In this document: piece after piece, positions 1 to 62,939 of the stretch | Layout: each line of letters opens with the position of its first letter | Position numbering within the stretch: the stretch's first letter is position 1 | NCBI GenBank assembly: GCA_016190755.1 | Contig: JACPPY010000054.1 | Coordinates: forward strand, 1-62,939 | DNA length: 62,939 nucleotides | DNA from: Chloroflexota bacterium | Lineage (GTDB): Bacteria; Chloroflexota; Dehalococcoidia; JACPPY01 | Direction of reading: 5' to 3' | The notes under the pieces: generated by a model | Seen by the model: only the letters and a program-made list of their open reading frames with translations | The model's database searches: none | What the model was told of the DNA's origin: nothing | Translations under genes and position numbers: made by a program

Positions 1-295
1 ACTCCCTGGCAAAGTACGCGGCTGCTTTTTTTAGGATGTCCCGCTCCATCTTCACTTCCGCCAGTTCCTTCTTCGTTCGGGCCAACTCCATCTCAACTTC
101 CGTCAAAGGACGGTACATCTTGCCGATGTCTCCCAACTTGCCGGCTCTATGCGTCTTCAGCCAGTACCCCAGCGTTGATGGCGGCAGGGACAGCCGCCGC
201 CCAGCCTCAGGCAGCGACAGCTTCTCTTCTATTACCAGCTTCACCGCTTCCTCTCTGAACTCCCTGGTGTACCTTCCGTTCGGAATCCCTTTCAT
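1..295 (-). CDS. IS3-family transposase OrfA (HTH plus leucine-zipper part); C-terminus runs off the window
   Basis: Manual reverse translation from the ATG at 295-293 gives MKGIPNGRYTREFREEAVKLVIEEKLSLPEAGRRLSLPPSTLGYWLKTHRAGKLGDIGKMYRPLTEVEMELARTKKELAEVKMERDILKKAAAYFARE. This is the typical IS3/IS911 OrfA pattern. It is absent from the ORF track because there is no stop inside the window. The + ORF 36..398 is its antisense shadow. Confidence 0.8.
   Translation of the reverse strand, partial: MKGIPNGRYTREFREEAVKLVIEEKLSLPEAGRRLSLPPSTLGYWLKTHRAGKLGDIGKMYRPLTEVEMELARTKKELAEVKMERDILKKAAAYFARE
26..32 (-). other. A7 slippery run, candidate programmed -1 frameshift site at the IS3 orfA/orfB junction
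   Basis: The minus strand reads GAC ATC CTA AAA AAA GCA GCC (DILKKAA). IS3-family elements shift frame on A-AAA-AAG-type heptamers at this position in OrfA. Confidence 0.5.
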
Positions 296-573
296 ACTGA
301 CACCTCCATCGCCGTATCTTATTCGACTTTGGTGTCCGTTTTATCCATCCTACCTCACAACTTGTTGCCTTTTCCGATGCCGCTGTTCAATTGTCTGAAT
401 ACAAACAAGCTGTCGAGAAAGCAGGTTTCACTGAAGTGACTGAGGAACAAGGTCACTTTAGCGGCCAGACTCGCGAGGTACCAAACAGAAAATGGTATAC
501 GCATCAAAGCGAGCACAACGACGCGAGTCGCGAGGTGATGCTCGTCTACCGCCTGTCACCCGATAACGTGACT

Positions 574-2877
574 TCAGTTGGCTGCGTGGACCGCAACTCC
601 CAGGTCGTCTTCAGATAGAGACCCTAGGGACTCTACGAGAGGCAACAAGACAGGCGATAATGCCGCCGTAGTTTGAAGTATCCTGTCGTAGATTGTCATT
701 TCCCCGTTGCCGCTATCCTCGCCAGAGCTACCGGAAACAGATGCGTCTTTTTGTCGTTGGGTATCATCTCGGAGCATGGCAAGTCCAATCAGTACAAGAC
801 CGTATTGCCACCGAGCCTTAACGATTTCAGGAGAATACTTCGTCGACTTCAACTCTGTCTTAAGGTAAATGTTGTCCATGTTCACGTAATACGTGTAGGT
901 GTCTGTGTCGTCATCGTCTTCGGCAGGGTCGCTTACCACCTTAAGAGCTGAGTACTTGTCGAATTTATTGGAAGTGTTCCACCCATCTTGAAACACCAGG
1001 ACAGGGTCGGGCAACGCCAATCCCTGAGGAACTTCGGCGTCGGTCCCTTTTTGGTCCGGTTTCGGTGGCCTGCGGTGAACGGTTTTGCCGCCCCTGGGCT
1101 CTTGCGGATTCCCGATCTTCACGCTGAAGTTGTTGACAAAGGGCTCCACGAGGACAGGGTCAGATACCAGCGCTTGGTATTTGACAATAGCTCCGATAGG
1201 GATACCCGCGGGTTGTTTCACATTCAATGTGGCAGTTCCATTTTCTAGATTGAGCGTATAGTCAATAGGGCTGCCTTTCAACATATCCGGTGAAATTAAT
1301 GACAGGGAAAACGTCCCGGGGTACTGCTTGCGACCGAAGTAGTCATTGGCAACATCAGTCTCAAACAAGACCCTGCTTCGCATGTTGATTGGAGTCTCTC
1401 TGTGAAGTTCCTCGCCGTAGTCCAACTTTCTGAATTTGAACTGCGTTGGATGAGTCTTGCCGACAAAAGGTTTGTCGGCAGATTGGACATCTTTCGATTT
1501 GAACGGGTTCGATATTGGGCCCAAACCGGCGAGCATGGCTGCAAACGACGGGGACTTCTTCAAGATCGACTCGAGAACATCTTTGAGAGGCCTAGAGTCT
1601 TGGAGTCTGGCTTCAATGTCCTCCCGTCGGCGTTGTTCACGGAGCGCGCGCAGGCCTTGTTGACTCCTGATGATTGACTCTAGTTCTTGCTCAATGGCAT
1701 CGCGAAACTCTCCATTTCTCAAACGGTCCCTGCTATTCATGAAAAGGTCCCCGCGTGCTCCCGGAGAGAACTTCGAGCAATCCACTATGACAAGAATTGA
1801 GTCTTCGAGACGGTTCATATCCACTGGCTTCCTGCTGAAGAAGTTGGATGTCAGGTGTCCGTGGGTTTGACCGTCAACAACGAAAATGATTCCCTCCTTC
1901 TTCCTGTATGTCTCAGCCTTGCCCCGTTTGAAGGCATATATTTTCGCAGTCATCTGTTGGCCAGAAACAGAAAATGAGCTGGTAGTTGGGAATCCTTCCT
2001 CAAGATTGCCTGCCTTACCATCGTCTAAGCGAACACCCAGCCCAGTCAGAGGGGTGTCAAAACTTCCGCCGTGACCTCTGTAATTGGCTCTGCACTCATG
2101 AAGTCGGATTGGCAACGCGATTTCTGGAAGGAGAATATCCAAGCGGCGCAGCAGGCCGTCCCCCATGAGAATGTGGCTCCTGAAGCCGGTCGCCTCATAT
2201 TCATACAGTTTGATCGTCGTGCCCCAATCAACACGGCGTGCATAGGCGTCGTTAGAATCCGGGAAAAGGGGCATCGTTTTGGCGTTGAAACGCAATACAC
2301 CACCCTTTCGGGGAGTATTATGCGCATTCATGGGCGCAAGATAAGTGTATATGGGCATTCGCCAAGAACCTGGCAAATCCTCACGTCTGACTATAGTGAA
2401 ACCCCACTCGCCCAGGAAGCTGTCATTTGGAACAGACGACGTTATTCCGGGCTTACGTCGACTGATAACCAATTGCATCTTATGACGTCCACAAAAGGGA
2501 AGGGCACCGGTGCCACCCATATTGAATTTGCCCTGAACAAAATGGACGTTCACTTTGTTCTTTTTATCTAGGGACAGAAGGGTTTCAGGCATTGACTCGG
2601 GAGACTGCCCCTCTCCCGAGTCTGATATCGTGAAGCAAGGGTCTTGAAGCGTTCCAGTTGATGCCAGTGTTATGAGGTTAGACAACTTACGCCTCTTCTC
2701 GTCTCCCCAATAAGACACGTGACCTAGAGTTTCCGCTTTGGTTTGATCTCCCCAGAAATACAGAGCTACTGCTTCAGGGATGCTGTGCGGAGCCGTTGGA
2801 CTATCTGGCTTCATGCCTCTCGACCAACACTCTCCCATCAATACAGCATCGACAGAGTTCACAAGCTTTTCTACCAA
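574..2877 (-). CDS. GHKL-superfamily (MORC/Hsp90/MutL-like) ATPase with a roughly 500-aa uncharacterised C-terminal region
   Basis: 767-aa ORF. N-box EKLVNSVDA at residues 3-11, G1 box ISDSGEGQS, G2 box GKFNMGGTG. TTG start. The in-frame upstream stretch (...SAPDAALVEKLVNSVDA) continues the N-box helix but has no ATG/GTG/TTG before the stop at 2935-2937. Confidence 0.75.
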   Translation of the reverse strand: MVEKLVNSVDAVLMGECWSRGMKPDSPTAPHSIPEAVALYFWGDQTKAETLGHVSYWGDEKRRKLSNLITLASTGTLQDPCFTISDSGEGQSPESMPETLLSLDKKNKVNVHFVQGKFNMGGTGALPFCGRHKMQLVISRRKPGITSSVPNDSFLGEWGFTIVRREDLPGSWRMPIYTYLAPMNAHNTPRKGGVLRFNAKTMPLFPDSNDAYARRVDWGTTIKLYEYEATGFRSHILMGDGLLRRLDILLPEIALPIRLHECRANYRGHGGSFDTPLTGLGVRLDDGKAGNLEEGFPTTSSFSVSGQQMTAKIYAFKRGKAETYRKKEGIIFVVDGQTHGHLTSNFFSRKPVDMNRLEDSILVIVDCSKFSPGARGDLFMNSRDRLRNGEFRDAIEQELESIIRSQQGLRALREQRRREDIEARLQDSRPLKDVLESILKKSPSFAAMLAGLGPISNPFKSKDVQSADKPFVGKTHPTQFKFRKLDYGEELHRETPINMRSRVLFETDVANDYFGRKQYPGTFSLSLISPDMLKGSPIDYTLNLENGTATLNVKQPAGIPIGAIVKYQALVSDPVLVEPFVNNFSVKIGNPQEPRGGKTVHRRPPKPDQKGTDAEVPQGLALPDPVLVFQDGWNTSNKFDKYSALKVVSDPAEDDDDTDTYTYYVNMDNIYLKTELKSTKYSPEIVKARWQYGLVLIGLAMLRDDTQRQKDASVSGSSGEDSGNGEMTIYDRILQTTAALSPVLLPLVESLGSLSEDDLGVAVHAAN

Positions 2878-2985
2878 AGCGGCATCAGGAGCACTCTGTT
2901 GATTGCCTATCTGAGGTAGGATGTGGCATAGCGTCTACGATAGTGTTATGATCGGCGTGGTTGGTACACATCGGAGGGATGACAT

Positions 2986-3288
2986 ATGAGCAAGGGGCGC
3001 AACACTACGCTATTCCATGTCCGTCTGCCAGACGATCTGAACAACTGGATAGAAGGTCAGGCAGCCCTTCAAGGCATGACAAAGTCAGACTGGATGCGAG
3101 AATTTCTACGCAGTCATGCCCAGGCTGCGGGGAATCCGCCTGTGACGACAGGGAATCAGGGAGCAGGAAAGCCTCTGAATTCTCCCGGAACTGCGAAAGT
3201 TGGCCCTAACCAGCCGTGCCCATGTGGTGCAAAGTACCCCGACGGGAACCGCAAAAAGTACAAGCATTGTTGCGGGAAAAGGGTTTGA
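2986..3288 (+). CDS. Ribbon-helix-helix (Arc/CopG-like) DNA-binding protein fused to a C-terminal SEC-C metal-binding motif
   Basis: The N-terminus TLFHVRLPDDLNNWIEGQAALQGMTKSDWMREFLRSH has the beta-alpha-alpha RHH pattern. The C-terminus PCPCGAKYPDGNRKKYKHCCGK matches the SEC-C motif seen at the SecA C-terminus in this same window ([15 protein letters not shown]). Confidence 0.75.
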   Translation: MSKGRNTTLFHVRLPDDLNNWIEGQAALQGMTKSDWMREFLRSHAQAAGNPPVTTGNQGAGKPLNSPGTAKVGPNQPCPCGAKYPDGNRKKYKHCCGKRV

Positions 3289-3354
3289 AGGTGAAGAGTT
3301 AGGCCGAATGCTCCAGGAATGCGAACAGAATTTAGTCACCACTCAACAAACATT

Positions 3355-3409
3355 GGGATGTCTGTCCAGCCACGCGTACAAGTGGATGGTGCCGTTTGAG
3401 TTTGTGGTC
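3355..3409 (+). repeat. 55-nt direct repeat, copy A
   Basis: GGGATGTCTGTCCAGCCACGCGTACAAGTGGATGGTGCCGTTTGAGTTTGTGGTC. Matches copy B at 45 of 55 positions (manual alignment, no gaps). Confidence 0.85.
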
Positions 3410-3499
3410 GGGCAGCAACAGGTCTTATGACCGTGAGAGCATTTGCCCTTTGGGCAAACGCAGTCATGTGGGAGTTGGTTGTGAGGATTCGTGAGGCAA

Positions 3500-4030
3500 T
3501 TATCCGATTGAATCCTGTTGCCGTGCTAACTCGATAAAAGTTCGGGCTCTTTTGTGTTCCCAAATGGTGGGCACGACTCTCCATCTTTGTGAGTCATCGG
3601 CCGGTATCGAAGGGTGTTCTATTTGGTAGTAACCAATGCCTGGCACAAGGGAAAAGTAGATGATGCCGAGGCCGCCAAACAAAGCATAATATCGGGCAAG
3701 GGCCAATCCGCCCAGCACAACACCGGCCCTGATCGCCATTGAGAGAAGATTCTTGCGTGAGTAGCAGAATTTGATATCGTGGTAAGACAAGCGTTCAATC
3801 TTTGGTGGGCCGAAGCCTTCAGGCCGGTACCTGATAATACTGTGGTCAGTGAGCACTATGAAGTGGATTCCGTTGATTAATGGTTCTATAAACGGTATCC
3901 CTGTGCCAGACTCAATTAGTGCGATAATCTTCTCGTCCTTTGGCAGACGTTTGGCAAGCGATTGGCGTGCCAGACGACAAACACGGCTGTCCTTCATGGA
4001 AGCGAGTTTAGCACAAACTATTAACGCCAT
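3500..4030 (-). CDS. Membrane protein with an N-terminal bacterial PH-like domain and two C-terminal TM helices
   Basis: 176-aa ORF. FIVLTDHSIIRYRPEGFGPPKIERLSYHDIKF resembles bPH/YdbT-type domains. It is followed by the hydrophobic stretches AIRAGVVLGGLALARYYALFGGLGIIYFSLV. Confidence 0.6.
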   Translation of the reverse strand: MALIVCAKLASMKDSRVCRLARQSLAKRLPKDEKIIALIESGTGIPFIEPLINGIHFIVLTDHSIIRYRPEGFGPPKIERLSYHDIKFCYSRKNLLSMAIRAGVVLGGLALARYYALFGGLGIIYFSLVPGIGYYQIEHPSIPADDSQRWRVVPTIWEHKRARTFIELARQQDSIG

Positions 4031-4039
4031 GCCCTCATC

Positions 4040-4094
4040 GGGATGTTTGTCCGGTCACGCGTACGGAAGGATGGTGCCGTTTGCAGTTGTGGTC
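4040..4094 (+). repeat. 55-nt direct repeat, copy B
   Basis: GGGATGTTTGTCCGGTCACGCGTACGGAAGGATGGTGCCGTTTGCAGTTGTGGTC. Same orientation as copy A. The two copies bracket the 3500..4030 gene. Confidence 0.85.
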
Positions 4095-4246
4095 AGATGA
4101 CGATCGCAGATTGGCAGAGGTGAAGATGGCTCTTGAGAGCTTCAGAAAGCAACCGTTGGATATTGCGAAGTTTTTCGCACTGGGTTGTCCAGGAAGGGAG
4201 AACTACTCAATAGCCAATTGATTCAACAATTGATAGCAGCGTGTTG

Positions 4247-4459
4247 TCAGGCATACATAAGTCTGCCCTTGGGCCGCGGAATTGACCGACCTAACTCCCG
4301 AGCCGTTTCGATCCACTCGTGGATAATGGCCTCAGCATTCGCGAGGGCCTCTTGGTAGGTCTTACCATCTGCCATGCATCCAGGCAACTCAGGTACCTCT
4401 GCGATGAACGCCTCGTCTGCTTCGCTCCAGTAAATTATTATCTCGTATCTACTGCTCAT
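4247..4459 (-). CDS. hicB: HicB-family antitoxin
   Basis: 70 aa. YEIIIYWSEADEAFIAEVPELPGCMADGKTYQEALANAEAIIHEWIE is the classic HicB N-terminal domain. It overlaps the upstream hicA by 11 nt. Confidence 0.85.
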   Translation of the reverse strand: MSSRYEIIIYWSEADEAFIAEVPELPGCMADGKTYQEALANAEAIIHEWIETARELGRSIPRPKGRLMYA

Positions 4460-4715
4460 CGCTCGTCTCCAACATAATCTTGTAGTGAAGCAGGACGTTG
4501 CGGACTTGCTTCACCTGATAAGGTTTTGCTTTTGAACCTCTCGGCTGAAGATTCAGTATCTCCTCGACACCGTTTCTTGTGAAAATGTGGTGGTCGCCCC
4601 GGATGCGTTCTTCGAAGCCGAGTTTCCTCAGCAAGCTGCACATTGCGGAAAAGGAGATATCTGCGTCTGATGCTCCTCTCAGTATTCTTGCCAGTAGTCT
4701 CTCGTGGGCTCCCAT
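4449..4715 (-). CDS. hicA: HicA-family mRNA interferase toxin
   Basis: The C-terminal 88 aa of ORF 4449..4931 (MGAHERLLARILRG...LLRKLGFEERIRGDHHIFTRNG...PRGSKAKPYQVKQVRNVL) match HicA/YcfA. I chose the internal ATG at 4715 because HicA proteins are about 60-90 aa and the extra 72 N-terminal residues look non-protein-like. Confidence 0.8.
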   Translation of the reverse strand: MGAHERLLARILRGASDADISFSAMCSLLRKLGFEERIRGDHHIFTRNGVEEILNLQPRGSKAKPYQVKQVRNVLLHYKIMLETSDEQ

Positions 4716-4982
4716 TGTGCTCTTATTCTGAAGGATAGCCGCTAGCGTGTCAATTGAATCTGTCGTGGATGCCAAGTGATACCTGGTGGAGACATGCGAT
4801 TTCTCGCCTGCTGTTATCGGAATGAAGGCGCAGAAGGACACGTTGGCGTCCGAACATCGCAGGGTATCAACACTTAATGTGAAGAGGGTCTTCCTGCAAT
4901 CACTGATGGCCCGGCTTCTGATACCCTCCAAGATGGGGACGCCATCACTGTATTAGCAGTCCATCATTGTGGGGCCTTGGGG

Positions 4983-5804
4983 TTACTCCTGCCGGCTGAA
5001 AGACCAGGCAGCGAGGGAAAGCATTACGGCACCGAAGACGACCACGATCAGCACATCCTCAAGAATGGTCATGGTATGCCCCAGCACAGTGACGCCGATG
5101 ATGCCTTTCCCCTGGCCGGCAGCTGCGCTCATGGCGGCTATCTCCTTGCCGAGGAAAAGCTGGCGGATGGTGTCCACACCATAGGTGAGAGGGTTGAGCT
5201 TGGATATAACTTCTAGCCATGCCGGGACGCTGTTGACCGGGAAGAATACCCCCGAGAGGAAGATCAGGGGAAAGATGATTATCTGCACGATGATCTGGAA
5301 TCCCTGCTGAGACCTCATGCGAGAGGCTACCAGGACTCCGAGCCCGGAGAGGGAAACGGATATCACTATCAGCACGGGCACAAGCTGCGCCACCAGGAGC
5401 GGGGTCAGCGACACTCCCAGGAACGGCGCGAGTATAAGCATGACGATTCCCTGGCCCACGGCCACAGCCGCACCGCCGGCAGCCTTGCCCAGCACGATAC
5501 CGCTTCTGCCGATAGGTGCCACCAGTATCTCCTTGAGGAAGCCGAACTCACGGTCCCAAACCACGGAGAGGCCCGACATGACGGAGTTCATGAGCACAGT
5601 CATGGCGATGATTCCGGGGTACATGAACTGGATGAAGTCCACGCCCGGAGTCAATGCCCCGATTATCCGGTTGAACCCGGCTCCGAAAATGACCAGGAAC
5701 AGCAATGGCATGGCGAAGGAAGAGAGCATACGGGATCGCTCCTGGATGAATCTGAGCAACTCCCGGTAGGAGATAACCCACATTCCACGAAGTACGTCTT
5801 CCAT
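4983..5804 (-). CDS. ABC-2 type transporter permease
   Basis: 273 aa with six hydrophobic segments. Immediately downstream of the ATPase gene (4-nt gap). Confidence 0.9.
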   Translation of the reverse strand: MEDVLRGMWVISYRELLRFIQERSRMLSSFAMPLLFLVIFGAGFNRIIGALTPGVDFIQFMYPGIIAMTVLMNSVMSGLSVVWDREFGFLKEILVAPIGRSGIVLGKAAGGAAVAVGQGIVMLILAPFLGVSLTPLLVAQLVPVLIVISVSLSGLGVLVASRMRSQQGFQIIVQIIIFPLIFLSGVFFPVNSVPAWLEVISKLNPLTYGVDTIRQLFLGKEIAAMSAAAGQGKGIIGVTVLGHTMTILEDVLIVVVFGAVMLSLAAWSFSRQE

Positions 5805-5807
5805 AGT

Positions 5808-6791
5808 CTACCTCCCATGCCTCATTCTCATGGCCTGCATCATAGTTTTCATCTGCTCCTTGAAACCGCCTTCCTCCTCGCGTATCGCACGTCCGGTGAG
5901 CTTCAGGAAGACGTCGTCCAGAGTCGGCCGGTGCACGCCCAGCGAAAGCAGAGGACTCTGGAAGCTCCCAACTAGCCTGGGCAGGAACTTCTCACCTTGT
6001 GGAACGCTGAGAGTAATCATGCCGTTCTGGATGGAGGGTGAGAGTCCGAACTTCTCCTTCAACTCGGCTGCCGCGGCCTCGTTGTTCTGGGCTTTTAGCG
6101 TTATCACATCCCCGCCCAGGGCGTCCTTGAGCCGGTCTGGCGTGTCGAGGGCAATTATGTGCCCGCGGTCGATTATGCCTATGCGGTCACAGTTCTCCGC
6201 TTCGTCCATATAATGCGTGGTCAGGAAGATGGTCAGGTTGCTCTGCTTGCGGAGGGCCCGTATGTAGTCCCATATGGTGTGCCGCGTTTGAGGATCCAGC
6301 CCCAGCGTGGGCTCGTCGAGGAACAGCACACGCGGGCTGTGCAGCAGGCCGCGGGCGATCTCCAGCCGCCTCTTCATGCCGCCGGAAAAGGTGCGCACTG
6401 CGCTCTTACGCCTGTCGGACAATTGGACCAACTCCAGGAGTTCGTCAATTCGCTTGCCCCTGACATCTTTGGGTATCTTGTAGGCGTAGGCGTGGAACCG
6501 CAGGTTCTGCTCGGCTGTCAGGTACTCATCGAGCGTGGGCTCTTGGAACACAAGGCCGATGGAACGCCGCACATCGCTCCGCTGTTTCGCTATGTCGAAG
6601 CCGTTAACCATAGCTTTGCCGCCGGTCGGCGAAAGGAGGGTGCAGAGCATGTTTATAGTGGTGGTCTTGCCTGCGCCATTTGGGCCGAGGAAGCCGTAAA
6701 TCTCGCCCTCAGCTACGTTAAAAGAGACCTTGTCTACGGCGACAAGTTGACCATACTTTCTGGACAATTCATCGACTTCTATTATGTTCAT
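5808..6791 (-). CDS. ABC transporter ATP-binding protein (DrrA/ABC-2 exporter type)
   Basis: Walker A GPNGAGKTT, signature FSGGMKRRL, Walker B VLFLDEPTLGLD. Overlaps marR by 4 nt. Confidence 0.95.
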   Translation of the reverse strand: MNIIEVDELSRKYGQLVAVDKVSFNVAEGEIYGFLGPNGAGKTTTINMLCTLLSPTGGKAMVNGFDIAKQRSDVRRSIGLVFQEPTLDEYLTAEQNLRFHAYAYKIPKDVRGKRIDELLELVQLSDRRKSAVRTFSGGMKRRLEIARGLLHSPRVLFLDEPTLGLDPQTRHTIWDYIRALRKQSNLTIFLTTHYMDEAENCDRIGIIDRGHIIALDTPDRLKDALGGDVITLKAQNNEAAAAELKEKFGLSPSIQNGMITLSVPQGEKFLPRLVGSFQSPLLSLGVHRPTLDDVFLKLTGRAIREEEGGFKEQMKTMMQAMRMRHGR

Positions 6792-7243
6792 GGCTGATCT
6801 TCTCCTGGTCCGGCCTCGGCCGCCCTGGCCAGCGCGTCAAGGCCTTTGTTTAGGGCCCTCAGCTCTTCTAACGTTAGCCTGGCCAGTACATGGCGCATGT
6901 GGGCTATCTTGGTTTCCCTGAGCTTAGATAGCAAAGTACGCCCTTGTTCGGTAGTCTGGAGCAGTATCATGCGGCGGTCCTTTGGGTTCTCCCGGCGGTC
7001 CACCAGCCCTTGCTCAACGAGCCGGTCGACGATCCGCGTAATGTCTGGCGGCGTCACATTCAGGGATGCCGCCAGCGTCCTGACGTTCGTGTTGCCGCTG
7101 AGGTCGATCAAGGATAGGCTCTTCAACTGCACGATGGTCAGGCCCAGGTCCATCCAGGCGTCGGGCGCGGACCGCGCTATAGCGCGTCCTAACAGCTGCT
7201 CAAGCTCGATGGTCTCCTGTGTTAGCTTCGCCCTGTCTGTCAT
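6788..7243 (-). CDS. MarR-family transcriptional regulator
   Basis: 151 aa. Winged-HTH pattern LTIVQLKSLSLI...TLAASLNVTPPDITRIVDRLVEQGLVDRRENPKDRRMILLQTTEQG. First gene of the marR-ABC operon. Confidence 0.9.
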   Translation of the reverse strand: MTDRAKLTQETIELEQLLGRAIARSAPDAWMDLGLTIVQLKSLSLIDLSGNTNVRTLAASLNVTPPDITRIVDRLVEQGLVDRRENPKDRRMILLQTTEQGRTLLSKLRETKIAHMRHVLARLTLEELRALNKGLDALARAAEAGPGEDQP

Positions 7244-7274
7244 ACTAACTTTGCAGCCTTGTGTGGTTTAATAA

Positions 7275-7291
7275 CGGTTAATAATTAACCG
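7275..7291. promoter_or_regulatory. Perfect 8-1-8 palindrome, candidate MarR operator
   Basis: CGGTTAATAATTAACCG, 32 nt upstream of the marR start codon. Confidence 0.5.
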
Positions 7292-7375
7292 AATAGACAT
7301 ATATTACAACATGTTATCTATATAATTGCAACCGATGGTTGTGAGAATGCCGGCAGGACAGGAGGTTGACCGTTG

Positions 7376-7714
7376 CTATTGTCGCGGGGCTTCTGAGTCT
7401 ACGCTGTGCGACATCATGGATAGCGCCTTGACCACATCGGCCACCAGGAACGAGCTGAGCTGGACCTGCTTGTTTCTGGATAGGACATGTCTTATCCTGC
7501 CTCCGGCGTACTGGCCTGCGGTGAAGAAGGCGATGGACGCAGGTAACAGGACCAGGCCGAAGCCCAGGAACCAGGCTTTGAGCCCGATGGCTATCAGGAC
7601 TGGGATATGGACGGCCATTATCCAATGGCGGGAGAACCTTCTGGTGTTCGACCTCCAGTATCCGAAGAGGATGTTTATCACGAATATGGTGAGCAGGCCA
7701 AGGGCAGTGATCAT
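7376..7714 (-). CDS. Small integral membrane protein (three predicted TM helices), function unknown
   Basis: 112-aa ORF with hydrophobic segments LGLLTIFVINILFGYW, IMAVHIPVLIAIGLKAWFLGFGLVLLPASIAFF. Confidence 0.55.
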   Translation of the reverse strand: MITALGLLTIFVINILFGYWRSNTRRFSRHWIMAVHIPVLIAIGLKAWFLGFGLVLLPASIAFFTAGQYAGGRIRHVLSRNKQVQLSSFLVADVVKALSMMSHSVDSEAPRQ

Positions 7715-7846
7715 GTTGTTGTCAAAATGTTGTCGAACATTGTAGCCTGGTTATTTCCTTGTGTAAAGGAAAATTAACTGGGAGGAACCCTGTGCGGCAG
7801 CCTATTACACGGCAGGGCAGATCACGGCTATCTGCGTGTATTCAAC

Positions 7847-9607
7847 TTAGAGAGATAATAGCGCGGGAGAGCGGTCGCCTTCCCATACGACCTGCCCGCC
7901 CACCATCGTCATGATGACCTTGATATCTTTTATGGCCTCTGGCTCCACGGCAGTCGGGTCGTCGCTAAGAAGGACCAGGTCGGCCAGTTTTCCAATCGCT
8001 ATGGAGCCGAGGGTCGTCTCCTGGCTACAGGAATAGGCTGCATTGGTGGTATACATTGCCAGGGCCTGCATCGGCGAAACCTTCTCCTGCGGTAGCAGCA
8101 CGTGGCCGCTCTGTGTCGTGCGAGTAACGGCTCCGTATATTCCTACCAGCGGGTTACAGGGGACGACTGGGGAATCGGAGGAACCAGCCGTCACCAGGCC
8201 GGAGCGCAGGAAAGACCCGATGCGGTATAGCCATTGCTGCTGCGGCTTCGGCACGGTGTTCAGGTATCTCTCGCCGCTGTAGTAGATAAACGGCGGTTGG
8301 GTTACGATGATGGTCTGCAGCCCCTCCAGCCTTGACAGCAGTGTGACGGTACATTCGGCGCAGTGTTCTATCCTGTCCCGGAACTTTCTCATCGTGGGGA
8401 AACGTCGCCGGTTGCGCTCCAATGAGGTAACCGCAGCATCTATGGCGATCTCCTCTATGGCATGTATGGCCACCGGCCTGCCCGCCCAATGGGCACGCAT
8501 CACGTGGTCATCCAATAACCGCTCTGGAGGAAACAGCGTGCCGGTGGATTCGGTAATCATGAGCTTGATAGGGCCGACGCGGACGTCTGATGCTGCCTCT
8601 TCTGGCTTTGTTGTCGACAGCAGTCCTGCCTGGATGAAGGTATCCAGTGAGTCTATGCCAGGCAGAACTGTCACGCGGCTGGCTAACAGGCCGTTGTTCT
8701 TGATGGACTCGAAGGTCAACCATTGGTCGAGGTCGTTTCCCGCTGTAGCATCTTGCAAGGAGGTTATGCCGCAGGACTGGTACTTCTGACTGGCGAGCCT
8801 GATGGCCATGAGCATCTGGTCCGGGTCCGGCTGTGGTATGATGCGGCCCACAAAATAGTTCATATCTACGAGCAAGCCGTTGGGCTCGCCGGTCTCCGGT
8901 TCACGCTCTATCACTCCTCCTGGAGGCTCCGGCGTTACGGCGTTTATGCCCGCAAGCCTGAGCCCGAGAGTATTAAGCACACAGTAATGCCCGCTGCGAT
9001 GGCTCAGCGTGACCGGATGGTCCGGCACTGCGGCATCCAGGTCGTGCCTGTTGGGGTGCCTTTTTTCGACGAGATAAAACTCGTTGTAGCCTACGCCGAC
9101 TATCCACTGTCCGGGCGGCGTTGTCACAGCGCGCTCGCGCAGCTCCGCCTTTATGTCTTCGATAGAGCTTACTGATTCCGGTGAACAGTCAACCGCGAGC
9201 AGGCTGCGGGCGAAGGCCAGCACGTGGCAATGGGCATCATGGAACCCTGGCACAAGCGTCATGCCCTGGCAGTCAACCGACCTGTCGTTCGGCCCCTGGA
9301 AGTCCCGCAGCAGGTCATTATCACCTATTGCTGTGACCCACTGGTCCCTTATGGCGACCGCCTCGGCCTTTGGCCTGCCGGGCTCCATGGTGATCACGTT
9401 GGCGTGATGCAGTACCAGCAAGTTGCGACTCCTATCAAGAACCTGCTCCTGACGCCGGCGTTCGCTACCATTCGGCAGGAGACGTATCATCTCGCATGGG
9501 TAGTCCCGCAGCGAGGCCGGTGGGTTGTTTCCCCCTGTATTCAGTATAGCGCCCTTGTCCACAAGGTAGCTGCGGATACGTGATGGCGTCCGCTGGGCCC
9601 GGCGCAT
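7847..9607 (-). CDS. Amidohydrolase-family protein (YtcJ-like, Amidohydro_3 type)
   Basis: 586 aa. HHANVITMEPGRPKAEAVAIRDQWVTAIG...GFHDAHCHV...DRIEHC...SDSPV are the metal-ligand motifs of this family. AGGAGA lies 13 nt upstream of the ATG at 9607. The internal ATG at 9490 is an alternative start. Confidence 0.9.
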   Translation of the reverse strand: MRRAQRTPSRIRSYLVDKGAILNTGGNNPPASLRDYPCEMIRLLPNGSERRRQEQVLDRSRNLLVLHHANVITMEPGRPKAEAVAIRDQWVTAIGDNDLLRDFQGPNDRSVDCQGMTLVPGFHDAHCHVLAFARSLLAVDCSPESVSSIEDIKAELRERAVTTPPGQWIVGVGYNEFYLVEKRHPNRHDLDAAVPDHPVTLSHRSGHYCVLNTLGLRLAGINAVTPEPPGGVIEREPETGEPNGLLVDMNYFVGRIIPQPDPDQMLMAIRLASQKYQSCGITSLQDATAGNDLDQWLTFESIKNNGLLASRVTVLPGIDSLDTFIQAGLLSTTKPEEAASDVRVGPIKLMITESTGTLFPPERLLDDHVMRAHWAGRPVAIHAIEEIAIDAAVTSLERNRRRFPTMRKFRDRIEHCAECTVTLLSRLEGLQTIIVTQPPFIYYSGERYLNTVPKPQQQWLYRIGSFLRSGLVTAGSSDSPVVPCNPLVGIYGAVTRTTQSGHVLLPQEKVSPMQALAMYTTNAAYSCSQETTLGSIAIGKLADLVLLSDDPTAVEPEAIKDIKVIMTMVGGQVVWEGDRSPALLSL

Positions 9608-9680
9608 TACCCTGGGGTTTCTCCTGTTGGAGGCAGCGTCAGAAGGTACGTAAACACCTACTCGCGCAGGTTGTGGAGAT

Positions 9681-9709
9681 TTGTATTTGGTTTGTATCTA
9701 TGATATGAT
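9681..9709 (+). promoter_or_regulatory. Candidate sigma-70-type promoter of recA
   Basis: TTGTAT - 17 nt - TATGAT, about 50 nt upstream of the recA start. Confidence 0.35.
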
Positions 9710-9758
9710 TTCGCAAACATCGCGTCGGGATGAATTCAGAGAGAGGAATTGAATTGTA

Positions 9759-10799
9759 ATGGCCGTGGAAGAGACAGAAAAAGAGAGATCGCTGGAACTG
9801 GCTGTAGGGCAGATCGAAAAGCAGTTCGGCAAAGGGTCCATCATGCGGCTGGGCGAAGCCACCGCCGCTTTGACGGTAGAGTCCATCCCAACGGGCTCGC
9901 TGTCGCTTGACCTGGCGTTGGGCGTGGGCGGCATTCCGAAGGGAAGAGTAACCGAGATCTTTGGCCCTGAGGCGTCCGGCAAGAGCACACTGGCGCAGCA
10001 CATAATCGCCGAAGCCCAAAGGGCAGGTGGCGTCGCGGCCTATATCGACGCCGAGCATGCGCTTGATCCTGCCTATGCGGCCCACTGCGGCGTGAATGTG
10101 GACAACCTGTGGATAGCGCAGCCGGATACCGGCGAACAGGCGCTGGAGATAACCGAAGGCCTGGTGCGAAGCGGCGCAGTGGACGTGGTCGTGATAGACA
10201 GCGTGGCCGCGCTTGTGCCTCGTGCTGAACTTGAAGGAGAGATGGGCGACTCCTTCATAGGTCTGCAGGCGAGGCTGATGTCTCAGGCGCTGCGCAAACT
10301 TACCTCGGTGATCAGCAGGTCCAAGTCGGCCGTCATCTTCATCAACCAGTTGCGTGAGAAGGTCGGCGTGTTCTTCGGCAACCCGGAGGTGACCCCCGGC
10401 GGCCGTGCGCTGAAGTTCTACGCCTCGGTCCGCATTGACCTGAGGCGCACCGATGCCATAAAGGCCGGCTCAGAGGTTGTGGGCTCGCGCGTGCGCGCGA
10501 AGGTAGTGAAGAACAAGGTGGCCGTGCCTTTCCGCCAGGCGGAGTTCGACATAATGTTCGACTCGGGCATAAGCAAGGCAGGCGACATACTCGACCTCGC
10601 CGTGGCCACAGGCATGGTTAAGAAATCGGGAGCCTTTTTCACCTACGGGGAGACGAAGATAGGCCAGGGCCGTGAGAACGCCAAGGAATACCTCAAGCAA
10701 CACCCGGATGTGAGCGGCGAGCTGGAGCAGAAGATCAGGGGCTCCAGTTCCCACATAACAACTGCGCTACTGCGTGGCGGTGGTGATGGCGGCGAGTAA
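9759..10799 (+). CDS. recA: Recombinase RecA
   Basis: 346 aa. [11 protein letters not shown] (Walker A), [10 protein letters not shown], and the [12 protein letters not shown] loop. Unmistakable RecA. Confidence 0.98.
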
Positions 10800-10835
10800 G
10801 CCGCCGGAACATCAGGCGTGTTCCGTTGATGTGAT

Positions 10836-11477
10836 ATGCCTCTGATAACTGAGATCAAGGCTGTTAAAAAAGGCCGGGTGTCCGTCTACCTCGGAGGCGA
10901 GCCGGCCCTGGAGATAGCCTCCGACGTACTTGTCGCCCGCGGCCTCCGGTCAGGAATGGAGCTTTCCGCGCCTCAGCTTGCCGAACTCAAGAAAGCCGAT
11001 GAGATACACCGGGCGTTGGAGGCGGCCATGCACTACCTGGAGTACCGCCCGCGCAGCGAAAAAGAGCTCCGCGACAGGCTGCGCCGGGGCGCCTTTCCCC
11101 CTGATGTGACTGCTGCCGCCATGGCCAGGCTGAGGCAACTGGGCCTGGCCGACGATGCTTCCTTTGCTCGTTTCTGGAAGGAAGGACGGGAGGCCACCCG
11201 TCCGCGCAGCAAGCGTATGATGAAGCAGGAACTGTGGCGCAAGGGCTTGAACCAGGAGATAATCCAGGAGACAGTCAAGGACGTGGACGAGGAGAGCGGC
11301 GCCTACCGCATTGCCAGCAAGAAGGCACACTCCATGAATGGCCTGGATGAAAAGGCGTTTTACCGCCGGCTCGGCTCATTTCTGCAGAGCCGGGGCTACA
11401 ACTATGACCTGGCCCGCCGCACGGTGGAACGTGTGTGGCAGGAGACTCGGCACACGCCCCTCGAGACTGAAGAGTAG
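10836..11477 (+). CDS. recX: RecA regulator RecX
   Basis: 213 aa, directly downstream of recA. Has the RecX repeat pattern (ALHYLEYRPRSEKELRDRLRRGAFP...). Confidence 0.9.
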   Translation: MPLITEIKAVKKGRVSVYLGGEPALEIASDVLVARGLRSGMELSAPQLAELKKADEIHRALEAAMHYLEYRPRSEKELRDRLRRGAFPPDVTAAAMARLRQLGLADDASFARFWKEGREATRPRSKRMMKQELWRKGLNQEIIQETVKDVDEESGAYRIASKKAHSMNGLDEKAFYRRLGSFLQSRGYNYDLARRTVERVWQETRHTPLETEE

Positions 11478-11551
11478 TCGCTGTGTCCGTCCTGGGGCGT
11501 GCTGGTACACTGCCTTGCCACGCCACGTCAGCCTTGCTACCATATACTTCT

Positions 11552-12859
11552 ATGCTGGATAACATTGGACTCTACATCACCCTCTTCATCATTGCGCTGA
11601 TCGGTGCCGCTTTCTTCTGCAGCGCAGAGACTGCTTTCATCAGCCTGCAGAAGCTGCGGATCCATCACCTGGTACGGACTACCCCAAAGAAGGCCGAGCT
11701 TGTCGCCCAGATAGCAGGCCATCCCGAGAAGTTCCTTGGCACCGTCCTCCTGGCGATCAACCTCCTGGAATCCGCAGTGGCCACGTTGGGCACAGTCATA
11801 GCTATTTCGTTGTGGGGAGAAAACCTGGGAGCTGCAATCGCAACCCTGGCCATTGCGGTGGTGACCCTCATATTCGCCGAGTACCTTCCCAAGACGATTG
11901 CCGCCCGGTACGCAGAAAAGATAGTCATGAGCTACGCCAGGCCGGTACAGCTCGCAATGGTCGTTCTTTCTCCATTCGTCTATGTCCTCAATCGTATCGG
12001 GATGAGCTTCTCCTCAATTGCGGGAGACAAAGAGCCAAGGCCGACCCTCAGCGAAGAGGAGTTTCGCACTGCGATCACGGTCGGTGAACACGAGGGAGTC
12101 ATCGAGAACACCGAGGCGGAGATGATACACAAGGTCTTCGAGTTCGGCGACCGGCCAGTGCGGGAGGTGATGACGCCACGTACTGAGGTCACTTTCGTCG
12201 AGAAGGGAACGCGTCTGAAGGACTTCATAGCATCATACCCCGACCACCCACAGCCCCGGTTTCCTGTCTTTGAAGGCTCCGTTGACAACGTCATCGGCCA
12301 GATCTCGATAAAAGACATGGTCGTTGCAGAGGCTGAAGGAAAGATGCGCGACGAAACCCTTGTGGACGAGTTGGTTAGCAAAGTTATGTTCATCCCCGAG
12401 AGCAAGCGCCTGGGCGAGTTACTGACCGAAATGCAGGACGAAGGTCACCAATTGGCGGTGGTCATCGACGAGTTTGGCGGAACGGCGGGCACGGTAACTG
12501 TGGAACAGGTTGTAGGCGCAATCGTCGGGAGCCTTGGTGGGGAACTTGTCGGCGGCGAAAAGGAATACGAGGCCATCGGGGAGAACGTCTTCCTGGTAGA
12601 AGGAGGACTCCGTGTCGAGGATGCCAATGAGCAGCTGGGGCTCAATCTTCCGGAAGGAGACTACGAGACGGTTGCCGGCTTTATCTTCTCACTGCTCGGA
12701 CGCATACCCCGGGAAGGTGAACAACTCGCCTACAAGGGAATGAAGATAACGGTCAGCGAAATGCGAGGCAGGAAGTTAGAAAAGGTAATGTTCACCAAGA
12801 TGGAGGCCCCGGCGAAAGCCGCGGCTCCAGCCGAGGCGGACAAACAACTGCAAAAGTAG
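11552..12859 (+). CDS. CNNM/HlyC-CorC family membrane protein (DUF21 - CBS pair - CorC_HlyC)
   Basis: TM N-terminal domain, CBS pair (VREVMTPRTEV...; LAVVIDEFGGTAGTVTVEQVV) and a C-terminal transporter-associated domain. I preferred the ATG at 11552 (MLDNIGLYITLF...) over the track start at 11483. Confidence 0.9.
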   Translation: MLDNIGLYITLFIIALIGAAFFCSAETAFISLQKLRIHHLVRTTPKKAELVAQIAGHPEKFLGTVLLAINLLESAVATLGTVIAISLWGENLGAAIATLAIAVVTLIFAEYLPKTIAARYAEKIVMSYARPVQLAMVVLSPFVYVLNRIGMSFSSIAGDKEPRPTLSEEEFRTAITVGEHEGVIENTEAEMIHKVFEFGDRPVREVMTPRTEVTFVEKGTRLKDFIASYPDHPQPRFPVFEGSVDNVIGQISIKDMVVAEAEGKMRDETLVDELVSKVMFIPESKRLGELLTEMQDEGHQLAVVIDEFGGTAGTVTVEQVVGAIVGSLGGELVGGEKEYEAIGENVFLVEGGLRVEDANEQLGLNLPEGDYETVAGFIFSLLGRIPREGEQLAYKGMKITVSEMRGRKLEKVMFTKMEAPAKAAAPAEADKQLQK

Positions 12860-13126
12860 TCTGTTCTCAACCTACATCTTGCCTGTTGCGTCACTAACTT
12901 CTGCACCGTGCCGACGTTTACTAGTGTACACAACATGCCATTTTCACGGTAGGCTGTGCCACGTTCCAAATCCTGTTACCTGATGTACTTGGAGGTCTCC
13001 ACTCTTGACATTTAGAATCTCCACTTGCTAACATACATAGCCATCCGATGTACTATGATAGCCGATGGGCATCCATCGCAGTGGAAGTAATGCCCGTGGC
13101 AGGGGTGCATCAAGAGGTGTTCTCAC

Positions 13127-13984
13127 ATCGCCAGCGTAGCCATAGTAACAGATAGCACGAGCAGCCTTCCTCAGGAGTTGATCAGCCAGTACGGCATATA
13201 CGTGGCTCCGGTCGGGATGGTTATTGACGGGAAGCATTACCGCGACCAGATAGATATCACTGCCGCAGAGTTCCTAGACATGTCCGGGAAGCTAACGAAG
13301 CAGCCCTCCACCACCGCGGCCAACCCCGGGGACTTTCTGGCTATTTTCCGAGAGTTGGGCAAGTCAACCAAAGACATAGTATGTATCCTCGTTTCCAGGG
13401 CGCTATCGGCCACGCAGGAATCAGCGTACCAGGCGAAAAGGATGATCAGGTCAGAGATACCGGACTTGAACGTGGAGATATTCGATAGTAAGACCTCTAT
13501 TGGCGCTTTGGGTTTCATAGTGCTTGAAGCTGCACGTGCCGCGCAGCAGGGTAAGAGCAGGGAGGAGGTGTTGAAGGTAGCCAGGGACATGTCACTGAGG
13601 GTGGTCTATCTCGCTACAGTTGATAGCCTCAAATACCTGATAAACATCGGCCGCGCGCCGAAGAACGCGACCTCGGTGGGAGAACTGCTCCAGGTAAAGC
13701 CGGTTATAGGTTTCATCGACGATACAGGTCTGCTAGAAATCGTTGCCAGGGTCAGAGGAAGGGGCAAGGCGGTGAGCAAGATACTGGACCTGGTTGAGGA
13801 GTACGCAGACACCAGGCTGCCACTCCACGCGAATGTCCACTACACCCACGACCCGGCGCAAGCCGAGCAGCTGAAGCAGTCACTCGTCTCCCGGTACAAG
13901 TGCTCCGAGGTGTATGTGACGCAATTCTCGCCTGTCATGATAGGGGCAGTTGGGCCCCTGGTTGGGCTCTCATTCTATTCGTGA
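13127..13984 (+). CDS. DegV-family fatty-acid-binding protein, probably using a non-canonical ATC start
   Basis: The track ORF begins at TTG 13178. In-frame upstream codons encode the conserved DegV N-terminus (I)ASVAIVTDSTSSLPQEL. AGAGGTG lies 8 nt before ATC 13127. There is no ATG/GTG/TTG between the stop at 13088 and 13178. Confidence 0.8.
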   Translation: MASVAIVTDSTSSLPQELISQYGIYVAPVGMVIDGKHYRDQIDITAAEFLDMSGKLTKQPSTTAANPGDFLAIFRELGKSTKDIVCILVSRALSATQESAYQAKRMIRSEIPDLNVEIFDSKTSIGALGFIVLEAARAAQQGKSREEVLKVARDMSLRVVYLATVDSLKYLINIGRAPKNATSVGELLQVKPVIGFIDDTGLLEIVARVRGRGKAVSKILDLVEEYADTRLPLHANVHYTHDPAQAEQLKQSLVSRYKCSEVYVTQFSPVMIGAVGPLVGLSFYS

Positions 13985-14020
13985 CCTGCATGGTCGCTTG
14001 AGTGAAGTATGGAGGAAAGA

Positions 14021-15241
14021 ATGAAAAGACGTTGGGTCCTGGTAACCACTGCAATTGCTCTCCTGGTTCCCTTGCTCATTTTGCCGTTGGCCTCCTGCAA
14101 GTCGAAGCCACCGGCGAACGCCGAAATTCGTGTGGGCATAATGGGAGGCGTCACGGGCGCCACCTCCTCAGCCGTTTTGCCCGTAGTCGAAGAGCTACAG
14201 CACTTCATGCGTTACATGAATGAGGTCGAAGGTGGTATTGACAGCGTCAAGTTCAGCTATAAAGTAGCCGATACCAAGGGCACTCCAGATGGGGCAGTCC
14301 TGGCTTACAAAGAGCTGAGGGACTCCTTCAAGCCCATGATCTACATACCTGTCGAAGACTACCTGCTTGTTCCCATGATAGACCAGATCGCGCAGGACAA
14401 GTCCGTTATCCTGACTATAACGGCGATCGACAACAAACTATACGTGCCGGCGGGCAGGGCCTTCGGCATGGGCATACCGGTTGCCGATGGCTTCGCTGGC
14501 TACGTGAAATGGGTCAAAGGGAACTGGAAGGGCCAGGGGCAGCCCAAGATCGGTGTATTGCACTGGGACAGGCCGTCCGGGCTCGGGTGGCAGATGGCCC
14601 AATCGTGGGTCAAGAAGCAGGGCATCGAACTCGTGCCCGCTCCTTTCAGCATCACTGCCATGGACCTCAAGCCTCAGCTGATGGCCCTGCGCGATGCCAA
14701 GGTAGACTACATCTGGATGGCGGGTATTTCGCCCAACGTGTCAGTGGCCATACGTGATTTCCGCGGCCTCGGGCTTGCCGGTAAGATGCCCTTCACGTTC
14801 AATGAGTTCACGGAAGCGCATACCGTGCTTGCGCTGGCAGGCGCGGCTGCTGAAGGGTTCTACGAGTACAGGGCGGAGAGCCCCTATTCGGAAGACACAG
14901 AGGCATCAAAGTTGTACACGAAGGTGTGGAAGTGGGCGGCCAATCAAGACAAATGGTCGGATAACCGCCATGTGGTGACCTTCGACGCCGTCATGAAAGC
15001 GGCCGTGAAGCAGGCCGTGGCCGATAGCGGATGGGAAAAGCTGAGCGGCGATACGCTCTACACGGCCCTTACCAAGCTCAACAAGGTCGACACTATGGGC
15101 AACATGAAGGACTTCGGTTTCGGGCCTGATAAGCGCATAGGCGTCTCCACCATCAAGATGAAGCAGTACACGAAGACCGGCACCGTTCCTGTCGGCGACT
15201 GGATCAGCCTGCCGCGTATCTTCGAAGGCATAGATAAGTAA
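14021..15241 (+). CDS. ABC-transporter substrate-binding lipoprotein, LivK/branched-chain amino-acid type (orphan)
   Basis: Signal peptide plus lipobox LASC. IRVGIMGGVTGATS... is the Peripla_BP_6-like pattern. GGAGG lies 5 nt before ATG 14021. No permease or ATPase genes are adjacent. Confidence 0.85.
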   Translation: MKRRWVLVTTAIALLVPLLILPLASCKSKPPANAEIRVGIMGGVTGATSSAVLPVVEELQHFMRYMNEVEGGIDSVKFSYKVADTKGTPDGAVLAYKELRDSFKPMIYIPVEDYLLVPMIDQIAQDKSVILTITAIDNKLYVPAGRAFGMGIPVADGFAGYVKWVKGNWKGQGQPKIGVLHWDRPSGLGWQMAQSWVKKQGIELVPAPFSITAMDLKPQLMALRDAKVDYIWMAGISPNVSVAIRDFRGLGLAGKMPFTFNEFTEAHTVLALAGAAAEGFYEYRAESPYSEDTEASKLYTKVWKWAANQDKWSDNRHVVTFDAVMKAAVKQAVADSGWEKLSGDTLYTALTKLNKVDTMGNMKDFGFGPDKRIGVSTIKMKQYTKTGTVPVGDWISLPRIFEGIDK

Positions 15242-15268
15242 GAGACAATAGTCCTTTTGGTCAACCAC

Positions 15269-15298
15269 AAGGCCAGGACCGGTTCCGGTCCTGGCCTT
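15269..15298. terminator. Perfect 30-nt palindrome downstream of the binding-protein gene (terminator-like hairpin without a clear U tract)
   Basis: AAGGCCAGGACCGGTTCCGGTCCTGGCCTT. Confidence 0.45.
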
Positions 15299-15467
15299 GC
15301 GATTCAGAGTTTCCAAGGGAGCGCGAGCTGAACCATTCAAAAGTATCTGGTGCAACAGTATGGTCGTGTGCAAAAACTTCAGGTTCATCCTCACCCTAAA
15401 ATTCGCTCCCCAGGTACCCACGGAGTGGGTGTGGAGAGAGTTAGAGTGAGGGCTCACTTGGAATGGA

Positions 15468-15907
15468 TTAGTAGCATGAACAAGGCCAGAGCATACGCAG
15501 CAGGTTGTCCTCTTCCGGCTGCCAGTACTTCTCCTTGTTGAAGCGGGCCTTGGGACGGTTGATGTTGATCACCTGCTTGTACCCAATCGTCCAGATGATG
15601 GTGGCCTCGATGTGCGAAAGGTCGTGGCGCAGCTCTACCCGGTCCACCAGAAGTGCTATCAGGCGGTTGCGCAGGGCTCCGGGGTATTTCTTCCACTTGC
15701 CCTCCAGGTTTTCTAGACCAAGGCCAAGATGGAAACTACATTGCTGCTGTTGCAAGTAGTGGGTGATAAACATCGCGAATCTATCCAGATTCGCTTCCCC
15801 AGAAAAATGCACGGATCATGGCTGCCCTTCAGCAGTTGACTGACCAGGCAGGTAATACCTCGTCTGAAGACACTGATCGTGCGCCGAGAGAGGGCCTCAA
15901 ATGACAA
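15468..15907 (-). pseudogene. Decayed gene remnant, possibly the C-terminal tail of a large serine recombinase
   Basis: Two overlapping minus-strand ORFs in different frames (15713..15907 and 15468..15812). The segment ALRNRLIALLVDRVELRHDLSHIEATIIW resembles, from memory, the C-terminal tails of serine recombinases. No catalytic domain is present. Confidence 0.3.
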
Positions 15908-16447
15908 AAGTGCTGCGCTATGCTCTGATGCATCTGATAATATTCAGTAGGAAGGCGCATTGGTCATCTCCAGCATCAAGGTATGTGACTAATTCCATGA
16001 TGCCAGATGTCCCTGCGCTTTCCTCTTATCTAGCGGTCTTTCATACCCCATTCAGCCCTGCGGAAGGTGAGACGCCGGAGGAGTTGCCCGAACCAGGCGG
16101 AGGGCACACCACATGGTGGCGACAAAAACCTCTGGAGATGACAAGAGACGATAAAGGCATGTTTTATCGTCGTATCTGGCCCAGATAGCGGTGACGACAG
16201 AGACGACATTTTGGGGTTATCTACAAAAAGGCTCAAAGAGGAGATTTTGCAGAATATGCAGACCGCGCGACAGGGGACTTCCGTAGGCCTGGTCCCACAG
16301 GGACGAAAGCCCTCAACGCACAGAGACTCCCGTGTGGGGAAGTGTGCCATCCGTGCCAACTGTGCCAGGCATTCCAGGGAAACGTCCATAGTGGCTCTGG
16401 GCCATAATCTGTTAGCCTATGCCGACATCCCAATCACCGCTTTGCAA

Positions 16448-16472
16448 AGGGCGGCCCGGGGAGGGCCGCCCT
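16448..16472 (-). terminator. GC-rich hairpin downstream of the cytochrome gene
   Basis: AGGGCGGCCC-GGGGA-GGGCCGCCCT. On the minus strand it is followed by TTGCAAAG (weak U tract). Confidence 0.45.
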
Positions 16473-16521
16473 CGGGGGTACATGTACTAGCGATTAGGTT
16501 CTCCCGCAGGAGGTGCGCGCA

Positions 16522-17463
16522 TTACTTTCCGTGTTGCGGCTGCCGGAACAGACCTTCGAATCTCTCCCATTGGTCCTTGCGGTTTTGTGCCGGGAAGTGG
16601 ACCAGGTGACACTTCATGCAGCTTTCGTTACCTATAGCTCCGGTTAGCTGGCCGACCTTCTGCATGTCGGGCGTGCCTTGCAGGGCCTCTCCGAGTTGAT
16701 CCACAATCGCCTGGATTCCCGGGTCTACGAAGTAGGTCCTCGGGGTATCGTGGCAGCTCTTGCAGCCCTCGGGGAGTTGCTTGAACCGGGCGCTGAAGTC
16801 CTGGAAGTTCTTGCGGGCGTTGTCGAACTTTCCCTGCTGCAGGTCTACTCCCATGCCCGAGAAAGATCCGGCCATGGTGGTCATATACTTGACCCACTCA
16901 AGCTGCTGATTGGTCACGGGGTCGGTCACCTGCACGTCATCGAAGTTCTTCCAATGGTATTTTTGATGTGACTTGGTCTGGTTGATCAGGTGGCAGGTGT
17001 CGCAGGCCTGGCCTACCCTTCCCATGGCTGGCCCGATCTTGGACGGGTCGCCGGAATTTATAGCTGCCCCGAGGGCATTCACCGGCGCCATGGGGAATAA
17101 TTTTGTCCACTCGGGGACCATCTTGGACATCTTTATCCACTGCGCTTTGAAGGCTTCGAAGTTGGCCTTCGCGCCCTGCATGTCGTTCTCGCCCAGGTTC
17201 ACGGCTATGCCTGAGAATGGGCCCTCAAGATTGAACATCTCGATCAACCATACCGGGGCCGGGGCCTGGGGTGGGAAGAACTGGTCGAGCGAGGCGGGTG
17301 GCGGCCCTGCCAGCTCTCTCAGTAACCGGTTCTGCTGCCCCAGCGACGTCCTCTTGCCGTCGTTGAAACCAGCGACGGCGAGAATAGCCATAAGGCCGAT
17401 GATGGCTATACCCAGGAACAAGAGTTTTTTGTTCAAGTCATGCCTCCTAGCATCTCTCCTCAA
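16522..17463 (-). CDS. Membrane-anchored tri-haem c-type cytochrome
   Basis: 313 aa. N-terminal TM anchor LLFLGIAIIGLMAILAVAGF. Three CxxCH motifs (CDTCH, CKSCH, CMKCH), each at the end of a largely helical segment. Confidence 0.85.
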   Translation of the reverse strand: MRRDARRHDLNKKLLFLGIAIIGLMAILAVAGFNDGKRTSLGQQNRLLRELAGPPPASLDQFFPPQAPAPVWLIEMFNLEGPFSGIAVNLGENDMQGAKANFEAFKAQWIKMSKMVPEWTKLFPMAPVNALGAAINSGDPSKIGPAMGRVGQACDTCHLINQTKSHQKYHWKNFDDVQVTDPVTNQQLEWVKYMTTMAGSFSGMGVDLQQGKFDNARKNFQDFSARFKQLPEGCKSCHDTPRTYFVDPGIQAIVDQLGEALQGTPDMQKVGQLTGAIGNESCMKCHLVHFPAQNRKDQWERFEGLFRQPQHGK

Positions 17464-17781
17464 GCCGGATGTATGATGGTCCGGAGAAGTATTGAACGGC
17501 CCTTGCGACGACGTCCGGCACGCGGCCAGCGGTATAGGGAGATCGGTGATGCGGATCAGAAAAGAGGAAGACTAGTCTGGTTTCCTGAGCTCGTTTCTTG
17601 CTACGCGAACACTGATTCCACTCGCCCGCCCCTTCAGGCAAAGGCGCTAAGACCATAATATATCCTGCTGAATGAGAAAGTTATAAACTCAACCGCTGTG
17701 ATATTACACTTGTATGACATACGCCGGATGCCGAAACGCGGTTATCTCAAGATAGGTTGTGCCGGCGTTGACAGTACCTGT

Positions 17782-17803
17782 TCCTCCTGTGCATAGAGTA
17801 CAC
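17782..17803 (+). repeat. 22-nt direct repeat, copy 1, in the cytochrome / cysteine-desulfurase divergent intergenic region
   Basis: TCCTCCTGTGCATAGAGTACAC. Confidence 0.8.
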
Positions 17804-17843
17804 GACCTCTGCTGAGTGAATGAGACGAAAGTCCTCACCTGAT

Positions 17844-17865
17844 CCTCCTGTGCATGGAGTACACT
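17844..17865 (+). repeat. 22-nt direct repeat, copy 2
   Basis: TCCTCCTGTGCATGGAGTACAC (21/22 identical to copy 1, 62 nt downstream of it). Confidence 0.8.
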
Positions 17866-17902
17866 GTAAAAAAGGGTATCGCCAGGAATGGAGGAACAGG
17901 CT

Positions 17903-19123
17903 ATGGATACGGACACGGACACGGAGCAGAATTCAAGGGAGGTATACCTGGACCATGCCTCGGCCAACCCGGTGCTGCCGGAGGCATTGCAGGCCATGGC
18001 CCCCTTCTACCACTCTCTCTTCGGCAACCCTTTATCCCTCCACTCCTGGGGCAGCACCGCACGTGAGGCCATCGAGGAGGCCAGGACCAAGACTGCTGCC
18101 CTCATCGGCGCCCCATCGCAAGGGCTCCTCTTCACCTCCAGCGGCAGTGAGGCCAATAACCTAGCCATCAAGGGCATCGCCTTTGCCCGCCAGAACCAGG
18201 GCAAGCATATCGTCATCTCCGCCATCGAGCACTTCTCCGTGCTCCAGTCCTGCAAGAGGCTGGAGCGCTGGGGCTTCGAGACCACCCTGGTGCCGGTGGA
18301 CCGCTACGGTATAGTCCATACCGAGGAGCTGGTCAAGGCGCTGAGGCCGGATACCATACTGGTGTCTGTGATGCATGCCAACAACGAGATCGGGAGCATA
18401 CAGCCTATTGGTGAGCTCTCCTCGCTGGTCAAGGGACATAGCAACGCCGTGTTCCACACCGATGCCGTGGCCACAGCCGGTATCATACCGGTAAACGTCG
18501 CCGAGCTGGGTGTGGACGCACTGAGCCTGGCGGCGCAGAGGTTTTACGGCCCCAAGGGTGCCGGGGCCTTGTGGCTACGAAGGGGAGTGACCCTGGTGCC
18601 TCAGATAGATGGAGGGGTGCAGGAAGGAGGCCGGAGGGCGGGAACGGAGGATGTGCCGGCCATAGTTGGCATGGGTGTGGCGGCTGAGGCAGCCATGGTC
18701 CAGCTTAACGAGCACCTGGCACACCTGATACCGCTGAGGGACAGGCTGCTGGAGGGGATACCGGGGGCTATAGAGGATGTGGTGGTCACCGGGCATCCCA
18801 CGCAGAGGCTGCCGGACAATGTCTCATTCTGCATGCAGTTCGTGGAAGGGGAGGCTATCCTGCTGCACCTGGATGCCCATGGTGTAGCAGCCTCCAGCGG
18901 GTCTTCGTGTACCTCCAGGGCGTTGAAGGCCTCGCATGTGCTGCTGGCCACAGGGCACTCGCATGAAGTTGCGCAGGGGTCCTTGCTGTTCACTCTGGGG
19001 AAGGAGAACAGCATGGAGGATGTGGAGTACGTGATACGGACTCTGGCACCCATAGTGAGCAGGCTGCGTCGCATGTCCCCACTGTATACTAAATACCTCA
19101 AAGGCCGTGCAGCCACAGCCTGA
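17903..19123 (+). CDS. Cysteine desulfurase (NifS/IscS class V aminotransferase)
   Basis: YLDHASANP..., SGSEANNLAIKG, SAIEH, HANNEIG and a C-terminal SSGSSCTS active-site loop. GGAGGA lies 7 nt before ATG 17903. The track start at 17888 lies inside that SD. Confidence 0.93.
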   Translation: MDTDTDTEQNSREVYLDHASANPVLPEALQAMAPFYHSLFGNPLSLHSWGSTAREAIEEARTKTAALIGAPSQGLLFTSSGSEANNLAIKGIAFARQNQGKHIVISAIEHFSVLQSCKRLERWGFETTLVPVDRYGIVHTEELVKALRPDTILVSVMHANNEIGSIQPIGELSSLVKGHSNAVFHTDAVATAGIIPVNVAELGVDALSLAAQRFYGPKGAGALWLRRGVTLVPQIDGGVQEGGRRAGTEDVPAIVGMGVAAEAAMVQLNEHLAHLIPLRDRLLEGIPGAIEDVVVTGHPTQRLPDNVSFCMQFVEGEAILLHLDAHGVAASSGSSCTSRALKASHVLLATGHSHEVAQGSLLFTLGKENSMEDVEYVIRTLAPIVSRLRRMSPLYTKYLKGRAATA

Positions 19124-19274
19124 CATCGATCAGGACGCGTTGTCCGGAGCATTACCCCTGCTGCAGACCTTCAGCTTTTTACCTCTGCCTGGGATCATTT
19201 CCTCATAGACCTTTCCCCCGCGTCCTCGAGGAAGAAGGAGACACAGGGGGTAATGGTGCGTCAAATTCTATCCT

Positions 19275-19299
19275 GTAACAAAAATCCTGCTCCCGCGTT
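19275..19299 (+). promoter_or_regulatory. Candidate ECF-sigma-type promoter (GTAAC-N16-CGTT)
   Basis: TGTAAC aaaaatcctgctcccg CGTT, about 90 nt upstream of the DUF5666-like gene that precedes the ECF sigma gene. An AAC in the -35 and CGT in the -10 are the hallmarks of ECF promoters. Confidence 0.35.
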
Positions 19300-19388
19300 C
19301 CATATGTTAGAACGCCCGAGCAGTGGGCAGGCACAGGCACCCGGATCCGCCCGGCGGCGGATCGGAGAAAGTTAAGGGGGTAAATGCG

Positions 19389-20081
19389 TTGAAGAAACTG
19401 CATCTAGCTATGCCACTCTTCATATCGGCCGCAATTGTGGTGGCGGCAGCGGGTTATTCGGTAGCCCATGCCCATTCCGGCGATGCGCAGGGAACGGTGG
19501 AAAGTATCAGCGCCGATGGTTCCACCATAGTAGTGGACGGCAAAACAGTCACGATAAGCCCAGACACTAAGATCAAGGGTGACCTGACCACCGGCGCAGA
19601 GGTTAAGGTCAAATACAAGTCTCACAACCAGCAATCGCCGGTAGCCGCGCAGATAAAAGTAAAGCACGGCAAGAGCGAAGAGGAGCACGGAAAGGCGAAT
19701 GAGGAGCATGGCCAGAAGGGCCGTGTGCCGCCTGCCTGGGGCAAGAAGATGCAGGCGGAGGGGCGCCATGGAGAGGCCAATGAAGTCGAGGGGACCATAG
19801 AGAGTATCGCCGCCGACGGCTCCAGCATCGTGGTCAACGGCCAGAAGATAGCAATCACGAGTGAGACCAGGGTCGAAGGCAAGTTCAAGCAGGGCGAACA
19901 GGTAGAGGTAAAGTGCCGCATGGCAGCCGATGGTTCGCTCATAGCCGTGAAGGTTGAAGTCGAAGATGAGGACGATGACGTCCATACTGTGATGCCTACG
20001 CCCACTCCGACTGTGATCCCCACACCGACGCCCACGCCGTCGACGGCATCAATACGCACGTTGCGAGGCGTCTACTACTAG
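19389..20081 (+). CDS. Secreted protein with two DUF5666-like beta domains and a PT-rich tail
   Basis: TTG start with AAGGGGG 9 nt upstream gives MKKLHLAMPLFISAAIVVAAAGYSVAHA (signal peptide). Internal duplication GTVESISADGSTIVVDGKTVTISPDTKIKG / GTIESIAADGSSIVVNGQKIAITSETRVEG. Confidence 0.8.
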   Translation: MKKLHLAMPLFISAAIVVAAAGYSVAHAHSGDAQGTVESISADGSTIVVDGKTVTISPDTKIKGDLTTGAEVKVKYKSHNQQSPVAAQIKVKHGKSEEEHGKANEEHGQKGRVPPAWGKKMQAEGRHGEANEVEGTIESIAADGSSIVVNGQKIAITSETRVEGKFKQGEQVEVKCRMAADGSLIAVKVEVEDEDDDVHTVMPTPTPTVIPTPTPTPSTASIRTLRGVYY

Positions 20082-20283
20082 GATGACAGTTGCAGCCAAT
20101 CCGGAGATAAGTCGAGACCCTACAGAGAGGCGATGTGATAACAACGGCGAGGCGCTGGACAATTATGAGGTATAATCGCAGGGAATATCCGGCGCCTCGC
20201 CTGGCCGAAGCATCGATGTTATCCGGGGGGCCGCTCACACGTTTCACGCAGGAACACAGCAGTCAACAGGGAAACTCTCAGGG

Positions 20284-20790
20284 GTGGTGGGCAAGCTTGA
20301 TGAAGCTGCCTTCACCCGGCTTTACGATGAATACGTCGACCGCGTTTACGGGCACGTTCACTACCGGATCGGCAACCGCGCCGACGTTGAGGACATCACG
20401 CAAGAGGCCTTCATCAGGGCGTGGAAAGCGCTGGACAAGTACAAAGATACTGGGGCGCCGTTCGTAGCCTGGCTCATCACCATAGCCGACAACCTTGTGG
20501 TGGACTACTACCGGAAGCAGAAGAAACAGGAAGTACCTATCGATGAAGTTCTGGAAATGCCCGCAGCCGAAAACCTGGAGGCGCTTGCGGAGGCCAAGCT
20601 GGACGGTGCGGCGCTGAGGAATGCCGTGATGAAGCTCAAGGGCGACAAGGCCAGGGTAGTTATGATGCATTTCATAGACGGCTTCTCATATGAGGAGATA
20701 GCCAGGGCATTGAAGAAGAGCGAAGGTGCGATCAGGGTCATTCAGTACCGGGCGCTTGGCGACCTGCGCAAGATACTGGATAGGCAATAG
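20284..20790 (+). CDS. ECF-type RNA polymerase sigma-70 family factor
   Basis: 168 aa. Region 2 (DVEDITQEAFIRAWKAL..., FVAWLITIADNLVVDYYRK) and region 4 (MMHFIDGFSYEEIARALKKSEGAIRVIQYRALGDLRK). Confidence 0.92.
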   Translation: MVGKLDEAAFTRLYDEYVDRVYGHVHYRIGNRADVEDITQEAFIRAWKALDKYKDTGAPFVAWLITIADNLVVDYYRKQKKQEVPIDEVLEMPAAENLEALAEAKLDGAALRNAVMKLKGDKARVVMMHFIDGFSYEEIARALKKSEGAIRVIQYRALGDLRKILDRQ

Positions 20791-20801
20791 GTAAAGGTAT
20801 C

Positions 20802-22313
20802 ATGAGCAAGCTGAGGAAAGAGGACATACTGGCCCAGTGCCTGGTGGATATCCGGGCCGGGAAGAGCACACTTGAGGAGTGCCTGCAGCAGCACCCGGAG
20901 TACGCTGAGGAGCTGAAGTCCCTGCTTCAACTGGCGGTGGGCCTGCAGAGCACCAGGCCGGCAAGGCCGTCGGAGGAGTTCAAACGCCGGGCCCGGGCAC
21001 GTTTGGTAGAAACCATGCGCGCGGCGCGTGAGGAAACAAAGCTGGCTCCCCTGGAGCGGCTGGGCGTGCCGTCCTGGACGCGGCGACTTGCCATGCCTGC
21101 GGCAGCCGCTTTCATCGCTTTAATGGTTGTGGTGGCCGCCGGCGGAGGGACAATATATGCCGCCGGGAGTTCCCTGCCTGGCGATGCACTTTACCCGGTA
21201 AAGACGGGCGTGGAAGGCGTACGGCTGGCGCTGACCAAGGATGCTGCGTCCAGGGCTGACCTGCGTCTGGAGATAGCGGCGCAGCGCGTCCAGGAGGCTG
21301 ATGAGCAATCGCGGCGTGGCCGTAGTGTGAACGTCCGGGCACTGGCGCAGGCTTCCAAACATATGGACGAGGCCATTTCAGAGGCAGGCAAACTAACGCC
21401 GGAAAAGGCCAAGCCTGTGCTTACCCACCTTTCAATGGTCACGTTGGAGCAGCAGGTCAGGCTGGCAAAAGACCTGGAGGACGCTCCTGAGGCGGACAAG
21501 GACGCGTTGCAACAGGCGCTCGATGCCGCCCGTCGTGGCAACCTGATAGCCGAAGTGGCTTATGGCAACCCTGCCGTGCTGTCTACCTCGCCGTCGGTGG
21601 AGGATGAAGGCCTGGAGTCCTCCCATTTCAAGGTGACGGGCACACTTTCCTCAGTCGAAGGTGGCTCCTGGCGCATTGGCAATGTGGTGATAAAGGATGT
21701 TGACTCACCCAGAAACATTCCAGCGGGCACCAGGATAGCTGTTGAAGGCCTGGTCCGTGATGGGAAAGCCTTCATCAGCCGGGCCGAGGTTGACGAGAGC
21801 AAACCTGATGCCGGGCAGGGGCGTGACGACGTGGAGGTGGAAGGTGTGTTCGGTGGCACCAGTCCCGACAACAAGACCTGGACCGTCGGCGGAGTGCAGG
21901 TCAGCGGGCCATCCGGCGTCGAGCCGCCGCGCGGGGATGAGAAAAAGGTCATCAAGGGCAAAGCACACTCCGGCGGATTCACTGTTACGCAGAAAGAAGA
22001 GAGCGATCAGGACAAACAGGCCGTCATGAAGGGAGTGCTGGTCAGGGTTGATGTGCCAGCTGGCATGATAGAGTTAAATGTGGCTGGAGCAGCCAGGAAG
22101 TTGAACGTTAGTCAGGCGAATATCGTTGACGAAGATGGCCTACCTCTTACGGTTGGTCAACTGGAGTCGCTGTCGGGCAAAGGTGTGAAAGTTGAGGCCT
22201 CGGGCGTATATTCCAGCGGCAACGTGTGGTACGCCAGACAGGCACGTGTGGATGTGGAGACTGGATCGCTCAAAGCCAAAGACATCGGCAAAAAGCACTC
22301 CGGCGGAAACTAA
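20802..22313 (+). CDS. Putative anti-sigma factor, single-pass membrane protein with DUF5667/DUF5666-like extracytoplasmic domains
   Basis: 11 nt downstream of the sigma gene. N-terminal cytoplasmic helix bundle, TM segment AAAAFIALMVVVAAGGG, then PGDALYPVKTGVEGVRL (DUF5667-like, from memory). Confidence 0.75.
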   Translation: MSKLRKEDILAQCLVDIRAGKSTLEECLQQHPEYAEELKSLLQLAVGLQSTRPARPSEEFKRRARARLVETMRAAREETKLAPLERLGVPSWTRRLAMPAAAAFIALMVVVAAGGGTIYAAGSSLPGDALYPVKTGVEGVRLALTKDAASRADLRLEIAAQRVQEADEQSRRGRSVNVRALAQASKHMDEAISEAGKLTPEKAKPVLTHLSMVTLEQQVRLAKDLEDAPEADKDALQQALDAARRGNLIAEVAYGNPAVLSTSPSVEDEGLESSHFKVTGTLSSVEGGSWRIGNVVIKDVDSPRNIPAGTRIAVEGLVRDGKAFISRAEVDESKPDAGQGRDDVEVEGVFGGTSPDNKTWTVGGVQVSGPSGVEPPRGDEKKVIKGKAHSGGFTVTQKEESDQDKQAVMKGVLVRVDVPAGMIELNVAGAARKLNVSQANIVDEDGLPLTVGQLESLSGKGVKVEASGVYSSGNVWYARQARVDVETGSLKAKDIGKKHSGGN

Positions 22314-22390
22314 ACCATAACAAATGTAAGCCCCGCTGGCCCCTTGGCCGAAGGGCCGTTGGCCACTACGATAGTGAACAAAGAACGTAG

Positions 22391-22412
22391 GGGCGGACCG
22401 CTGTGTCCGCCC
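22391..22412. terminator. Hairpin between convergent genes (anti-sigma gene and lspA)
   Basis: GGGCGGAC-cgctgt-GTCCGCCC. Confidence 0.5.
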
Positions 22413-22443
22413 GGGGTGGGACTTCCAGGCTGCCGGAATCCGG

Positions 22444-23016
22444 CTAATGAGGTGTGGAGGTTGGAGGAGTCTGGCGGGACTGCTGCCTTTCCATCAGCAG
22501 CACGGCGATGGCCAACACGATAACGCCGACCGTTATCGCGGAGTCGGCGACGTTGAACGTGTAGAAACGGAATCCGTGCTCCGGCCCGATGTCAATGAAA
22601 TCTGTGACATATCCCAGCCGGGCACGGTCTATGAGGTTCCCGATGCTGCCGCCCAGCAGTAGCCCGATAGCTGCGCTGCCCCAGCCGCTGCGCAAGGGCC
22701 TGTGCCGCAGGAAGAAGAGGAGTGCCCCTACCGCCACCACGCTGATGATGGTGAGTATCGCCGTCTGGTTGGCGAACAGGCCGAAGGCGGAGCCGGTATT
22801 TAAAACATGCGTAAGGCGGAAGAAGCCATTCTCGGGCATGGACTCCCAGGGATGAAGGTTGGCCCGTATCCAGTACTTGCTCAACTGGTCAGCCAGGACA
22901 ATAAGAGCGGCGAGCGCAAGAGAGAACCATACGAGTGCACGCCTCTGCGGCGCGGCCTCTCGCGATGGCTGTTCTACCATGGTCTTGCTGGTCTCAGCGG
23001 CTGAATCAGTGGTCAA
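22444..23016 (-). CDS. lspA: Lipoprotein signal peptidase (signal peptidase II)
   Basis: 190 aa. LADQLSKYW..., NTGSAFG, IGNLIDR and FNVADS motifs. Confidence 0.92.
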   Translation of the reverse strand: MTTDSAAETSKTMVEQPSREAAPQRRALVWFSLALAALIVLADQLSKYWIRANLHPWESMPENGFFRLTHVLNTGSAFGLFANQTAILTIISVVAVGALLFFLRHRPLRSGWGSAAIGLLLGGSIGNLIDRARLGYVTDFIDIGPEHGFRFYTFNVADSAITVGVIVLAIAVLLMERQQSRQTPPTSTPH

Positions 23017-23029
23017 AGTAGACTACCCT

Positions 23030-23404
23030 TTATCTGCGGGCTCTGCTCCGTGCTTCCCTGTCCTTGGCGGCCTTGCACTTGAGGCAAAGCCGTGCCATGG
23101 GCAGGGCCTCCAACCGTTCTGGTGGAATCGGCTGGTTGCACAGGTCGCACATTCCGTACGTCCCTTCGGCGAGCTTTTGGAGGGCGTGGTCCACCCTACC
23201 CATCTGCTCGATGAGTCTACTCTCCAGGGCCAGCCTGTTTTCCCTCTCTGTGGTTTCGCTGGCCTCGTCCTCCCTTTTGCCGAAAGGACTGCCCTCGCGC
23301 CACTCGTCAGGAGGGGGCGCGCCTTTTTTGAGTTCGGCCAGTTCCGTCTCCAGCCGCTGTTTTTCCTTTTCGAGTATCTGCCGGACGGCTGCCTGATCGA
23401 CCAT
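23030..23404 (-). CDS. DksA/TraR-family C4 zinc-finger protein
   Basis: Coiled-coil N-terminus, then YGMCDLCNQPIPPERLEALPMARLCLKC. AAGGAG lies 6 nt upstream of ATG 23404. Confidence 0.85.
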   Translation of the reverse strand: MVDQAAVRQILEKEKQRLETELAELKKGAPPPDEWREGSPFGKREDEASETTERENRLALESRLIEQMGRVDHALQKLAEGTYGMCDLCNQPIPPERLEALPMARLCLKCKAAKDREARSRARR

Positions 23405-23546
23405 CGAAAGCTCCTTGCGCCGTATGCACCGACCCGGTTGCAGAGATATCATGAAAGGCGAATCGCACGCGGGATGTGCTTGGCTGAGGACTGGTTCAAG
23501 TTTAACACGTTACTGATGCGAACTCAAACCGGTTACCCAATAGCAA

Positions 23547-23604
23547 AACATGACACACCCCGAATTTCACGGGAGCACGGTGTAGGTTCGGGGTGTGTCA
23601 TGTT
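23547..23604. repeat. 58-nt palindromic (REP/MITE-like) hairpin element, intact copy 1
   Basis: AACATGACACACCCCGAA - tttcacgggagcacggtgtagg - TTCGGGGTGTGTCATGTT. The inverted arms are a perfect 18 bp. It lies 32 nt downstream of the dnaK stop. Confidence 0.85.
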
Positions 23605-23635
23605 GGTCTCAGTCTTGCCTGAGGGCTGAGGCCGG

Positions 23636-25552
23636 TTAGACCTCGCGGAACTCGCCCTCTACGGTACCCTCTTCGCCGGGGCCTTTCTGCTGCGGCCCTG
23701 CGCCTGGGGCTCCCTGCTGGGGCCCTCCGGCTCCGGGTCCTGCGCCAGGCCCGCCGCCGTAGACGGATGCCCCCACCTTCTGCAGTGCGTTCGACAGGTC
23801 CTGCGCCACGCGCTTTATGCGGTCGGCATCCTGGCCCTGAAGCGCCGTGCGCACCTCGCCTATTTTGGCCTCGACTTCCTGCTTGACGTTGGCCGGGACC
23901 TTATCGCCTAGGTCGCGCAATGTCTTCTCGGCGGAGTACGCCAGGTTGTCGGCCTGGTTCCGGACTTCGGCCATTTCCTTCTTCTGCTTGTCCTCGGCGG
24001 CATGAGACTCGGCCTCATGGGTCATCTTCTCGACTTCCGGCTTGCTCAGGCCGCTGGTGCCGGTAATGGTTATCTTCTGCTCCTTGCCGGTGCCTTTGTC
24101 CTGCGCCCTGACGCTCAGTATGCCGTTGGCGTCGATGTCGAACGAGACCTCGACCTGCGGTATGCCGCGCGGCGCAGGCAGTATGCCGTCCAGTATGAAC
24201 CGTCCGAGCGTGCGGTTATCCGACGCCATCGACCGCTCACCCTGAAGAACATGTATCTCCACGCTGGTCTGCCCGTCCGTAGCCGTGCTGAATACCTGGC
24301 TCTTGGATGTCGGTATGGTGGTGTTGCGGGTAATGAGAGGCGTCATCACGCCGCCGAGCGTCTCGATACCGAGCGTCAGCGGAGTGACGTCCAGGAGCAA
24401 TACCTCCTTGACCTCGCCCTTGAGAACACCGCCCTGTATGGCCGCACCGAGTGCCACTGCTTCGTCCGGGTTGACGCTCTTGTTCGGCTCTTTGCCGAAA
24501 AAACCGCGGACAACCTCATGCACCTTGGGCATGCGCGTCTGGCCGCCTACCATCAAGACCTCGTTCACCTGAGAGGTCGAGAGGTTCGCGTCGGACAGCG
24601 CCTGCTTCATCGGAGGCAGCGTCTTCTCGATCAGGTCCATGGTAAGCTGCTCCAGCTTGGCCCGCGTAAGGGTCAGGTTCAGGTGCTTGGGCCCGCTGGC
24701 GTCTGCCGTGACGAATGGCAAGTTGATGTCGGTCTGCTGGACCTGGGAGAGCTCTCGCTTGGCCTTCTCGGCGGCATCCTTGAGCCTTTGCAAGGCCATA
24801 CGGTCTTGCTTCAGGTCTATGCCGTTTTCCTTCTTGAACTCCGCGACTATCCAATCGATTACTCGCTCGTCGAAGTCATCGCCTCCCAGGTGGGTGTCGC
24901 CGTTTGTGGACTTCACCTGGAAGGTGCCCTCTCCGATCTCCAGTATGGAGTTATCGTAGGTGCCGCCGCCCAGGTCGTACACGGCGATGGTCTCCTCACG
25001 CTTCTTGTCCATTCCGTAGGCCAGCGCGGATGCCGTAGGCTCATTGATGATGCGTATGACGTTCAGGCCCGCGATCTGGCCGGCGTCCTTGGTCGCCGTC
25101 CGCTGGCTGTCGTTGAAGTAGGCCGGCACTGTGATGACGGCGTCGGTCACTTTTTCGCCCAGGTACGCCTCGGCGTCAACCTTGAGCTTCTGAAGTATCA
25201 TGGCCGAGACCTCCGGCGGGCTGTACGGCTTGCCGCCCATCATGACGCGCACATCCCCGTTAGGCCCTTCCGTGACCTTGTACGGCACGCGCTTCATGTC
25301 GAACTGCACGGACGGCTCGTTGAACCTCCGGCCCATGAAGCGTTTTATGCTGTAGATTGTGTTTTCTGGATTGACGATTGCCTGGCGCTTTGCTAACTGC
25401 CCCGCCAGTCTCTCCCCAGTCTTGCTTATGGCTACTACGGATGGCGTGAGTCTCTCGCCTTCAGCATTAGGGATTATGGTCGGCTCGCCGCCTTCCATGA
25501 CTGCAATAAGGCTAAAAGTAGTGCCAAGGTCAATGCCCACTGCTCTTCCCAT
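23636..25552 (-). CDS. dnaK: Molecular chaperone DnaK (Hsp70)
   Basis: 638 aa. [17 protein letters not shown] and the [15 protein letters not shown] signatures. Confidence 0.99.
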
Positions 25553-25608
25553 AGGTTATCTCCTTCTAACTGACTTACAGGGCCGATAATGGCTCTGATT
25601 CGCTTTGC

Positions 25609-26178
25609 CTATTTTATTCCTGTTCCGTTTCCTGTTTTGCCTTTACCCACGACTACCAGCGCCGGGCGCAGCACACGGCCACAGAACTTGTACCCTTTCT
25701 GCGTCTCGTGCAGCACCACGTCCTCCTCGCGGTCTTCCTCGTACCCCACAGCCTCCATGAGGTGCGGGTCGAAGGGCTTGCCCTCCGCTTCTATCTCCTC
25801 CAGGCCCTGGCCCACCAGTGTGTTCTTGAGCTTGCGATAGATCAACCGAAACCCCTCGACCCAGGCATGCTCCTCAGGGTCAGGGGGGAGCTTACGGAAC
25901 GCACGCTCCATATCATCTATGGCAGGAAGGACCTTCAGCGTCAGTGCCGAGTTGGCGGACACCGTCGTTTCGCTCTTCTCCTGCTCGGTGCGGCGCTTAT
26001 AGTTTATGAAATCAGCCTGGGCCCGCTGCCACGAGGCCAGGTACTGCTCGGCCTTAGCCTTCTCGTCTGCCAGAGCCTGGCGCAGCGTTTCGACCGACTC
26101 CTCGGCTACGCCCTCGTCGGTCTGGTTAAGTTCGTCTCCGTTGGCTGGCAAGGTTGCACCTCTAGTACTGTCGCTCAC
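25609..26178 (-). CDS. grpE: Nucleotide exchange factor GrpE
   Basis: 189 aa. ...WQRAQADFINYKRRTEQE... and a C-terminal beta domain. Lies between hrcA and dnaK. Confidence 0.95.
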   Translation of the reverse strand: MSDSTRGATLPANGDELNQTDEGVAEESVETLRQALADEKAKAEQYLASWQRAQADFINYKRRTEQEKSETTVSANSALTLKVLPAIDDMERAFRKLPPDPEEHAWVEGFRLIYRKLKNTLVGQGLEEIEAEGKPFDPHLMEAVGYEEDREEDVVLHETQKGYKFCGRVLRPALVVVGKGKTGNGTGIK

Positions 26179-26202
26179 AGGCGACTGCCCCGGCTATTCT
26201 TC

Positions 26203-27255
26203 TTACCCCGTCTCCGCGCCCCTGTCCGCACGGCCTTCATAGATCTCCGCAGAAAGCTGGCCAAGTAGCGCCGCCAGGAAACGCACCGCCGAGATGGAAC
26301 GTGAGTACTGCATGCGGCGTGGCCCCACCACGCCGATAACTCCGCTGAACTCGTCGGGTATGCCATAGGCGGTCACAATCAAGCTCAGGTCTTTCAGCGC
26401 CTCCTCCTGGTTTTCCTGGCCAATTACTACGTTAACATCCTTGCCGTGCTTCTGCGCAAGCACCGACTTCGCCAGCGCCTTTTTCTCCAGCATGTCTACC
26501 AGTTCCAGAGCCCTGCCGGAGTGCACGAATTCAGGCTGCGCCAGCAGGTTACGCAGGCCCTCAAAGTACGGCTGCTCGTATTCCTGCTCATCTTCCGCGG
26601 CCATCATGCCGGTTACTGCCTTTGATACCCGGTCCGCCAGCGCCGGCAACGGCTTCGAGCGCATATCTATCTGGCCCCTGGTCCGGCCCTCGTACATAGC
26701 ATTCAGCCTGTTGGATATCTTATCCAGGTCATCCTGGATCACCGGCTGATCGAAGGTGATAAGCTGCCGCCTCAGGCGGCCGTTCAGCAGTATGAGTATC
26801 AGCAGGGCAACCTGGCTCTGCACGGCTATTAGCTGCAACCTCTTTAGCCTGGCTTTGGGCGCCTTGGGCGGCACTACCATCGCCGCGTTCTGGACAAGCT
26901 GCGCCAGCAGGAGTGCAGCCAACCCTACCCACTGCTCAAGCTCGTTCTCCACCTGGTGGAACATATGCCGTATGAGGCGTTGCTCGTCAAGAGATAGGTC
27001 TTTGTTCTCCAGGAGAGAGTTTACATAATACCGATAGCCCCTGTCCGAGGGGACGCTTCCGGCGGAGGTATGCGGCTGCATGAGGAAGCCTTCGTCCTTG
27101 AGCCATGCTATCTCATTGCGCACCGTGGCCGGGCTTACGCCCAAACTGCGATGCCTGAGGACGTCGGCCGAGGCAATTGGCGTCCCGCTGCGCGCGAATT
27201 CGTCAATTACTACCCTGAGAATCTCTTCTTTGCGAGAGTTCAACCGCCGTTCCAT
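26203..27255 (-). CDS. hrcA: Heat-inducible transcription repressor HrcA
   Basis: 350 aa. The N-terminal wHTH RKEEILRVVIDEFARSGTPIASADV... is typical HrcA. First gene of the hrcA-grpE-dnaK operon. Confidence 0.95.
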   Translation of the reverse strand: MERRLNSRKEEILRVVIDEFARSGTPIASADVLRHRSLGVSPATVRNEIAWLKDEGFLMQPHTSAGSVPSDRGYRYYVNSLLENKDLSLDEQRLIRHMFHQVENELEQWVGLAALLLAQLVQNAAMVVPPKAPKARLKRLQLIAVQSQVALLILILLNGRLRRQLITFDQPVIQDDLDKISNRLNAMYEGRTRGQIDMRSKPLPALADRVSKAVTGMMAAEDEQEYEQPYFEGLRNLLAQPEFVHSGRALELVDMLEKKALAKSVLAQKHGKDVNVVIGQENQEEALKDLSLIVTAYGIPDEFSGVIGVVGPRRMQYSRSISAVRFLAALLGQLSAEIYEGRADRGAETG

Positions 27256-27286
27256 GTGAGTGACCGCCGCCGTTCCCGGCTACCAA

Positions 27287-27313
27287 TTAGCACTCTCGGC
27301 CTGAGAGTGCTAC
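27287..27313. promoter_or_regulatory. CIRCE operator (HrcA binding site)
   Basis: TTAGCACTC-tcggcctga-GAGTGCTAC matches the consensus TTAGCACTC-N9-GAGTGCTAA at 17/18 positions. It lies 32 nt upstream of the hrcA start. Confidence 0.9.
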
Positions 27314-27316
27314 TAA

Positions 27317-27345
27317 AGTAAAGCACTTTCGGATATGACTGTCAA
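27317..27345 (-). promoter_or_regulatory. Candidate sigma-70-type promoter of hrcA-grpE-dnaK
   Basis: The minus strand reads TTGACA - 17 nt - TTTACT, immediately followed by CIRCE. Confidence 0.5.
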
Positions 27346-27442
27346 TACACCTAGCAGTCGTCCTTGTTACGCGGGCTCCACCTGGGACCTGGTCCTACTG
27401 CCGCCGCAGTTCCCCGCCATGACGCCGGCAGACAGGAGAGTA

Positions 27443-30067
27443 CTACTTTCCGCAGCACTTCTTGTATTTCTTCCCGCTGCCGCAGGGGCATGGGTCGTTG
27501 CGGCCCACCTTGCCAGCCGCCACGGCTTCCTTCTGCCTTGCCTGCTGCGCCATAGGAGTCGCTTTTGCCCTGGAAATGGTGACATGGAAGATCGTGTGCG
27601 CCACATCATACTTGATGCTGGCCATCAGGGCCTCGAACTGTGCATGTCCTTCCCTCTTGTACACCACCAGCGGGTTCTCGTTGCCGACGGCGCGCAGGCC
27701 GATCCCCTGCCGCATGTTTTCCATTGCCGTCAGGTGTTCTATCCACAGGCTGTCTATTACGCGCAGCATCACCAGCCGCTCCAGCATGCGCATGTCGGCG
27801 CCGAACTGCTGTTCACGATCCTGGTACAGCTTTTCAAGGTGCTCCAGGAGGGCGTTCTCAACATCGACGCGGGTCATCTCGCCGATAGCCTCTTTGGTGA
27901 GGCCTTCCGGAGGCGGCATTATTCCGCCCAGGTCCCGCAGCAGTCCTTCGGGGTCGCCGAGCTCGGCGCTTTCACCGGGAAGATAAACATGGACGAGGTT
28001 TAGCACCTCCTCCTTCAGCATGTCGATGATGTTGGTCTTGAGGTCAGCCCCGCCGAGTATCTTCTGGCGCTCGGCATAGATTATCTCGCGGTGCTTGTTG
28101 ACCACGTCATCGTACTCTACCAGGTGTTTGCGCATATCGAAGTGATAGCCTTCGACGCGCACCTGCGAGTTCTCGATGGCTTTGGCCACCAGGGAGTTTT
28201 CAATTGGCGTTTCCTCATCCAACCCGGCCCACTCCATAATGCCCTTGATGCGGTCTCCGCCAAACCTCTTGAGTATGTCGTCCTCCAGGGATATGTAGAA
28301 CCGCGAGCCGCCCGGGTCGCCCTGTCTTCCAGAACGGCCGCGGAGCTGGTTGTCTATGCGCCGGGCCTCGTGCTTCTCAGTACCGATGATGTGGAGTCCT
28401 CCTAGATCCACCACTTTCTTGTGTTCGGCTTCCCAGGTGCTACGGTCTTTCTGGTACTGCGCGTCCTCTTTACCGTTCGCATACTGCTCGGGCTCCGGAG
28501 GTTTGCCACCCAGAATGATGTCCACACCACGTCCGGCCATGTTGGTGGCCACGGTCACCGCGTCCGGGCGTCCCGCCTGTGCTATTATCGCGGCTTCCTT
28601 CTCGTGGTACTTGGCATTGAGCACCTGGTGCGCGATGCCTTTTCTCTTTAGCTTCTCGCTCAGCAGCTCGGACTTCTCGATGGAGACCGTACCGATGAGG
28701 ACCGGGCGTCCGGCTGCGTGCATGGTCTCGGTCTCTTCGATTACGGCGTTGAACTTGCCGTCCTCCGACTTGTATACCTGGTCTGTGAGGTCTTTGCGGA
28801 CCATCTCTTTGTTCGTCGGGATTACCACCACGTCCAGCTTGTATATCTTGGCGAACTCTTCATGCTCGGTAGCCGCGGTGCCTGTCATGCCCGCCAGCTT
28901 CTGGTACATGCGGAAGTAGTTTTGCAGCGTGATGGTGGCCATGGTCACGTTCTCGCGTTGCACCTTGACGTGCTCCTTGGCCTCGATGGCCTGGTGAAGG
29001 CCCTCGGAGTAACGCCGTCCGAACATCAGGCGGCCGGTGAACTCGTCCACGATAATGACCTGACCGTCCTTGACTACATAGTCCCTGTCCCGCCTGAAGA
29101 TCACCTGGGCCTTCAGCGCGGCCTCCAGGTACCGTGTCAGGCTGTAGTTCGCCGGGTCGTATATACTGGGCGACTTGAGCATTCCCTCGGCCCGGAGCAT
29201 GTGCTCCATCTTGGATATCCCCTCGTCTGTGAGGGAGACGGCCCGGGTTTTCTCATCCACCTTGTAGTCTTGCTCGGGTTTCACCTCTCGCACCAGCCGG
29301 GCGAAGACCGCGTATCTGTCGGTAGACTCCTCTGCGGCGCCGCTGATGATGAGCGGCGTGCGCGCCTCGTCGATAAGTATGTTGTCCACCTCGTCGACTA
29401 TGGCGTAGTTCAGCTTCCGCTGCACGCACTGCGACAGGTCTACGACCATGTTGTCGCGCAGGTAGTCGAACCCGAACTCGTGGTTTGTGCCGTAGGTTAT
29501 GTCCGCGGCGTACGCCTGCTGCCGTGAGATTGGTTTCAGGTGCTTCCAGGCAACGTTTCCCGAGTCGAATTGCGGGTCGAAAATGAACGACGCCTCGTGC
29601 TGTATGGTAGCAACTGTCAGGCCCAGGGCGGAGTATATCGGGCCCATCCACTGCGCGTCGCGCTTGGCCAGGTAGTCGTTCACCGTTACCAGGTGACAAC
29701 CCTGGCCGGAAAGCGCATTCAGGTAAAGGGGCAGCGTGGCGACCAGCGTTTTACCTTCGCCGGTCTTCATCTCGGCTATCTTACCCTGGTGCAGCGTTAT
29801 GCCGCCCATGAGCTGGACGTCGTAATGGCGCTGGCCGATTCGCCTGCGGGCTGCCTCCCGGACTGCCGCGAAGGCCTCGGGAAGTATGTCGTCGAGGGTC
29901 TCGCCGGCCTCAAGCCGGGACTTTAGTTGGGCTGTTACAGATTGCAGTTCCTCATCGCTTGCCTTCTGCAGTTCAGGCTCGAGCGAGTTGACTCTATCCA
30001 CCAGCGGCTCAAGCCGCTTGACCTCTTTTTCATTGGAGTCTATGAGACTCCCTAACCATTTGAACAT
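27443..30067 (-). CDS. secA: Preprotein translocase ATPase SecA
   Basis: 874 aa. [33 protein letters not shown], and a C-terminal SEC-C motif [15 protein letters not shown]. Confidence 0.99.
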
Positions 30068-31038
30068 TACTCGTTGCCGCTTTTGCTCTGCTTCTGCTCG
30101 AACATCGTACCCACTGATTGTCCGGTATGAATACGATGTATCGCTTCACCAAGCAGAGAGGCCAGCGACAGGACCACCACCTTGTCTATTTTTTTGTTTG
30201 GACCCAGCGGCACGGTATCCGTGACCACCACTTCCTTAACCGGCGAGGAAGCGATCCGCTGTATCGCGGGGCCGGAGAAGATAGGATGCGTGGCGCAGGA
30301 GTATACTTCTTTGGCGCCATGCTCCAGAAGCGCCTTAACGGCGTTAACGAGAGACCCTGCCGTATCTATCTCATCGTCAACCGTGAGGCAACGCATGCCT
30401 TTCACATCGCCTATTACGTTCAGCGTCTCCGTGCCGCCCGTATTGCCCACACGCCGTTTCTCGATAATAGCAAGCGGTGCGTCCAGGCGCTCCGCGAAAT
30501 CTCGGGCACGCTTCGATATGCCGACATCCGTTGCCACCACCACTAGGTCGCTGATTTTCCTCTCCACGAAGTAATTACACAATATATACTCCGCGGTGAG
30601 TTCGTCAACTGGTATGCTGAAAAACCCTTGTATCTGTCCCGCGTGCAGGTCCACCGTCAGCAGCCTGTTGGCGCCGGCCACTGTGAGAAGGTCGGCGATC
30701 AGACGGGCCGTGATAGGCACCCTGGGCTGGTCCTTTTTATCGGTGCGCCCGTAGGCGTAGTAGGGGACTACTGCAGTAATGCGGCCGGCGGACGCCCGTT
30801 TGAAGGCGTCCATCATTATCAGCAGCTCAACCAGGCTATGGTTCACCGGCGAGCACAGCGGCTGCACCACGAAGACATCCCTCTCGCGGACATTTTCCAG
30901 TATGCGCACGAAGATATTTTCGTTGCTGAACTGGAACACTTCAGAGGCCCCCAGCGGCAGCTCCAGGTAATCACATATATCCCGTGCCAGCCCGGGGTGG
31001 GCGTTCCCGGTAAATACCTTTAACTCATCCATATCCAC
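30067..31038 (-). CDS. prs: Ribose-phosphate pyrophosphokinase
   Basis: 323 aa. The [25 protein letters not shown] and [10 protein letters not shown] motifs. Confidence 0.97.
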
Positions 31039-31065
31039 GGCTATCTTCTCTCCGGCAAGTAGCGA

Positions 31066-32358
31066 TCAGCACTCAATACCCGGCACAGGGAAGCGCCTGC
31101 ACATTGACAGCACCTCCTGTCGCACACGGGCCTTCACGTCGGAGTCCTCGGTATTGGACACCACCGTAGTTATCATTCTTGCTATCTCGCGCATCTCACC
31201 GGCGCCAAATCCGCGAGTCGTTACCGCGGGTGTGCCCACTCGTATACCGCTGGCTATAGTCGGTGGCTGCCGGTCGAACGGTATGGCATTTCGGTTAACG
31301 ATTATGCCCACCTCTTCCAATGCGCGCTCGGCCTGCCGTCCAGTAACTCCTGTCTGGGACAGGTCTACCAGGGCTAGATGGCTCTGCGTGCCGCCGGCCA
31401 CCAATCGCAGTCCTCTCTGCTTCAGCTCGTTCGCCAGTGTAGCGGCGTTTTCCAATATGGAACGTTGGTACTCCGCGAAACCGGGCTGCATCGCCTCAAG
31501 GAAGCATACCGCCTTGGCGGCTATGGCATGCATAAAAGGCCCGCCTTGCATGCCGGGAAACACAGCAGAGTCTATGGCGCCGGCGAACTCGGACTTGCAC
31601 AGTATGAACCCTCCTCGAGGGCCGCGCATCGTCTTGTGCGTGGTGGACGTGACGATATGAGCATGCTGTACTGGGGAGGGATATACACCGGCAGCGATCA
31701 ACCCCGCCTGGTGCGCCATATCCACCATAAGCCTGGCGCCTGCGCCGTCCGCTATCTTGCGGAAGCGTCGCCAGTCCAGTACCAGCGGGTAAGCGCTGGC
31801 CCCGGCGACGATGAGCTTTGGCCGTGCCTCCCTGGACAGTTTCTCGACCTCGTCAAAGTCAATTTGCTCTGTCTGCCGGCTCACGCCGTATGAAACAAAG
31901 CGGTACACTTTCCCGGAAAAGTTCACCGGGCTACCGTGCGTCAGATGGCCGCCATGGCTCAGGCTCATGGCCATTATGGTGTCGCCCGGCTCGACGAGCG
32001 CCAGATATGCAGCCATATTGGCCTGCGAGCCGGCATGCGGCTGAACATTGGCGTGCTCGGCGTGAAATAGCTGCTTGGCCCGTTCTATCGCCAGCCGCTC
32101 AACAATGTCCACGTTGGCGCAACCGGCGTAGTAACGCCTGTCAGGATAGCCCTCGGCGTACTTGTTGGTCAGCACCGACCCCTGTGCCTCCATAACTGCC
32201 TTGCTGGCATAGTTCTCGGCAGCGATGAGTATGATGCTGTCCCGCTGGCGGTCCCTCTCAGACTGGATCGCCTTCTCTATCTCGGGGTCGAAACGGCCAA
32301 GTAGTCCGTTCGCTGTCCCGCACTCTTTTCCTGTTTTTGATGAGACCCGAGAAAACAT
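31066..32358 (-). CDS. glyA: Serine hydroxymethyltransferase
   Basis: 430 aa. [20 protein letters not shown] and the [17 protein letters not shown]-lysine motif. Confidence 0.97.
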
Positions 32359-32405
32359 ATTAAAAATCCCTCACGCGAGTATAACGATACGTGCCAGATA
32401 AACAG

Positions 32406-32431
32406 ATAGCCACGCTCGGCTGCGTGGCTAT
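32406..32431. terminator. Perfect 10-bp stem hairpin in the glyA upstream region
   Basis: ATAGCCACGC-tcggct-GCGTGGCTAT. On the minus strand it is followed by CTGTTTATCT. It may terminate the weak upstream ORF or act as a leader structure. Confidence 0.35.
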
Positions 32432-32526
32432 GTAAGGCCCTCATGCCCCGTTTGAACGGAGCGACAGAAAGTACTCAGCAACTGATTCAACGTAGAGACA
32501 CTACCCCACTTTGCAGCTTCACTAGT

Positions 32527-32841
32527 TTACATCCGACCCCGGCGAGTGTCAACCTCTTCCAGATACGAAACAGATAGGCTCATCCCCATCTCGACAAAGC
32601 TATGCCAGACCACACACAATACAAACCTAACACCTGATGGCATATGATCCCGCCAGACATTAAGCGAGAGCACTTGCCTGGGCATACCGGTGAGCACCAC
32701 ACGCGTGATAACCGGGTCAGTGTTGGGTGTCGGCTCTGCCAACCGCCTGTCCGCAGCGCGTTGGAACGTGACCACTCGCATCATCTGGCATAGATGTTCA
32801 CTATACCTGCTGCCGGGGTAGTAGCTGGACTTTTCTGTCAC
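32527..32841 (-). CDS. Hypothetical protein (weak call)
   Basis: 104-aa ORF with no recognisable motif. It is the only sizeable ORF in a 600-nt gap. Confidence 0.25.
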   Translation of the reverse strand: MTEKSSYYPGSRYSEHLCQMMRVVTFQRAADRRLAEPTPNTDPVITRVVLTGMPRQVLSLNVWRDHMPSGVRFVLCVVWHSFVEMGMSLSVSYLEEVDTRRGRM

Positions 32842-32953
32842 TTGGTCAGGGTTTTCCTTCCTGCTTAGTTGAAGCGTATGACGGGAGGCGCGACGGAAGC
32901 CAGTTAAGAAATAGGTAGCTAGCCCCCAATAGTTTCTGAGCGGCTTCCTCCGC

Positions 32954-34381
32954 CTACCGTGGCGTCAGAGATTCGATAAGCTGCCTCACGTTCTCGACGC
33001 TTTCCAAATCTTTGAGTAGGCCGACGGATTCACCAGCATTAACACCCTTTTGTGTGAGACTCGCATAATCCGCACACTCTCGGTATTTTTCAACTAGCTC
33101 ATCCCATTGGAGTGGCATTTCTGGGTATCCTTTAGCGATATTGCGTTTTTCATAAAACTTTCGACCATCTCTCAGTTTTATGGTCACCTTGCTTGCTCCC
33201 CATTTGGCATGGGTATGGGCGACCCCCTCTTCCCTTTTGAACTCGTCCTCTACTTCCGGATCGACTTCTACGTTGACCAACTTCAAAAAAGACTGGACAT
33301 CAGGTCTTCCTACCCGTTCGTCCGTATACTCTTGGAGCCCTGCTCTTCGATCCAGTATGGCTACCGCTATCCCATACCTACAGCTGTAGCGAGCATCCAA
33401 ACCGTTCTTTGGGCAACGGTAGAAGGCACCGATAGAGGCTATTGAGGAAGTAGCCCCCACCTCAACCCTTTCTACCTCCTCGGGTTTAATGTCATGCTTC
33501 TTCACCAGTTCCAGCGTAATATCTATTGGGACCGCCGGTGCTGTGGCCCCTGGATGCAGTTTTGTCGTCACATTCGGCAAAGCTAGGTCCCATCGAGTAC
33601 CGATTTCATCCACCATCCTGTCCAGATCATAGTTATTCTCCCCATTAAAGGTCGCGCAGAAACCGAAGTGGTCATGGCCGATACCTGGCACTCCTTCTAA
33701 GACATTTGTATCTGCGCTATAGCCCAGAGCTCCCAGTAGCGCGGCGATTACACCGTTCTTGGCTGCATTACCCGCGTGGAAAGGCTTGGTCATGGTGCCG
33801 ATATTCTTCCTTATACCTCCAGTCTCTGACGCGGCAATGCCTAAAGCGCACCGGGTTTTTCCCAGGTTCAGGTTCAGTAGCTTGCTGCATCCGATGGTCG
33901 CGCCGAAGCTACCCAATGTAGGGATAGGATGCCATCCCTTCAGTATGTGAAACGGCTGCACTCCCATGCTGATTCGTGCCTCCACCTCATAGCCCAATAT
34001 ATAGGCTTCCAATACCTGCTTGCCAGAGGCACCGAGATCATCAGCCATGGCCATTACGGCTGGAAGGACAACGGCGCTGATATGACTAATACCACTGATA
34101 CTTGTGTCGTCAAAGTCGAGGGCATGAGCTTCTACTCCGTTGACAAGAGCAGCGTTAGGCACAGATGTCCTCAGCTTGTGGCATAGAACACCAGCAGAAG
34201 GGCGCCCACCAATGTCTTTCACCAGGTCAAGAACGATGCCGGTGCATCTCTCTACTGAGCCGCCTATCATTACTCCCACTGTGTCCAGTATTCGTTCCTT
34301 GGCAACGGCCACGATCCCAGGAGGGATGTCGTTGTACGTCTTCTCCACCGCAAAACGAGCCAATGTTTCAGTTACTCCCAT
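32954..34381 (-). CDS. MmgE/PrpD-family protein (2-methylcitrate dehydratase-like), paralogue 1
   Basis: 475 aa. LARFAVEKTYNDIPPGIVAVAKERILDTVGVMIGG..., HALDFDDT and KPFHAGNAAKNGV are family motifs. Confidence 0.9.
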   Translation of the reverse strand: MGVTETLARFAVEKTYNDIPPGIVAVAKERILDTVGVMIGGSVERCTGIVLDLVKDIGGRPSAGVLCHKLRTSVPNAALVNGVEAHALDFDDTSISGISHISAVVLPAVMAMADDLGASGKQVLEAYILGYEVEARISMGVQPFHILKGWHPIPTLGSFGATIGCSKLLNLNLGKTRCALGIAASETGGIRKNIGTMTKPFHAGNAAKNGVIAALLGALGYSADTNVLEGVPGIGHDHFGFCATFNGENNYDLDRMVDEIGTRWDLALPNVTTKLHPGATAPAVPIDITLELVKKHDIKPEEVERVEVGATSSIASIGAFYRCPKNGLDARYSCRYGIAVAILDRRAGLQEYTDERVGRPDVQSFLKLVNVEVDPEVEDEFKREEGVAHTHAKWGASKVTIKLRDGRKFYEKRNIAKGYPEMPLQWDELVEKYRECADYASLTQKGVNAGESVGLLKDLESVENVRQLIESLTPR

Positions 34382-34492
34382 GGTAATCTCCTTGCTTTCT
34401 GATTCATTAGTGGGCGGGTAAACTGTTAACGATTCTCCACAACCGGAGGCGTATTTGTGAACTGAACGGCAACAGTCCGCGGGCGCCAGGAG

Positions 34493-35281
34493 CTACGGGA
34501 GATTGAAAATGCGCCTTGGATTGTCATAAAGTACCTTCGTAATATCCTCGTCGTTAAAGCCTAGTTTACGCATGTGTAATGCCGTCCTGGGCACCGCTAA
34601 TGGGTCGTTGCGGTGGAGAGCACGAGTATCACTGCTGACCAGTACCAGGTTGATGTCATTGTCCGCGACAATGCTGGCAGCATCCTCAGGGTTCAATCTC
34701 CTCGACGGAAGAACCGAGATTCCAGCGATGCAGCCGGAGCCGGTGATCACCTTGGCTGTCGTAGCATCAGCATGGGCAATGACGACTTTACCTCGCTCGA
34801 ACCCACAATCATCGATAATCCTCAAATACCGCTCAATCCACTTGGACCTCTCCGTAAAGGGCAAGTGTAGAACAACAGGCTTCTTATATTGTCCGGCGAT
34901 TCTGATCTGGGCCTTTAGTAGCTCCTCTTGCCTGCCCAAGTCCGCTACCGACTCTGGCTCCAGCCCAATTTCACCAACGCATACGACCCTATCTCGTTTT
35001 AAGTACCTGGGGAGCGACTCGAGGATCTTCTCGTAGTCTTCCGGGATAGCAAGCATTTTAAGGCCAAACATGACATAGACATCGATGAAGTAATCGGCAG
35101 CTCGCTTGGTCTCACCGTTTAGTGTGCGATCAGCATAATGGAATACTGCCTCGGATGAGGAGGCGATGAATCGCCCACCGGCTGCATCACTTATCACTGC
35201 CATTATGCCGGAAGCTGCCATCGCCTCCAGATCCATTACATCGAGTGACTCCGCTACTACGTGAGGGTCTATTAATAACAT
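34493..35281 (-). CDS. TIM-barrel metal-dependent hydrolase (TatD/amidohydrolase-like)
   Basis: 262 aa. IDPHV..., VCVGEIGLE, KPVVLHLP, VIAHAD, SSDT... and the C-terminal NPRRIFNL follow the TatD-like motif order. Confidence 0.6.
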   Translation of the reverse strand: MLLIDPHVVAESLDVMDLEAMAASGIMAVISDAAGGRFIASSSEAVFHYADRTLNGETKRAADYFIDVYVMFGLKMLAIPEDYEKILESLPRYLKRDRVVCVGEIGLEPESVADLGRQEELLKAQIRIAGQYKKPVVLHLPFTERSKWIERYLRIIDDCGFERGKVVIAHADATTAKVITGSGCIAGISVLPSRRLNPEDAASIVADNDINLVLVSSDTRALHRNDPLAVPRTALHMRKLGFNDEDITKVLYDNPRRIFNLP

Positions 35282-35702
35282 CCTGAACCTCCTGCGCAGC
35301 TTAGTTTTCGCAAATTTCTAGCCCATAGTACTATATAGTCGCTTCCAACACAAGGGGAATATCTCAACCCGCACATCAACCTTCATTGTCCCGGCTTCTT
35401 CTCTCTTAGACCGAATAGCCGACAGGAGGATCGGGCACCCGAAGCGGAAACCGGGCTCGGCTACCAGTGTGCACTTTCTCACTACAACATGTGTGTATCC
35501 AGAAATGCACCCATCGAGCCACTATATTGCAATGCAGCAACAATGATAACACGATTAACCGGCAGTAGTGGACGAGAGAGAAAAGTTATGATACAATCCG
35601 GTCAGCATCGTCGAGATTATTGTGGGCGATTACCTTCCTCGAGGAACCAACATGCTATTTGGCATCAGCCAAACACCTGACTTGCCAAGAAGGAGGAGGA
35701 TC

Positions 35703-36866
35703 ATGACGAGGACATTATGTGTAGCGGCTATTGTAACGGCTGTTGTAGTCGTATCTCTATCTGCATGTGGCAAACCGGCGCCCCAGCCTCCCCCGACTAC
35801 AGCCCCTGCACCCGCAGCCCCGTCTTCATCCCCAACGGCAGAGCCATCGCCAACAGCAAAACCAATATCCTCACCTTCGACCTGGCCCCTGGTCGACAGA
35901 CAGGCACAGGTTGAGGCCGCGGCCAAGAAGGAAGGGAAGGTTGTTCTCTGGTCACCTCACGCGAAACTTGCTCCACAATTTCTCGCCAAGTTCAAAGAGC
36001 GTTACCCCTGGTTGCAGCTAGAGACATGGGACGCTACAAGTACTGCCATCGTTGAGAAACTGGTTAGTGAGGCGAAGGTGGGCCGGTACAGTGTGGATGT
36101 GATAAGTGATGGAGAGCAGCAAGTCAGGTTGATTCCGAGAGATTTGCTGGCAAAGTATGATTGGCCTAACGCGGCAAAGTGGGCTTCGGAAGGGCTAGGG
36201 GGTACAGAGGGTTTCTACGTGCGCGACGTGATTGGCTTTTATGGCCCGGTCTACAACTCGAAGCTGGTCGTTGGCGCAGATATACCTAAGACCTGGAATG
36301 ATATCAAAGACCCAAAGTGGAAAGGCAAAACCTCCCTTGCCCTGGATGGCGACGAAGCACCTTTAATGCTAGCTGCCATGTGGGGTGGCAATGGGAAACT
36401 GGCATGGGAGGAGTCCTTTGCCTTCTGGCGAGAGGTGTCTAAGAACACTAAGCCAAAGACAGTGAAGGGATACACTGAGCCCACAAGGCTCCTCGGCGCC
36501 GGGGAATATGCGCTTTTTATCTGGGGGTCGTCTGGTGTCACTCTTCGAGCGCAAACAGATGGTGGGCTACCGGTAGCACATCCGCCGCTTGATCGTTTCC
36601 CAGGGACAGCGAAAGTGAAGACAATCTTGAAGAATGCGCCGCACCCCAATGCGGCACGGCTGCTTGTCGACTACATAACTTCGACCGAAGGATCAAGGAT
36701 CTACGCCGACGTTGTGGGTTATACTAGCCTCAATCCTGAAGCTGCCGGGGCATTGGCGAATCGCCGGTTTAAGGAGATTAAGGTTTACATAATGCCATCA
36801 GAGTTGGAAAGCACGGAAAACATGAAGAAATCCGCCGATTTCTGGGCCGCGCTGTTGGGTATATGA
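35703..36866 (+). CDS. ABC-transporter solute-binding lipoprotein (family 1, Fe3+/polyamine AfuA-PotD type), paralogue 1
   Basis: AGGAGGAGGA lies 3 nt before ATG 35703. MTRTLCVAAIVTAVVVVSLSACG lipobox, a P/A/T linker, then an SBP fold (VVLWSPH..., WKGK..., APHPNAARLLVDYITS). Confidence 0.88.
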   Translation: MTRTLCVAAIVTAVVVVSLSACGKPAPQPPPTTAPAPAAPSSSPTAEPSPTAKPISSPSTWPLVDRQAQVEAAAKKEGKVVLWSPHAKLAPQFLAKFKERYPWLQLETWDATSTAIVEKLVSEAKVGRYSVDVISDGEQQVRLIPRDLLAKYDWPNAAKWASEGLGGTEGFYVRDVIGFYGPVYNSKLVVGADIPKTWNDIKDPKWKGKTSLALDGDEAPLMLAAMWGGNGKLAWEESFAFWREVSKNTKPKTVKGYTEPTRLLGAGEYALFIWGSSGVTLRAQTDGGLPVAHPPLDRFPGTAKVKTILKNAPHPNAARLLVDYITSTEGSRIYADVVGYTSLNPEAAGALANRRFKEIKVYIMPSELESTENMKKSADFWAALLGI

Positions 36867-36916
36867 GAGGTGCGTCTTCTGAGTTGACAGGAACCAAACG
36901 ACATGGAGGAAGCAAA

Positions 36917-38335
36917 ATGACGACGACCGAAATTCTGTGTGATTTCTTGGTAGATACAGGTTATAGCGACATCCCAGGGGATGCTGTAAGAATAGCTAAG
37001 GAACGCATACTAGACACTGTAGGCGTGGCGCTTGCAGGAGCTGTCGAGCCGGCGGGTGCTGGCAGAATAGCAATAGAACTGGTAAAAGAGCTTGGCGGAT
37101 ACCCAACTTCTACGGTAATAGCAGGTGGCTTCAAAACATCTGCCCCTAATGCAGGGTTAGCCAATGGCACTGGTGCCGCTACTTTGGACTACGACGATAC
37201 CACCACTTATACAATCTGTCATTACAGCAGTTCTCTTATACCCGCCGTACTAGCACTAGCCGAAGAGACCAAGGTGTCGGGTAGGAAGCTTCTTGAGGCT
37301 TTCATCCTAGCCTGGGAAGCCGGAACTAGGATCGGTGAGTGTATGGGGGCCCCATCTTATTATCAGAGGGGCTTTCACACCCCCGGAACCTGGGCCTGCC
37401 TGGGCTGTGCCGCAGCCAGCGCAAAATTGCTGAATTGCAGTCGGGAACAGGTGAGGACAGCGCTGGCCGTTGCGGCCAGTGCGGCAGGCGGTATCAGGAA
37501 AACATATGGCACTAACACTAAGCCCTTGCACTCCGGCTATTCAGCAAGGAACGGAATCATAGCTGCGATGTTGGCCAAAAAGGGGTTTACTGCCGATAGG
37601 AATGTTCTGGACCGCGACCCCGAAGCCAAGGCTCACATGTGCTTTAGTTTCCCAGTAGTCTTTGCTGGAGAGGGGAATTACAACCTTAGCAAGGTAACTG
37701 AAGGGTTGGGTAAGTCATACAACTTAGTATCTAAGCCCATCGTCACAAAATTCCATCCAGGGCCAACTGCAATGGCACCCTTCATCGAGTTAGTGATAGA
37801 TATGATGAAGAGAAACTCGATCAGGGTTGACCAGGTTGAAAAGGTAGAGGTTAGAGCTATCCGTGAATGGGTCGAAGGCGTGTCACCCTTCTTGAGACCG
37901 CGGACAGGGGATGAAGCCAGATATAGTGCGCCCTATCAAATAGCTGTAGCGATGCTGGATGGCCAGGTTGGTATAGAGCAACACCGCGAAGAGCGTGTTC
38001 ATAGCTATGATGTCCAGGAGATGATGCAAAGGGTGCACCTTTCCGAGCTGAAGGGTAGTGAGGCGATCGTACGCAAACTAAGAGAGACTGCCAACATCGC
38101 CAAGATGGGTATTGGTGAATTGACCATCAAGCTTAAAGATGGACGGGAGTTTATTGGAAAAGTGGAACGGGGTCAGGGCTCATCGCCTCTCAAACGCCAA
38201 GATTTGCTTGCCAAGTATGAAGATTGTGCTAAGAGAGTGCTATCGTTGTCTGATGTAAAACGGTCAATCGAGTTAATTGAGAACCTGGAAAACCTGGACG
38301 ACGTTACCGAACTAATGGATCTACTTAGGGGATAA
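36917..38335 (+). CDS. MmgE/PrpD-family protein, paralogue 2
   Basis: GGAGGA lies 6 nt before ATG 36917. ILCDFLVDTGYSDIPGDAVRIAKERILDTVGVALAG..., TLDYDDT and KPLHSGYSARNGI. Confidence 0.9.
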   Translation: MTTTEILCDFLVDTGYSDIPGDAVRIAKERILDTVGVALAGAVEPAGAGRIAIELVKELGGYPTSTVIAGGFKTSAPNAGLANGTGAATLDYDDTTTYTICHYSSSLIPAVLALAEETKVSGRKLLEAFILAWEAGTRIGECMGAPSYYQRGFHTPGTWACLGCAAASAKLLNCSREQVRTALAVAASAAGGIRKTYGTNTKPLHSGYSARNGIIAAMLAKKGFTADRNVLDRDPEAKAHMCFSFPVVFAGEGNYNLSKVTEGLGKSYNLVSKPIVTKFHPGPTAMAPFIELVIDMMKRNSIRVDQVEKVEVRAIREWVEGVSPFLRPRTGDEARYSAPYQIAVAMLDGQVGIEQHREERVHSYDVQEMMQRVHLSELKGSEAIVRKLRETANIAKMGIGELTIKLKDGREFIGKVERGQGSSPLKRQDLLAKYEDCAKRVLSLSDVKRSIELIENLENLDDVTELMDLLRG

Positions 38336-38461
38336 ATTGAATGAATCCACTGTAACATATTCTAACCAAGTAGTACAGCGATTCAACCGCTATAGCTAGT
38401 CTCGGCAACACTGATAACACTATTAGCTCGACATGCTGACTTGCCAAGAAGGAGGAGGATT

Positions 38462-39649
38462 ATGACGAGGACGTTATATGTGGCGGCGATTGTAATGGCT
38501 GTTGTAGTCGTATCTCTATCTGCATGTGGCAAACCAGCGCCCCAGCCTCCCCCGACTACAGCCCCTGCACCCGCAGCCCCGTCTCCATCCCCAACGGCAA
38601 AGCCATCGCCAACCCCGCTCTCGCCGTCAACTTCGCCGTTGGTAAAACCATCTCCCTCATCTCCATCCCCAGTCGATAGACAGGCTCAGCTTGAGGCCGC
38701 GGCCAAGAAGGAAGGGAAGGTTGTTCTCTGGTCACCTCACGCGAAAATTGCTACAAAATTCCTCGCAAAATTTATGGAACGTTACCCCTGGTTGCAGCTA
38801 GAGACATGGGATGCTACAGGTACTGTCCTCATTGAAAAATTGGTAAGTGAGGCGAGGGTAGGCCGGCATAGCGTGGATGTGATGGCCATGGAAGAGCAGG
38901 GGGTCAGGCTGATTCCGAAGGATTTGCTGGCAAAGTATGACTGGCCTAGTGCGGCAAAGTATCCTTCAGAAGCGCTGGAGGGTACAGAGGGTTTGTACAT
39001 GCGGGACGCGCTGGCCTTCTACGGCCCGGTGTACAACACGAAGATAGTTCCCCCAACAAAGGCCCCACACTCGTGGCAGGACATGGCGGACCCAAAGTGG
39101 AAAGGCAAAACAGCTGTCCCTTTGGATGCCGACGAAGCACCTTTAATGCTAGCTGCCATGTGGGGCAGCAATGGGAAACTGGCATGGGAGGAGTCCTTTG
39201 CCTTCTGGCGAGAGGTGTCTAAGAACACTAAGCCAAAGACAGTGAAAGGATACAGCGAGCCCACAAGGCTCCTCGGCGCCGGGGAATACGAGCTTTTCCT
39301 CTGGGATGCGTCAAGTATCGCGCTTCAAGCGCAGTTAGCTGGGCTGCCGGTGGCGTTTGCCTCGGTTGATCGCTTCCCAGCGGCGGCGAGAATTAAGACA
39401 ATCTTGAAGAATGCGCCGCACCCCAATGCGGCACGACTGCTTGTCGACTACATAACTTCGACCGAAGGATCAAGGATCTACGCCGACGTTGGGGCTTACA
39501 TCAGTCTCAACCCTGAAGCTGCCGAGGCATTACTGAATCGCCAAATGAAAGAGACAGGCACCAAGCTTTATATAGTGCCCACCGAATTGGAAAGCATGGA
39601 GAATTTGAAGAAATCCGCCGATTTCTGGGCCGCGCTACTGGGTATATAA
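38462..39649 (+). CDS. ABC-transporter solute-binding lipoprotein, paralogue 2 (mosaic near-identity to paralogue 1)
   Basis: Same RBS, signal peptide and lipobox as paralogue 1 (MTRTLYVAAIVMAVVVVSLSACG). Long nucleotide blocks are nearly identical to 35680-36720. Confidence 0.88.
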   Translation: MTRTLYVAAIVMAVVVVSLSACGKPAPQPPPTTAPAPAAPSPSPTAKPSPTPLSPSTSPLVKPSPSSPSPVDRQAQLEAAAKKEGKVVLWSPHAKIATKFLAKFMERYPWLQLETWDATGTVLIEKLVSEARVGRHSVDVMAMEEQGVRLIPKDLLAKYDWPSAAKYPSEALEGTEGLYMRDALAFYGPVYNTKIVPPTKAPHSWQDMADPKWKGKTAVPLDADEAPLMLAAMWGSNGKLAWEESFAFWREVSKNTKPKTVKGYSEPTRLLGAGEYELFLWDASSIALQAQLAGLPVAFASVDRFPAAARIKTILKNAPHPNAARLLVDYITSTEGSRIYADVGAYISLNPEAAEALLNRQMKETGTKLYIVPTELESMENLKKSADFWAALLGI

Positions 39650-39778
39650 ATCAGGAACTGAGCAATGCAGGAAGTATGTTCCTACCTCATGGTGCTGTAC
39701 CATATAGTGCTGTGGTTGTGATGGTAACGGTAGGATAGGAGAGGGCCCGCCCTCGGCCACGCTGGGGGTGAAATCGAG

Positions 39779-41524
39779 TTGGAGCCAGCGAGTTTGAGCA
39801 CACGGTTCTTGGATGCCTGCCGTGCCCTAAAGCAAAGGGGGCGCGAGAGGTGTGTCTTCTTAGTGATAGGTTTGCCCCTGGTATTCCTCGTTGTCGTGCC
39901 GCTGTTTCTATTGGTACTCAATAGTTTCCGAGATATCGGCTTTGGTGAGGTTGCGGTCGCTCTCAACAAGTTCACTCTGGATAACTATATCACTGCCTAC
40001 ATGAACCCGAGGACATGGAGGATGCTGGGGAACAGCATCGTCTTTGCCGTTGGCTCGATGGTTGTTGCTTTCGTATTGGGTGGTGTAATGGCGTTCCTCG
40101 CGGAGCGGACCGACTCTCCCTTCCGACGTTTCACCTACGCACTAATGTTCATGCCACTCATCATACCAGGAATGCTGCAGGCGGTAGCCTGGGTTCTCCT
40201 ATTGAGCCCCAGTATTGGTCTGGTGAACAAGCTGTGGTCTGCCATCGGATTCGGCACCCCTCTCCTTAATGCCTACAGCATGCCGGTGATGTGGTGGGTG
40301 CAGGGCGTCATTTTGGCGCCTCTCACCTTTATCATGCTCGGAGCGGCCTTTCGCCGGATGGACCCTGCCCTGGAGGAAGCCGCCATCACCTGCGGTGCGC
40401 CACTGAGCAGGGTGGCAACACAGGTTACTCTCAAGGTCATCCTGCCGGCGATTGTTGGCGTGGCCCTGCTCCAGTTTGTGCGGGCCCTCGAAGCTTTGGA
40501 GGTGCCCTTGCTACTGGGTCTTAGCGGAGACGTTATGGTGTTTAGCGCCAACATCCTGCTTTCAATAACGATGAGGTTCCCGCCAGCGTATGGCCTCGGT
40601 TTTACCTATTCCATAACCCTTATCAGTCTCACTGTCTTCGGACTTTTCGTCTATCAGAGGGTGGTGCGAAGAGGCGAGAGATATGCAGTAGTCACCGGCA
40701 AGGGATATCGCCCTCGTATTATTAAACTTGGCAGATGGAAGGCACTTGCAGTTGGTTTCCAGATATTCTTCGCGGTCGTCGCCATCGGCCTTCCGGTCCT
40801 CGTGTTGCTGTGGGCCTCACTACTGCCCGCCTATCAGGCTCCCTCAATGGAGATGCTGTCCAAGGTCAGCCTCAAGAATTACTCCATGGTATTCGATCGT
40901 CCCGACATGCTGCATATGCTCCAAAATACTGCCTTATTGGCGGGTGTCGTTAGTGTCTGTGTCATGTTCCTGGCCCTCTTGCTCTCATGGGTCATTTTCC
41001 ATATGAAGATAAAGGGATCTGGCTTTCTTGACAGCCTAGCTTTCATCCCTTACGCCATACCCTCAGTCGTCACGGGCATTGCCTTCATGGTACTGTTCCT
41101 TGCCTTCCCTAACCCTGTGTACGGAACCATCTGGATCCTGGTGATCGCCTATATCGTAGTTGAGCTGCCCTACGGCACCCGTTTTACCCATGCCGGTCTC
41201 TTGCAGGTCCATAAGGAGATGGAGGAGGCAGGCAAGATCTCTGGCGCGAGCTTCTGGAGAGTGTTCTTCCATGTCATCGTGCCGATTATGAAGCCTTCGC
41301 TTACTGGCGGTGGGCTATATGTATTCATCATATCTGTCAAGTACTTTTCCATAGCCGCCATCCTGTCGTCGTCTCAAAGTATCGTGCTCTCTGTGCAAAT
41401 CTGGCAACTGTGGAACGAAGGTGGGCTGGGGGCGTTAGCGGCTTTGGCCATAATCATGATCGCAGGGCTTAGCGTTCTCACGCTACTGGGAGGGGTGCAC
41501 AGAATAGAACGGATTGTTGGCTAA
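39779..41524 (+). CDS. Fused double ABC-transporter permease (2 x BPD_transp_1, FbpB/AfuB type), paralogue 1
   Basis: 581 aa with about 12 TM segments and two EAA-like loops (RRMDPALEEAAITCGA; VHKEMEEAGKISGAS). Confidence 0.9.
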   Translation: MEPASLSTRFLDACRALKQRGRERCVFLVIGLPLVFLVVVPLFLLVLNSFRDIGFGEVAVALNKFTLDNYITAYMNPRTWRMLGNSIVFAVGSMVVAFVLGGVMAFLAERTDSPFRRFTYALMFMPLIIPGMLQAVAWVLLLSPSIGLVNKLWSAIGFGTPLLNAYSMPVMWWVQGVILAPLTFIMLGAAFRRMDPALEEAAITCGAPLSRVATQVTLKVILPAIVGVALLQFVRALEALEVPLLLGLSGDVMVFSANILLSITMRFPPAYGLGFTYSITLISLTVFGLFVYQRVVRRGERYAVVTGKGYRPRIIKLGRWKALAVGFQIFFAVVAIGLPVLVLLWASLLPAYQAPSMEMLSKVSLKNYSMVFDRPDMLHMLQNTALLAGVVSVCVMFLALLLSWVIFHMKIKGSGFLDSLAFIPYAIPSVVTGIAFMVLFLAFPNPVYGTIWILVIAYIVVELPYGTRFTHAGLLQVHKEMEEAGKISGASFWRVFFHVIVPIMKPSLTGGGLYVFIISVKYFSIAAILSSSQSIVLSVQIWQLWNEGGLGALAALAIIMIAGLSVLTLLGGVHRIERIVG

Positions 41525-41577
41525 GCATCCCTGTGCCAGAGCCATTCGCCGACGGCCATGGTGCCTGGATCTGGGAG

Positions 41578-41611
41578 AAAGGCGCAAAAAATCAACCGCC
41601 TTTTTGAATTT
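41578..41611 (+). terminator. Candidate intrinsic terminator after permease 1
   Basis: AAAGGCG-caaaaaatcaac-CGCCTTT followed by TTGAATTT. Confidence 0.45.
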
Positions 41612-41837
41612 GCGATTTACGGCTTAATATCAAGGCGACTACCACCGAAATCCTGCAAAATCCCGCAATAAGAACAATCGTTCCCTCAAAGCTCTCACAA
41701 AATGTTTTGCGGTAAGTTCCCTCCCATTGCACTCGGCCTTTCCAGAAAGTTGTGCTCGTCAAAGCAGAGTAATTGAGTTAGGGCATTTGTCGCCATCATG
41801 CTGGGTGACTGTTTGTGACTTTAGCGGAATTATGTAC

Positions 41838-41866
41838 TTGACAGCAGTTCATTTTTTGGTTACCAT
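41838..41866 (+). promoter_or_regulatory. Candidate sigma-70-type promoter for the selenoprotein operon
   Basis: TTGACA - 17 nt (T-rich) - TACCAT. It sits in the only AT-rich stretch of the cluster, about 140 nt upstream of ATG 42008. The same TTTTTG(G)TTACCAT architecture occurs upstream of thrS. Confidence 0.45.
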
Positions 41867-42007
41867 CAAGACACTAAACGACTTATTGTCCTAATGATGG
41901 AACCCCAGGAACGCAGCATAGGGCGATTTGCTGTTTATGCGTCAGGATTGCGGAACAAATGTGTTAGCCATCATAAGACTGCATTAGCTATATGAGGAGG
42001 ATTGTCT

Positions 42008-42562
42008 ATGTGCGAAGCAGCTGTGACTTTGGTGAACCCAGTTGGGCATCCCCGCAATGAGGACCCAATAAAAGAGGTTGCGTGGCCAGTAGACCTGAGC
42101 CATAAGACAGTGATCTTGATCGACAACACCAAGCCGAAGGCTGACCTAATACTTGAATTGTTCGCAGGGGCCATTCAGGAGCATTTCCCCGGAGTGCGAG
42201 TGATCCACAGGCGAAAATCTGGCGCGGTTTCCCCAGCACCATTCCTGCATGAACTGAATGGCATGGCCGACCTAGCCATCAATGCAGTGGCGGATTGAGG
42301 GGGCTGCACAACGTGGAGTGTCCACGACGCAGTCAAGTTACGTCAGCGGGGAATTCCAGCGGTGGTTGTCTGTAGCCATGACTTCAGCGCCCTGGCACGA
42401 AGCGTGGCACGGGCCTGTGGTGTCGATGACCCTCGACTGGTTATCCTGCCCCACCCGCTTGGCTCTCTCCCTGACCAGGCCATAAAGACCATAATAAGAC
42501 GCGGACATGACGAGATCATGTCTGTGCTTACCGGTAAGAAGAGATACACGGAGGTGGCGTAA
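42008..42562 (+). CDS. Candidate selenoprotein, UxxC (U-G-G-C) motif, UGSC-family-like; in-frame TGA at 42296-42298 read as Sec
   Basis: ORFs 42002..42298 and 42362..42562 share a frame, and the 63 nt between them carry no stop. The joined product is ...MADLAINAVAD-U-GGCTTWSVHDAVKLRQRGIPAVVVCSHDF...RLVILPHPLG.... GAGGAGG lies 8 nt before ATG 42008. A SECIS-like hairpin follows the TGA. Confidence 0.65.
42304..42332 (+). other. Candidate bacterial SECIS hairpin
   Basis: CUGC-ACAA-CGUGGA-GUG-UCCACG-AC-GCAG. It starts 6 nt after the UGA. The apical GUG loop is 22 nt from the U of the UGA. Confidence 0.5.
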
Positions 42563-43647
42563 TGGCTGTGGCCGATGAAATCGTAGTGTCTGGGTCTTAC
42601 GATGCGATCTACGAATTCTGTCTGCAACAGGGGTGGACTGACGGCCTTCCTGTTGTACCGCCGACACGCGAACGAGTGGGTGCTATGCTTGAGTGGACTG
42701 ACAGGGATGCCGATGAAGTGGTCGGTTCTATCCCGCCACTCAATGGCCATGCAAGCATACGAAAGATCGCTGCAAACGCAGTGATGGCAGGATGTCGTCC
42801 CAATTATCTGCCTGTTGTTATTACTGCGGTGGAAGCCCTGTTGGACAAGGGGTTCAATCTGGACGCCGTGCAGCCGACAACTGGACCAATAACACAATTG
42901 GTAATCGTCAATGGACCCGTCGCCCGAGAGTTGGGCATCAATGCTGGGACAACGGCCTTCGGCCCGGGATGGCGCAGTAACGCCACCATTGGTCGAGCCA
43001 TACGGTTGATCCTCGTGAACATTGGTGGCGCGAAACCCGGCGAGGTGAATCAAAAGACCCAAGGGCAGCCGGGCATGTTCAGCTTGTGTGCTGCCGAAAA
43101 TGAGGCCCGCAGCCCCTGGGAACCGTTCCATGTCGAACATGGCATTCCAGCGGAACACAGCGCAGTGACCGTCTTTGCCACATTCCCTGGATATGACATC
43201 CACGAGGGGGAAACAGCAAACGATATCTTGACAAACCTCTCTCGTGAGACTGGGGGCATGACACGTAAGCTTGTCAACGGAGGGGAGCATGTTGTCGCAC
43301 TATGCCCGGAACACGCTCAGATCCTAGCAAGTGCAGGCTTTTCAAAGCAGCAGGTAAAAGAATTCCTTTGGCAGCATGCTGGAGCTCCCCTGGCTCACCT
43401 TGTGCCATATTTCCAGCGACTTGCTCGCCTACGGCGGGCAAATGTATTTCAAGTAGAAAGCGGAGACGACACCTGGCTGCCTATTGCCGATCGACCGGAC
43501 CAGATCCATGTGATTGTGGTTGGTGGAACGTCGCGTCACTCGACCTATTTCCCCTGCTTCAGCTACTCTCGGTTTGCATCTAGGCGCATCACAAATCATT
43601 GTGGCCAGGCCATTCGCTCAGTCAAGGATCTGTTCCGGAACAGCTGA
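42562..43647 (+). CDS. Uncharacterised conserved-looking protein, translationally coupled to the selenoprotein gene
   Basis: 361-aa ORF. Its ATG overlaps the upstream TAA (TAATG). Motif-like stretches: GWTDGLPVVPPT, AANAVMAGCRPNYLPVV, QPTTGPITQLVIVNGP, FGPGWRSNATIGRAIRL, CAAENEARSPWEPFHVEHG. I cannot assign a family. Confidence 0.8.
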   Translation: MAVADEIVVSGSYDAIYEFCLQQGWTDGLPVVPPTRERVGAMLEWTDRDADEVVGSIPPLNGHASIRKIAANAVMAGCRPNYLPVVITAVEALLDKGFNLDAVQPTTGPITQLVIVNGPVARELGINAGTTAFGPGWRSNATIGRAIRLILVNIGGAKPGEVNQKTQGQPGMFSLCAAENEARSPWEPFHVEHGIPAEHSAVTVFATFPGYDIHEGETANDILTNLSRETGGMTRKLVNGGEHVVALCPEHAQILASAGFSKQQVKEFLWQHAGAPLAHLVPYFQRLARLRRANVFQVESGDDTWLPIADRPDQIHVIVVGGTSRHSTYFPCFSYSRFASRRITNHCGQAIRSVKDLFRNS

Positions 43648-43751
43648 AAGTAGGTCGTATTTCTACGTATTTCTATAGAACCAAGGGAGATGTTCCATAA
43701 GTCAAGCATCTATAACGATATCTAGCGAATAATATTCGCAAGGAGGATCAA

Positions 43752-44945
43752 ATGGAAAGGAAAAGGCTGTCAGTCCTGGTCGCCCTTGTTCTACCGGCTC
43801 TGGTTTTGTTCGCGTCGTCTTCCATAGTCGCTTGCTCTAGCTCAACTACACCACGACCGTCTTCGTCCTCGACGGCGCAACCATCGGCCATACCTTCATC
43901 TTCACCGTCGCCAACAGTCAAGCCATCACCTCTGCCCTCGCCTTCGGCCTCACCTTCACCGACAGTGAATCGGCAGGAGCAGCTTGAAGCTGCTGCCAAG
44001 AAAGAAGGGGCTGTCACGTTCTGGGCAACTTATGCGACAGAGGCGAACAAATATCTCGCACCATTCAAGGAGCGTTACCCCTGGCTAAAAGTGGAAGTCT
44101 GGCAGTCTACGAATGCGCCCATCGTCGACAAAATGCTTGCTGAGGCCAAGGCAAGTAAGTATAGCGTGGATGTCTTTGGCTTAGCTGAAGAAACTGCGGT
44201 GCAAGTCCCAGCCAGTTTCTATGCCAAGTATGATTGGCCTAGTGCGGCGAAATGGCCTGCCGAGACGCGGCAACAAGAGGGGTTGTACCTGCGCACGACT
44301 GTCAACGCGCAGGGCCCGGTTTATAATACAAAGGCAGTTCCCGCGGCGGAGATCCCGAAAACCTGGGAGGACATGGCAAACCCGAGATGGAAGGGGAGAA
44401 CCGTCGTTTCCCTTGAGACTGACGAAGCCGTACTGGTACTAGCCGCCATGTGGGGGGAAGGAAAGGAAGGGAAGCTGGACTGGGACAGGGCCTTGAGCTT
44501 CTGGCAGAACTTCTTCAAGAACACTCAGCCGAAGACTGGGTCGGGATTTACAACTCCAACCAAGCTCATGGTCGCCGGGGAATACGATCTCTTCCCATAT
44601 GGCTCGGTCAATGCGGCAGTGAGGATGAAGGCGACCGAAGGGTCACCGCTAGGGTTTATTCCTGTTCAGTATCCGGCAAGACCGTCCGTGCTGGCAATTG
44701 CCAAGGATGCTCCTCATCCTAATGCGGCAAGGCTATTGGCCGACTACATGACTTCGGACGAAGGAAGTGTGCTGTTCTCAAATACTATGTATATGGCTTC
44801 CCTTAGTCCGGCTGCTGAAAACTCGATACCCCTCCGTATGTACGCTGAGATGGGTCTGAAGCGTTACATATTGCCTGCGGCCTTGATGACTGCCGAGAAT
44901 ACGAAGAAATCTGGCGAGTTATGGAAGAAACTACTCGGTGTCTAG
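43752..44945 (+). CDS. ABC-transporter solute-binding lipoprotein, paralogue 3 (more divergent)
   Basis: AAGGAGGA lies before ATG 43752. Lipobox IVAC, an S/P-rich linker, and the same fold landmarks as paralogues 1 and 2 (ERYPWL.VE.W, YDWPSAAKW, WKG(K/R)T, APHPNAARLL.DY.TS). Confidence 0.88.
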   Translation: MERKRLSVLVALVLPALVLFASSSIVACSSSTTPRPSSSSTAQPSAIPSSSPSPTVKPSPLPSPSASPSPTVNRQEQLEAAAKKEGAVTFWATYATEANKYLAPFKERYPWLKVEVWQSTNAPIVDKMLAEAKASKYSVDVFGLAEETAVQVPASFYAKYDWPSAAKWPAETRQQEGLYLRTTVNAQGPVYNTKAVPAAEIPKTWEDMANPRWKGRTVVSLETDEAVLVLAAMWGEGKEGKLDWDRALSFWQNFFKNTQPKTGSGFTTPTKLMVAGEYDLFPYGSVNAAVRMKATEGSPLGFIPVQYPARPSVLAIAKDAPHPNAARLLADYMTSDEGSVLFSNTMYMASLSPAAENSIPLRMYAEMGLKRYILPAALMTAENTKKSGELWKKLLGV

Positions 44946-45063
44946 TAGGAGTCGAGATAGACTGACTGCAGGGTGATGTCTCCACAGACGCAAGTCCTGA
45001 GTGGCTTGAGAGGGCTCATACATGTGGTTTCGCACCTTGAAGACCGCCCATCATTTGGGGGGC

Positions 45064-46800
45064 ATGAATTTATCTGCCCGTTTCCTGCATGGTTACGGTA
45101 CCCTGAAGCGGAGTAAGGGTGAAGTCTCCATACTTGTCGTTGCCGGGGCTTTTTTGGGAGTCTTCGTCGTATTCCCTCTCCTGTTGCTGGTACTCAACAG
45201 CTTCCGGGATATCGGTTTGGGTGAAATTGGGCTTGCCTTTGACAAGCTTACCTTAGGAAACTATTCCATCGCCTACATGAACCCAAGAACGTGGAAAATG
45301 CTGTGGGATAGCCTTGTCTTTGCCGGTGGTGCCGCGGTTGTCGCTTTCTTGCTGGGTGGTGGCATGGCATTTATTACCGAGCGGACTAATGCTCCCTTCC
45401 GGCACCTCACCTACGGGTTGATGTTCGTGCCCCTCATCGTTCCGGGAATGCTGCTCTCTATAGGCTGGATCTTCCTGCTCAGCCCGAAAATCGGCCTGCT
45501 AAACAAGGCGTGGATGTCGATCGGGTTTCATACACCTTTTTTGGACGTCTACAGTATGCCTGTGATGTGGTGGATCCAAGGAGTAATGGAGTCTCCGCTT
45601 ACGTTTCTTATGCTGGGTGCCGCTTTTAGGCGCATGGATCCGTCCCTGGAAGAAGCCGCTATTGCTTGTGGAACCTCGAGAGTTAATTGTGCCATTAGGA
45701 TAACGCTGAAGCTAATGCTTCCGGCAATCGCAGGGGTGGCTCTCCTCCAGTTTGTACGTGGTCTTGAAGCTATGGAGGTGCCGCTGATTCTTGGCCTCAA
45801 TTCCGGTATCAAGGTATTCAGTGTTAACATTTTGCTCTCGCTTCAGGAGGTCTCACCGCCTGACTATGCTCTCGGCTTTACCTACGGCATAAGCCTGATC
45901 TGCCTTACTGTTGCGGGGCTCTTCATTTATCTCAGGATGATGAGACAATCCGAGAAGTATGTAGTTGTAACAGGCAAGGGATATAGGCCGGGGATTATTA
46001 ACCTCGGCAAATGGAAGTTTGCGGCAGCGGGTTTCCAGATCTTCTTCGGAGTCGCGGCAATAGGGCTTCCTCTTCTGGTATTGATCTGGGTCTCACTACT
46101 GCGTAGCTACGAGGTTCCCTCGATAGAGATGTTGTCCCAGATGAATCTGGATAAGTACACGTCAATAATTGGTCGGCCCGGGATGACGTCCGTGATTCTG
46201 AACACTGTTGTAGTAGCGGCCATTGCCAGCGTCTGTGTCATGTTCTTATCAATCCTGCTTTCCTGGATCGTTTTCCATATGAAGATAAAGGGGGGTGCGA
46301 TTCTTGACGGATTGGCTTTTATTCCCTATGCCATACCCTCAATAGCTATGGCTATTGCTTTCATGGTTCTGTTCCTTTCCTTCAGGAACCCGATCTACGG
46401 CACCATCTGGATTTTAGTAATAGCGTACGTCATACGCTTCATGCCCTACGGCACGCGCTTCACCCATGCCGGCCTGTTGCAGATCAAGAAGGAGTTGGAG
46501 GAAGTAGCTCTCACGGCTGGCGCGAGTTACTGGAAAATGTTCCTCCGTATCATCATCCCTATTATGAAACCCTCGCTTGTCGGGGGTGGTCTGTATGTGT
46601 TCATTCTGTCTGTGAAGATTTTCCCCATTGCCGCTCTCCTCTCGTCGCCCAACAGTAAGGTGCTTGCGGTAGAAATCTGGCAAATGTGGAATGTGGGAAT
46701 GTTTGGGGAGGTTTCTGCTCTCGCTGTGATGATGATCGGGGGTCTGAGCATTCTCACCCTTCTGGTTGGAACACGGACGCTGGGCCAGATTACAGGCTAG
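45064..46800 (+). CDS. Fused double ABC-transporter permease, paralogue 2
   Basis: Aligns along its length with 39779..41524 (MNLSARFL... versus MEPASLSTRFL...). GGGGGG lies before ATG 45064. The track start at 45022 is the alternative. Confidence 0.9.
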   Translation: MNLSARFLHGYGTLKRSKGEVSILVVAGAFLGVFVVFPLLLLVLNSFRDIGLGEIGLAFDKLTLGNYSIAYMNPRTWKMLWDSLVFAGGAAVVAFLLGGGMAFITERTNAPFRHLTYGLMFVPLIVPGMLLSIGWIFLLSPKIGLLNKAWMSIGFHTPFLDVYSMPVMWWIQGVMESPLTFLMLGAAFRRMDPSLEEAAIACGTSRVNCAIRITLKLMLPAIAGVALLQFVRGLEAMEVPLILGLNSGIKVFSVNILLSLQEVSPPDYALGFTYGISLICLTVAGLFIYLRMMRQSEKYVVVTGKGYRPGIINLGKWKFAAAGFQIFFGVAAIGLPLLVLIWVSLLRSYEVPSIEMLSQMNLDKYTSIIGRPGMTSVILNTVVVAAIASVCVMFLSILLSWIVFHMKIKGGAILDGLAFIPYAIPSIAMAIAFMVLFLSFRNPIYGTIWILVIAYVIRFMPYGTRFTHAGLLQIKKELEEVALTAGASYWKMFLRIIIPIMKPSLVGGGLYVFILSVKIFPIAALLSSPNSKVLAVEIWQMWNVGMFGEVSALAVMMIGGLSILTLLVGTRTLGQITG

Positions 46801-46976
46801 TTGTCCTTTATTCAATCTGCACTAGCGCCTGCCGGACAGAAGGCTCTCTTACGCTACCTCCCCTTGTCACTTGTTTGCAGCGTCAGTCACAACGAAGGTA
46901 AAATGGCCTCGCGTCCAGGGTGGTACCTTAGCACGGATGCGCACTGGGAAAGACGAAACTCTGGAGGGTGAAACGG

Positions 46977-47231
46977 ATGGATGACCAATTGGTGAAGCTG
47001 AAGACCGTTCTGGAAGAGCGCGAGCGTGTATATCGTAAGGTGGTCCAGGACTACGAGCACTACAAGCGAAACCCGCCGGGCACGCCTGACGGCAACATCG
47101 TGGCCCTGGAGGGGAGTGTGCACAGCCTGTTCAGCGCAGTGCAAGACCTGATGGGTGGATACCAAGCCTATATATCTGTGTTGGAGGAGACGTTGCCCCG
47201 GGGCACATCGGCAAAAAGCGTCAGCGGATGA
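46977..47231 (+). CDS. Small hypothetical coiled-coil protein
   Basis: GGAGGG lies 9 nt before ATG 46977. The product MDDQLVKLKTVLEERERVYRKVVQDYEHYKRNPPG... looks more protein-like than the antisense 133-aa ORF. Confidence 0.5.
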   Translation: MDDQLVKLKTVLEERERVYRKVVQDYEHYKRNPPGTPDGNIVALEGSVHSLFSAVQDLMGGYQAYISVLEETLPRGTSAKSVSG

Positions 47232-47330
47232 CATGCCTGTCATTCTCCCCAGGTCAATCGATGGTACAATCAATGTTGAATTAGCCACTCAGCAAGCAAG
47301 TGCTGGCTGTGCGGCAGTACGGAGGTATCA

Positions 47331-47648
47331 ATGGCCATATACGAGTACATCTGTCCCAAATGCAGCAACGAGTTTGAGCTGATGAGGCCTATGAGCCAGT
47401 CGAGCGAACCGGCGACCTGTCCCAGGTGCAAGTCGCGGGCACAGAAACGTATATCTTCCTTCGGCTCCAAGACAGGCTTCTACCTAAAGGTGCCCGAGAA
47501 GGCGCCATTCCGCCCGAAGGTAGGCGCTTCCAAGAAGGTTAGCACTGCGACGAAGGCGAGCACCGCAAGCAAGGCGGCTTCTGCCCGCAAAGCCAGCACA
47601 GCGAAGAAAGCCAGTGCTGGAGGTAAAGCCAAAGCCGCCAAGAAGTAG
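47331..47648 (+). CDS. FmdB-family zinc-ribbon protein with a Lys/Ala-rich histone-H1-like C-terminal tail
   Basis: MAIYEYICPKCSNEFELMRPMS...ATCPRCKS (CxxC...CxxC), then KKVSTATKASTASKAASARKASTAKKASAGGKAKAAKK. Confidence 0.85.
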   Translation: MAIYEYICPKCSNEFELMRPMSQSSEPATCPRCKSRAQKRISSFGSKTGFYLKVPEKAPFRPKVGASKKVSTATKASTASKAASARKASTAKKASAGGKAKAAKK

Positions 47649-47651
47649 GGC

Positions 47652-48038
47652 GTGAGCATATTTGTTGTCCACGAGCACCATGCTACCCATCTGCATTGGG
47701 ACTTCCGCCTGGAGATGGAGGGGGTGCTGAAAAGCTGGGCCGTACCGAAAGGCCCTCCTACAGCAGCCGGAGTCAGGCGCCTGGCGGTGCAAGTGGAGGA
47801 CCATCCGTTGGACTATGCCTCCTTTTCAGGTGTGATACCGGAAGGGTCGTACGGCGCTGGCAAGGTAGAGATCTGGGACCAGGGCAACTACGACCTTCTG
47901 GCGCGTGACCCTGACCGGCTGCTGTTCATACTCCGGGGACGCAAATTAAAAGGCAGCTACGTGCTTGTGCATACGAGCGGCAAGAACTGGATAATGTTGA
48001 AGAGAAGGGCAAGGCAGCATGATAACCAGATTAGCTAA
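47652..48038 (+). CDS. Stand-alone LigD-type 3'-phosphoesterase (PE) domain protein
   Basis: FVVHEHHATHLHWDFRLEMEGVLKSWAVPKGPP...RLAVQVEDHPLDYASFSGVIPEGSYGAGKVEIWDQG is the LigD PE signature. GTG start 3 nt after the previous stop. Confidence 0.85.
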   Translation: MSIFVVHEHHATHLHWDFRLEMEGVLKSWAVPKGPPTAAGVRRLAVQVEDHPLDYASFSGVIPEGSYGAGKVEIWDQGNYDLLARDPDRLLFILRGRKLKGSYVLVHTSGKNWIMLKRRARQHDNQIS

Positions 48039-48245
48039 TGTATCACTCGTCGTCAAGGACCATTTCACACCGATGACTGCCGCCGTGAGGTTGAGAGGCT
48101 GCGAAAACTCGGTGTCCGCATAACACTGGAGCCGGAAGAGCAGCACTGGGGCGTCCAGGCGGTGTTCGAAGACCTATACGGCAACAGCCATGTACTGGTA
48201 CAGCCCAGTCAGATGGCTTTCCAACGAGGCAAAGTGAAGGTCTAG
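48019..48245 (+). pseudogene. Frameshifted/truncated VOC (glyoxalase/bleomycin-resistance) family remnant
   Basis: ATG 48019 gives MITRLANVSLVVKDHF..., which stops after 34 codons. A different frame then reads ...FHTDDCRREVERLRKLGVRITLEPEEQHWGVQAVFEDLYGNSHVLVQPS*, a VOC beta-alpha-beta-beta-beta module. The total length is not a multiple of 3. Confidence 0.5.
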
Positions 48246-48261
48246 CAGGGGCAGGAAGGCA

Positions 48262-48588
48262 CTAACTGGGCCGGCACGCCGCCTCTTCTGTTAACCTCTG
48301 AGCAAGCTCCTTGCCCTTATCGGTCGGCTCATACTCATGCAGAGAGTAGCGGCTCTCCTCGGCCAGCTTGATGAAGCCAGCCGCGACCAACGAACGTAGT
48401 GCCGCCTCGGCGAAGTAGGAGAACAGCGGCAGCCGGTGGTCTGGCACGGGCTTCTGCGTCGCGGCGTTCTCGGCGTATATGGTGCAAAGCAGCCGAAAAG
48501 GTTCTTCCTCAAGGTCGCGCAGCACATGTTGCATGGCATCCGTAGACCTCACGGCGTCCAGCAGCTCTTTCCTGGCGCTGTTGTTCAC
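48262..48588 (-). CDS. Hypothetical protein (possibly winged-helix)
   Basis: 108-aa ORF with protein-like composition and no confident motif. Confidence 0.55.
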   Translation of the reverse strand: MNNSARKELLDAVRSTDAMQHVLRDLEEEPFRLLCTIYAENAATQKPVPDHRLPLFSYFAEAALRSLVAAGFIKLAEESRYSLHEYEPTDKGKELAQRLTEEAACRPS

Positions 48589-48735
48589 AGGGACTCCTCT
48601 CTGCAGGCACTTCTGCTCCTGGGCCGGCTACGCATCCGCCAGCCACGTCTTTGAAGAGAAAAAGCTTTGGGTTACGGGAACACCTGTACGGATTGATTAT
48701 AAAACGCCGGGCCAGCCATTGGAAAGGAACTCTCA

Positions 48736-48764
48736 TTGATTTGTTGATGCCTTTTTGTTACCAT
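48736..48764 (+). promoter_or_regulatory. Candidate promoter of thrS
   Basis: TTGATT - 17 nt - TACCAT. Confidence 0.4.
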
Positions 48765-48817
48765 GACAAGTACTTTACCTAACAGCGACGGGCTGGTTAC
48801 GCCGGCCTGACCTGCGG

Positions 48818-48848
48818 CCTCTCGACTGAGTCGAGAGGTCTTGTTTTG
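48818..48848 (+). terminator. Terminator-like hairpin inside the thrS leader (attenuator candidate)
   Basis: CCTCTCGAC-tga-GTCGAGAGG followed by TCTTGTTTTG. It ends 11 nt before the thrS ATG, and the RBS GAGGG lies after it. Confidence 0.55.
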
Positions 48849-48859
48849 CGAGGGTTTAT

Positions 48860-50611
48860 ATGGCCATACAGGAAAAGAGGGTGCTGGCGACCGAGGAACT
48901 AGAGAAGATGAGACACTCCGCTTCACATGTCATGGCGGAGGCGGTGTCTCTCATTTTCCCGGAGACGCGGTTCGGTATAGGGCCGGCCATTGAGGACGGC
49001 TTTTACTACGATTTCGAGCTGCCGCGCCCTTTGGTCAACGAAGACCTGCCGGTCATCGAAGCCAGGATGAGGGAAATAATAGCCCGCAATGAGCCCTTCA
49101 TCCGGGAGGAGGTGGCCAAGGAAGAAGCTGAAAAGATATTCCTGGCCCAGCCGTACAAGCTTGAGCTTATACGGGAGCTTCCCGATGCAAAGGTTTCCAC
49201 CTACCGTCAGGGGGCTTTCGTCGACCTGTGCCGCGGCCCGCATGTCAAGTCCACGGGTCAAATAGGGGCCTTCAAGCTGATGTCCATAGCCGGCGCCTAT
49301 TGGCGCGGCGAAGAAACCAGGCCCATGCTGCAGCGCATATATGGCGTGGCCTTCGCAACCGAGGAGCAGCTCCAGGACTACCTGCACAAGCTGGAGGAGG
49401 CGCAACGGCGCGACCACCGCAGGCTGGGCAAGGAACTTGAGCTATACAGCATCCATGACGAGGCCGGGCCGGGATTGGTGATGTGGCATCCCAACGGGGC
49501 CGCGGTGCGCCGGGCAATCGAGGACTTCTGGAAGGACGAGCATGCCCTGCGAGGGTATGAACTCGTTTACACGCCGCACATCGCCAAGGTGGACCTGTGG
49601 AAGACCTCGGGCCACTGGGAGTTCTACCGCGAGAATCTATATTCACCAATGGATATCGACGAGCAGGAGTACATCGTAAAGCCGATGAACTGCCTGGGGC
49701 ATATAATAATATATAAGACTCAGAAGCGCAGCTATCGCGACCTGCCGTTAAGGTACGCCGAGTTGGGCACTGTCTATCGCTACGAGCGGTCGGGCGTGCT
49801 GCACGGCCTGACCAGGGTCCGCGGGTTCACCCAGGACGACGCACATATCTTCTGCACGCCGGAGCAACTGGAAGATGAGATAGCCGGCGTCGTCGAGCTG
49901 GTCAGGTTCATGATGAAGACCTTCGGGTTCGAGCACTATGATATGTACCTGTCCACCAGGCCGGAGAAGTATGCCGGCTCGCTGGAAGGATGGAAGGTGG
50001 CCACTGATGCCCTGGCGAATGTCTTGCAGAGGCTGGGCATAGAGTACAAGGTAGACCCGGGAGAAGGCGTGTTCTACGGCCCCAAGATAGACACGAAGCT
50101 GCACGACGCACTGGGCAGGGAGTGGCAGGGCCCGACGATACAGGTGGATTTCAACCTGCCGCAGCGCTTCAACGTGACCTATGTAGCCGCCGACAGCAAG
50201 GAGCAGCAGGTATTCATGGTGCACCGCGCAGTGCTGGGAAGCATGGAGCGGTTCATGGGCTGCCTGATCGAGCACTACGCCGGCGCTTTCCCGGCGTGGC
50301 TGGCGCCGGTCCAGGCGGTGGTCATTCCCATCGCCGACCGCCACCTGGAATATGCCCGCCGCGTGGAGTCAGAGCTCAAGCGCGAACGGTTCAGGGTGCG
50401 CGTGGACTCCCGGTCGGAGAGGATGAACGCCAAGATACGTGAGGCGCAATTGCAGAAGGTGCCTTACATGCTCGTGGTCGGCGACAAAGAGTCACAGTCA
50501 GGCAACGTCTCGGTCAGGCTGCGCACGGGCAAAGACCTCGGCTCAATGTCTCTGTCCGACTTCAAGGCGAAGGCCGGTGATACGATCGCTACCCGGGCGC
50601 TTGAAGTTTGA
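48860..50611 (+). CDS. thrS: Threonine--tRNA ligase (short form without an N-terminal TGS domain)
   Basis: 583 aa. MRHSASHVMAEAV (editing-domain HxxxH), class II motifs and a C-terminal anticodon-binding domain. Confidence 0.98.
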   Translation: MAIQEKRVLATEELEKMRHSASHVMAEAVSLIFPETRFGIGPAIEDGFYYDFELPRPLVNEDLPVIEARMREIIARNEPFIREEVAKEEAEKIFLAQPYKLELIRELPDAKVSTYRQGAFVDLCRGPHVKSTGQIGAFKLMSIAGAYWRGEETRPMLQRIYGVAFATEEQLQDYLHKLEEAQRRDHRRLGKELELYSIHDEAGPGLVMWHPNGAAVRRAIEDFWKDEHALRGYELVYTPHIAKVDLWKTSGHWEFYRENLYSPMDIDEQEYIVKPMNCLGHIIIYKTQKRSYRDLPLRYAELGTVYRYERSGVLHGLTRVRGFTQDDAHIFCTPEQLEDEIAGVVELVRFMMKTFGFEHYDMYLSTRPEKYAGSLEGWKVATDALANVLQRLGIEYKVDPGEGVFYGPKIDTKLHDALGREWQGPTIQVDFNLPQRFNVTYVAADSKEQQVFMVHRAVLGSMERFMGCLIEHYAGAFPAWLAPVQAVVIPIADRHLEYARRVESELKRERFRVRVDSRSERMNAKIREAQLQKVPYMLVVGDKESQSGNVSVRLRTGKDLGSMSLSDFKAKAGDTIATRALEV

Positions 50612-50691
50612 TTCGGCCTTATGATTATGCTATATTCAAACTTAGGCGATCTGCCTGAGCAACTAAAACCAACAAGGAGGGGGAGGGACTC

Positions 50692-51291
50692 ATAGCTAAA
50701 GCATCGTTGCGTGTAAACCGGGGTATCAGGGCCGCAGAGGTCAGGGTTGTGGATGAGGAGGGAAGGCAACTAGGTGTCATGCCGCTGCGGCAGGCGTTGG
50801 AAACGGCCAGGGAGCGGGGACTCGACCTTGTAGAGGTCGCAGCGACGGCACAACCCCCGGTGTGCCGAATCCTGGACTACGGGAAGTTTAGGTACGAGCA
50901 GGCCAAGAAGGACCGCCATGCCAAGAAATCCCAACACCTCAGCGAGGTCAGAGAGGTCAAGATAAGGCCCAAGATCGGCGCACACGACCTCGAAGCTAAA
51001 CTGCGCAACGCAAGGAAGATGCTGCAGGAGGGTGACAAGATAAAGGTCATAGTCATCTTCCGCGGCAGGGAGATGGCTCACCAGGACCTGGGTTGGAAGC
51101 TCCTGCAAAAGGTAGGCGAAACACTTAAAGATGTGGCCGCTCTGGACAAGGCGCCGGGTATGGAGGGCAACGCCCTCACCGTGATATTCGCGCCGTCCAA
51201 GCAGGCACGCGAGGCCAGGACAACCAAGAAGGAATCCCAGCAACCGGGAGAGACCGCAAAGAAGGGCGAAAAGACCGGCGTAGCTGTGTAG
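50692..51291 (+). CDS. infC: Translation initiation factor IF-3, probably initiating at a non-canonical ATA
   Basis: ...RVNRGIRAAEVRVVDEEGRQLGVMPLRQALETARERGLDLVEV... is IF-3. AAGGAGGGGGAGGG lies 4 nt upstream of in-frame ATA 50692. The track start is TTG 50707. Confidence 0.9.
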   Translation: MAKASLRVNRGIRAAEVRVVDEEGRQLGVMPLRQALETARERGLDLVEVAATAQPPVCRILDYGKFRYEQAKKDRHAKKSQHLSEVREVKIRPKIGAHDLEAKLRNARKMLQEGDKIKVIVIFRGREMAHQDLGWKLLQKVGETLKDVAALDKAPGMEGNALTVIFAPSKQAREARTTKKESQQPGETAKKGEKTGVAV

Positions 51292-51304
51292 GAGTTGTGA
51301 GATC

Positions 51305-51511
51305 ATGCCGAAGTTGAAGACCCATCGTGGAGCCAAGGCCCGGTTCAGGGTTACTCGCACGGGCAAGGTGCTCCGCATGAAAGGTGGCAGCAGCCACCTG
51401 CGCAAGAACAAACCGAAGCGAGTCAGGAGACAGTACAACTCCAAATTGCTCCTGAACTCAAGGGACCACACACGGGTATCGAGGTTGCTCCCCACCGGGA
51501 CTCCGTCGTAG
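51305..51511 (+). CDS. rpmI: 50S ribosomal protein L35
   Basis: MPKLKTHRGAKARFRVTRTGKVLRMKGGSSHL... Confidence 0.97.
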   Translation: MPKLKTHRGAKARFRVTRTGKVLRMKGGSSHLRKNKPKRVRRQYNSKLLLNSRDHTRVSRLLPTGTPS

Positions 51512-51559
51512 TCACCTCGTTGGATTATTTCTAGCAGTTGTCTAGTTAGGAGGACTTCC

Positions 51560-51919
51560 TTGCGGGTAAAGGGAGGCGTAAAAGCCAGAAGGCACCACAA
51601 CAGCGTGCTGAAATTGACGAAGGGCCATGCCGGGCAAAGGCACAGGCTTTTCAAGCGGGCCCATGAGTCAATGCTGCACGCCCTGCAGTATTCCTATGCT
51701 CACCGGCGTGAGCGCAAGGGCGATATGCGCAGTCTGTGGATCACACGCATCAACGCCGCGTGCCGCGAGCAGGGTATGCCCTATCGGAGCTTTATTGAAG
51801 GCCTGAGCAAGGCAAACGTGGGCCTGAACCGGAAGGTGATGGCCGATATGGCGGTCAACGACAGCCAGGGCTTTGCACGGCTGGTGGAGATCGCCAAGCA
51901 GAACCTGACTCCGGCCTAG
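51560..51919 (+). CDS. rplT: 50S ribosomal protein L20
   Basis: (M)RVKGGVKARRHHNSVLKLTKGHAGQRHRLFKRA...WITRINAACRE... Confidence 0.97.
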   Translation: MRVKGGVKARRHHNSVLKLTKGHAGQRHRLFKRAHESMLHALQYSYAHRRERKGDMRSLWITRINAACREQGMPYRSFIEGLSKANVGLNRKVMADMAVNDSQGFARLVEIAKQNLTPA

Positions 51920-51949
51920 CCACGAAGGCCTTTTAAGGGCTCAGTGTTC

Positions 51950-51985
51950 GGGTGAGGCGATCAAGGCGCCTCACCCATTTTGTTG
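51950..51985 (+). terminator. Intrinsic terminator after rplT
   Basis: GGGTGAGGCG-atcaagg-CGCCTCACCC followed by ATTTTGTTG. Confidence 0.7.
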
Positions 51986-52100
51986 CCCTCGAAATTGCTG
52001 GGTGTGTTTCTTATTGTATGCAAGGGCGCAGCGCGCTACAATTACGCAGTCCCCTTCGGTCGAATACCTTGCGGGGAAGTAATAAGAGAATAGCGATCTG

Positions 52101-53150
52101 ATGATAGACAAGCTATCACAGCTTAAGACCGTAGCCGAGACGGAATTGAACGCCGTCACAGACACAAGGCGGCTTGAGGAATGGCGAGTGCGGTACCTGG
52201 GGAAGAAGAGCGCCATCATGCAGGCGTTGCGCGAACTGTCTTCTCTTTCCCTGGAGGAGCGGCGTAAGGCCGGCGCACTGGCCAACGAGGTGAAGGACGC
52301 CTTCGAGTCGTCTTACAAGCAGAAGCTGGAGGGGATCAAACAGGCTGAGCTGGAGCTGGCGACCGCGGCGAAAGCCCTTGACGTCACGCTCCCCGGGCAA
52401 CCTGAGTCGCTGGGACGCCTGCACCCTACCACACAGGCCATGCGCGAAGTGTGCCAGGTGTTCACTAGCCTGGGATTCGAGACGGTAGAGGGGCCCGAGG
52501 TGGAGTGGGACTACTATAATTTCGAAGCCCTGAACATACCGAAAGGCCACCCGGCGCGCGACATGTGGGCCACGCTGTGGGTGGATTTCGCCGACCCGGA
52601 AAAGCAGCGCAGTATGCTGATGCGGACACACACCTCTCCTATGCAGATAAGGACAATGGAGAAAAGGCGCCCGCCGGTGCGGCTCATTATGCCCGGGAAG
52701 ACATACCGCTATGAGGCCACTGACGTCCGGCACGAGTGGATGTTCCACCAGGTGGAAGGCCTGGCCATAGACAAGAACATTACCATGGCCGACCTCAAAG
52801 GCACGCTGTTCGAGTTCGCCCGCCGTATGTTCGGCGCCGACAGGAAAGCCCGGTTCCGCTGCGACTATTTCCCCTTCGTAGAGCCTGGCGTCGAGGTGGC
52901 TATCGACTGCTTCATATGCAAGGGGCAGGGATGCCGCCTGTGCAGCGGCTCGGGCTGGATTGAAATACTTGGCGCGGGAATGGTGCATCCGGATGTGCTG
53001 CGCCGCATGGACTGCGACCCGGCGGTGTACAGCGGTTTCGCTTTCGGCATGGGCGTCGAGCGCATACCAATGCTCCGTTACGGAATAGAGGACATACGCC
53101 ATTTCTACGGGAACGACCTTCGGTTCCTGAAGCAGTTCTGGGGTTTTTGA
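52101..53150 (+). CDS. pheS: Phenylalanine--tRNA ligase alpha subunit
   Basis: 349 aa. HPARDMWATLW, the FRCDYFPFVEPG motifs and GFAFGMGVERI. Confidence 0.98.
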   Translation: MIDKLSQLKTVAETELNAVTDTRRLEEWRVRYLGKKSAIMQALRELSSLSLEERRKAGALANEVKDAFESSYKQKLEGIKQAELELATAAKALDVTLPGQPESLGRLHPTTQAMREVCQVFTSLGFETVEGPEVEWDYYNFEALNIPKGHPARDMWATLWVDFADPEKQRSMLMRTHTSPMQIRTMEKRRPPVRLIMPGKTYRYEATDVRHEWMFHQVEGLAIDKNITMADLKGTLFEFARRMFGADRKARFRCDYFPFVEPGVEVAIDCFICKGQGCRLCSGSGWIEILGAGMVHPDVLRRMDCDPAVYSGFAFGMGVERIPMLRYGIEDIRHFYGNDLRFLKQFWGF

Positions 53151-53153
53151 TCC

Positions 53154-55553
53154 ATGCGAGTATCTTTATCGTGGCTCCGAGACTACGTCGATATGACGCT
53201 GCCGCGCGACGATCTGGCCCGCAGGCTGGCCCAGGCGGGATTAGAGGCGGGGTCCGTCGAAATCATCGGCGGGCAGTGGGATAAGATCCAGGTTGGCCAT
53301 GTCACTGAAGTCAAGCCGCACCCCAACGCTGACCGGCTCAGGCTGGTGACGGTGGCGTTGGGCGACCGGATGCCTACTGTGGTCTGCGGCGCGCCCAACG
53401 TAGCTGTGGGCCAGAAGATCGCCTTTGCCTCGGTGGGCGCGAAGCTTGTTGATGGTCACACGGGGCAGCCGGCCACGCTCAAGCCGGCCAAGATACGCGG
53501 CGTGGTCTCCGAGGGCATGGTATGCTCGGAGAAAGAGCTTGGCCTGTCGGGCGACCACACGGGCATACTTGTTCTTCCTGCCGACGCTCCCGTCGGGGCC
53601 GCGTTGGCCGACCTCCTCGGCGACACCATCTTCGACATAGAGGTGACGCCCAACCGCCCCGACTGTCTTTCAGTCATCGGTATTGCCAGGGAGGTGTCGG
53701 CCCTCACCTCGCAGCCGTTGCACCTGCCGCAGATCGCCTACAAAGAGGGCCGGGAGCAGGTTTCAGGCCTGGCATCGGTTGACGTCGTCGATCCAGACCT
53801 CTGCCCACGCTATTGCGCCGGGGTGATAACCAATGTGAAGATAGGCCCATCTCCGGAGTGGCTGCAAAGGCGGCTCCAGGCTGGTGGCATGAGGCCCATC
53901 AACAACGTGGTGGACATCACCAACTACGTCATGCTGGAGCACGGCCAGCCCCTGCACGCGTTTGATTACGCTAAACTGACAGATAGGAAGATCGTGGTGC
54001 GGCGGGCACGCCAGGGAGAGTCACTCACCTCACTAGACGGCGTCGAACGTCCTCTGAATTGCGAGATGCTGGTCATCGCCGACTCCCGGCGTCCGGTGGC
54101 CCTTGCAGGTGTCATGGGCGGTGCCAACAGCGAGGTCTCCGAGGCCACAACTGCCGTGCTGCTCGAATCGGCCAACTTCAAGCGCGAGTCAGTCCGGGAG
54201 ACGGCCGCCGCGCTGAACATGCGGAGCGAGGCCTCGGCTCGGTTCGAGAAGGGACTTTCGCCGGAGCTGCCTGTGCCGGCGCTGAGGCGAGCCATGCAGT
54301 TGATGGTCGAGCTTGCCGGTGGAGAAGCAGCTTCAGGCATAATAGACGTGTATCCCGGCAAGCGGGAGCGCCCGCCCATACTTTTCCCCGCGAGTGAGAC
54401 AAAGCGGCTCCTTGGCATGGAGCTGCCTGTGGAGAAGATAAAGTCGGTGCTTGAATCCCTGGGATTCGGCGTGGAGATGGCCGCGCCGGCCCAGATGAGT
54501 GTCAATGTGCCCTGGTGGCGCACAGACGTGAGCCAGGGAGCGGACCTGGTTGAGGAGGTGGCGCGTATCGTAGGCTACGATCAGATACCCACTACCATAA
54601 TGGATGCCCCGATACCGCCGCTCGAACCGTCGCCGCTGCTGTCCATGAAGAGGACGCTTACGGACCTGCTGGTAGCAGCCGGCATGCAGGAGGTCATCAC
54701 CTACTCGCTCATAAGCCTGGAGGGCCTGAAGAGGACCACGCCGGACCTCGACCTTCCCGGGCCTAAGCCCGTGCGCGTATCCAACCCGATGAGCCGCGAG
54801 CACGAGTATTTGCGCACCTCGCTTCGACCGAGGCTGCTTTTCCATATCGCCCAGAACCAGAGGTTCGAGGAGGGCATAAAGCTCTTTGAGATAGGCCATG
54901 TGTACTATCCGCGCCACAGCGACCTGCCGCAGGAGGTGGAGACGCTCTGTGGCGCGATGTGGGGGTTGAAGCAGGAAATGTCGTGGCGCACCAAGCCCAT
55001 GCCAGCGGACTTCTACGACGCCAAAGGCGCATTGGACGCCGCGCTGGTTAGGCTGGGCGTGGAGGCGAAATACGTCAAGGCTGAAGACGTCGGCCTCAGA
55101 AGCGGCGCCTGCGCCGATATAGTGGTCAGAGGACTAAAGATAGGCGTCATCGGCGAAGTGCACCCCAAAGTGGTGGAGAATTTCGACGCAGCGGGGCCGG
55201 TATTCCTGTTCGAGATAGACCTGGAAAAACTCCTGCCGCACGCCGGCACAGGCGTGGAATACAAACCTCTGCCGCGTTTCCCTGCTACCGTGCGCGATAT
55301 GGCATTGGTTGTGGACCTGGGTGTTCAATACCAGAGTATCGTTGATATCGTTCAGGACTTCCCGCTGGTAAGCCGCGTGGCGCTGTTCGACGTGTACTCT
55401 GGCGAGCAGGTGCCGCGGGGCAAAAAGTCGCTGGCATTTCGCATCTGGTACCAATCTCCCGACCATACCCTCACTGACGAGGAAGTGAATGGCGTCCAGC
55501 AGCGGATGCTCTCGGCGCTGGAGAGCAAACTGGGCGCAGTCCTCAGGGCATAG
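53154..55553 (+). CDS. pheT: Phenylalanine--tRNA ligase beta subunit
   Basis: 799 aa. MRVSLSWLRDYVD..., tRNA-binding, B3/4, B5 and FDX-ACB domains in the canonical order. Confidence 0.98.
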   Translation: MRVSLSWLRDYVDMTLPRDDLARRLAQAGLEAGSVEIIGGQWDKIQVGHVTEVKPHPNADRLRLVTVALGDRMPTVVCGAPNVAVGQKIAFASVGAKLVDGHTGQPATLKPAKIRGVVSEGMVCSEKELGLSGDHTGILVLPADAPVGAALADLLGDTIFDIEVTPNRPDCLSVIGIAREVSALTSQPLHLPQIAYKEGREQVSGLASVDVVDPDLCPRYCAGVITNVKIGPSPEWLQRRLQAGGMRPINNVVDITNYVMLEHGQPLHAFDYAKLTDRKIVVRRARQGESLTSLDGVERPLNCEMLVIADSRRPVALAGVMGGANSEVSEATTAVLLESANFKRESVRETAAALNMRSEASARFEKGLSPELPVPALRRAMQLMVELAGGEAASGIIDVYPGKRERPPILFPASETKRLLGMELPVEKIKSVLESLGFGVEMAAPAQMSVNVPWWRTDVSQGADLVEEVARIVGYDQIPTTIMDAPIPPLEPSPLLSMKRTLTDLLVAAGMQEVITYSLISLEGLKRTTPDLDLPGPKPVRVSNPMSREHEYLRTSLRPRLLFHIAQNQRFEEGIKLFEIGHVYYPRHSDLPQEVETLCGAMWGLKQEMSWRTKPMPADFYDAKGALDAALVRLGVEAKYVKAEDVGLRSGACADIVVRGLKIGVIGEVHPKVVENFDAAGPVFLFEIDLEKLLPHAGTGVEYKPLPRFPATVRDMALVVDLGVQYQSIVDIVQDFPLVSRVALFDVYSGEQVPRGKKSLAFRIWYQSPDHTLTDEEVNGVQQRMLSALESKLGAVLRA

Positions 55554-55636
55554 GCAAGGCGGCGGCCCGGGCCATCGATTGTTTCACCAGCCCTTAGGGT
55601 GTGGAATGACAATCGAGTAGCGCTCGCTCAGGCGTT

Positions 55637-55655
55637 TTCCGGGGTGTGTCATGTT
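55637..55655. repeat. Degenerate copy 3 of the hairpin element (right arm preserved)
   Basis: TTCCGGGGTGTGTCATGTT versus TTCGGGGTGTGTCATGTT in copy 1. The expected left arm upstream is decayed (only ATGACA remains at about 55606). Confidence 0.5.
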
Positions 55656-55781
55656 CATCCCGGCCGCCCGGTTAGCTCCTTTTCTCCCACTCTGTAACAT
55701 CCTGGAAACATGCGCGTAAACGTCTCGAAACAGCAGCCATTTAACATGTTGCTCATCACAAGCCTTACTGGGTACCCGAGC

Positions 55782-56438
55782 ATGATTCTACTATTGATTA
55801 AAGACGAGGCCAGGCAATCGCGCCTAAAGGCGGACCTGGCTGAGGTGGGGCAGTCTCTTCAGACGGTGGGCACGACGGACGAGCTCACGATGCATGCCGC
55901 ATCCGACCCGAGCATGATGGTGCTGGATGGCGATAGCTTCCCGTTGGGTAACAGGCTATACCAGCCCGGCGGTGCGTCGGTGCCAGTGCTCGCGCTGGTG
56001 CCGGAGGCGAGGCTGCCCGAGTTGCAGTTGAACGGCCACGTAGATGACTTCCTGCTGGAACCATACCGGAAGCCGGAGCTGGTGACCAGAGTCCTGCGGC
56101 TCATGAAAGGGCACGATAAGGCGCAGGAAAACGTGCCGGTTGTGCTTGGGGACGTGACCATAGACGAGGCCGAGTTCTGCGTGACGCTCAACGGCCAAAA
56201 AGTAGACCTGGCTTACAAAGAGTACGCCCTGCTGAAATACCTCGCCGAAAGGCCTGACAAAGTGTTCACGCGGGAGACGCTGTTGGCCAAGGTCTGGGGG
56301 CCGGAATACTTCGGCGGCGCCAGGACTGTCGATGTACATGTCCGGCGGTTGCGAAGCAAGCTGGCGAGCAGCCAGCGAGTTTCTATCGAGACAGTGAGAA
56401 ACGTGGGGTACAGGTTGAGGGCGTCACATCAGCCTTGA
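55782..56438 (+). CDS. OmpR/PhoB-type winged-helix response regulator with an atypical receiver domain (orphan, GlnR-like context)
   Basis: The C-terminal VTLNGQKVDLAYKEYALLKYLAERPDKVFTRETLLAKVWG...VDVHVRRLRSKL...VRNVGYRL is trans_reg_C. The receiver starts MILLLIKDE... No kinase gene is nearby, and glnA follows. Confidence 0.85.
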   Translation: MILLLIKDEARQSRLKADLAEVGQSLQTVGTTDELTMHAASDPSMMVLDGDSFPLGNRLYQPGGASVPVLALVPEARLPELQLNGHVDDFLLEPYRKPELVTRVLRLMKGHDKAQENVPVVLGDVTIDEAEFCVTLNGQKVDLAYKEYALLKYLAERPDKVFTRETLLAKVWGPEYFGGARTVDVHVRRLRSKLASSQRVSIETVRNVGYRLRASHQP

Positions 56439-56493
56439 AAACACAAATAGAAACAGAGCTCCTTTCACTTAGTAATCAGAATAGGAGGTATGA

Positions 56494-57927
56494 ATGACAG
56501 TACAGTCTATCAGCAAGGGGCAGGAGGTCATCAGGCTTAGCCGGGAGAAGGGTTGCCTTATGGTCGATCTCAAGTTCATCGACCTGCCGGGGCTGTGGCA
56601 GCACATATCAATACCGGCCAATCAGCTAAAGGAAAGTCTCTTTGTCGAGGGAATGGGCTTCGACGGCTCATCCATACGCGGTTTCCAGAAGATCCACGAG
56701 AGCGACATGCTTCTTGTGCCCGACCCGGAAACAGCCGTGGTAGACCCCATACTGGAAGTCCCTACGTTGACTATGATCTGCGATATCAAAGACCCGGCCA
56801 CCGGTAAAAGCTACTCCAGGGACCCTCGCTTCATTGCCCGCAAGGCCGAGGCCTACCTGCAGGCTAGCGGCATAGCCGATGTCAGCTACTGGGGACCGGA
56901 GTTGGAGTTCTTCATACTCAACAGCGTGAAGTACGACCAGAACAGCCACTGCGGCTACTATTATCTGGACTCAATAGAGGGGATCTGGAACTCGGGCAAC
57001 GGGACCGGAGACAACTCCGGGTACCGGCCGCGCCACAAGGAGGGCTACTTCCCGGTGCCACCCACGGATAAGCTGCAAGACCTGCGCTCCAGGATAGCCC
57101 TGACGATGATCGATGCCGGCATTGAGATAGAGATCCACCATCACGAGGTTGCCACCGCCGGCCAGGTCGAGTTCGGCATGAGGTTCAACTCTCTCACGCG
57201 CCAGGCGGACAACGTCATGCTCTACAAGTACATCGCCAAGAACGTGTGCGCCAAGCACGGCTTCACGGCCACCTTCATGCCCAAACCTTTGTTCCAGGAC
57301 AATGGGTCGGGCATGCACGTGCACCAGAGCCTGTGGATGAATGGCAGCAACCTGTTCTACGACCGGAACGGCTACGGCATGATCAGCGACATAGCGAAGT
57401 ATTATATAGGCGGGCTGCTCCATCATTCGCCTGCGCTGCTGGCCTTCTGCGCGCCGACGACCAACTCCTACCGGAGACTTGTTCCCGGGTACGAGGCCCC
57501 GATCAATTTGGTCTACTCCGCGCGCAACCGCAGCGCATCCGTGCGCATACCGACGTACTCCACGAACCCCAAGATAAAGCGCATCGAGTACCGACCGCCG
57601 GACGGCTCAAGCAACCCTTACCTGGCCTTCTCCGCCATGCTCATGGCCGGCTTGGATGGCATCAAGAAGAGGATGGACCCCGGCCAACCCATGGACGTTG
57701 ATGTCTACGAGCTTGACCCTCACGAGGCTGCCAAGGTGAAGTCCACGCCCGGCTCGCTGGGCGAGGTGCTAGATGCGCTGGAAAAGGACCACGAATTCCT
57801 GCTCGAGGGTAGAGTCTTCACGCCTGACTTGCTGGACATGTGGGTAAGCCAGAAGCGGAAGAACGAGATAGGCCCGGTGGCCCTGCGGCCGCACCCGTAC
57901 GAGTTCCACCTCTATTTCGACGTGTAG
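56494..57927 (+). CDS. glnA: Glutamine synthetase type I
   Basis: 477 aa. FDGSSIRGF, PKPLFQDNGSGMHVHQS, NSYRRLVPGYEAP and the SVRIP motifs. Confidence 0.97.
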   Translation: MTVQSISKGQEVIRLSREKGCLMVDLKFIDLPGLWQHISIPANQLKESLFVEGMGFDGSSIRGFQKIHESDMLLVPDPETAVVDPILEVPTLTMICDIKDPATGKSYSRDPRFIARKAEAYLQASGIADVSYWGPELEFFILNSVKYDQNSHCGYYYLDSIEGIWNSGNGTGDNSGYRPRHKEGYFPVPPTDKLQDLRSRIALTMIDAGIEIEIHHHEVATAGQVEFGMRFNSLTRQADNVMLYKYIAKNVCAKHGFTATFMPKPLFQDNGSGMHVHQSLWMNGSNLFYDRNGYGMISDIAKYYIGGLLHHSPALLAFCAPTTNSYRRLVPGYEAPINLVYSARNRSASVRIPTYSTNPKIKRIEYRPPDGSSNPYLAFSAMLMAGLDGIKKRMDPGQPMDVDVYELDPHEAAKVKSTPGSLGEVLDALEKDHEFLLEGRVFTPDLLDMWVSQKRKNEIGPVALRPHPYEFHLYFDV

Positions 57928-57968
57928 GCTGGCCGTGGCCTGATCTCCCGACCAAATCAATAGATACG

Positions 57969-57987
57969 AACATGACACCCCCCCGAA
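57969..57987. repeat. Degenerate copy 4 of the hairpin element (left arm preserved)
   Basis: AACATGACACCCCCCCGAA versus AACATGACACACCCCGAA. The downstream right arm is decayed. Confidence 0.45.
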
Positions 57988-58176
57988 AAACGCCTGAGCA
58001 GGTAGAGTAGGGGAAAGGAAAATGGCCCTCCGGGCATACGCTGGTAGCAACAAACACACAGCAATACCGGAGGGCTATCCATATGCGCAATACCACCGAT
58101 GCAGCGAGTCGGCGGCCTCGCCGGTGATCAATGCCGGGACGCTCTACCAGTAATGCAGGGAGGCCGGGGCCAGGTG

Positions 58177-58416
58177 ATGAAAGGGACACGCAAGAGCTAT
58201 CTGCTGCGCATCAACGCGGACCTGTGGGAAGAACTCAACGAGTGGGCCGCCAGCGAGTTCCGCAGCGTCAACGGGCAAATAGAGATGCTGCTGCAGCGCG
58301 CTGTGGACGAACACCGGCACAGGCATCGCTACGGCGCGGCTGGCAATAGTGCTGCCCAGCAATCCGGTGCCCCGGATGTACCGGCCGAGACAACAAACGC
58401 GGGACAGGAGGATTGA
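58177..58416 (+). CDS. Arc-family ribbon-helix-helix DNA-binding protein
   Basis: MKGTRKSYLLRINADLWEELNEWAASEFRSVNGQIEMLLQRAV is the Arc/RHH pattern, followed by a disordered tail. Confidence 0.7.
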   Translation: MKGTRKSYLLRINADLWEELNEWAASEFRSVNGQIEMLLQRAVDEHRHRHRYGAAGNSAAQQSGAPDVPAETTNAGQED

Positions 58417-58569
58417 GGGAGGCGGAGCTATCGCTGAACCTGAAGGTATGCGCGCAGAATCAGCAGAATCAATAGTGTGGGAGATCGGAGCGGAGAACGA
58501 CTGCGGAGATGCTTCGACTATACTCAAGCCAAGGTGGAATCTACATTAGCAGAATTTGTATTGCATTCT

Positions 58570-58598
58570 CCCGCAAATCACCTGACATATTTTGCGGG
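58570..58598. terminator. Hairpin between convergent genes
   Basis: CCCGCAAA-13 nt-TTTGCGGG followed by TTTCACC on the + strand. Confidence 0.5.
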
Positions 58599-58631
58599 TT
58601 TCACCTTGGCTTCAGTTTAGGGTGACGCCTT

Positions 58632-59096
58632 CTACGGTGTTTGGGTGGCTTGACCCGTCACCATCCTGGAGTAACGAACCTCAAGTGCAATCCGTGTAAT
58701 GGGTCTGCCATCGAATTGCACGTTGAACCAATAAAGCCCCTCAAGTTTGTAAACCATATCCAATCGGGTTATTATAGATACGCCTCTTGAACCCCCTTCC
58801 ATGTTCACAGACATTGTCATCGGATTTAACCTCTCGGCTGAAGGCAACTCCGGGATGATGGTGATATCATGTCGTCCCCTGGATACTCCTGACTTCAGAA
58901 CAAGGACAAGCATTAGTGGGTAATGAATCTCCGGCATATCAGCGGGAGCGTTGGGGCCGTGCTCAGTGTGCGTGACGACGTCTACCAGACGAATCAGTGA
59001 GACCACTCCGTCTGCCTCGCGAAGCACGCGTTCGCACAGGGCAGCGACCTGCACAAAAGGGCCTCTGTCAAAAGGGTTTACTGGTTCTACTGTCAT
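58632..59096 (-). CDS. Hypothetical protein, all-beta-looking, family not recognised
   Basis: 154-aa ORF with good protein-like composition. Same strand as, and downstream of, the GalT-like gene. Confidence 0.65.
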   Translation of the reverse strand: MTVEPVNPFDRGPFVQVAALCERVLREADGVVSLIRLVDVVTHTEHGPNAPADMPEIHYPLMLVLVLKSGVSRGRHDITIIPELPSAERLNPMTMSVNMEGGSRGVSIITRLDMVYKLEGLYWFNVQFDGRPITRIALEVRYSRMVTGQATQTP

Positions 59097-59304
59097 ATGC
59101 CCTGTCCTCCGGCTCCGTCATAGCGAGAACAGCATTCCTGCGATGCCAGGTTGGCTGTCTGCGTGATCGCGGGCTCATAATACGGCCATAGCAGCTCATT
59201 CAGCAAGAGTTCATGCAGTCGGACTGTGCAATTCCTCGAATTGGGGCGCCATTGATACTTTCGACGTATGGGGCTAGCCAGGAATGCTTAGGAGGCTGGT
59301 TTTT

Positions 59305-60450
59305 TCATGCCTGGCAGCGGGACTCCGCCAGCCCCTTTTCCAGTGTGCAAAGCTTCAAGAGCCGGGCTATCTCGAAGGGGTCGGAGGAGATGACGGGGCT
59401 GGCGTACAGCTCCATGGTGCCGATATCGCAGGATGGGCTCTTCGGCTGGCCGCGGTCAACCACACGCGCCATCGCCGGGAACCCCTCCCAGCTTTCCTCG
59501 GTGGGCGCAATAGGGGGTGTGACCACCATCAGGTTGAAAGAGGTAACATTCATCATGTCCCTCAGGCAGGAGATGGCATCGTAGACCCCGTCTTTGAAAT
59601 AGTCGTCGTACCGCTGGGAGAGCACCATGATTTCCTTCTCTTTTACCGGTGTCAGGTAGGAGAACAGGCGCACTCCATTGCGTTCGACGGTAAGTCCCAG
59701 CGTGTCGTGTATTTCCACCAGGTCGTCGAAGTAAGAGCTGCCGTGTCTTTCCTTGTAGGCCAAAGCCGCCCGGCGCAGGGCCTCGATCTTAGGGTAATGG
59801 CTGCCTACGCCCAGCGTCATCTGTGCATGACCGTGCAGCAGGCTTGCTCCCGCCCTCCTTAGGCAGTTCCAGATGAATAGGTAGTACTTCGCCTCCGGTT
59901 CGTACTCGTGGGCCTTCTGCGCCCACTTCCAGGCGGTATCCAGGTAATCGTGCACCTGCTCCCGCTCGAAGGCCAGCGGGTTTGGGCTATCGAAAATGAC
60001 CAATCCGTGCAGACCATCGTACTTGGCCACGTTGCTCGCGGTGATGCAGTACTTGCCGCGTATGCGCCCGAAGGGGTCTGCCGGGGTAAGTTTAAGCGGG
60101 TCATGCAGCGGGTCGGTCTTGGAGCTGTCGATGATGGAAGCCTGTATGCTCAGCTTCTCGTACATGTCTATGGGGCGCGAAGCCCTTATGCTGTTATAGA
60201 GCGCACCTTCGAAGGTGACCATGTTGGTGATCTTCGTCACCTTCTGCTCGACGACGCTGTCCACCGAGCCGAACTGCTGGCCTATCCAGGATATCATCTC
60301 CGGCGGCGGGTCCAGGTAACCCATAACCGCGATTATATGGAAGATGCGGTTGAAAAGCGCCTTTCCTTCCGGGGACAGGGCTTCGACGATCTCATACAGG
60401 TCCGCTATGCCGGTGCAGACTATCCGAGGCGGTAGTTTCTCAACTTCCAA
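59305..60450 (-). CDS. GalT-like HIT-superfamily nucleotidyltransferase/phosphorylase (HxHxQ motif)
   Basis: NSIRASRPID, FIWNCLRRAGASLLHGHAQM and the C-terminal DIGTMELYASPVISSDPFEIARLLK follow the motif order of the galactose-1-phosphate uridylyltransferase fold. I preferred TTG 60450 (GGAG 6 nt upstream). The track start ATG 60579 adds 43 odd residues. Confidence 0.75.
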   Translation of the reverse strand: MEVEKLPPRIVCTGIADLYEIVEALSPEGKALFNRIFHIIAVMGYLDPPPEMISWIGQQFGSVDSVVEQKVTKITNMVTFEGALYNSIRASRPIDMYEKLSIQASIIDSSKTDPLHDPLKLTPADPFGRIRGKYCITASNVAKYDGLHGLVIFDSPNPLAFEREQVHDYLDTAWKWAQKAHEYEPEAKYYLFIWNCLRRAGASLLHGHAQMTLGVGSHYPKIEALRRAALAYKERHGSSYFDDLVEIHDTLGLTVERNGVRLFSYLTPVKEKEIMVLSQRYDDYFKDGVYDAISCLRDMMNVTSFNLMVVTPPIAPTEESWEGFPAMARVVDRGQPKSPSCDIGTMELYASPVISSDPFEIARLLKLCTLEKGLAESRCQA

Positions 60451-60747
60451 CTTCGACTCCGAAACACCTGAACTGCATGATACAGACGAAAGCGGCAAGC
60501 GATTCTTTAGAGCTAGTATAACAGAAACGACTGGAGGGATATCGCCGCGCCTGACATTGACGTTTGCGCAGGTGCACATGCCGAGGGACCAAAAACAGAG
60601 GCAACCCGAATCGAAATACGGGCTGCCTCTGTAAGCGAAATACTCTTACTTACCGCCGGTCGCCACCATGTATCTGGCGGCTGTCAGATGTTCTTGCTGG
60701 AACCAAGCAGGGCCGCTACCTCCTGGCCGTCATAGTCTGAAAGACGC

Positions 60748-60891
60748 TCACCTGAGTGCGGCTACCACGGCGACGATCCCAACTACGATCAGATAGATGC
60801 CGATGATGTAGGCTATGATGCGGGGCCATATGATGATAATGATTCCAGCAAGTATGCTCAGTATACCGGCTATTAGGCCACCTGTCGGCAT
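60748..60891 (-). CDS. Small two-TM membrane protein (DUF3096-like)
   Basis: MPTGGLIAGILSILAGIIIIIWPRIIAYIIGIYLIVVGIVAVVAALR. Confidence 0.6.
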   Translation of the reverse strand: MPTGGLIAGILSILAGIIIIIWPRIIAYIIGIYLIVVGIVAVVAALR

Positions 60892-60980
60892 GTCGTTGTC
60901 CTCCAGTCTCCAGAGTTCGAGAACTAGTGATTCGTTACCAGGAACCAGGGACAATTCTTACGACGAAGTGCAAGCAAATT

Positions 60981-61694
60981 CTACAAGTCCAGTATGGTGA
61001 TCTGGCGGGTCACCCTGTCTAACCAGGCCGCCGAACCTTCGGATAGCTGGCCCGGGTTTACCAGCATCACGTGCGGGTCTGTCCGGTCGCCGCCGCGGTG
61101 TTCCTTCGTACCGGAAACCACGCAGATCGCCGGGTGGTAGTTATTCAGGAACTCCGTAACCAGGAAGCTGCCATCTTCCCCAGAAAGTCTGCCTGTAGGC
61201 GGCTGTGAGAGGAGAAGCACTTTTATGGGCTGGTCAGCCTGCCATAGTGTGCGCAAGAAGTACTCCGCCGAGGAATGAGAGTACTTGATGATCGGCCCCT
61301 CAGAGTCCTCCCTCTCTGTAAGCTGGCCGCCCAGGCCGCATATTGCCAGTTCGCCTTTGACTACCGGTGTGGCATGCACGACGAAGACATTGGTGAACGC
61401 CAGTTCGGCATTCTTCGATGCGCGGAGGAACCTGGACAGGGGCGCGTCATTTGGTCCTGGGATGATAAAGGCCAGACTTCCTGTACGGCCCATGGTCTCG
61501 AAGAACTTGTCGAGGAGTTCCACATACTTCTTCTCATCTGTGCCGGGGCGGACCACTCCTCCGGCGAATAATATACCGTCCGGTCTTCTCTCCTGCACCA
61601 GGCTGAACATCTTCTCCAGAGCCTTTTCATCCCCATTTACCCCGGCGCAGGCCAGGACTCTCCTTAGCGATCTCCGCGTTGAGGCGATTCTCAT
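60981..61694 (-). CDS. Calcineurin-like metallophosphoesterase-fold protein with degenerate metal-binding motifs
   Basis: 237 aa. The motif order resembles MPEs (VLACAGVNGD..., ILFAGGVV, IIPGPNDAP, ...VVSGTKEH), but the canonical D-x-H, GD and GNHD residues are largely replaced. Confidence 0.65.
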   Translation of the reverse strand: MRIASTRRSLRRVLACAGVNGDEKALEKMFSLVQERRPDGILFAGGVVRPGTDEKKYVELLDKFFETMGRTGSLAFIIPGPNDAPLSRFLRASKNAELAFTNVFVVHATPVVKGELAICGLGGQLTEREDSEGPIIKYSHSSAEYFLRTLWQADQPIKVLLLSQPPTGRLSGEDGSFLVTEFLNNYHPAICVVSGTKEHRGGDRTDPHVMLVNPGQLSEGSAAWLDRVTRQITILDL

Positions 61695-62076
61695 CTTTCT
61701 TTCCTCCGGTCACATTGCCTGAAGCCTGCAATTCGACCGCCGCTCACTGCGAAATTCATGGGTGGTCGAGTTTCCTTCTACTCTAATGATACACCAGCAT
61801 AGCGGACGCGTATGTGCACGGAGGACGATGGTTGCCCGAACAGACGCTATGCAAGACGACCTCCTGGTACTCCTTTCGTGATAGGCCCCTACTTACAGGC
61901 ACGCTACCTCGTTGTAGCGGCTTCCTAAGGCCTTGAATAGGTGTTGACACTGATTCTTATTGCTTGGGAACCCTACTTTAGGCTAATGACTAGGGTTGGG
62001 CAATGCCACGCTCCCAGAACGAGAGCACCGCGCGTGGACCAAAAATAAGGAACCCAATACCAACAGGAGGCATAAC

Positions 62077-62352
62077 ATGACAATGGGATCTGCAGGCGGA
62101 AGGGGCCAGGAATCAATGTCGGAAAGAGGCCAGAGGGGAGGGGAAGCGTCAATGCACACCGAGAAGGTCAGCGCATCTGAGCTGGCAATGTACCTGAAAG
62201 GGATCAATTTCCCCGCAGACAAGCAGAAGGTGATCAGCGCTGCCAGGAGCAACAACGCCCCAGAGAACGTCATAAATTTCCTGAACAGGCTTCCCAGCCG
62301 GCAGTACAGCGCCCCGACAGAGATCGAAGAAGAATTCAGCAAGATCAAATAG
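62077..62352 (+). CDS. DUF2795-like small protein
   Basis: AGGAGG lies 6 nt before ATG 62077. VSASELAMYLKGINFPADKQKVISAARSNNAPENVINFLNRLPSRQYSAPTEI is the DUF2795 pattern (from memory). Confidence 0.8.
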   Translation: MTMGSAGGRGQESMSERGQRGGEASMHTEKVSASELAMYLKGINFPADKQKVISAARSNNAPENVINFLNRLPSRQYSAPTEIEEEFSKIK

Positions 62353-62391
62353 GCCCGACTCGTCGGGCCCGACCTGTGTGAAAAGCCAAAG

Positions 62392-62443
62392 CATGACACA
62401 CCCCGAATTTCACGGGAGCACCGTGTAGGTTCGGGGTGTGTCA
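62392..62443. repeat. Palindromic hairpin element, intact copy 2
   Basis: CATGACACACCCCGAA - tttcacgggagcaccgtgtagg - TTCGGGGTGTGTCA. The loop differs from copy 1 by 1 nt. It lies 40 nt after the DUF2795 stop and 31 nt from the end of the IS110 remnant. Confidence 0.85.
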
Positions 62444-62474
62444 ATCATTACCAGGACAGCGGCGTATCGTCTTA

Positions 62475-62852
62475 CTATGAAAATACCGGCTGTGGGACCT
62501 CCAGGGTTACTTTGTAGCCCAGCCTCTCGATGCGCTGCACTGCCCTCTTGATCACAGCCTGGGACCTTCTCTGCTCGAAGTAGTCGCTGCCAAGCTCCTG
62601 GTAACCAGTGCCTTCCTTCAGCATGTGGTAGATCATCACCAGTATGCTATGGGCTACCGCCATCACCGCCCTCTTGTCTCCCCTCCGTGCCGCTATGCGG
62701 TGGTACTGCGCATTCATGTATGTCCCCGCACAACGTATGGCGCTGCGTGCCGCTATCACCAGAGTGGAACGTAACCAGCGGTTCCCTTTGGGTGTACGCC
62801 CGCTCTTGCGGGAGCACGCAGAGCACAATCTTTTTATGGGAGGGCACTTCGC
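62475..62852 (-). pseudogene. IS110-family transposase, C-terminal fragment only
   Basis: ...SRKSGRTPKGNRWLRSTLVIAARSAIRCAGTYMNAQYHRIAARRGDKRAVMAVAHSILVMIYHMLKEG... is the Transposase_20 C-terminal domain. The frame opens just after a stop at 62853-62855, and no DEDD N-terminal domain lies upstream. Confidence 0.75.
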
Positions 62853-62875
62853 TCAGTCGTCGCAGGAGGTGTGAG

Positions 62876-62939
62876 ATGGAAGTCATCTACGAGCGCTGCT
62901 GCGGGCTGGACATTCACAAGAAGACCGTGGCCTGTGTTA
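62876..62939 (+). CDS. IS110-family transposase, N-terminus (runs off the window)
   Basis: GCAGGAGG lies 5 nt before ATG 62876. MEVIYERCCGLDIHKKTVACV is the typical start of a DEDD_Tnp_IS110 domain. Confidence 0.7.
   Translation, partial: MEVIYERCCGLDIHKKTVACV

Follow-up and report, generated by a model that had tools for sequence, protein, structure and literature searches.

Two tandem ABC importer modules without a nearby ATPase gene, together with MmgE/PrpD-type enzymes and a UGSC selenoprotein, in a low-GC block of a groundwater Chloroflexota genome

We analyzed a 62.9-kb stretch of DNA, hereafter the window, from an uncultured groundwater Chloroflexota genome of Dehalococcoidia-like appearance and found ten genes between 32954 and 46800, at the positions and in the order given in a preliminary description of this DNA (open reading frame [ORF] list, Pfam, and NCBIfam). 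Two are on the minus strand: an MmgE/PrpD enzyme, PrpD_A (32954-34381; 475 aa; PF03972 and PF19305), located downstream of a TatD-like TIM-barrel metal-dependent hydrolase (34493-35281; 262 aa; PF01026, 69 bits). The plus strand encodes the lipoprotein SBP1 (35622-36866; SBP_bac_8/6), a second MmgE/PrpD enzyme recognized by Pfam, PrpD_B (36863-38335; 490 aa as an ORF and 472 aa in the database gene call, which would put its start near 36917), the lipoprotein SBP2 (38441-39649; Pfam), and a fused double-TMD ABC permease with two BPD_transp_1 domains (permease 1; 39779-41524; 581 aa). After a noncoding gap of 483 bp (41525-42007) follow a UGSC-family selenoprotein (42008-42562; 184 aa; PF24696, 135 bits), its 361-aa partner containing the "Unknown_1" domain (42562-43647), the lipoprotein SBP3 (43752-44945), and a second fused double-TMD permease, also with two BPD_transp_1 domains (permease 2; 45022-46800; 592 aa). 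The content is as rich in paralogues as first described: SBP1 and SBP2, a recent duplicate of SBP1, are 76% identical, SBP3 is 48% identical to each, the permeases share 63% identity, and the two PrpD-like proteins share 40%. We found no DNA-binding domain in any ORF between 32.4 and 48.9 kb (Pfam, E ≤ 0.01), in agreement with the earlier statement that the cluster contains no recognizable transcription factor.

The whole cluster coincides with a low-GC block (32300-47300), whose GC content of about 0.52 shifts abruptly at both borders to the 0.58 to 0.60 of the flanks. The block is bordered by glyA (31066-32358, minus strand) on one side and by a Zn-ribbon/LigD_N/thrS region on the other. Relatives with 75 to 79% identical ThrS proteins keep the order thrS-infC-rpmI-rplT-pheST, with different genes upstream. 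The block of about 15 kb is probably a lineage-specific accessory island.

The transporter components look intact and ATPase dependent as judged from their motifs. All five ORFs are full length, and all three SBPs have a lipobox, including LSAC in SBP1, followed by a Pro/Ser/Thr linker, and IVAC in SBP3. The likely true start of SBP1 is an ATG near 35703, and its DNA contains the repeats D1 and D3 to D7. Both permeases carry EAA-type loops in both halves; those of the second halves came from a pattern search, and those of the first halves were read from the translations, the first-half loop of permease 1 being LEEAAITCGA. Permease 1 is PhnU2-like across its full length (NCBIfam), and an iron ABC permease (9j4r) is the solved structure nearest to it. 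The SBPs, lipoproteins as had been proposed, belong to the Fe3+/AfuA/2-AEP class, which also includes sugar-phosphate, PLP, and 2-AEP binders. Their nearest solved relatives are annotated as iron binding at only about 70 to 75 bits; SBP2 matched an "iron ABC transporter" SBP (7f6p) with 72 bits and P5PA (6wce) with 26 bits. A motif check of the three SBPs found in none of them the dyad of adjacent Tyr residues that FbpA-type ferric binders use (PMC10804667). We count the iron annotation of these relatives against the interpretation given below, in which the organic-acid ligand is a predicted one.

No importer-type ABC ATPase was found in the window, either by a six-frame scan for Walker A and LSGGQ motifs or by tblastn with 29 ATPases from homologous operons, which extends to 62.9 kb the absence noted previously for 14 kb. 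The sole ABC ATPase (5808-6791, minus strand) is part of a MarR/ABC-2 exporter operon. The 483-bp gap after permease 1 occupies the place where homologous operons hold the ATPase gene, such as that of locus L164 (SBP-PERM-ATPase-UGSC-partner). It contains no ATPase remnant (tblastn, E ≤ 10) and no Rfam match; a promoter-like site (41838-41866) and a ribosome-binding site, GAGGAGG (41994-42000), are present in it. No ATPase remnant was detectable in the approximately 530 bp after permease 2.

This layout, which the preliminary description had treated as a departure from the norm, turned out not to be exceptional for this permease family. Of the 80 metagenomic sequences most closely related to permease 1, 40 had an ATPase within 3 kb, starting no more than 152 bp from the permease in 34 of them, and 17 had none with at least 1.5 kb available on both sides (at least 5 kb in 9 of the 17), so that about 30% of the decidable relatives (17/57) lack one. 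In a neighbor-joining tree, the two permeases of the window clustered together as sister to a clade of five loci (L085, L086, L087, L088, and L090) with no ATPase-linked member, and a second clade of 15 contained 9 ATPase-less members and likewise none linked to an ATPase. Judged from these sequences, the ATPase-less layout is recurrent and heritable in the permease lineage, and the missing ATPase is therefore most likely provided by another part of the genome. Components are also shared within the family. The order in locus L127 is SBP-PERM-SBP-PERM-ATPase; in L113, a single permease and a single ATPase go with five SBPs; and in L055, a lone permease is accompanied by five SBPs, and there is no ATPase across 21 kb.

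Neither MmgE/PrpD paralogue is a true PrpD, an identity ruled out by scores far below the PrpD equivalog cutoffs (54.7 bits for PrpD_A against a cutoff of 950). Consistent with their earlier designation as MmgE/PrpD-type enzymes, they are closest to iminodisuccinate (IDS) epimerase and cis-aconitate decarboxylase, the closest solved structures being IDS epimerase for both PrpD_A (2hp3, 193 bits) and PrpD_B (2hp0, 150 bits). All characterized MmgE/PrpD substrates have a C4-dicarboxylate substructure in common (PMC12290011). Orthologues of PrpD_B (48 to 74% identity) adjoin transporters, either a TRAP DctPQM system, which is accompanied by a second PrpD, or an NMT1-type ABC system. The hydrolase scored 45.5 bits against TIGR00010 (cutoff, 206), and its closest solved structure is the uncharacterized AF_1765 (3guw).

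The two genes between the transporter modules had been described as a selenoprotein pair, which holds for UGSC and not for its partner. The selenocysteine is codon 97 of UGSC, an in-frame TGA (42296-42298) in the motif A-D-U-G-G-C, and in relatives the aligned position corresponds to a stop codon in 89 alignments and to Cys in 3. With Cys put in place of Sec, UGSC scored 123.7 bits against NF041046 (cutoff, 125). Immediately 3′ of the TGA is a hairpin, whose fold z-score is not significant. The partner is translationally coupled to UGSC by a TAATG overlap and matches no Pfam or NCBIfam family; its invariant residues include C78, C176, H190, E192, and H326, and its AF2 model (pLDDT, 85) had no significant PDB match. 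It has at least 7,986 homologues and 7,801 clusters at 50% identity, including fusions with UGSC. The association of UGSC with "Unknown_1" was published in 2008 (PMC2398784). Of 80 partner loci, 74 included UGSC, and the most common neighbor of the pair was the tricarboxylate-type receptor TctC (16 of 150 neighboring genes). A PrpD gene lay within 10 kb in 10 of the 80 partner loci, a modest enrichment. In L035, L057, and L076, a PrpD gene is directly next to the partner gene. The ABC permease type of the window was found within 10 kb in only 2 of the 80. L055 has an ORF long enough for a UGSC-partner fusion amid its SBPs.

The cluster as a whole was conserved nowhere among the relatives' neighborhoods examined, and, in line with the preliminary description, we found no described pathway that matches it. 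UGSC/partner, PrpD, and the transporter each turn up on their own in many different settings, and the closest relatives of UGSC/partner (51 to 69% identical) and of PrpD_B (66 to 74%) are in unrelated ones. A single pathway with an embedded Sec-dependent step, as proposed earlier, is therefore plausible only. Since the cluster is not conserved, its genes could also be neighbors that share no pathway, a point we count against the interpretation that follows.

We consider it most probable, at roughly 60%, that the block is a lineage-specific island that takes up and converts organic acids built on a C4-dicarboxylate core, with the transport ATPase encoded elsewhere. Two paralogous modules of type I ABC importers, arranged in tandem and each composed of a lipoprotein SBP and a fused double-TMD permease, together with one extra duplicated SBP, would be energized in trans, probably by an ATPase belonging to a complete paralogous system, in a "multitask NBD" arrangement like those of MsmX, MsiK, and AfuC. 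The cargo may be one or several related acids with a succinate-like core, which the two IDS-epimerase-like enzymes would isomerize, dehydrate, or decarboxylate in the cytoplasm, and the TatD-like hydrolase and the UGSC(Sec)/partner module, if part of the same pathway, would process further. The substrate class is suggested indirectly, by the PrpD similarity, the C4-dicarboxylate substrates of the family, and the TRAP/NMT1 and TctC neighbors of orthologous genes, a context that fits the carboxylate-type substrate proposed earlier.

The main competitor, less probable though still appreciable, is a patchwork of three or four independent modules (the SBP/permease duplication, MmgE/PrpD with the hydrolase, and UGSC/partner) that share no substrate, with the selenoprotein pair merely placed between two transporter copies. 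The recurrence of every module alone in unrelated contexts, the promoter-like site and 483-bp gap upstream of UGSC/partner, and the rarity of the permease type near partner genes all fit such a patchwork. However, most cluster genes share a strand and are separated by short gaps, paralogous transporter modules flank UGSC/partner on both sides, the same combination occurs independently in L164, L055, and L021, and the partner-PrpD adjacency was seen in three lineages. Uptake of Fe3+ or of a metal-polycarboxylate or aminopolycarboxylate complex, with the IDS-epimerase-like enzymes processing the chelator, is unlikely: the annotation of the nearest solved SBPs and permease as iron ABC components and the closest match of both PrpD paralogues, an epimerase acting on the chelator iminodisuccinate, speak for it, but the SBPs lack the FbpA-type dyad, their similarity to iron SBPs is low, their class also holds binders of organic ligands such as sugar phosphates, PLP, and 2-AEP, and the presence of three SBPs, with SBP3 sharing only 48% identity with the other two, points to several organic ligands.

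An assembly or binning artifact, in which the low-GC block was wrongly joined and the real ATPase or regulator lies just beyond, had been raised as an objection in the preliminary description and appears improbable. It would account for the abrupt GC change at both borders; the Logan contigs of both independent runs left 114 nt at the right border (47052-47165) uncovered, and the left join passes through a glyA word common to many genomes (depth above 1000). Nevertheless, the depth of the block tracked that of the flanks in both runs (about 9.1 versus 10 in X1 and 7.1 versus 7.4 in X2), and an independent contig spanned the glyA-side border. Another (40516-42317) spanned the junction from permease 1 to UGSC with zero differences, leaving no ATPase there, and a third (46610-47051) crossed the permease 2 stop codon, with no ATPase start in the following 250 bp, whereas linked relatives mostly place it within 152 bp; the clade that is sister to these permeases likewise lacks a linked ATPase. 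Slightly less probable still is a decaying transporter, with the ATPase deleted and the SBP and permease genes left over as nonfunctional. The gap after permease 1 does match the place of the ATPase gene in L164, but it holds no detectable remnant, the five ORFs have intact motifs, whole clades have this layout, and the modules were duplicated and retained, the duplication being old given the 63% identity of the permeases.

For the organic-acid island with an ATPase supplied in trans, the nearest tested precedent is the pyridoxal-5′-phosphate importer P5PAB of Actinobacillus pleuropneumoniae, of the same transporter class, whose p5pAB operon encodes an AfuA-like SBP and an AfuB-like fused BPD_transp_1 permease, lacks an ATPase gene, and works with AfuC in trans (PMC8427247). 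P5PA is a detectable relative of SBP2, although a very distant one (26 bits), and the window differs in its tandem set of two permeases and three SBPs, in a monoderm-type Chloroflexota with lipoprotein SBPs, and in the embedded catabolic enzymes and selenoprotein module. The multitask NBDs MsmX, MsiK, and MsmK (PMC7658222) are similar in that one ATPase encoded elsewhere energizes several SBP/permease sets without an NBD gene; these systems import sugars (CUT1) and have their two TMDs encoded by separate genes, whereas the permeases of the window are fused and apparently of the Fe3+/2-AEP/polyamine type. UGSC and its partner are the two-gene module of Zhang and Gladyshev (2008; PF24696 and NF041046), fused or neighboring, with Sec at the conserved family position and with a partner that is the domain fused to UGSC elsewhere, but the motif is U-G-G-C rather than U-G-S-C, and the pair is seldom located between two ABC importer modules. 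Both MmgE/PrpD paralogues have both domains of the characterized members (IDS epimerase, cis-aconitate decarboxylase, (S)-(R)-methylsuccinate isomerase, and 2-methylcitrate dehydratase), with bit scores of only 113 to 193. Finally, orphan Bug/TctC receptor genes reportedly lie next to catabolic enzymes in Betaproteobacteria such as Bordetella and Cupriavidus, a paralogue-rich receptor and enzyme layout without membrane or energy components nearby, in which UGSC/partner is often found; those are TTT systems of secondary transport, whereas the window encodes ABC components.

ORF listing and profile searches (Pfam, NCBIfam) confirmed the order and content of the ten genes at 32954-46800 as set out in the preliminary description. 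On the minus strand, the gene of a TatD-like TIM-barrel hydrolase (34493-35281) lies upstream of that of an MmgE/PrpD protein (PrpD_A, 32954-34381, assigned by profile search). Eight plus-strand genes diverge from this pair, encoding a binding protein (SBP1, 35622-36866), a second MmgE/PrpD protein (PrpD_B, 36863-38335; 472 aa in the public gene call), SBP2 (38441-39649, profile search), fused permease 1 (39779-41524), a UGSC-family selenoprotein (42008-42562), its 361-aa partner, which matches no family (42562-43647), SBP3 (43752-44945, profile search), and fused permease 2 (45022-46800). The paralogy noted earlier is real: SBP1 shares 76% identity with SBP2 (their DNA is up to 95% identical at the 5' end), SBP3 is 48% identical to each of them, the two permeases share 63% identity, and PrpD_A and PrpD_B share 40%.

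Two contigs from one of the groundwater-metagenome runs in which the window sequence was found (X2) depart from the window sequence in this region. One Logan contig, with a depth of 11.4, joins the 3' end of SBP1 to that of SBP2 (window 36822 to 39606), omitting 2783 bases that hold PrpD_B and the greater part of SBP2; 31 letters are common to both sides. Either some of the population has one SBP and lacks PrpD_B, or k-mers of the 85%-identical paralogues may have collapsed into this join. Another, over permease 2 (window 45181-46597), carries 49 substitutions, mostly transitions, and a second diverged allele or strain with permease 2 is present in the X2 sample.

Each permease contains two BPD_transp_1 domains (Pfam), and an EAA-type coupling loop is present in both halves of both proteins: the first-half loops, read from the translations, are LEEAAITCGA and LEEAAIACGT, and the second-half loops, found by pattern matching, are EAGKISGASFWRVFFHVIVP and EVALTAGASYWKMFLRIIIP. 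The three SBPs are SBP_bac_6/8/1 proteins, each with a lipobox followed by a Pro/Ser/Thr-rich linker. Of the parts of a type I ABC importer, the transmembrane subunit and the extracytoplasmic SBP are encoded here and the operon-encoded ATPase is not. A six-frame motif scan, Pfam searches of the longer ORFs, and tblastn with 29 ATPases from homologous operons bore out this absence: 32-49 kb contains neither an ABC_tran ORF nor a motif or remnant of one. A pseudogenised ATPase was rejected on the same tblastn (E<=10), with nothing in the 483-bp gap after permease 1 and no remnant in the roughly 530 bp after permease 2; apparent matches within the permease genes were due to queries that were themselves long chimeric ORFs. 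The sole ABC ATPase in the window (5808-6791) lies 26 kb away in a MarR/ABC-2 exporter operon. That operon, at 4983-7243 on the minus strand, is a compact exporter-type unit in which the ATPase is accompanied by a MarR regulator and an ABC-2 membrane protein, and a HicA-like ORF is located at 4449-4931.

We scanned permease 1 against metagenome contigs and collected the 80 loci of its closest relatives. An ABC ATPase lay within 3 kb in 40 of them, usually directly downstream, with its start within 152 bp in 34 of these 40. In 17 loci there was no ATPase despite at least 1.5 kb on both sides (at least 5 kb in nine of the 17); the other 23 were undecidable, so that 17 of the 57 decidable relatives lack an NBD. 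In a neighbor-joining tree of 83 permeases, the window's two permeases pair together, and their sister clade (L085, L086, L087, L088, and L090), whose members sit in cupin-SBP-UbiD-permease loci, has no ATPase in any decidable member. A second clade of 15 permeases includes nine that are ATPase-less and none that are ATPase-linked, and the ATPase-linked loci fall elsewhere in the tree. This grouping into clades means that the layout is inherited rather than accidental. The closest relatives of permease 1, L085 and L086, have the order cupin, SBP, UbiD-family decarboxylase (on the opposite strand), and permease, again with no ATPase, which suggests that their clade serves the catabolism of aromatic or unsaturated acids in other genomes.

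The preliminary description had allowed that an ATPase might simply lie just outside a misassembled region. The cluster coincides with a low-GC block at about 32.3 to 47.3 kb (about 0.52, against 0.58-0.60 around it), but Logan contig depth runs evenly from block to flanks (about 9.1 versus 10 in X1, and about 7.1 versus 7.4 in X2, the other run) and three junctions are spanned independently. Logan contigs 32152-32601 and 32540-33976 together cross the left border; another (40516-42317) runs from the end of permease 1 into the UGSC gene, TGA included, with no differences, and a further one (46610-47051) crosses the permease 2 stop codon. Neither run covers the 114-nt stretch at 47052-47165, but at such low coverage the flanks have holes of this kind too. 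Even with a misjoin at that point, no ATPase gene begins in the 250 bp that follow permease 2, whereas 34 of the 40 ATPase-linked relatives have its start within 152 bp. Misassembly is an unlikely explanation for the missing ATPase.

Upstream of the block are hrcA-grpE-dnaK, secA, prs, and glyA, and downstream are a Zn-ribbon gene, a LigD_N-only phosphoesterase gene, and thrS-infC-pheST. Proteins from Chloroflexota/Dehalococcoidia MAGs match ThrS at 75-79% identity, which places the genome no more finely than Chloroflexota or Dehalococcoidia-like. When 15 billion proteins are clustered at 90% identity, DnaK, RecA, GlyA, ThrS, and SecA each stand alone, indicating that the genome comes from a sparsely sampled lineage. 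Relatives keep thrS-infC-rpmI-rplT-pheST and differ in the genes upstream of thrS, so the block is an accessory, lineage-specific region. No tRNA or integrase was found to mark it, and mobile-element boundaries were rejected, as the direct and inverted repeats were paralogous genes alone and no flanking repeats were seen. In the downstream flank, 47331-48038 on the plus strand encodes an FmdB-type Zn-ribbon protein with a Lys/Ala-rich tail and, directly after it, a 128-aa stand-alone LigD 3'-phosphoesterase domain protein that has neither a ligase nor a polymerase domain in its vicinity. Elsewhere, 19323-22313 on the plus strand encodes in a row a DUF5666/DUF1344 protein, an ECF-type sigma factor, and a DUF5667 protein (a putative anti-sigma factor).

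The cluster had also been described as having no regulator, and indeed no ORF in 32.4-48.9 kb contains a DNA-binding domain (Pfam), which is unremarkable for a 15-kb accessory block. Rfam searches of 32-48.9 kb, run once with the gathering threshold and once with E<=1, detected no riboswitch or other RNA. A 108-aa ORF at 48262-48588 on the minus strand, between the cluster and thrS, has no Pfam match, and by eye its C-terminal part looks like the wing of a winged helix; if it encodes a small regulator, it would be the nearest regulator candidate to the cluster.

Both PrpD-like proteins belong to the MmgE/PrpD superfamily, scoring 203 plus 101 bits and 192 plus 82 bits with MmgE_PrpD_N and MmgE_PrpD_C (cut-off, 32.1). 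They fall far below the cut-offs of the PrpD equivalog models NF042438 (54.7 and 45.8 bits versus a cut-off of 950) and NF006943 (16.5 and 15.0 bits versus 575), and among solved structures they come closest to iminodisuccinate epimerase, with cis-aconitate decarboxylases next. All known substrates of the family, to which an (S)-(R)-methylsuccinate isomerase was newly added, have in common a C4-dicarboxylate substructure held by conserved residues (PMC12290011). PrpD_B orthologues (48-61% identical) occur in two settings with transporters: directly after TRAP DctPQM genes, where another PrpD paralogue is also present, and next to NMT1-type ABC genes with a LacI regulator. The closer ones are on short contigs without transporters. 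The hydrolase scored 45.5 bits with TIGR00010 (YchF/TatD subfamily; cut-off, 206), too low for a TatD DNase, and its Pfam TatD_DNase match covers residues 57-260 with 69 bits; it is best treated as a generic hydrolase of the amidohydrolase superfamily.

These family substrates and the transporter neighbors of PrpD_B lend indirect support to the earlier reading of the cluster as a carboxylate uptake system. The minority alternative is that the cargo is a metal-chelate, as the SBPs resemble "iron ABC transporter" SBPs; this likeness is weak (about 70-75 bits), and they also resemble P5PA and 2-AEP binders. FbpA-type iron ligands are adjacent tyrosines, Tyr195/Tyr196 in VmFbpA and Tyr219/Tyr220 in TtFbpA (PMC10804667), and at the sequence level the YY dipeptide is absent throughout SBP1, SBP2, and SBP3, unlike an FbpABC-type ferric system. 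From the PrpD-family substrates, the neighborhoods, the weakness of the iron-SBP likeness, and the missing Tyr-Tyr pair, our best guess for the cargo is an organic acid with a dicarboxylate core. We found no described pathway matching the cluster, in agreement with the preliminary description. Conserved synteny of the whole cluster was rejected too, with the nearest UGSC/partner and PrpD_B relatives lying on short contigs with different neighbors.

Only one half of what had been called a selenoprotein pair held up as such: the UGSC protein is a selenoprotein, but its partner carries no Sec. The UGSC gene has a GAGGAGG ribosome-binding site 8 nt upstream of its ATG and a single in-frame TGA (42296-42298) within the motif A-D-U-G-G-C, and its stop codon overlaps the partner start as TAATG. 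The protein scored 135.2 bits with the UGSC model PF24696 (cut-off, 25) and, with Cys replacing Sec, 123.7 bits with NF041046 (cut-off, 125). The in-frame UGA falls at the conserved U-x-x-C position; 89 alignments with homologues show a stop codon there and 3 show Cys. As for a SECIS element, a hairpin begins 7 nt beyond the UGA, and shuffled sequences fold just as well (z = -0.26). The window holds no selA, selB, selC, or selD, and profile and sequence searches of the PDB returned no solved relative of UGSC.

The partner has at least 7,986 homologues, and its family counts 7,801 clusters at 50% identity (E<=1e-3). No Pfam or NCBIfam model matches the partner, nor did sequence, profile, or fold searches of the PDB yield a solved relative. 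Its AF2 model is confident (pLDDT 85, pTM 0.86), and the attempt to read a function from it was abandoned, the best PDB match (E = 0.034, TM about 0.22) being too weak to use; such weak fold matches were to Toblerone-fold cyclic amide hydrolases and YjgF proteins. Among 80 partner-anchored genome loci from Dehalococcoidia, Rokubacteria, Betaproteobacteria, Binatia, and others, 74 include a UGSC gene. In many members of the family the partner is fused to a UGSC-like domain, which is the "UGSC/Unknown_1" fusion reported in 2008 (PMC2398784). Full-length fusions include P0354, P0359, and P0377, and some full-length fusions, with sequences such as 'IAEIGGSLFG' and 'GFGWSGVYTIW' in the UGSC-like N-terminal domain, lack both Sec and Cys at the U-x-x-C position, so the redox motif is not universal in the family.

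The commonest neighbors of UGSC/partner pairs are TctC receptors (16 of 150 neighboring genes), along with luciferase-like monooxygenases, family III CoA-transferases, DUF6282, and MmgE/PrpD proteins. The partner gene is directly beside a PrpD gene in three lineages, and one locus (L164) has the order SBP-permease-ATPase-UGSC-partner. These neighborhoods indicate that the module tends to sit in solute-receptor or catabolic settings and is not tied to this ABC family. We tentatively propose, with a probability of roughly 0.3, that UGSC and its partner form a two-component selenocysteine-dependent enzyme acting on carboxylates delivered by binding-protein-dependent transporters, wired here into an ATPase-less ABC importer and MmgE/PrpD enzymes. 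If so, the window would be one instance of a widespread uncharacterised catabolic system, given the more than 7,800 clusters at 50% identity in the partner family by itself. The main value of the cluster is as an entry point to UGSC/partner function: it gives a concrete setting to a selenoprotein module, abundant in aquatic metagenomes, that has been without a function since 2008, and it places three purifiable receptors and two MmgE/PrpD enzymes next to that module, whose substrate their ligands could hint at.

The importers themselves show the pattern of a shared-NBD importer at the locus: intact SBP and permease genes, no NBD gene, and a layout conserved in relatives. Sharing of components is seen among the relatives, as in L127 (SBP-permease-SBP-permease-ATPase) and L113 (five SBPs, one permease, and one ATPase), and an Acidobacteriota MAG locus (L055) has one permease and five SBPs with no ATPase in 21 kb, along with an ORF long enough for a UGSC-partner fusion. 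From the clade-wide ATPase-less layout, this sharing of components, and the precedent described below, we infer that the window permeases are probably energised by an ATPase encoded elsewhere in the genome. The missing ATPase, earlier taken as an anomaly, thus becomes less strange, being a clade-wide and precedented variant of ABC importers, and a locus of this permease family that lacks one is not to be taken for an oddity or for a broken system. Whole ATPase-less clades imply shared ATPases beyond the well-studied sugar importers, which affects counts of transporter repertoires in uncultured Chloroflexota. The cluster is best filed under ABC importers that depend on a shared NBD, here accompanied by members of known families that are themselves uncharacterised. 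Among sugar importers, multitask NBDs such as MsmX are well described (PMC7658222). Closer in kind is the p5pAB operon of Actinobacillus, which has no ATPase gene and has been tested to work with AfuC (PMC8427247); it consists of an AfuA-like SBP and an AfuB-like fused permease, the same transporter class as that of the window.

Follow-up and report, generated by a model that had tools for sequence, protein, structure and literature searches.

Two small open reading frames (ORFs) that lie in one frame on either side of a TGA pose the question of whether they are the pieces of a broken gene, two separate genes or a single gene in which UGA is read as selenocysteine (Sec). They are located in a 62,939-nt stretch of DNA (in the following, the window) from an uncultured Chloroflexota bacterium, and the initial annotation, made from the letters alone, had joined them into one gene of 184 codons. 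Indeed, the frame that begins with the ATG at 42008 on the forward strand was found to be open, past the TGA at 42296-42298, up to the TAA at 42560-42562; the 63 nt at 42299-42361, in front of the GTG at 42362 where ORF calling begins the C-terminal piece, contain no stop. The gene (42008-42562) has 184 codons including Sec97, and the motif around the TGA is A-D-U-G-G-C-T-T-W, in which two residues separate the U from a Cys (TGC, 42305-42307; C100), the putative resolving Cys of a U-x-x-C pair, exactly as had been read before. A Shine-Dalgarno-like GAGGAGG (41994-42000, + strand) was read from the sequence 7 nt 5' of the ATG, and a consensus scan gave a candidate sigma-70-type promoter (TTGACA-17-TACCAT) 5' of the operon (41838-41866, + strand), although the count of such matches was not above the shuffled expectation. 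At the 3' end, the TAA overlaps the ATG of the ORF at 42562-43647 (in the following, the partner gene) as TAATG.

When the TGA was translated as Cys, the joined protein matched the Pfam model PF24696 (UGSC) with 135.2 bits versus a cutoff of 25, and the match ran end to end, residues 8-175 being aligned to profile positions 2-171/172. When the halves were scanned separately against this model, the N-terminal half covered positions 2-92 (37 bits) and the C-terminal half positions 94-171 (77 bits); they are collinear and, since the one ends at 92 and the other starts at 94, the TGA is profile column 93. The NCBIfam model NF041046, 'UGSC family (seleno)protein', gave 123.7 bits (E = 6e-36, again with Cys substituted for Sec), which is 1.3 bits below its curated equivalog cutoff of 125. 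A family of this name had been proposed in the initial annotation, and it does exist: the 'UGSC-containing protein' of Zhang & Gladyshev (PMC1976440, PMC2398784) was first noted in 2007 (PMC1976440), stood out in the GOS metagenomes, where 255 Sec forms were counted versus 21 Cys forms (PMC2398784), and is still given without a function in a review of 2026 (PMC13188914). The two small ORFs are one gene that encodes a selenocysteine-containing protein of the UGSC family, and the annotation is thereby corrected from two fragments to one selenoprotein.

Homologues were collected by an exhaustive HMMER scan with the exact C-terminal half as query. The 400 matches fell into three groups by length: full-length proteins (170-215 aa), longer proteins (535-564 aa) and about 40 fragments (66-110 aa) whose start lies just past the TGA column. 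Judged by their start, the fragments are what would be expected for truncated Sec forms. Splitting or truncation by gene callers had been anticipated and was observed, with the 66-aa C-terminal ORF stored as a separate protein-library entry (P0001) and the orthologue at locus L242 called as a 95-aa fragment. Homologues aligned continuously across the TGA, as had been predicted, with Cys at this column in 97 of about 110 sequences that span it; in an alignment of 41 sequences (A1), C97 and C100 were invariant and G98 nearly so. Conservation in the family is highest in the stretch encoded by the 21 codons after the TGA, where C100, D107 and G115 are invariant; it is thus present past the TGA, where the initial annotation had considered that it might be missing. 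The window protein is divergent, with at most about 47% identity to any relative found. A word-indexed homology search with the joined protein gave no match, and a search of PDB sequences gave no credible one. The third motif residue of the window protein is Gly, where Ser is usual in the family. The motif had been described as a U-G-G-C variant, which is correct, but it is not special: Gly at this position was found in 8 of 123 distinct Sec-form relatives among the matches listed, and U-G-G-C is a known minority variant of the UGSC family. The family is known, the window gene is a new divergent member of it, and the rescue of its annotation is correct but ordinary.

A hand-built, degenerate DNA pattern, [G/A]-D-TGA-G-x-C-[S/T]-[S/T]-W-x3-D, was run on about 185,000 species genomes and found at least 120 loci with TGA, versus about 4 expected by chance according to our own estimate. 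All of the 124 matches listed are true UGSC homologues whose BLAST alignments to the window protein span the TGA, and the frame past the TGA is open in them for about 80 or about 440-480 codons. The loci listed belong to Proteobacteria, Chloroflexota, Acidimicrobiia, Rokubacteria, Binatia, Acidobacteriota and Bacillaceae; no Cys-form paralogue was found at the Sec-form loci among these matches. The control set comprised 117 confirmed Cys-form (TGY) homologues from metagenomes, 116 of which entered the hairpin comparison. Sec forms have the consensus hairpin (G)UCGUGGA-GUN-UCCACGA(C), with the loop at +23..+25 (U of UGA = +1). Five or more contiguous pairs closing this 3-nt loop were present in 109 of the 124 Sec forms among the matches listed but in only 3 of 116 Cys forms, and the loop starts with GU in 112 of the 124 Sec forms listed, a start that is absent from the eight commonest Cys-form loops. 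Ser at +7, after the Trp, was encoded by AGT in all Sec forms with Ser there (98/98 among the matches listed) but in none of 13 Cys forms, which all use AGC; in Cys forms, Leu and Val dominate this position. Thr at +4 was encoded by ACG in 89 of 103 Sec forms among the matches listed versus 21 of 77 Cys forms. The upper stem was about 95% paired in an alignment of 125 sequences (123 distinct) among the matches listed, with compensatory changes from G-C to A-U at pairs 24/36 (8 sequences) and 21/39 (5 sequences) and from A-U to G-C at pair 28/32 (4 sequences). Hairpin and AGT at +7 together are a simple DNA-level signature that parts Sec-type from Cys-type UGSC genes. The three hairpin-bearing genes among the 116 Cys forms (L122-L241) retain 7-8 bp at +15..+33 and may be recent Sec-to-Cys conversions.

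In the window gene, folding, the bacterial SECIS (bSECIS) model, the family hairpin core and a codon likelihood all pointed to a SECIS hairpin at 42302-42334 (+ strand). It is composed of a lower stem GGCUGC/GCAGUC (42302-42307/42329-42334), an upper stem CGUGGA/UCCACG (42312-42317/42321-42326) and the apical loop GUG (42318-42320) at +23..+25 from the U of UGA; the codons ACA ACG UGG AGU GUC CAC GAC give CGUGGA-GUG-UCCACG at the same offset as in the family. The upper stem has only 6 bp versus 8 bp in most relatives, because residue +5 is Thr (ACG) instead of the usual Ser (UCG). Elements of the bSECIS type are described to have a loop of 3-9 nt with a G within the first two positions, an upper stem of 4-16 bp, a distance of 16-37 nt from the UGA and a minimum free energy (MFE) of -7.5 kcal/mol or lower (PMC13188914); the window hairpin lies within all four ranges, with a loop of 3 nt and G first, 6 bp, a spacing of 19 nt and an MFE of -16.3 kcal/mol. 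Synonymous recodings (n = 5,000) had a mean MFE of -11.0 ± 2.5 (sd) kcal/mol, less negative than that of the window hairpin (p = 0.025). For an 81-nt stretch, the fold z-score versus dinucleotide shuffles was -0.26 and not significant, and the synonymous-recoding control and the Sec-versus-Cys comparison were used in place of it. Since some of the residues encoded by the hairpin are conserved, constraints on the RNA are hard to separate from those on the protein; this was addressed by the Cys-form control and by a score of synonymous choices only. The position-specific codon likelihood after the UGA favoured the Sec type over the Cys type by 18.4 bits, where Sec forms among the matches listed had a median of 18.0 and Cys forms a maximum of 6.8 bits, and synonymous choices alone still favoured the Sec type by 13.3 bits. 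Like the fdhF-type SECIS of E. coli, the hairpin directly follows the UGA within the ORF and fits the published consensus model, and the apical loop of fdhF also starts with G-U at about +23/+24. The sequence of the window hairpin with its 3-nt loop is, however, unrelated to that of fdhF, and the UGSC hairpin is family-specific and embedded in the conserved peptide T-S/T-W-S-V-H-D. Rfam, which may lack a bacterial SECIS model, gave no match in the window.

The nearest relative of the partner protein with retrievable DNA (L242, 63% identical) is preceded by a UGSC gene in which the position of the TGA and the core of the hairpin are as in the window and which ends with a normal stop; a sense codon in closely related genes, as considered in the initial annotation, was not encountered there. 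The two UGSC proteins are about 46% identical, 46% upstream and 47% downstream of the TGA, and at 22 identical residues downstream the codons differ. The equal identity before and after the TGA and these codon differences show selection on the translated product. The protein of a paralogue in a Chloroflexi MAG (L058) is only 32% identical to that of the window, yet a stretch of 38 nt that starts at the TGA and runs through the hairpin is identical (L058 3713-3772, window 42296-42333). UGSC genes of the Sec form occur at least five times in this MAG (JACPQD01), and three of them stand in tandem fusion modules on one contig (L079). The only other contig with sequence identical to the window (L001) ends short of the TGA; an exact-sequence lookup found the window partner protein elsewhere only on a 1.3-kb contig, and P0152 had no exact-sequence record. 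A UGSC gene with a bacterial-type SECIS within the ORF was also seen in a MAG whose label is that of an archaeon, Candidatus Nitrosocosmicus (L007, 5412-5471). Archaeal SECIS elements are usually located in the 3' UTR and, therefore, this contig is probably a bacterial contamination of the archaeal bin.

A search for the Sec-decoding machinery revealed no selA, selB, selD or tRNA-Sec in the 63-kb window, which contains no tRNA at all. Further selenoprotein candidates in the window were not found by a crude codon-usage screen for TGA-interrupted genes, which flagged only pairs of neighbouring genes or of other short ORFs that share a frame; this screen is insensitive, since the UGSC gene itself was not flagged. 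The machinery is found beside the gene in a Burkholderiales MAG (L013, 1561-7702), where selA and selB are followed by the gene for a TrxB-like flavoprotein reductase, then by tRNA-Sec, the gene for a TctC binding protein and, last in the row, a UGSC gene of the Sec form. SelB homologues were located near three Sec-form loci among the matches listed and near no Cys-form locus. Genes for TrxB-like proteins were found near 15 Sec-form loci among the matches listed versus one Cys-form locus, which suggests a dedicated reductant, but the enrichment may also reflect taxonomy (mostly Alpha- and Betaproteobacteria). A UGSC selenoprotein in the window implies that its uncultured Chloroflexota host decodes selenocysteine.

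The window gene could also be a plain nonsense pseudogene, in which the TGC or TGT of a Cys form was mutated to TGA and only an N-terminal fragment of 96 residues is made. One base change would suffice for this, and the Sec machinery is missing from the window. On the other hand, the codons past the TGA are of the Sec type with a score that no Cys form reaches, the AGT at +7 was seen in none of them, the SECIS hairpin is present, the 87 downstream codons are intact and still give 77 bits with the family profile, and the translational coupling to the partner gene is preserved. In the approximately 46% identical orthologue L242, the TGA and the hairpin are also retained and the protein is conserved to an equal degree before and after the TGA, which makes a pseudogene very unlikely. 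Even less probable are two small proteins of 96 and 66 aa, made by a stop at the TGA and a restart at the GTG at 42362: both pieces are ORFs with start codons and the shorter one is present in protein databases, but the 21 codons in between would be left untranslated although they are the most conserved part of the family.

An error in sequencing or assembly, with TGC or TGT as the true codon, comes to mind because the window is a single assembly and the identical contig L001 stops before the TGA; it is hardly conceivable in view of the Sec-specific codons and the hairpin around the TGA, which cannot come from a one-base error, and of the independently assembled relative that has a TGA at the same place. 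Insertion of an amino acid other than Sec, be it Trp or Cys by a near-cognate tRNA or by genome-wide reassignment of UGA, is known in some bacteria. In the window, however, TGA is the ordinary stop of 10 of the 31 long ORFs, which shows that the genetic code is standard and the genome not recoded; besides, the geometry of the hairpin and its GU loop match SelB-dependent SECIS elements, and relatives have selA, selB and tRNA-Sec beside the gene, leaving a minimal chance for such a read-through. Compared to these explanations, a genuine UGSC selenoprotein gene that is decoded through its SECIS element is very probable.

The partner gene (42562-43647, + strand) encodes a protein of 361 aa that belongs to an unannotated family and was matched by neither a Pfam nor an NCBIfam model. 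Its homologues number at least 7,986 and are all named hypothetical. Where the flanking DNA was long enough, the family was fused or adjacent to UGSC at 114 of 116 Sec-form loci among the matches listed and at 91 of 92 Cys-form loci. In the Sec forms among the matches listed, the partner was fused to UGSC in 42 cases, located directly downstream in 61, found elsewhere in the locus (usually just upstream) in 11 and absent in 2, with 8 contigs too short to place it; the corresponding numbers for Cys forms are 46, 39, 6, 1 and 25. UGSC is, thus, almost never found without one specific partner from a family of several thousand hypotheticals. Natural UGSC-partner fusions include P0003, P0031 and P0074, and the fusion domain that Zhang & Gladyshev named 'Unknown_1' in 2008 is probably this partner. 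Cys78 and Cys176 of the partner are nearly invariant; Glu179, His190, Glu250 and His326 are invariant. An AlphaFold model of the window partner alone had a pLDDT of 89.9, but a fold search with it revealed no convincing solved relative; class-I fumarate hydratase (TM 0.25-0.29) and RidA-like repeats were all weak matches. Pfam, NCBIfam and the fold search revealed neither a PrdA/GrdE-like (pyruvoyl) nor any other recognisable domain in the partner.

For the structure of the UGSC protein, natural Cys-form homologues were used. The AlphaFold model of a natural Cys-form fusion had a pLDDT of 93.8 and a pTM of 0.93. In the Cys-form model, the Cys equivalent to U sits between a strand (99-105) and a helix (108-123) of a domain with alternating strands and helices (alpha/beta), in agreement with the strand-to-helix junction that had been predicted for the U in the initial annotation. 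Matches of the modelled domain to folds in the PDB were weak and comprised the flavodoxin-like proteins MdaB, NQO1 and flavodiiron proteins; a viral structure library gave nothing useful. A thioredoxin fold, suggested for UGSC in 2008, was rejected, as no thioredoxin-fold protein was matched in the PDB and the domain is flavodoxin-like, albeit by weak matches.

A lead to the chemistry came from the selenoprotein B models of Stickland reductases (GrdB, GrdF, GrdH and PrdB; PF07355, TIGR01917/01918). Among 41 UGSC members, 24 matched TIGR01917 (GrdB), with a best E-value of 2.6e-5; further weak matches were obtained with GrdF (17), TIGR01918 (14), GrdH (6) and PrdB (3). Residues 90-154 of the window protein (42275-42469), around the Sec, aligned to positions 339-398 of the GrdB profile. 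This similarity around the Sec is weak but recurrent. GrdB and PrdB are both UxxC selenoproteins and, like UGSC, proteins of this type work with a second subunit that is separately encoded or fused. The Sec of PrdB attacks a carbon of the substrate, and the U151C variant is inactive (PMC11229817). There are also clear differences: the scores are far below the family cutoffs, with 11.6 bits for the window protein versus a family cutoff of 602.2 and the best UGSC member also far under it, and only about 60 residues are similar. Furthermore, the window partner is no pyruvoyl protein like PrdA or GrdE, and the window genes are found in a Chloroflexota host among solute-transporter genes and not in a grd/prd operon.

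[quoted passage not shown] The product would be a protein of 184 residues with a Sec97-Gly-Gly-Cys100 pair, placed, according to the Cys-form homologue model, at the strand-helix junction of the flavodoxin-like alpha/beta domain. Together with the product of the translationally coupled partner gene it would form a two-part enzyme, in which a small substrate bound to the partner subunit may be acted upon by Sec97, either as nucleophile or as redox centre; Cys100 may then resolve the intermediate to a selenenyl-sulfide, which would be re-reduced by a thiol or by a flavoprotein disulfide reductase. This chemistry of Sec97 and Cys100, drawn by analogy to the Sec-x-x-Cys loop of the GrdB/PrdB reductases, is the likeliest one for the pair, but it is a tentative proposal of low confidence. 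It is likewise conceivable, though doubtful, that UGSC and its partner are a widespread two-part selenoenzyme with a GrdB/PrdB-like Sec-x-x-Cys loop on a flavodoxin-like domain, the partner as catalytic subunit that holds the substrate, and recycling by a TrxB-like protein, with the breakdown of imported organic acids or amines as its task. If true, the Stickland reductases would have a new counterpart in the aerobic world. A chemistry like that of GrdB/PrdB, together with a TrxB-like reductant, offers a testable lead for one of the most abundant selenoprotein families without an assigned function in aquatic and soil metagenomes; this lead, the near-obligate partner family and the DNA signature of the Sec type are the most valuable by-products of the analysis.

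The window is ordinary chromosome with recA, dnaK, secA, thrS, pheST and glnA, and its SecA is 66-77% identical to proteins of named Chloroflexota/Dehalococcoidia MAGs. Genes for solute-binding proteins, dehydrogenases and CoA-transferases make up most of the neighbours of Sec-form modules. Around the UGSC operon of the window, genes for solute-binding proteins are located at 35622-36866, 38441-39649 and 43752-44945, and genes for long permeases with double transmembrane domains at 39779-41524 and 45022-46800; an ABC ATPase gene was not seen near the operon (35622-46800). A gene of the MmgE/PrpD family is located at 36863-38335 and a second one on the reverse strand at 32954-34381. Two long ORFs on the reverse strand, at 574-2877 (767 aa) and 59305-60579 (424 aa), had no Pfam match. 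Further downstream of the operon, a small protein with a zinc ribbon (CxxC...CxxC) and a tail rich in Lys and Ala (47331-47648) was identified by eye only, as was the ORF of 128 aa that follows it (47652-48038) and resembles the 3'-phosphoesterase domain of LigD.

What the first reader, a model, noticed from the sequence alone, without database searches (positions are those of the whole stretch)
42562..43647. Uncharacterised 361-aa protein translationally coupled to the selenoprotein: possible two-subunit redox enzyme of unknown function
The start codon of this ORF overlaps the selenoprotein stop (TAATG), which implies coupled translation and stoichiometric co-production. I cannot place it in any family I know. 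It has strongly motif-like stretches: GWTDGLPVVPPT, AANAVMAGCRPNYLPVV, QPTTGPITQLVIVNGP, FGPGWRSNATIGRAIRLILVNIGG and CAAENEARSPWEPFHVEHG.

The Sec partner carries U-x-x-C ... GIPAVVV ... ILPHPLG. From memory, this resembles the Sec region of glycine/betaine/sarcosine reductase protein B and D-proline reductase PrdB (U/C-x-x-C ... GIP.V ... PHPLG). If that resemblance is real, the pair could be a minimal GrdB/PrdB-like reductive module with a new partner subunit. Its substrate might be whatever the flanking binding proteins import. This is speculation.
Basis: inference. Interest (0 to 1): 0.75.

Follow-up and report, generated by a model that had tools for sequence, protein, structure and literature searches.

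The report
Unnamed partner of the UGSC selenoprotein
This 361-residue protein belongs to a very large, unnamed family with no solved structural relative that almost always sits beside, or is fused to, the "UGSC" selenoprotein, so the two probably form a selenium-dependent reductase whose substrate is still unknown.

Summary
ORF 42562-43647 (361 aa) is a real gene, and its ATG overlaps the TAA of the upstream gene (TAATG).

The upstream gene (42008-42562) has an in-frame TGA followed by a conserved SECIS-type hairpin. It is a UGSC-family selenoprotein (Pfam PF24696), described since 2005-2008 with no known function.

The partner matches nothing in Pfam, NCBIfam or PDB sequences. A confident AlphaFold model (pLDDT 92.6) has no significant PDB fold match. 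The family still has about 7,900 clusters at 50% identity, all labelled "hypothetical protein".

The pairing is close to obligate in both directions:
- 74 of 80 partner-seeded genome loci carry UGSC.
- 25 of 26 UGSC-seeded metagenome loci with enough flank carry the partner.

Natural fusions occur in both orders. Other partner genes are fused to a thioredoxin-reductase-like domain or to the ferredoxin-thioredoxin-reductase catalytic subunit, each with a Sec-UGSC gene just upstream.

UGSC proteins weakly but repeatedly match GrdB-family models (24 of 38, best E 9e-7). The partner is not GrdE/PrdA-like, and its mid-chain Cys is not conserved.

Verdict: a two-subunit Sec/thiol-dependent reductase of unknown substrate. 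The flanking transporter and PrpD context is not conserved. It is a new member of a known but uncharacterised pair.

The parts
42562..43647 (+). Partner gene (361 aa) from an unnamed family. It has conserved motifs GWTDGLPVVPPT, NAVMAGC(78), VQPTT, NGP, NATIGRAIRL, NIGG, C(176)AENE..PWEPFHVEHG, CPEHA and GGTSRHS. It is the proposed substrate-binding or catalytic subunit.
   Evidence: ORF and translation. Homologues: at least 7,986 and 7,916 clusters at 50% identity. No hit in Pfam, NCBIfam or PDB sequences. AF2 pLDDT 92.6, pTM 0.93. No significant PDB fold match.
42008..42562 (+). UGSC-family selenoprotein gene (184 aa including Sec97, motif U-G-G-C). Its stop codon overlaps the partner's start codon (TAATG).
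   Evidence: Translation. With U read as C it scores PF24696 E 3.3e-39, 135 bits against a cut-off of 25, and NF041046 123.7 bits against a cut-off of 125.
42296..42298 (+). In-frame TGA read as selenocysteine.
   Evidence: The aligned codon is TGA in all but two of the adjacent UGSC homologues at the 80 genome loci; the two exceptions have Cys (Sphingomonas, Natrialba).
42302..42334 (+). SECIS-type hairpin. The core stem is CGUGGA / UCCACG (42312-42317 / 42321-42326) with apical loop GUG, and it starts 14 nt after the UGA. An outer stem GGCUGC / GCAGUC extends it.
   Evidence: Fold. On 45 homologues the five innermost-but-one pairs are always paired. There are 11 G-C to C-G double changes at one pair, and 0 of 500 shuffles reach the observed covariation.
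41994..42000 (+). Shine-Dalgarno sequence (GAGGAGG) 7 nt upstream of the UGSC ATG.
   Evidence: Read directly from the sequence.
42550..42556 (+). Shine-Dalgarno sequence (GGAGGTG) for the partner gene, lying inside the end of the UGSC gene.
   Evidence: Read directly from the sequence.
41838..41866 (+). Promoter-like site (TTGACA-17-TACCAT) in the 483-nt non-coding gap upstream of UGSC. It is a possible own promoter for the two-gene unit, but the evidence is weak.
   Evidence: Consensus scan: 10 of 12 matches. The number of such sites in the region is not above the shuffle expectation.

Best explanation
The two genes encode the two subunits of one selenol/thiol-dependent oxidoreductase, most likely a reductase acting on a small, probably carboxylated, substrate. 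In some organisms the two subunits are a single fused polypeptide.

The 361-aa partner is the large subunit that binds the substrate. Its invariant polar residues are T35, N140, R145 and E179. D27, C78, T106, K172, E250 and H251 are nearly invariant. The UGSC protein is the small redox subunit. Its Sec97-x-x-Cys100 attacks the partner-bound substrate, or an oxidised Cys78 on the partner, and ends as an internal selenenyl-sulfide. A disulfide reductase then re-reduces it: a thioredoxin-reductase-type flavoprotein using NAD(P)H, a ferredoxin-thioredoxin-reductase-type Fe-S protein, or the cell's general thioredoxin system.

Shown here: the gene pairing and fusions, Sec decoding, the distant GrdB-family relationship of UGSC, the lack of any described relative for the partner, and the fusions to reductase modules. 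Inferred: physical complex formation, the direction of electron flow, which residue is the nucleophile, and reductase chemistry. Unknown: the substrate.
For: 1. Translational coupling in the window: the TAATG overlap plus an internal Shine-Dalgarno sequence.

2. Pairing in partner-seeded loci. 72 of 80 genome loci by tblastn, and 74 of 80 by HMM, carry a UGSC gene. It is nearly always directly adjacent on the same strand, upstream or downstream.

3. Reciprocal test. Loci were picked only by a DNA pattern for D-U-G-S-C-T-S-W. Of 26 with at least 1.7 kb on both sides, 25 carry a partner gene within 1.5 kb on the same strand. Of 79 with at least 700 nt downstream, 68 do.

4. Natural fusions in both orders. 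These include Sec-containing single ORFs in 10 of the 68 UGSC genes extracted from the genome loci (for example Robertmurraya sp. 2P01SA) and full-length Cys forms (P0132, P0135, P0153).

5. The AF2 model of the fusion P0135 has pTM 0.88 over 560 residues despite a disordered linker. That implies confident packing of the two domains.

6. Partner fused to a thioredoxin-reductase-like domain (Pyr_redox_2 E 6e-41, CAVC motif), or to the ferredoxin-thioredoxin-reductase catalytic chain (PF02943 E 2e-21). In each case a Sec-UGSC gene lies immediately upstream.

7. 24 of 38 UGSC proteins match the GrdB model TIGR01917 (best E 9.3e-7). In the window protein the match covers the Sec region (residues 90-154 against model positions 339-398 of 431).

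8. Among 27 full-length fusions, 3 of the 4 that lost Sec/Cys97 also lost partner E250. Only 2 of the 23 that keep it did. This hints that the PEHA motif works with the Sec site.
Against: - There is no biochemical evidence of any kind.
- The partner has no recognisable cofactor or redox motif. Its only well-conserved Cys (C78) is absent in at least one fusion whose UGSC motif is intact (P0201).
- Some fusions have a UGSC-like domain with no Cys or Sec at all (P0138, P0144, P0179, P0259). The partner can therefore exist without UGSC redox chemistry.
- 5 or 6 of the 80 partner loci have no UGSC gene within 8 kb.
- I could not obtain model coordinates or a PAE map, so the Sec-to-active-site geometry is untested.
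- The fusion model rests on only 18 sequences.
Confidence: 0.55

Rival explanations
1. A true minimal GrdB/PrdB-type Stickland-like reductase. In this reading the partner is a self-cleaving pyruvoyl proenzyme like GrdE/PrdA, with the mid-chain Cys176 (...SLC|AAENE...) as the cleavage and pyruvoyl-forming residue. Sec then cleaves a C-N bond of an amino acid bound to the pyruvoyl group.
For: UGSC is distantly related to the Sec region of GrdB/GrdF/GrdH/PrdB. The partner has a mid-chain Cys in a conserved motif, which would give two halves of about 19 and 20 kDa.
Against: - Cys176 is not conserved across the family. It is V, A or G in P0132, P0168, P0191 and P0172.
- None of 38 partner proteins hits the GrdE/PrdA family or any other model at E<=1 in Pfam or NCBIfam.
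- UGSC scores are far below the GrdB cut-off (11.6 against 602 bits for the window protein).
- No grdA/C/D or prdC-type genes were seen next to the pair.
- The hosts include aerobes such as Sphingomonas, Natrialba and Betaproteobacteria.
Confidence: 0.07
2. The partner is a non-redox enzyme, such as a hydratase, isomerase or hydrolase acting on organic acids. UGSC is only a redox-sensitive regulatory or protective subunit that keeps Cys78 reduced or switches activity with the redox state. It is not part of the catalytic cycle.
For: Some fusions keep the partner intact but carry a UGSC-like domain with no Cys or Sec. The faint fold resemblances are to class I fumarate hydratase, RidA/YjgF, cyanuric acid hydrolase and PrpD, all non-redox enzymes of carboxylates. 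Neighbours are often organic-acid catabolism genes: TctC or TRAP transporters, enoyl-CoA hydratase, CoA-transferase and PrpD.
Against: The fold matches are not significant (best E 2e-3, TM 0.25-0.29), and hhalign against PrpD gives 1.4% probability. Sec is retained in about 97% of adjacent UGSC genes; selenocysteine is costly and typically marks a catalytic redox residue. Dedicated fusion to TrxR-like and FTR modules implies a stoichiometric electron supply.
Confidence: 0.25
3. UGSC is a general thioredoxin-like antioxidant selenoprotein, as first suggested in the literature. The partner is merely a frequent neighbour or a specific reductase for it, with no shared substrate chemistry.
For: The 2008 description called UGSC a likely Trx-fold redox protein (PMC2398784). 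It has a UxxC motif.
Against: The near-obligate, bidirectional adjacency and the fusions in both orders argue for a dedicated pair. In the AF2 fusion model the UGSC domain matches flavodoxin-like alpha/beta proteins such as azoreductase, MdaB and NQO1, not thioredoxins. The partner has no nucleotide- or flavin-binding motif detectable by Pfam. The TrxR and FTR modules are fused to the partner while UGSC stays a separate gene.
Confidence: 0.1

Closest known systems
UGSC-containing selenoprotein family (Pfam PF24696, NCBIfam NF041046; Zhang & Gladyshev 2005-2008) and its 'UGSC/Unknown_1' fusion
   Same: The upstream gene is a full-length match to PF24696. It has the U-G-x-C motif, an in-frame TGA and a SECIS hairpin. 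The partner is very probably the 'Unknown_1' domain that the 2008 GOS paper reported fused to UGSC.
   Different: The identity with 'Unknown_1' could not be checked, because the figure is held only as an image. [quoted passage not shown] Here the partner family is very large and near-obligately paired, and the UGSC domain looks flavodoxin-like. The window protein has UGGC rather than UGSC, and it scores 1.3 bits under the NCBIfam equivalog cut-off.
Selenoprotein B of glycine/sarcosine/betaine reductase (GrdB/GrdF/GrdH) and D-proline reductase PrdB
   Same: Both have a U-x-x-C redox motif followed by G-[IV]-P and PHP-type motifs. UGSC proteins give repeated weak-to-moderate HMM matches to the Sec region of these models. 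Both work with a second, larger subunit and depend on an external dithiol or NAD(P)H-linked reductant (established knowledge for Grd/Prd; inferred here from the fusions).
   Different: UGSC is about 180 aa and matches only about 60 positions of the 431-position GrdB model. The partner is unrelated to the pyruvoyl proenzymes GrdE/PrdA at HMM level. No GrdA, GrdC/D or PrdC genes are nearby. Many hosts are aerobes.
Thioredoxin-system-dependent reductases (TrxR or FTR, then a CxxC carrier, then a target enzyme such as Msr, ArsC or peroxiredoxin)
   Same: The three-part logic is visible in gene fusions: a TrxR-like or FTR-catalytic module, a small UxxC protein and a larger enzyme subunit.
   Different: The carrier is not a thioredoxin fold, and the target enzyme belongs to no known reductase family.

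Membership tests
UGSC family (PF24696 / NF041046), for the upstream gene | Full-length match to the family HMM above the curated cut-off | tested here: met
   PF24696 scores 135.2 bits against a cut-off of 25, covering model positions 2-171 of 172. NF041046 scores 123.7 bits against 125, just under the stricter equivalog cut-off.
UGSC family (PF24696 / NF041046), for the upstream gene | Sec (or Cys)-Gly-x-Cys motif encoded by an in-frame TGA with a downstream SECIS hairpin | tested here: met
   U-G-G-C at residues 97-100. The TGA is conserved in all but two of the adjacent homologues. The hairpin shows covariation.
Unnamed partner family (probably 'Unknown_1' of PMC2398784), for ORF 42562-43647 | Full-length homology and conserved motifs (GWTDGLP..PPT, NAVMAGC, NATIGRA, AENE..PW, PEHA, GG.G.HS) | tested here: met
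   44-69% identity over more than 90% of the length to 120 listed homologues. 28 columns are invariant in 110 sequences.
Unnamed partner family (probably 'Unknown_1' of PMC2398784), for ORF 42562-43647 | Adjacent or fused to a UGSC gene | tested here: met
   The window pair overlaps by 1 nt. 74 of 80 and 25 of 26 loci are paired in the two directions of the test.
Unnamed partner family (probably 'Unknown_1' of PMC2398784), for ORF 42562-43647 | Sequence identity with the published 'Unknown_1' alignment | not testable with these tools
   Figure S1A is stored only as an image.
GrdB/PrdB selenoprotein B systems | Sec protein matches the GrdB/PrdB family models above cut-off | tested here: not met
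   TIGR01917 gives 11.6 bits against a cut-off of 602 for the window protein. The best family member reaches E 9.3e-7, and only over the Sec region. Pfam GRDB was not hit.
GrdB/PrdB selenoprotein B systems | Local homology of the U-x-x-C region | tested here: met
   Of 38 UGSC proteins, 24 hit TIGR01917, 14 hit GrdF, 13 hit TIGR01918, 9 hit GrdH and 3 hit PrdB.
GrdB/PrdB selenoprotein B systems | Partner is a GrdE/PrdA-type pyruvoyl proenzyme with a conserved cleavage-site Cys | tested here: not met
   No Pfam or NCBIfam hit for 38 partners at E<=1. Cys176 is replaced in several members. No profile-profile search against PF09338 was possible.
GrdB/PrdB selenoprotein B systems | Accessory genes (grdA, grdC/D, or prdC/D/E/F) in the locus | tested here: not met
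   The window's neighbours are PrpD-family, solute-binding and permease genes. None of the 115 immediate neighbours fell in the listed top families.
Thioredoxin-fold redox proteins (literature suggestion for UGSC) | Thioredoxin fold | tested here: inconclusive
   In the AF2 fusion model the UGSC domain matches flavodoxin-like alpha/beta proteins (probability 0.97-1.0 but low TM). No thioredoxin appears in the top 50.

The most novel reading that the evidence does not exclude
The UGSC-partner pair is a widespread, previously unrecognised class of selenocysteine-dependent reductase. It combines a GrdB-like Sec module with a catalytic subunit that has no solved structural relative, uses no pyruvoyl group, and draws electrons from TrxR- or FTR-type modules. 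It would carry out a reductive bond cleavage on organic acids in aerobic and facultative soil, freshwater and marine bacteria, which would explain one of the most abundant orphan selenoproteins in aquatic metagenomes.
Probability: 0.35. Interest if true: 0.8.

Novelty: new member of a known kind. Interest (0 to 1): 0.6.

Why it matters
[quoted passage not shown] A 2026 review still lists it as uncharacterised (PMC13188914).

This work shows that UGSC is essentially never alone. It comes with a dedicated partner of about 360 aa that no protein-family library names, and that partner is sometimes wired directly to thioredoxin-reductase or ferredoxin-thioredoxin-reductase modules.

That turns an orphan selenoprotein into a testable two-subunit enzyme and names the protein to co-express with it. 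It also identifies experimental entry points: the Cys-type pair in the culture-collection strain Natrialba asiatica DSM 12278, a second Cys-type pair in a Sphingomonas MAG, and a Sec-type fusion in Robertmurraya sp. 2P01SA.

The partner is also a good target for a new Pfam family and for structure determination.

Tried and rejected
- **Pyruvoyl-proenzyme idea for the partner (Cys176 as cleavage site).** Rejected because Cys176 is not conserved and there is no GrdE/PrdA signal.
- **Relationship of the partner to the neighbouring PrpD/MmgE family**, suggested by faint Foldseek hits. hhalign gives 1.4% probability.
- **Partner against UGSC** by hhalign: no relationship.
- **The search for homologous proteins with the UGSC protein (U read as C).** It found nothing, because gene callers split these genes at the TGA. 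One capped search was lost this way.
- **PDB sequence and profile searches for UGSC and for the partner.** No meaningful hit, so no GrdB or PrdB sequence detectable by these searches appears to be in the PDB copy.
- **Rfam gathering-threshold scan and tRNA scan of the window.** Nothing, and no tRNA-Sec.
- **Search for a conserved third gene.** Neighbourhoods are heterogeneous. TctC is in 14 of 115 immediate neighbours. Within 8 kb, PrpD is in 9 and enoyl-CoA hydratase in 10 of 80 loci, and DUF6282 in 5 of 80. The window's own ABC-transporter context is not conserved.
- **Sec-to-Cys78 distance in the fusion model.** I could not measure it, because coordinates and PAE are not returned.
Full report
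**1. The observation**

The ORF 42562-43647 (+) is present exactly as described: 361 aa, an ATG start and a TGA stop. The sequence GTGGCG-TAATG-GCT places the upstream TAA at 42560-42562 and the ATG at 42562-42564. A GGAGGTG Shine-Dalgarno sequence lies inside the end of the upstream gene.

The upstream frame from the ATG at 42008 (itself preceded by GAGGAGG) is open to 42562 apart from one TGA at 42296-42298. It reads AVAD-U-GGC-TTWSVHD...GIPAVVV...ILPHPLG. TGA is a normal stop elsewhere in the window; the partner gene ends with it. The long antisense ORF 42343-43290 has no support.

**2. The selenoprotein is a known family**

With U replaced by C, the upstream protein matches Pfam PF24696 'UGSC family' end to end (E 3.3e-39). 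It also matches NCBIfam NF041046 at 123.7 bits, 1.3 bits under that model's equivalog cut-off.

UGSC-containing proteins were described by Zhang and Gladyshev. [quoted passage not shown] It was 'a selenoprotein of unknown function' in 2007 (PMC1976440) and is still listed among uncharacterised families in a 2026 review (PMC13188914).

**3. Sec decoding is well supported**

In the genome loci fetched through the partner, the adjacent UGSC homologue has TGA at the aligned codon in all but two cases. Those two have Cys (a Sphingomonas MAG and Natrialba asiatica).

A hairpin with core CGUGGA-GUG-UCCACG starts 14 nt after the UGA. On 45 homologues the five innermost-but-one pairs are always paired. 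One pair shows 11 G-C to C-G double changes, two other pairs show 2 each, and none of 500 column shuffles reaches the observed covariation. Slid registers collapse to 20-48% pairing. G and U in the apical loop are invariant. This is the expected anatomy of a bacterial SECIS element. No tRNA-Sec or Sec-machinery gene lies in the window.

**4. The partner is a very large family with no name**

The partner has no hit in Pfam-A, NCBIfam or PDB sequences, either as a single sequence or when 38 members are scanned individually or as a profile. Yet the word-indexed search saturated at 7,986 homologues. An exhaustive profile search found 7,916 clusters at 50% identity with E<=1e-3, of which 2,488 have E<=1e-30. 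Every source name recovered is 'hypothetical protein'.

An AlphaFold2 model built from 110 sequences is confident (pLDDT 92.6, pTM 0.93). Foldseek against the PDB gives no match at E<=1e-3. The best matches have TM 0.25-0.29 and are class I fumarate hydratase alpha, RidA/YjgF, cyanuric acid hydrolase and PrpD. A profile-profile test against PrpD is negative (1.4% probability). The overall architecture therefore has no solved relative, although individual sub-domains may.

Residues invariant across the broad family include T35, N140, R145 and E179. D27, C78 (in NAVMAGC), T106, K172, E250 and H251 (in PEHA) are nearly invariant.

**5. The pairing is real and close to obligate**

The genome collection holds at least 599 partner loci. 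The 80 fetched span Rokubacteria, Dehalococcoidia and other Chloroflexota, Betaproteobacteria, Binatia, Deltaproteobacteria, Acidobacteriota, Poribacteria, Actinomycetes, a Bacillaceae isolate and a haloarchaeon.

A UGSC gene is found in 72 of these loci by tblastn and 74 by HMM. It is almost always directly adjacent on the same strand, either upstream or downstream of the partner. One of the six loci without it is cut off by a contig end.

For the reciprocal test I picked metagenome loci solely with a degenerate DNA pattern for D-U-G-S-C-T-S-W. Of 26 loci with at least 1.7 kb on both sides, 25 carry a partner gene within 1.5 kb downstream on the same strand. Of 79 with at least 700 nt downstream, 68 do.

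Ten of the 68 UGSC genes extracted from the genome loci are single ORFs that read through the TGA from UGSC, via a linker of about 30-50 residues, into the partner. Robertmurraya sp. 2P01SA is one example. Full-length Cys-type fusions exist (P0132, P0135, P0153), as do fusions in the opposite order (P0123, P0129) and tandem partner-partner proteins.

An AF2 model of the fusion P0135 has pTM 0.88 over 560 residues. 

**6. Evidence for redox chemistry**

Two further architectures are informative. P0175 is partner plus a C-terminal thioredoxin-reductase-like flavoprotein (Pyr_redox_2 E 6e-41, with a CAVC redox motif). P0234 is the ferredoxin-thioredoxin-reductase catalytic chain (PF02943 E 2e-21) plus partner. 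In both cases a Sec-UGSC gene, which gene callers split at the TGA, lies immediately upstream, overlapping or 4 nt away.

So three parts recur together: an electron-input disulfide reductase, a small UxxC protein and the partner.

Separately, 24 of 38 UGSC proteins hit the GrdB model TIGR01917 (best E 9.3e-7), 14 hit GrdF, 13 hit TIGR01918, 9 hit GrdH and 3 hit PrdB. For the window protein the match covers residues 90-154 against model positions 339-398 of 431, which is the Sec region.

In the fusion model the UGSC domain resembles flavodoxin-like alpha/beta proteins rather than thioredoxins.

**7. What it is not**

It is not a member of the Grd/Prd systems. Scores are two orders of magnitude below the cut-offs. 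The partner shows no GrdE/PrdA signal, and the tempting mid-chain Cys176 is replaced by V, A or G in several members. No grdA/C/D or prdC-type genes are nearby, and many hosts are aerobes.

The idea that the flanking transporters define the substrate is also not supported. The 115 immediate neighbours fall into 101 Pfam families. The commonest is TctC (14), which is very abundant in Betaproteobacteria anyway. Within 8 kb, a PrpD-family gene occurs in 9 of the 80 loci and enoyl-CoA hydratase in 10. DUF6282 occurs in 5, sometimes between UGSC and the partner. The overall flavour is organic-acid catabolism, most clearly in Robertmurraya: PrpR-type activator, enoyl-CoA hydratase, PrpD, the fusion, TRAP transporter, DUF6282, an NAD-binding protein and Ldh_2. 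This is suggestive only.

**8. Most likely mechanism**

I think the pair is a two-subunit Sec/thiol-dependent reductase (confidence 0.55). The partner binds the substrate. Sec97 of UGSC acts as the nucleophile or reductant and is resolved by Cys100 into a selenenyl-sulfide. TrxR-, FTR- or thioredoxin-type donors then recycle it.

One weak internal hint supports this: 3 of the 4 fusions that lost Sec/Cys97 also lost partner E250, against 2 of the 23 that keep it.

The main rival (0.25) is a non-redox enzyme with UGSC as a redox guard or switch. It is favoured by the existence of fusions whose UGSC-like domain has no Cys or Sec. A genuine pyruvoyl Stickland-type enzyme (0.07) and a generic antioxidant carrier (0.10) are less likely.

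**9. Novelty and score**

The pair as an object was glimpsed in 2008, and the Sec subunit is a named family, so this window holds a new member of a known but uncharacterised kind. New here are:
- the size of the partner family;
- the near-obligate bidirectional linkage;
- the lack of any described family or solved fold;
- the GrdB-region homology shown by profile scans;
- the TrxR and FTR fusions.

Interest is 0.6. A selenoprotein specialist would not be surprised that UGSC has a partner. However, the result makes a twenty-year-old orphan directly testable.

Noticed in passing
window 32954-34381 (-), 36863-38335 (+): Two MmgE/PrpD-family paralogues lie within 10 kb of the pair. Both have the N- and C-terminal domains (E 1e-56 to 1e-60).
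   Followed up: partly
window 35622-36866, 38441-39649, 43752-44945 (SBPs); 39779-41524, 45022-46800 (permeases): There are three paralogous solute-binding proteins (SBP_bac_6/8/1/11 types; at least the latter two have long Pro/Ser/Thr-rich lipoprotein-like N-termini). There are also two paralogous permeases of about 585 aa with a double BPD_transp_1 domain. None of the ten flanking ORFs scanned against Pfam is an ABC ATPase. It looks like a duplicated importer cassette surrounding the UGSC pair.
   Followed up: partly
L003:3013-3861, L006:1061-1918, L022:5803-6678, L015:10944-11840, L054:7410-8240: A DUF6282 (PF19799) gene recurs beside the pair in 5 of 80 genome loci. In three of them it sits between UGSC and the partner. 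It has no PDB sequence relative and may be an occasional third component.
   Followed up: partly
L081:4435-7088, L082:487-3140; L083:970-2935, L084, L085: These loci carry partner genes fused to a thioredoxin-reductase-like domain, or to the ferredoxin-thioredoxin-reductase catalytic chain. Each has a Sec-UGSC gene directly upstream, which gene callers split into two ORFs at the TGA.
   Followed up: yes
P0126, P0172, P0176, P0257 (about 710-740 aa): These are tandem partner-partner fusion proteins from a more divergent branch. P0126 and P0172, whose sequences were read, keep the MAGC Cys in both halves, and P0172 has lost Cys176 in both halves.
   Followed up: no
P0138, P0144, P0179, P0259: These UGSC-partner fusions have lost both the Sec/Cys and the resolving Cys in the UGSC-like domain. 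Three of the four have also changed the partner's PEHA motif to PYHA or PFFA.
   Followed up: partly
L007, L022, L023, L031, L036, L042, L047, L055, L069: Several genomes carry two or three UGSC-partner pairs within one 17-kb locus. These paralogue arrays suggest diversification of substrate specificity.
   Followed up: no
window 41525-42007: A 483-nt non-coding gap lies upstream of the UGSC gene and holds a promoter-like site (TTGACA-17-TACCAT at 41838-41866). There is no Rfam hit.
   Followed up: partly
window 47331-47648 and 47652-48038 (+): By eye, the first is a small CxxC...CxxC zinc-ribbon protein with a Lys/Ala-rich tail, and the second is an ORF that starts HATHLHWDFRLE and looks like a LigD-type 3'-phosphoesterase. 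Neither was checked with any tool.
   Followed up: no
window 31066-32358 (-), 48860-50611 (+): Two housekeeping genes flank the region: serine hydroxymethyltransferase (E 3e-157) and threonyl-tRNA synthetase. This indicates a chromosomal rather than a mobile context.
   Followed up: no
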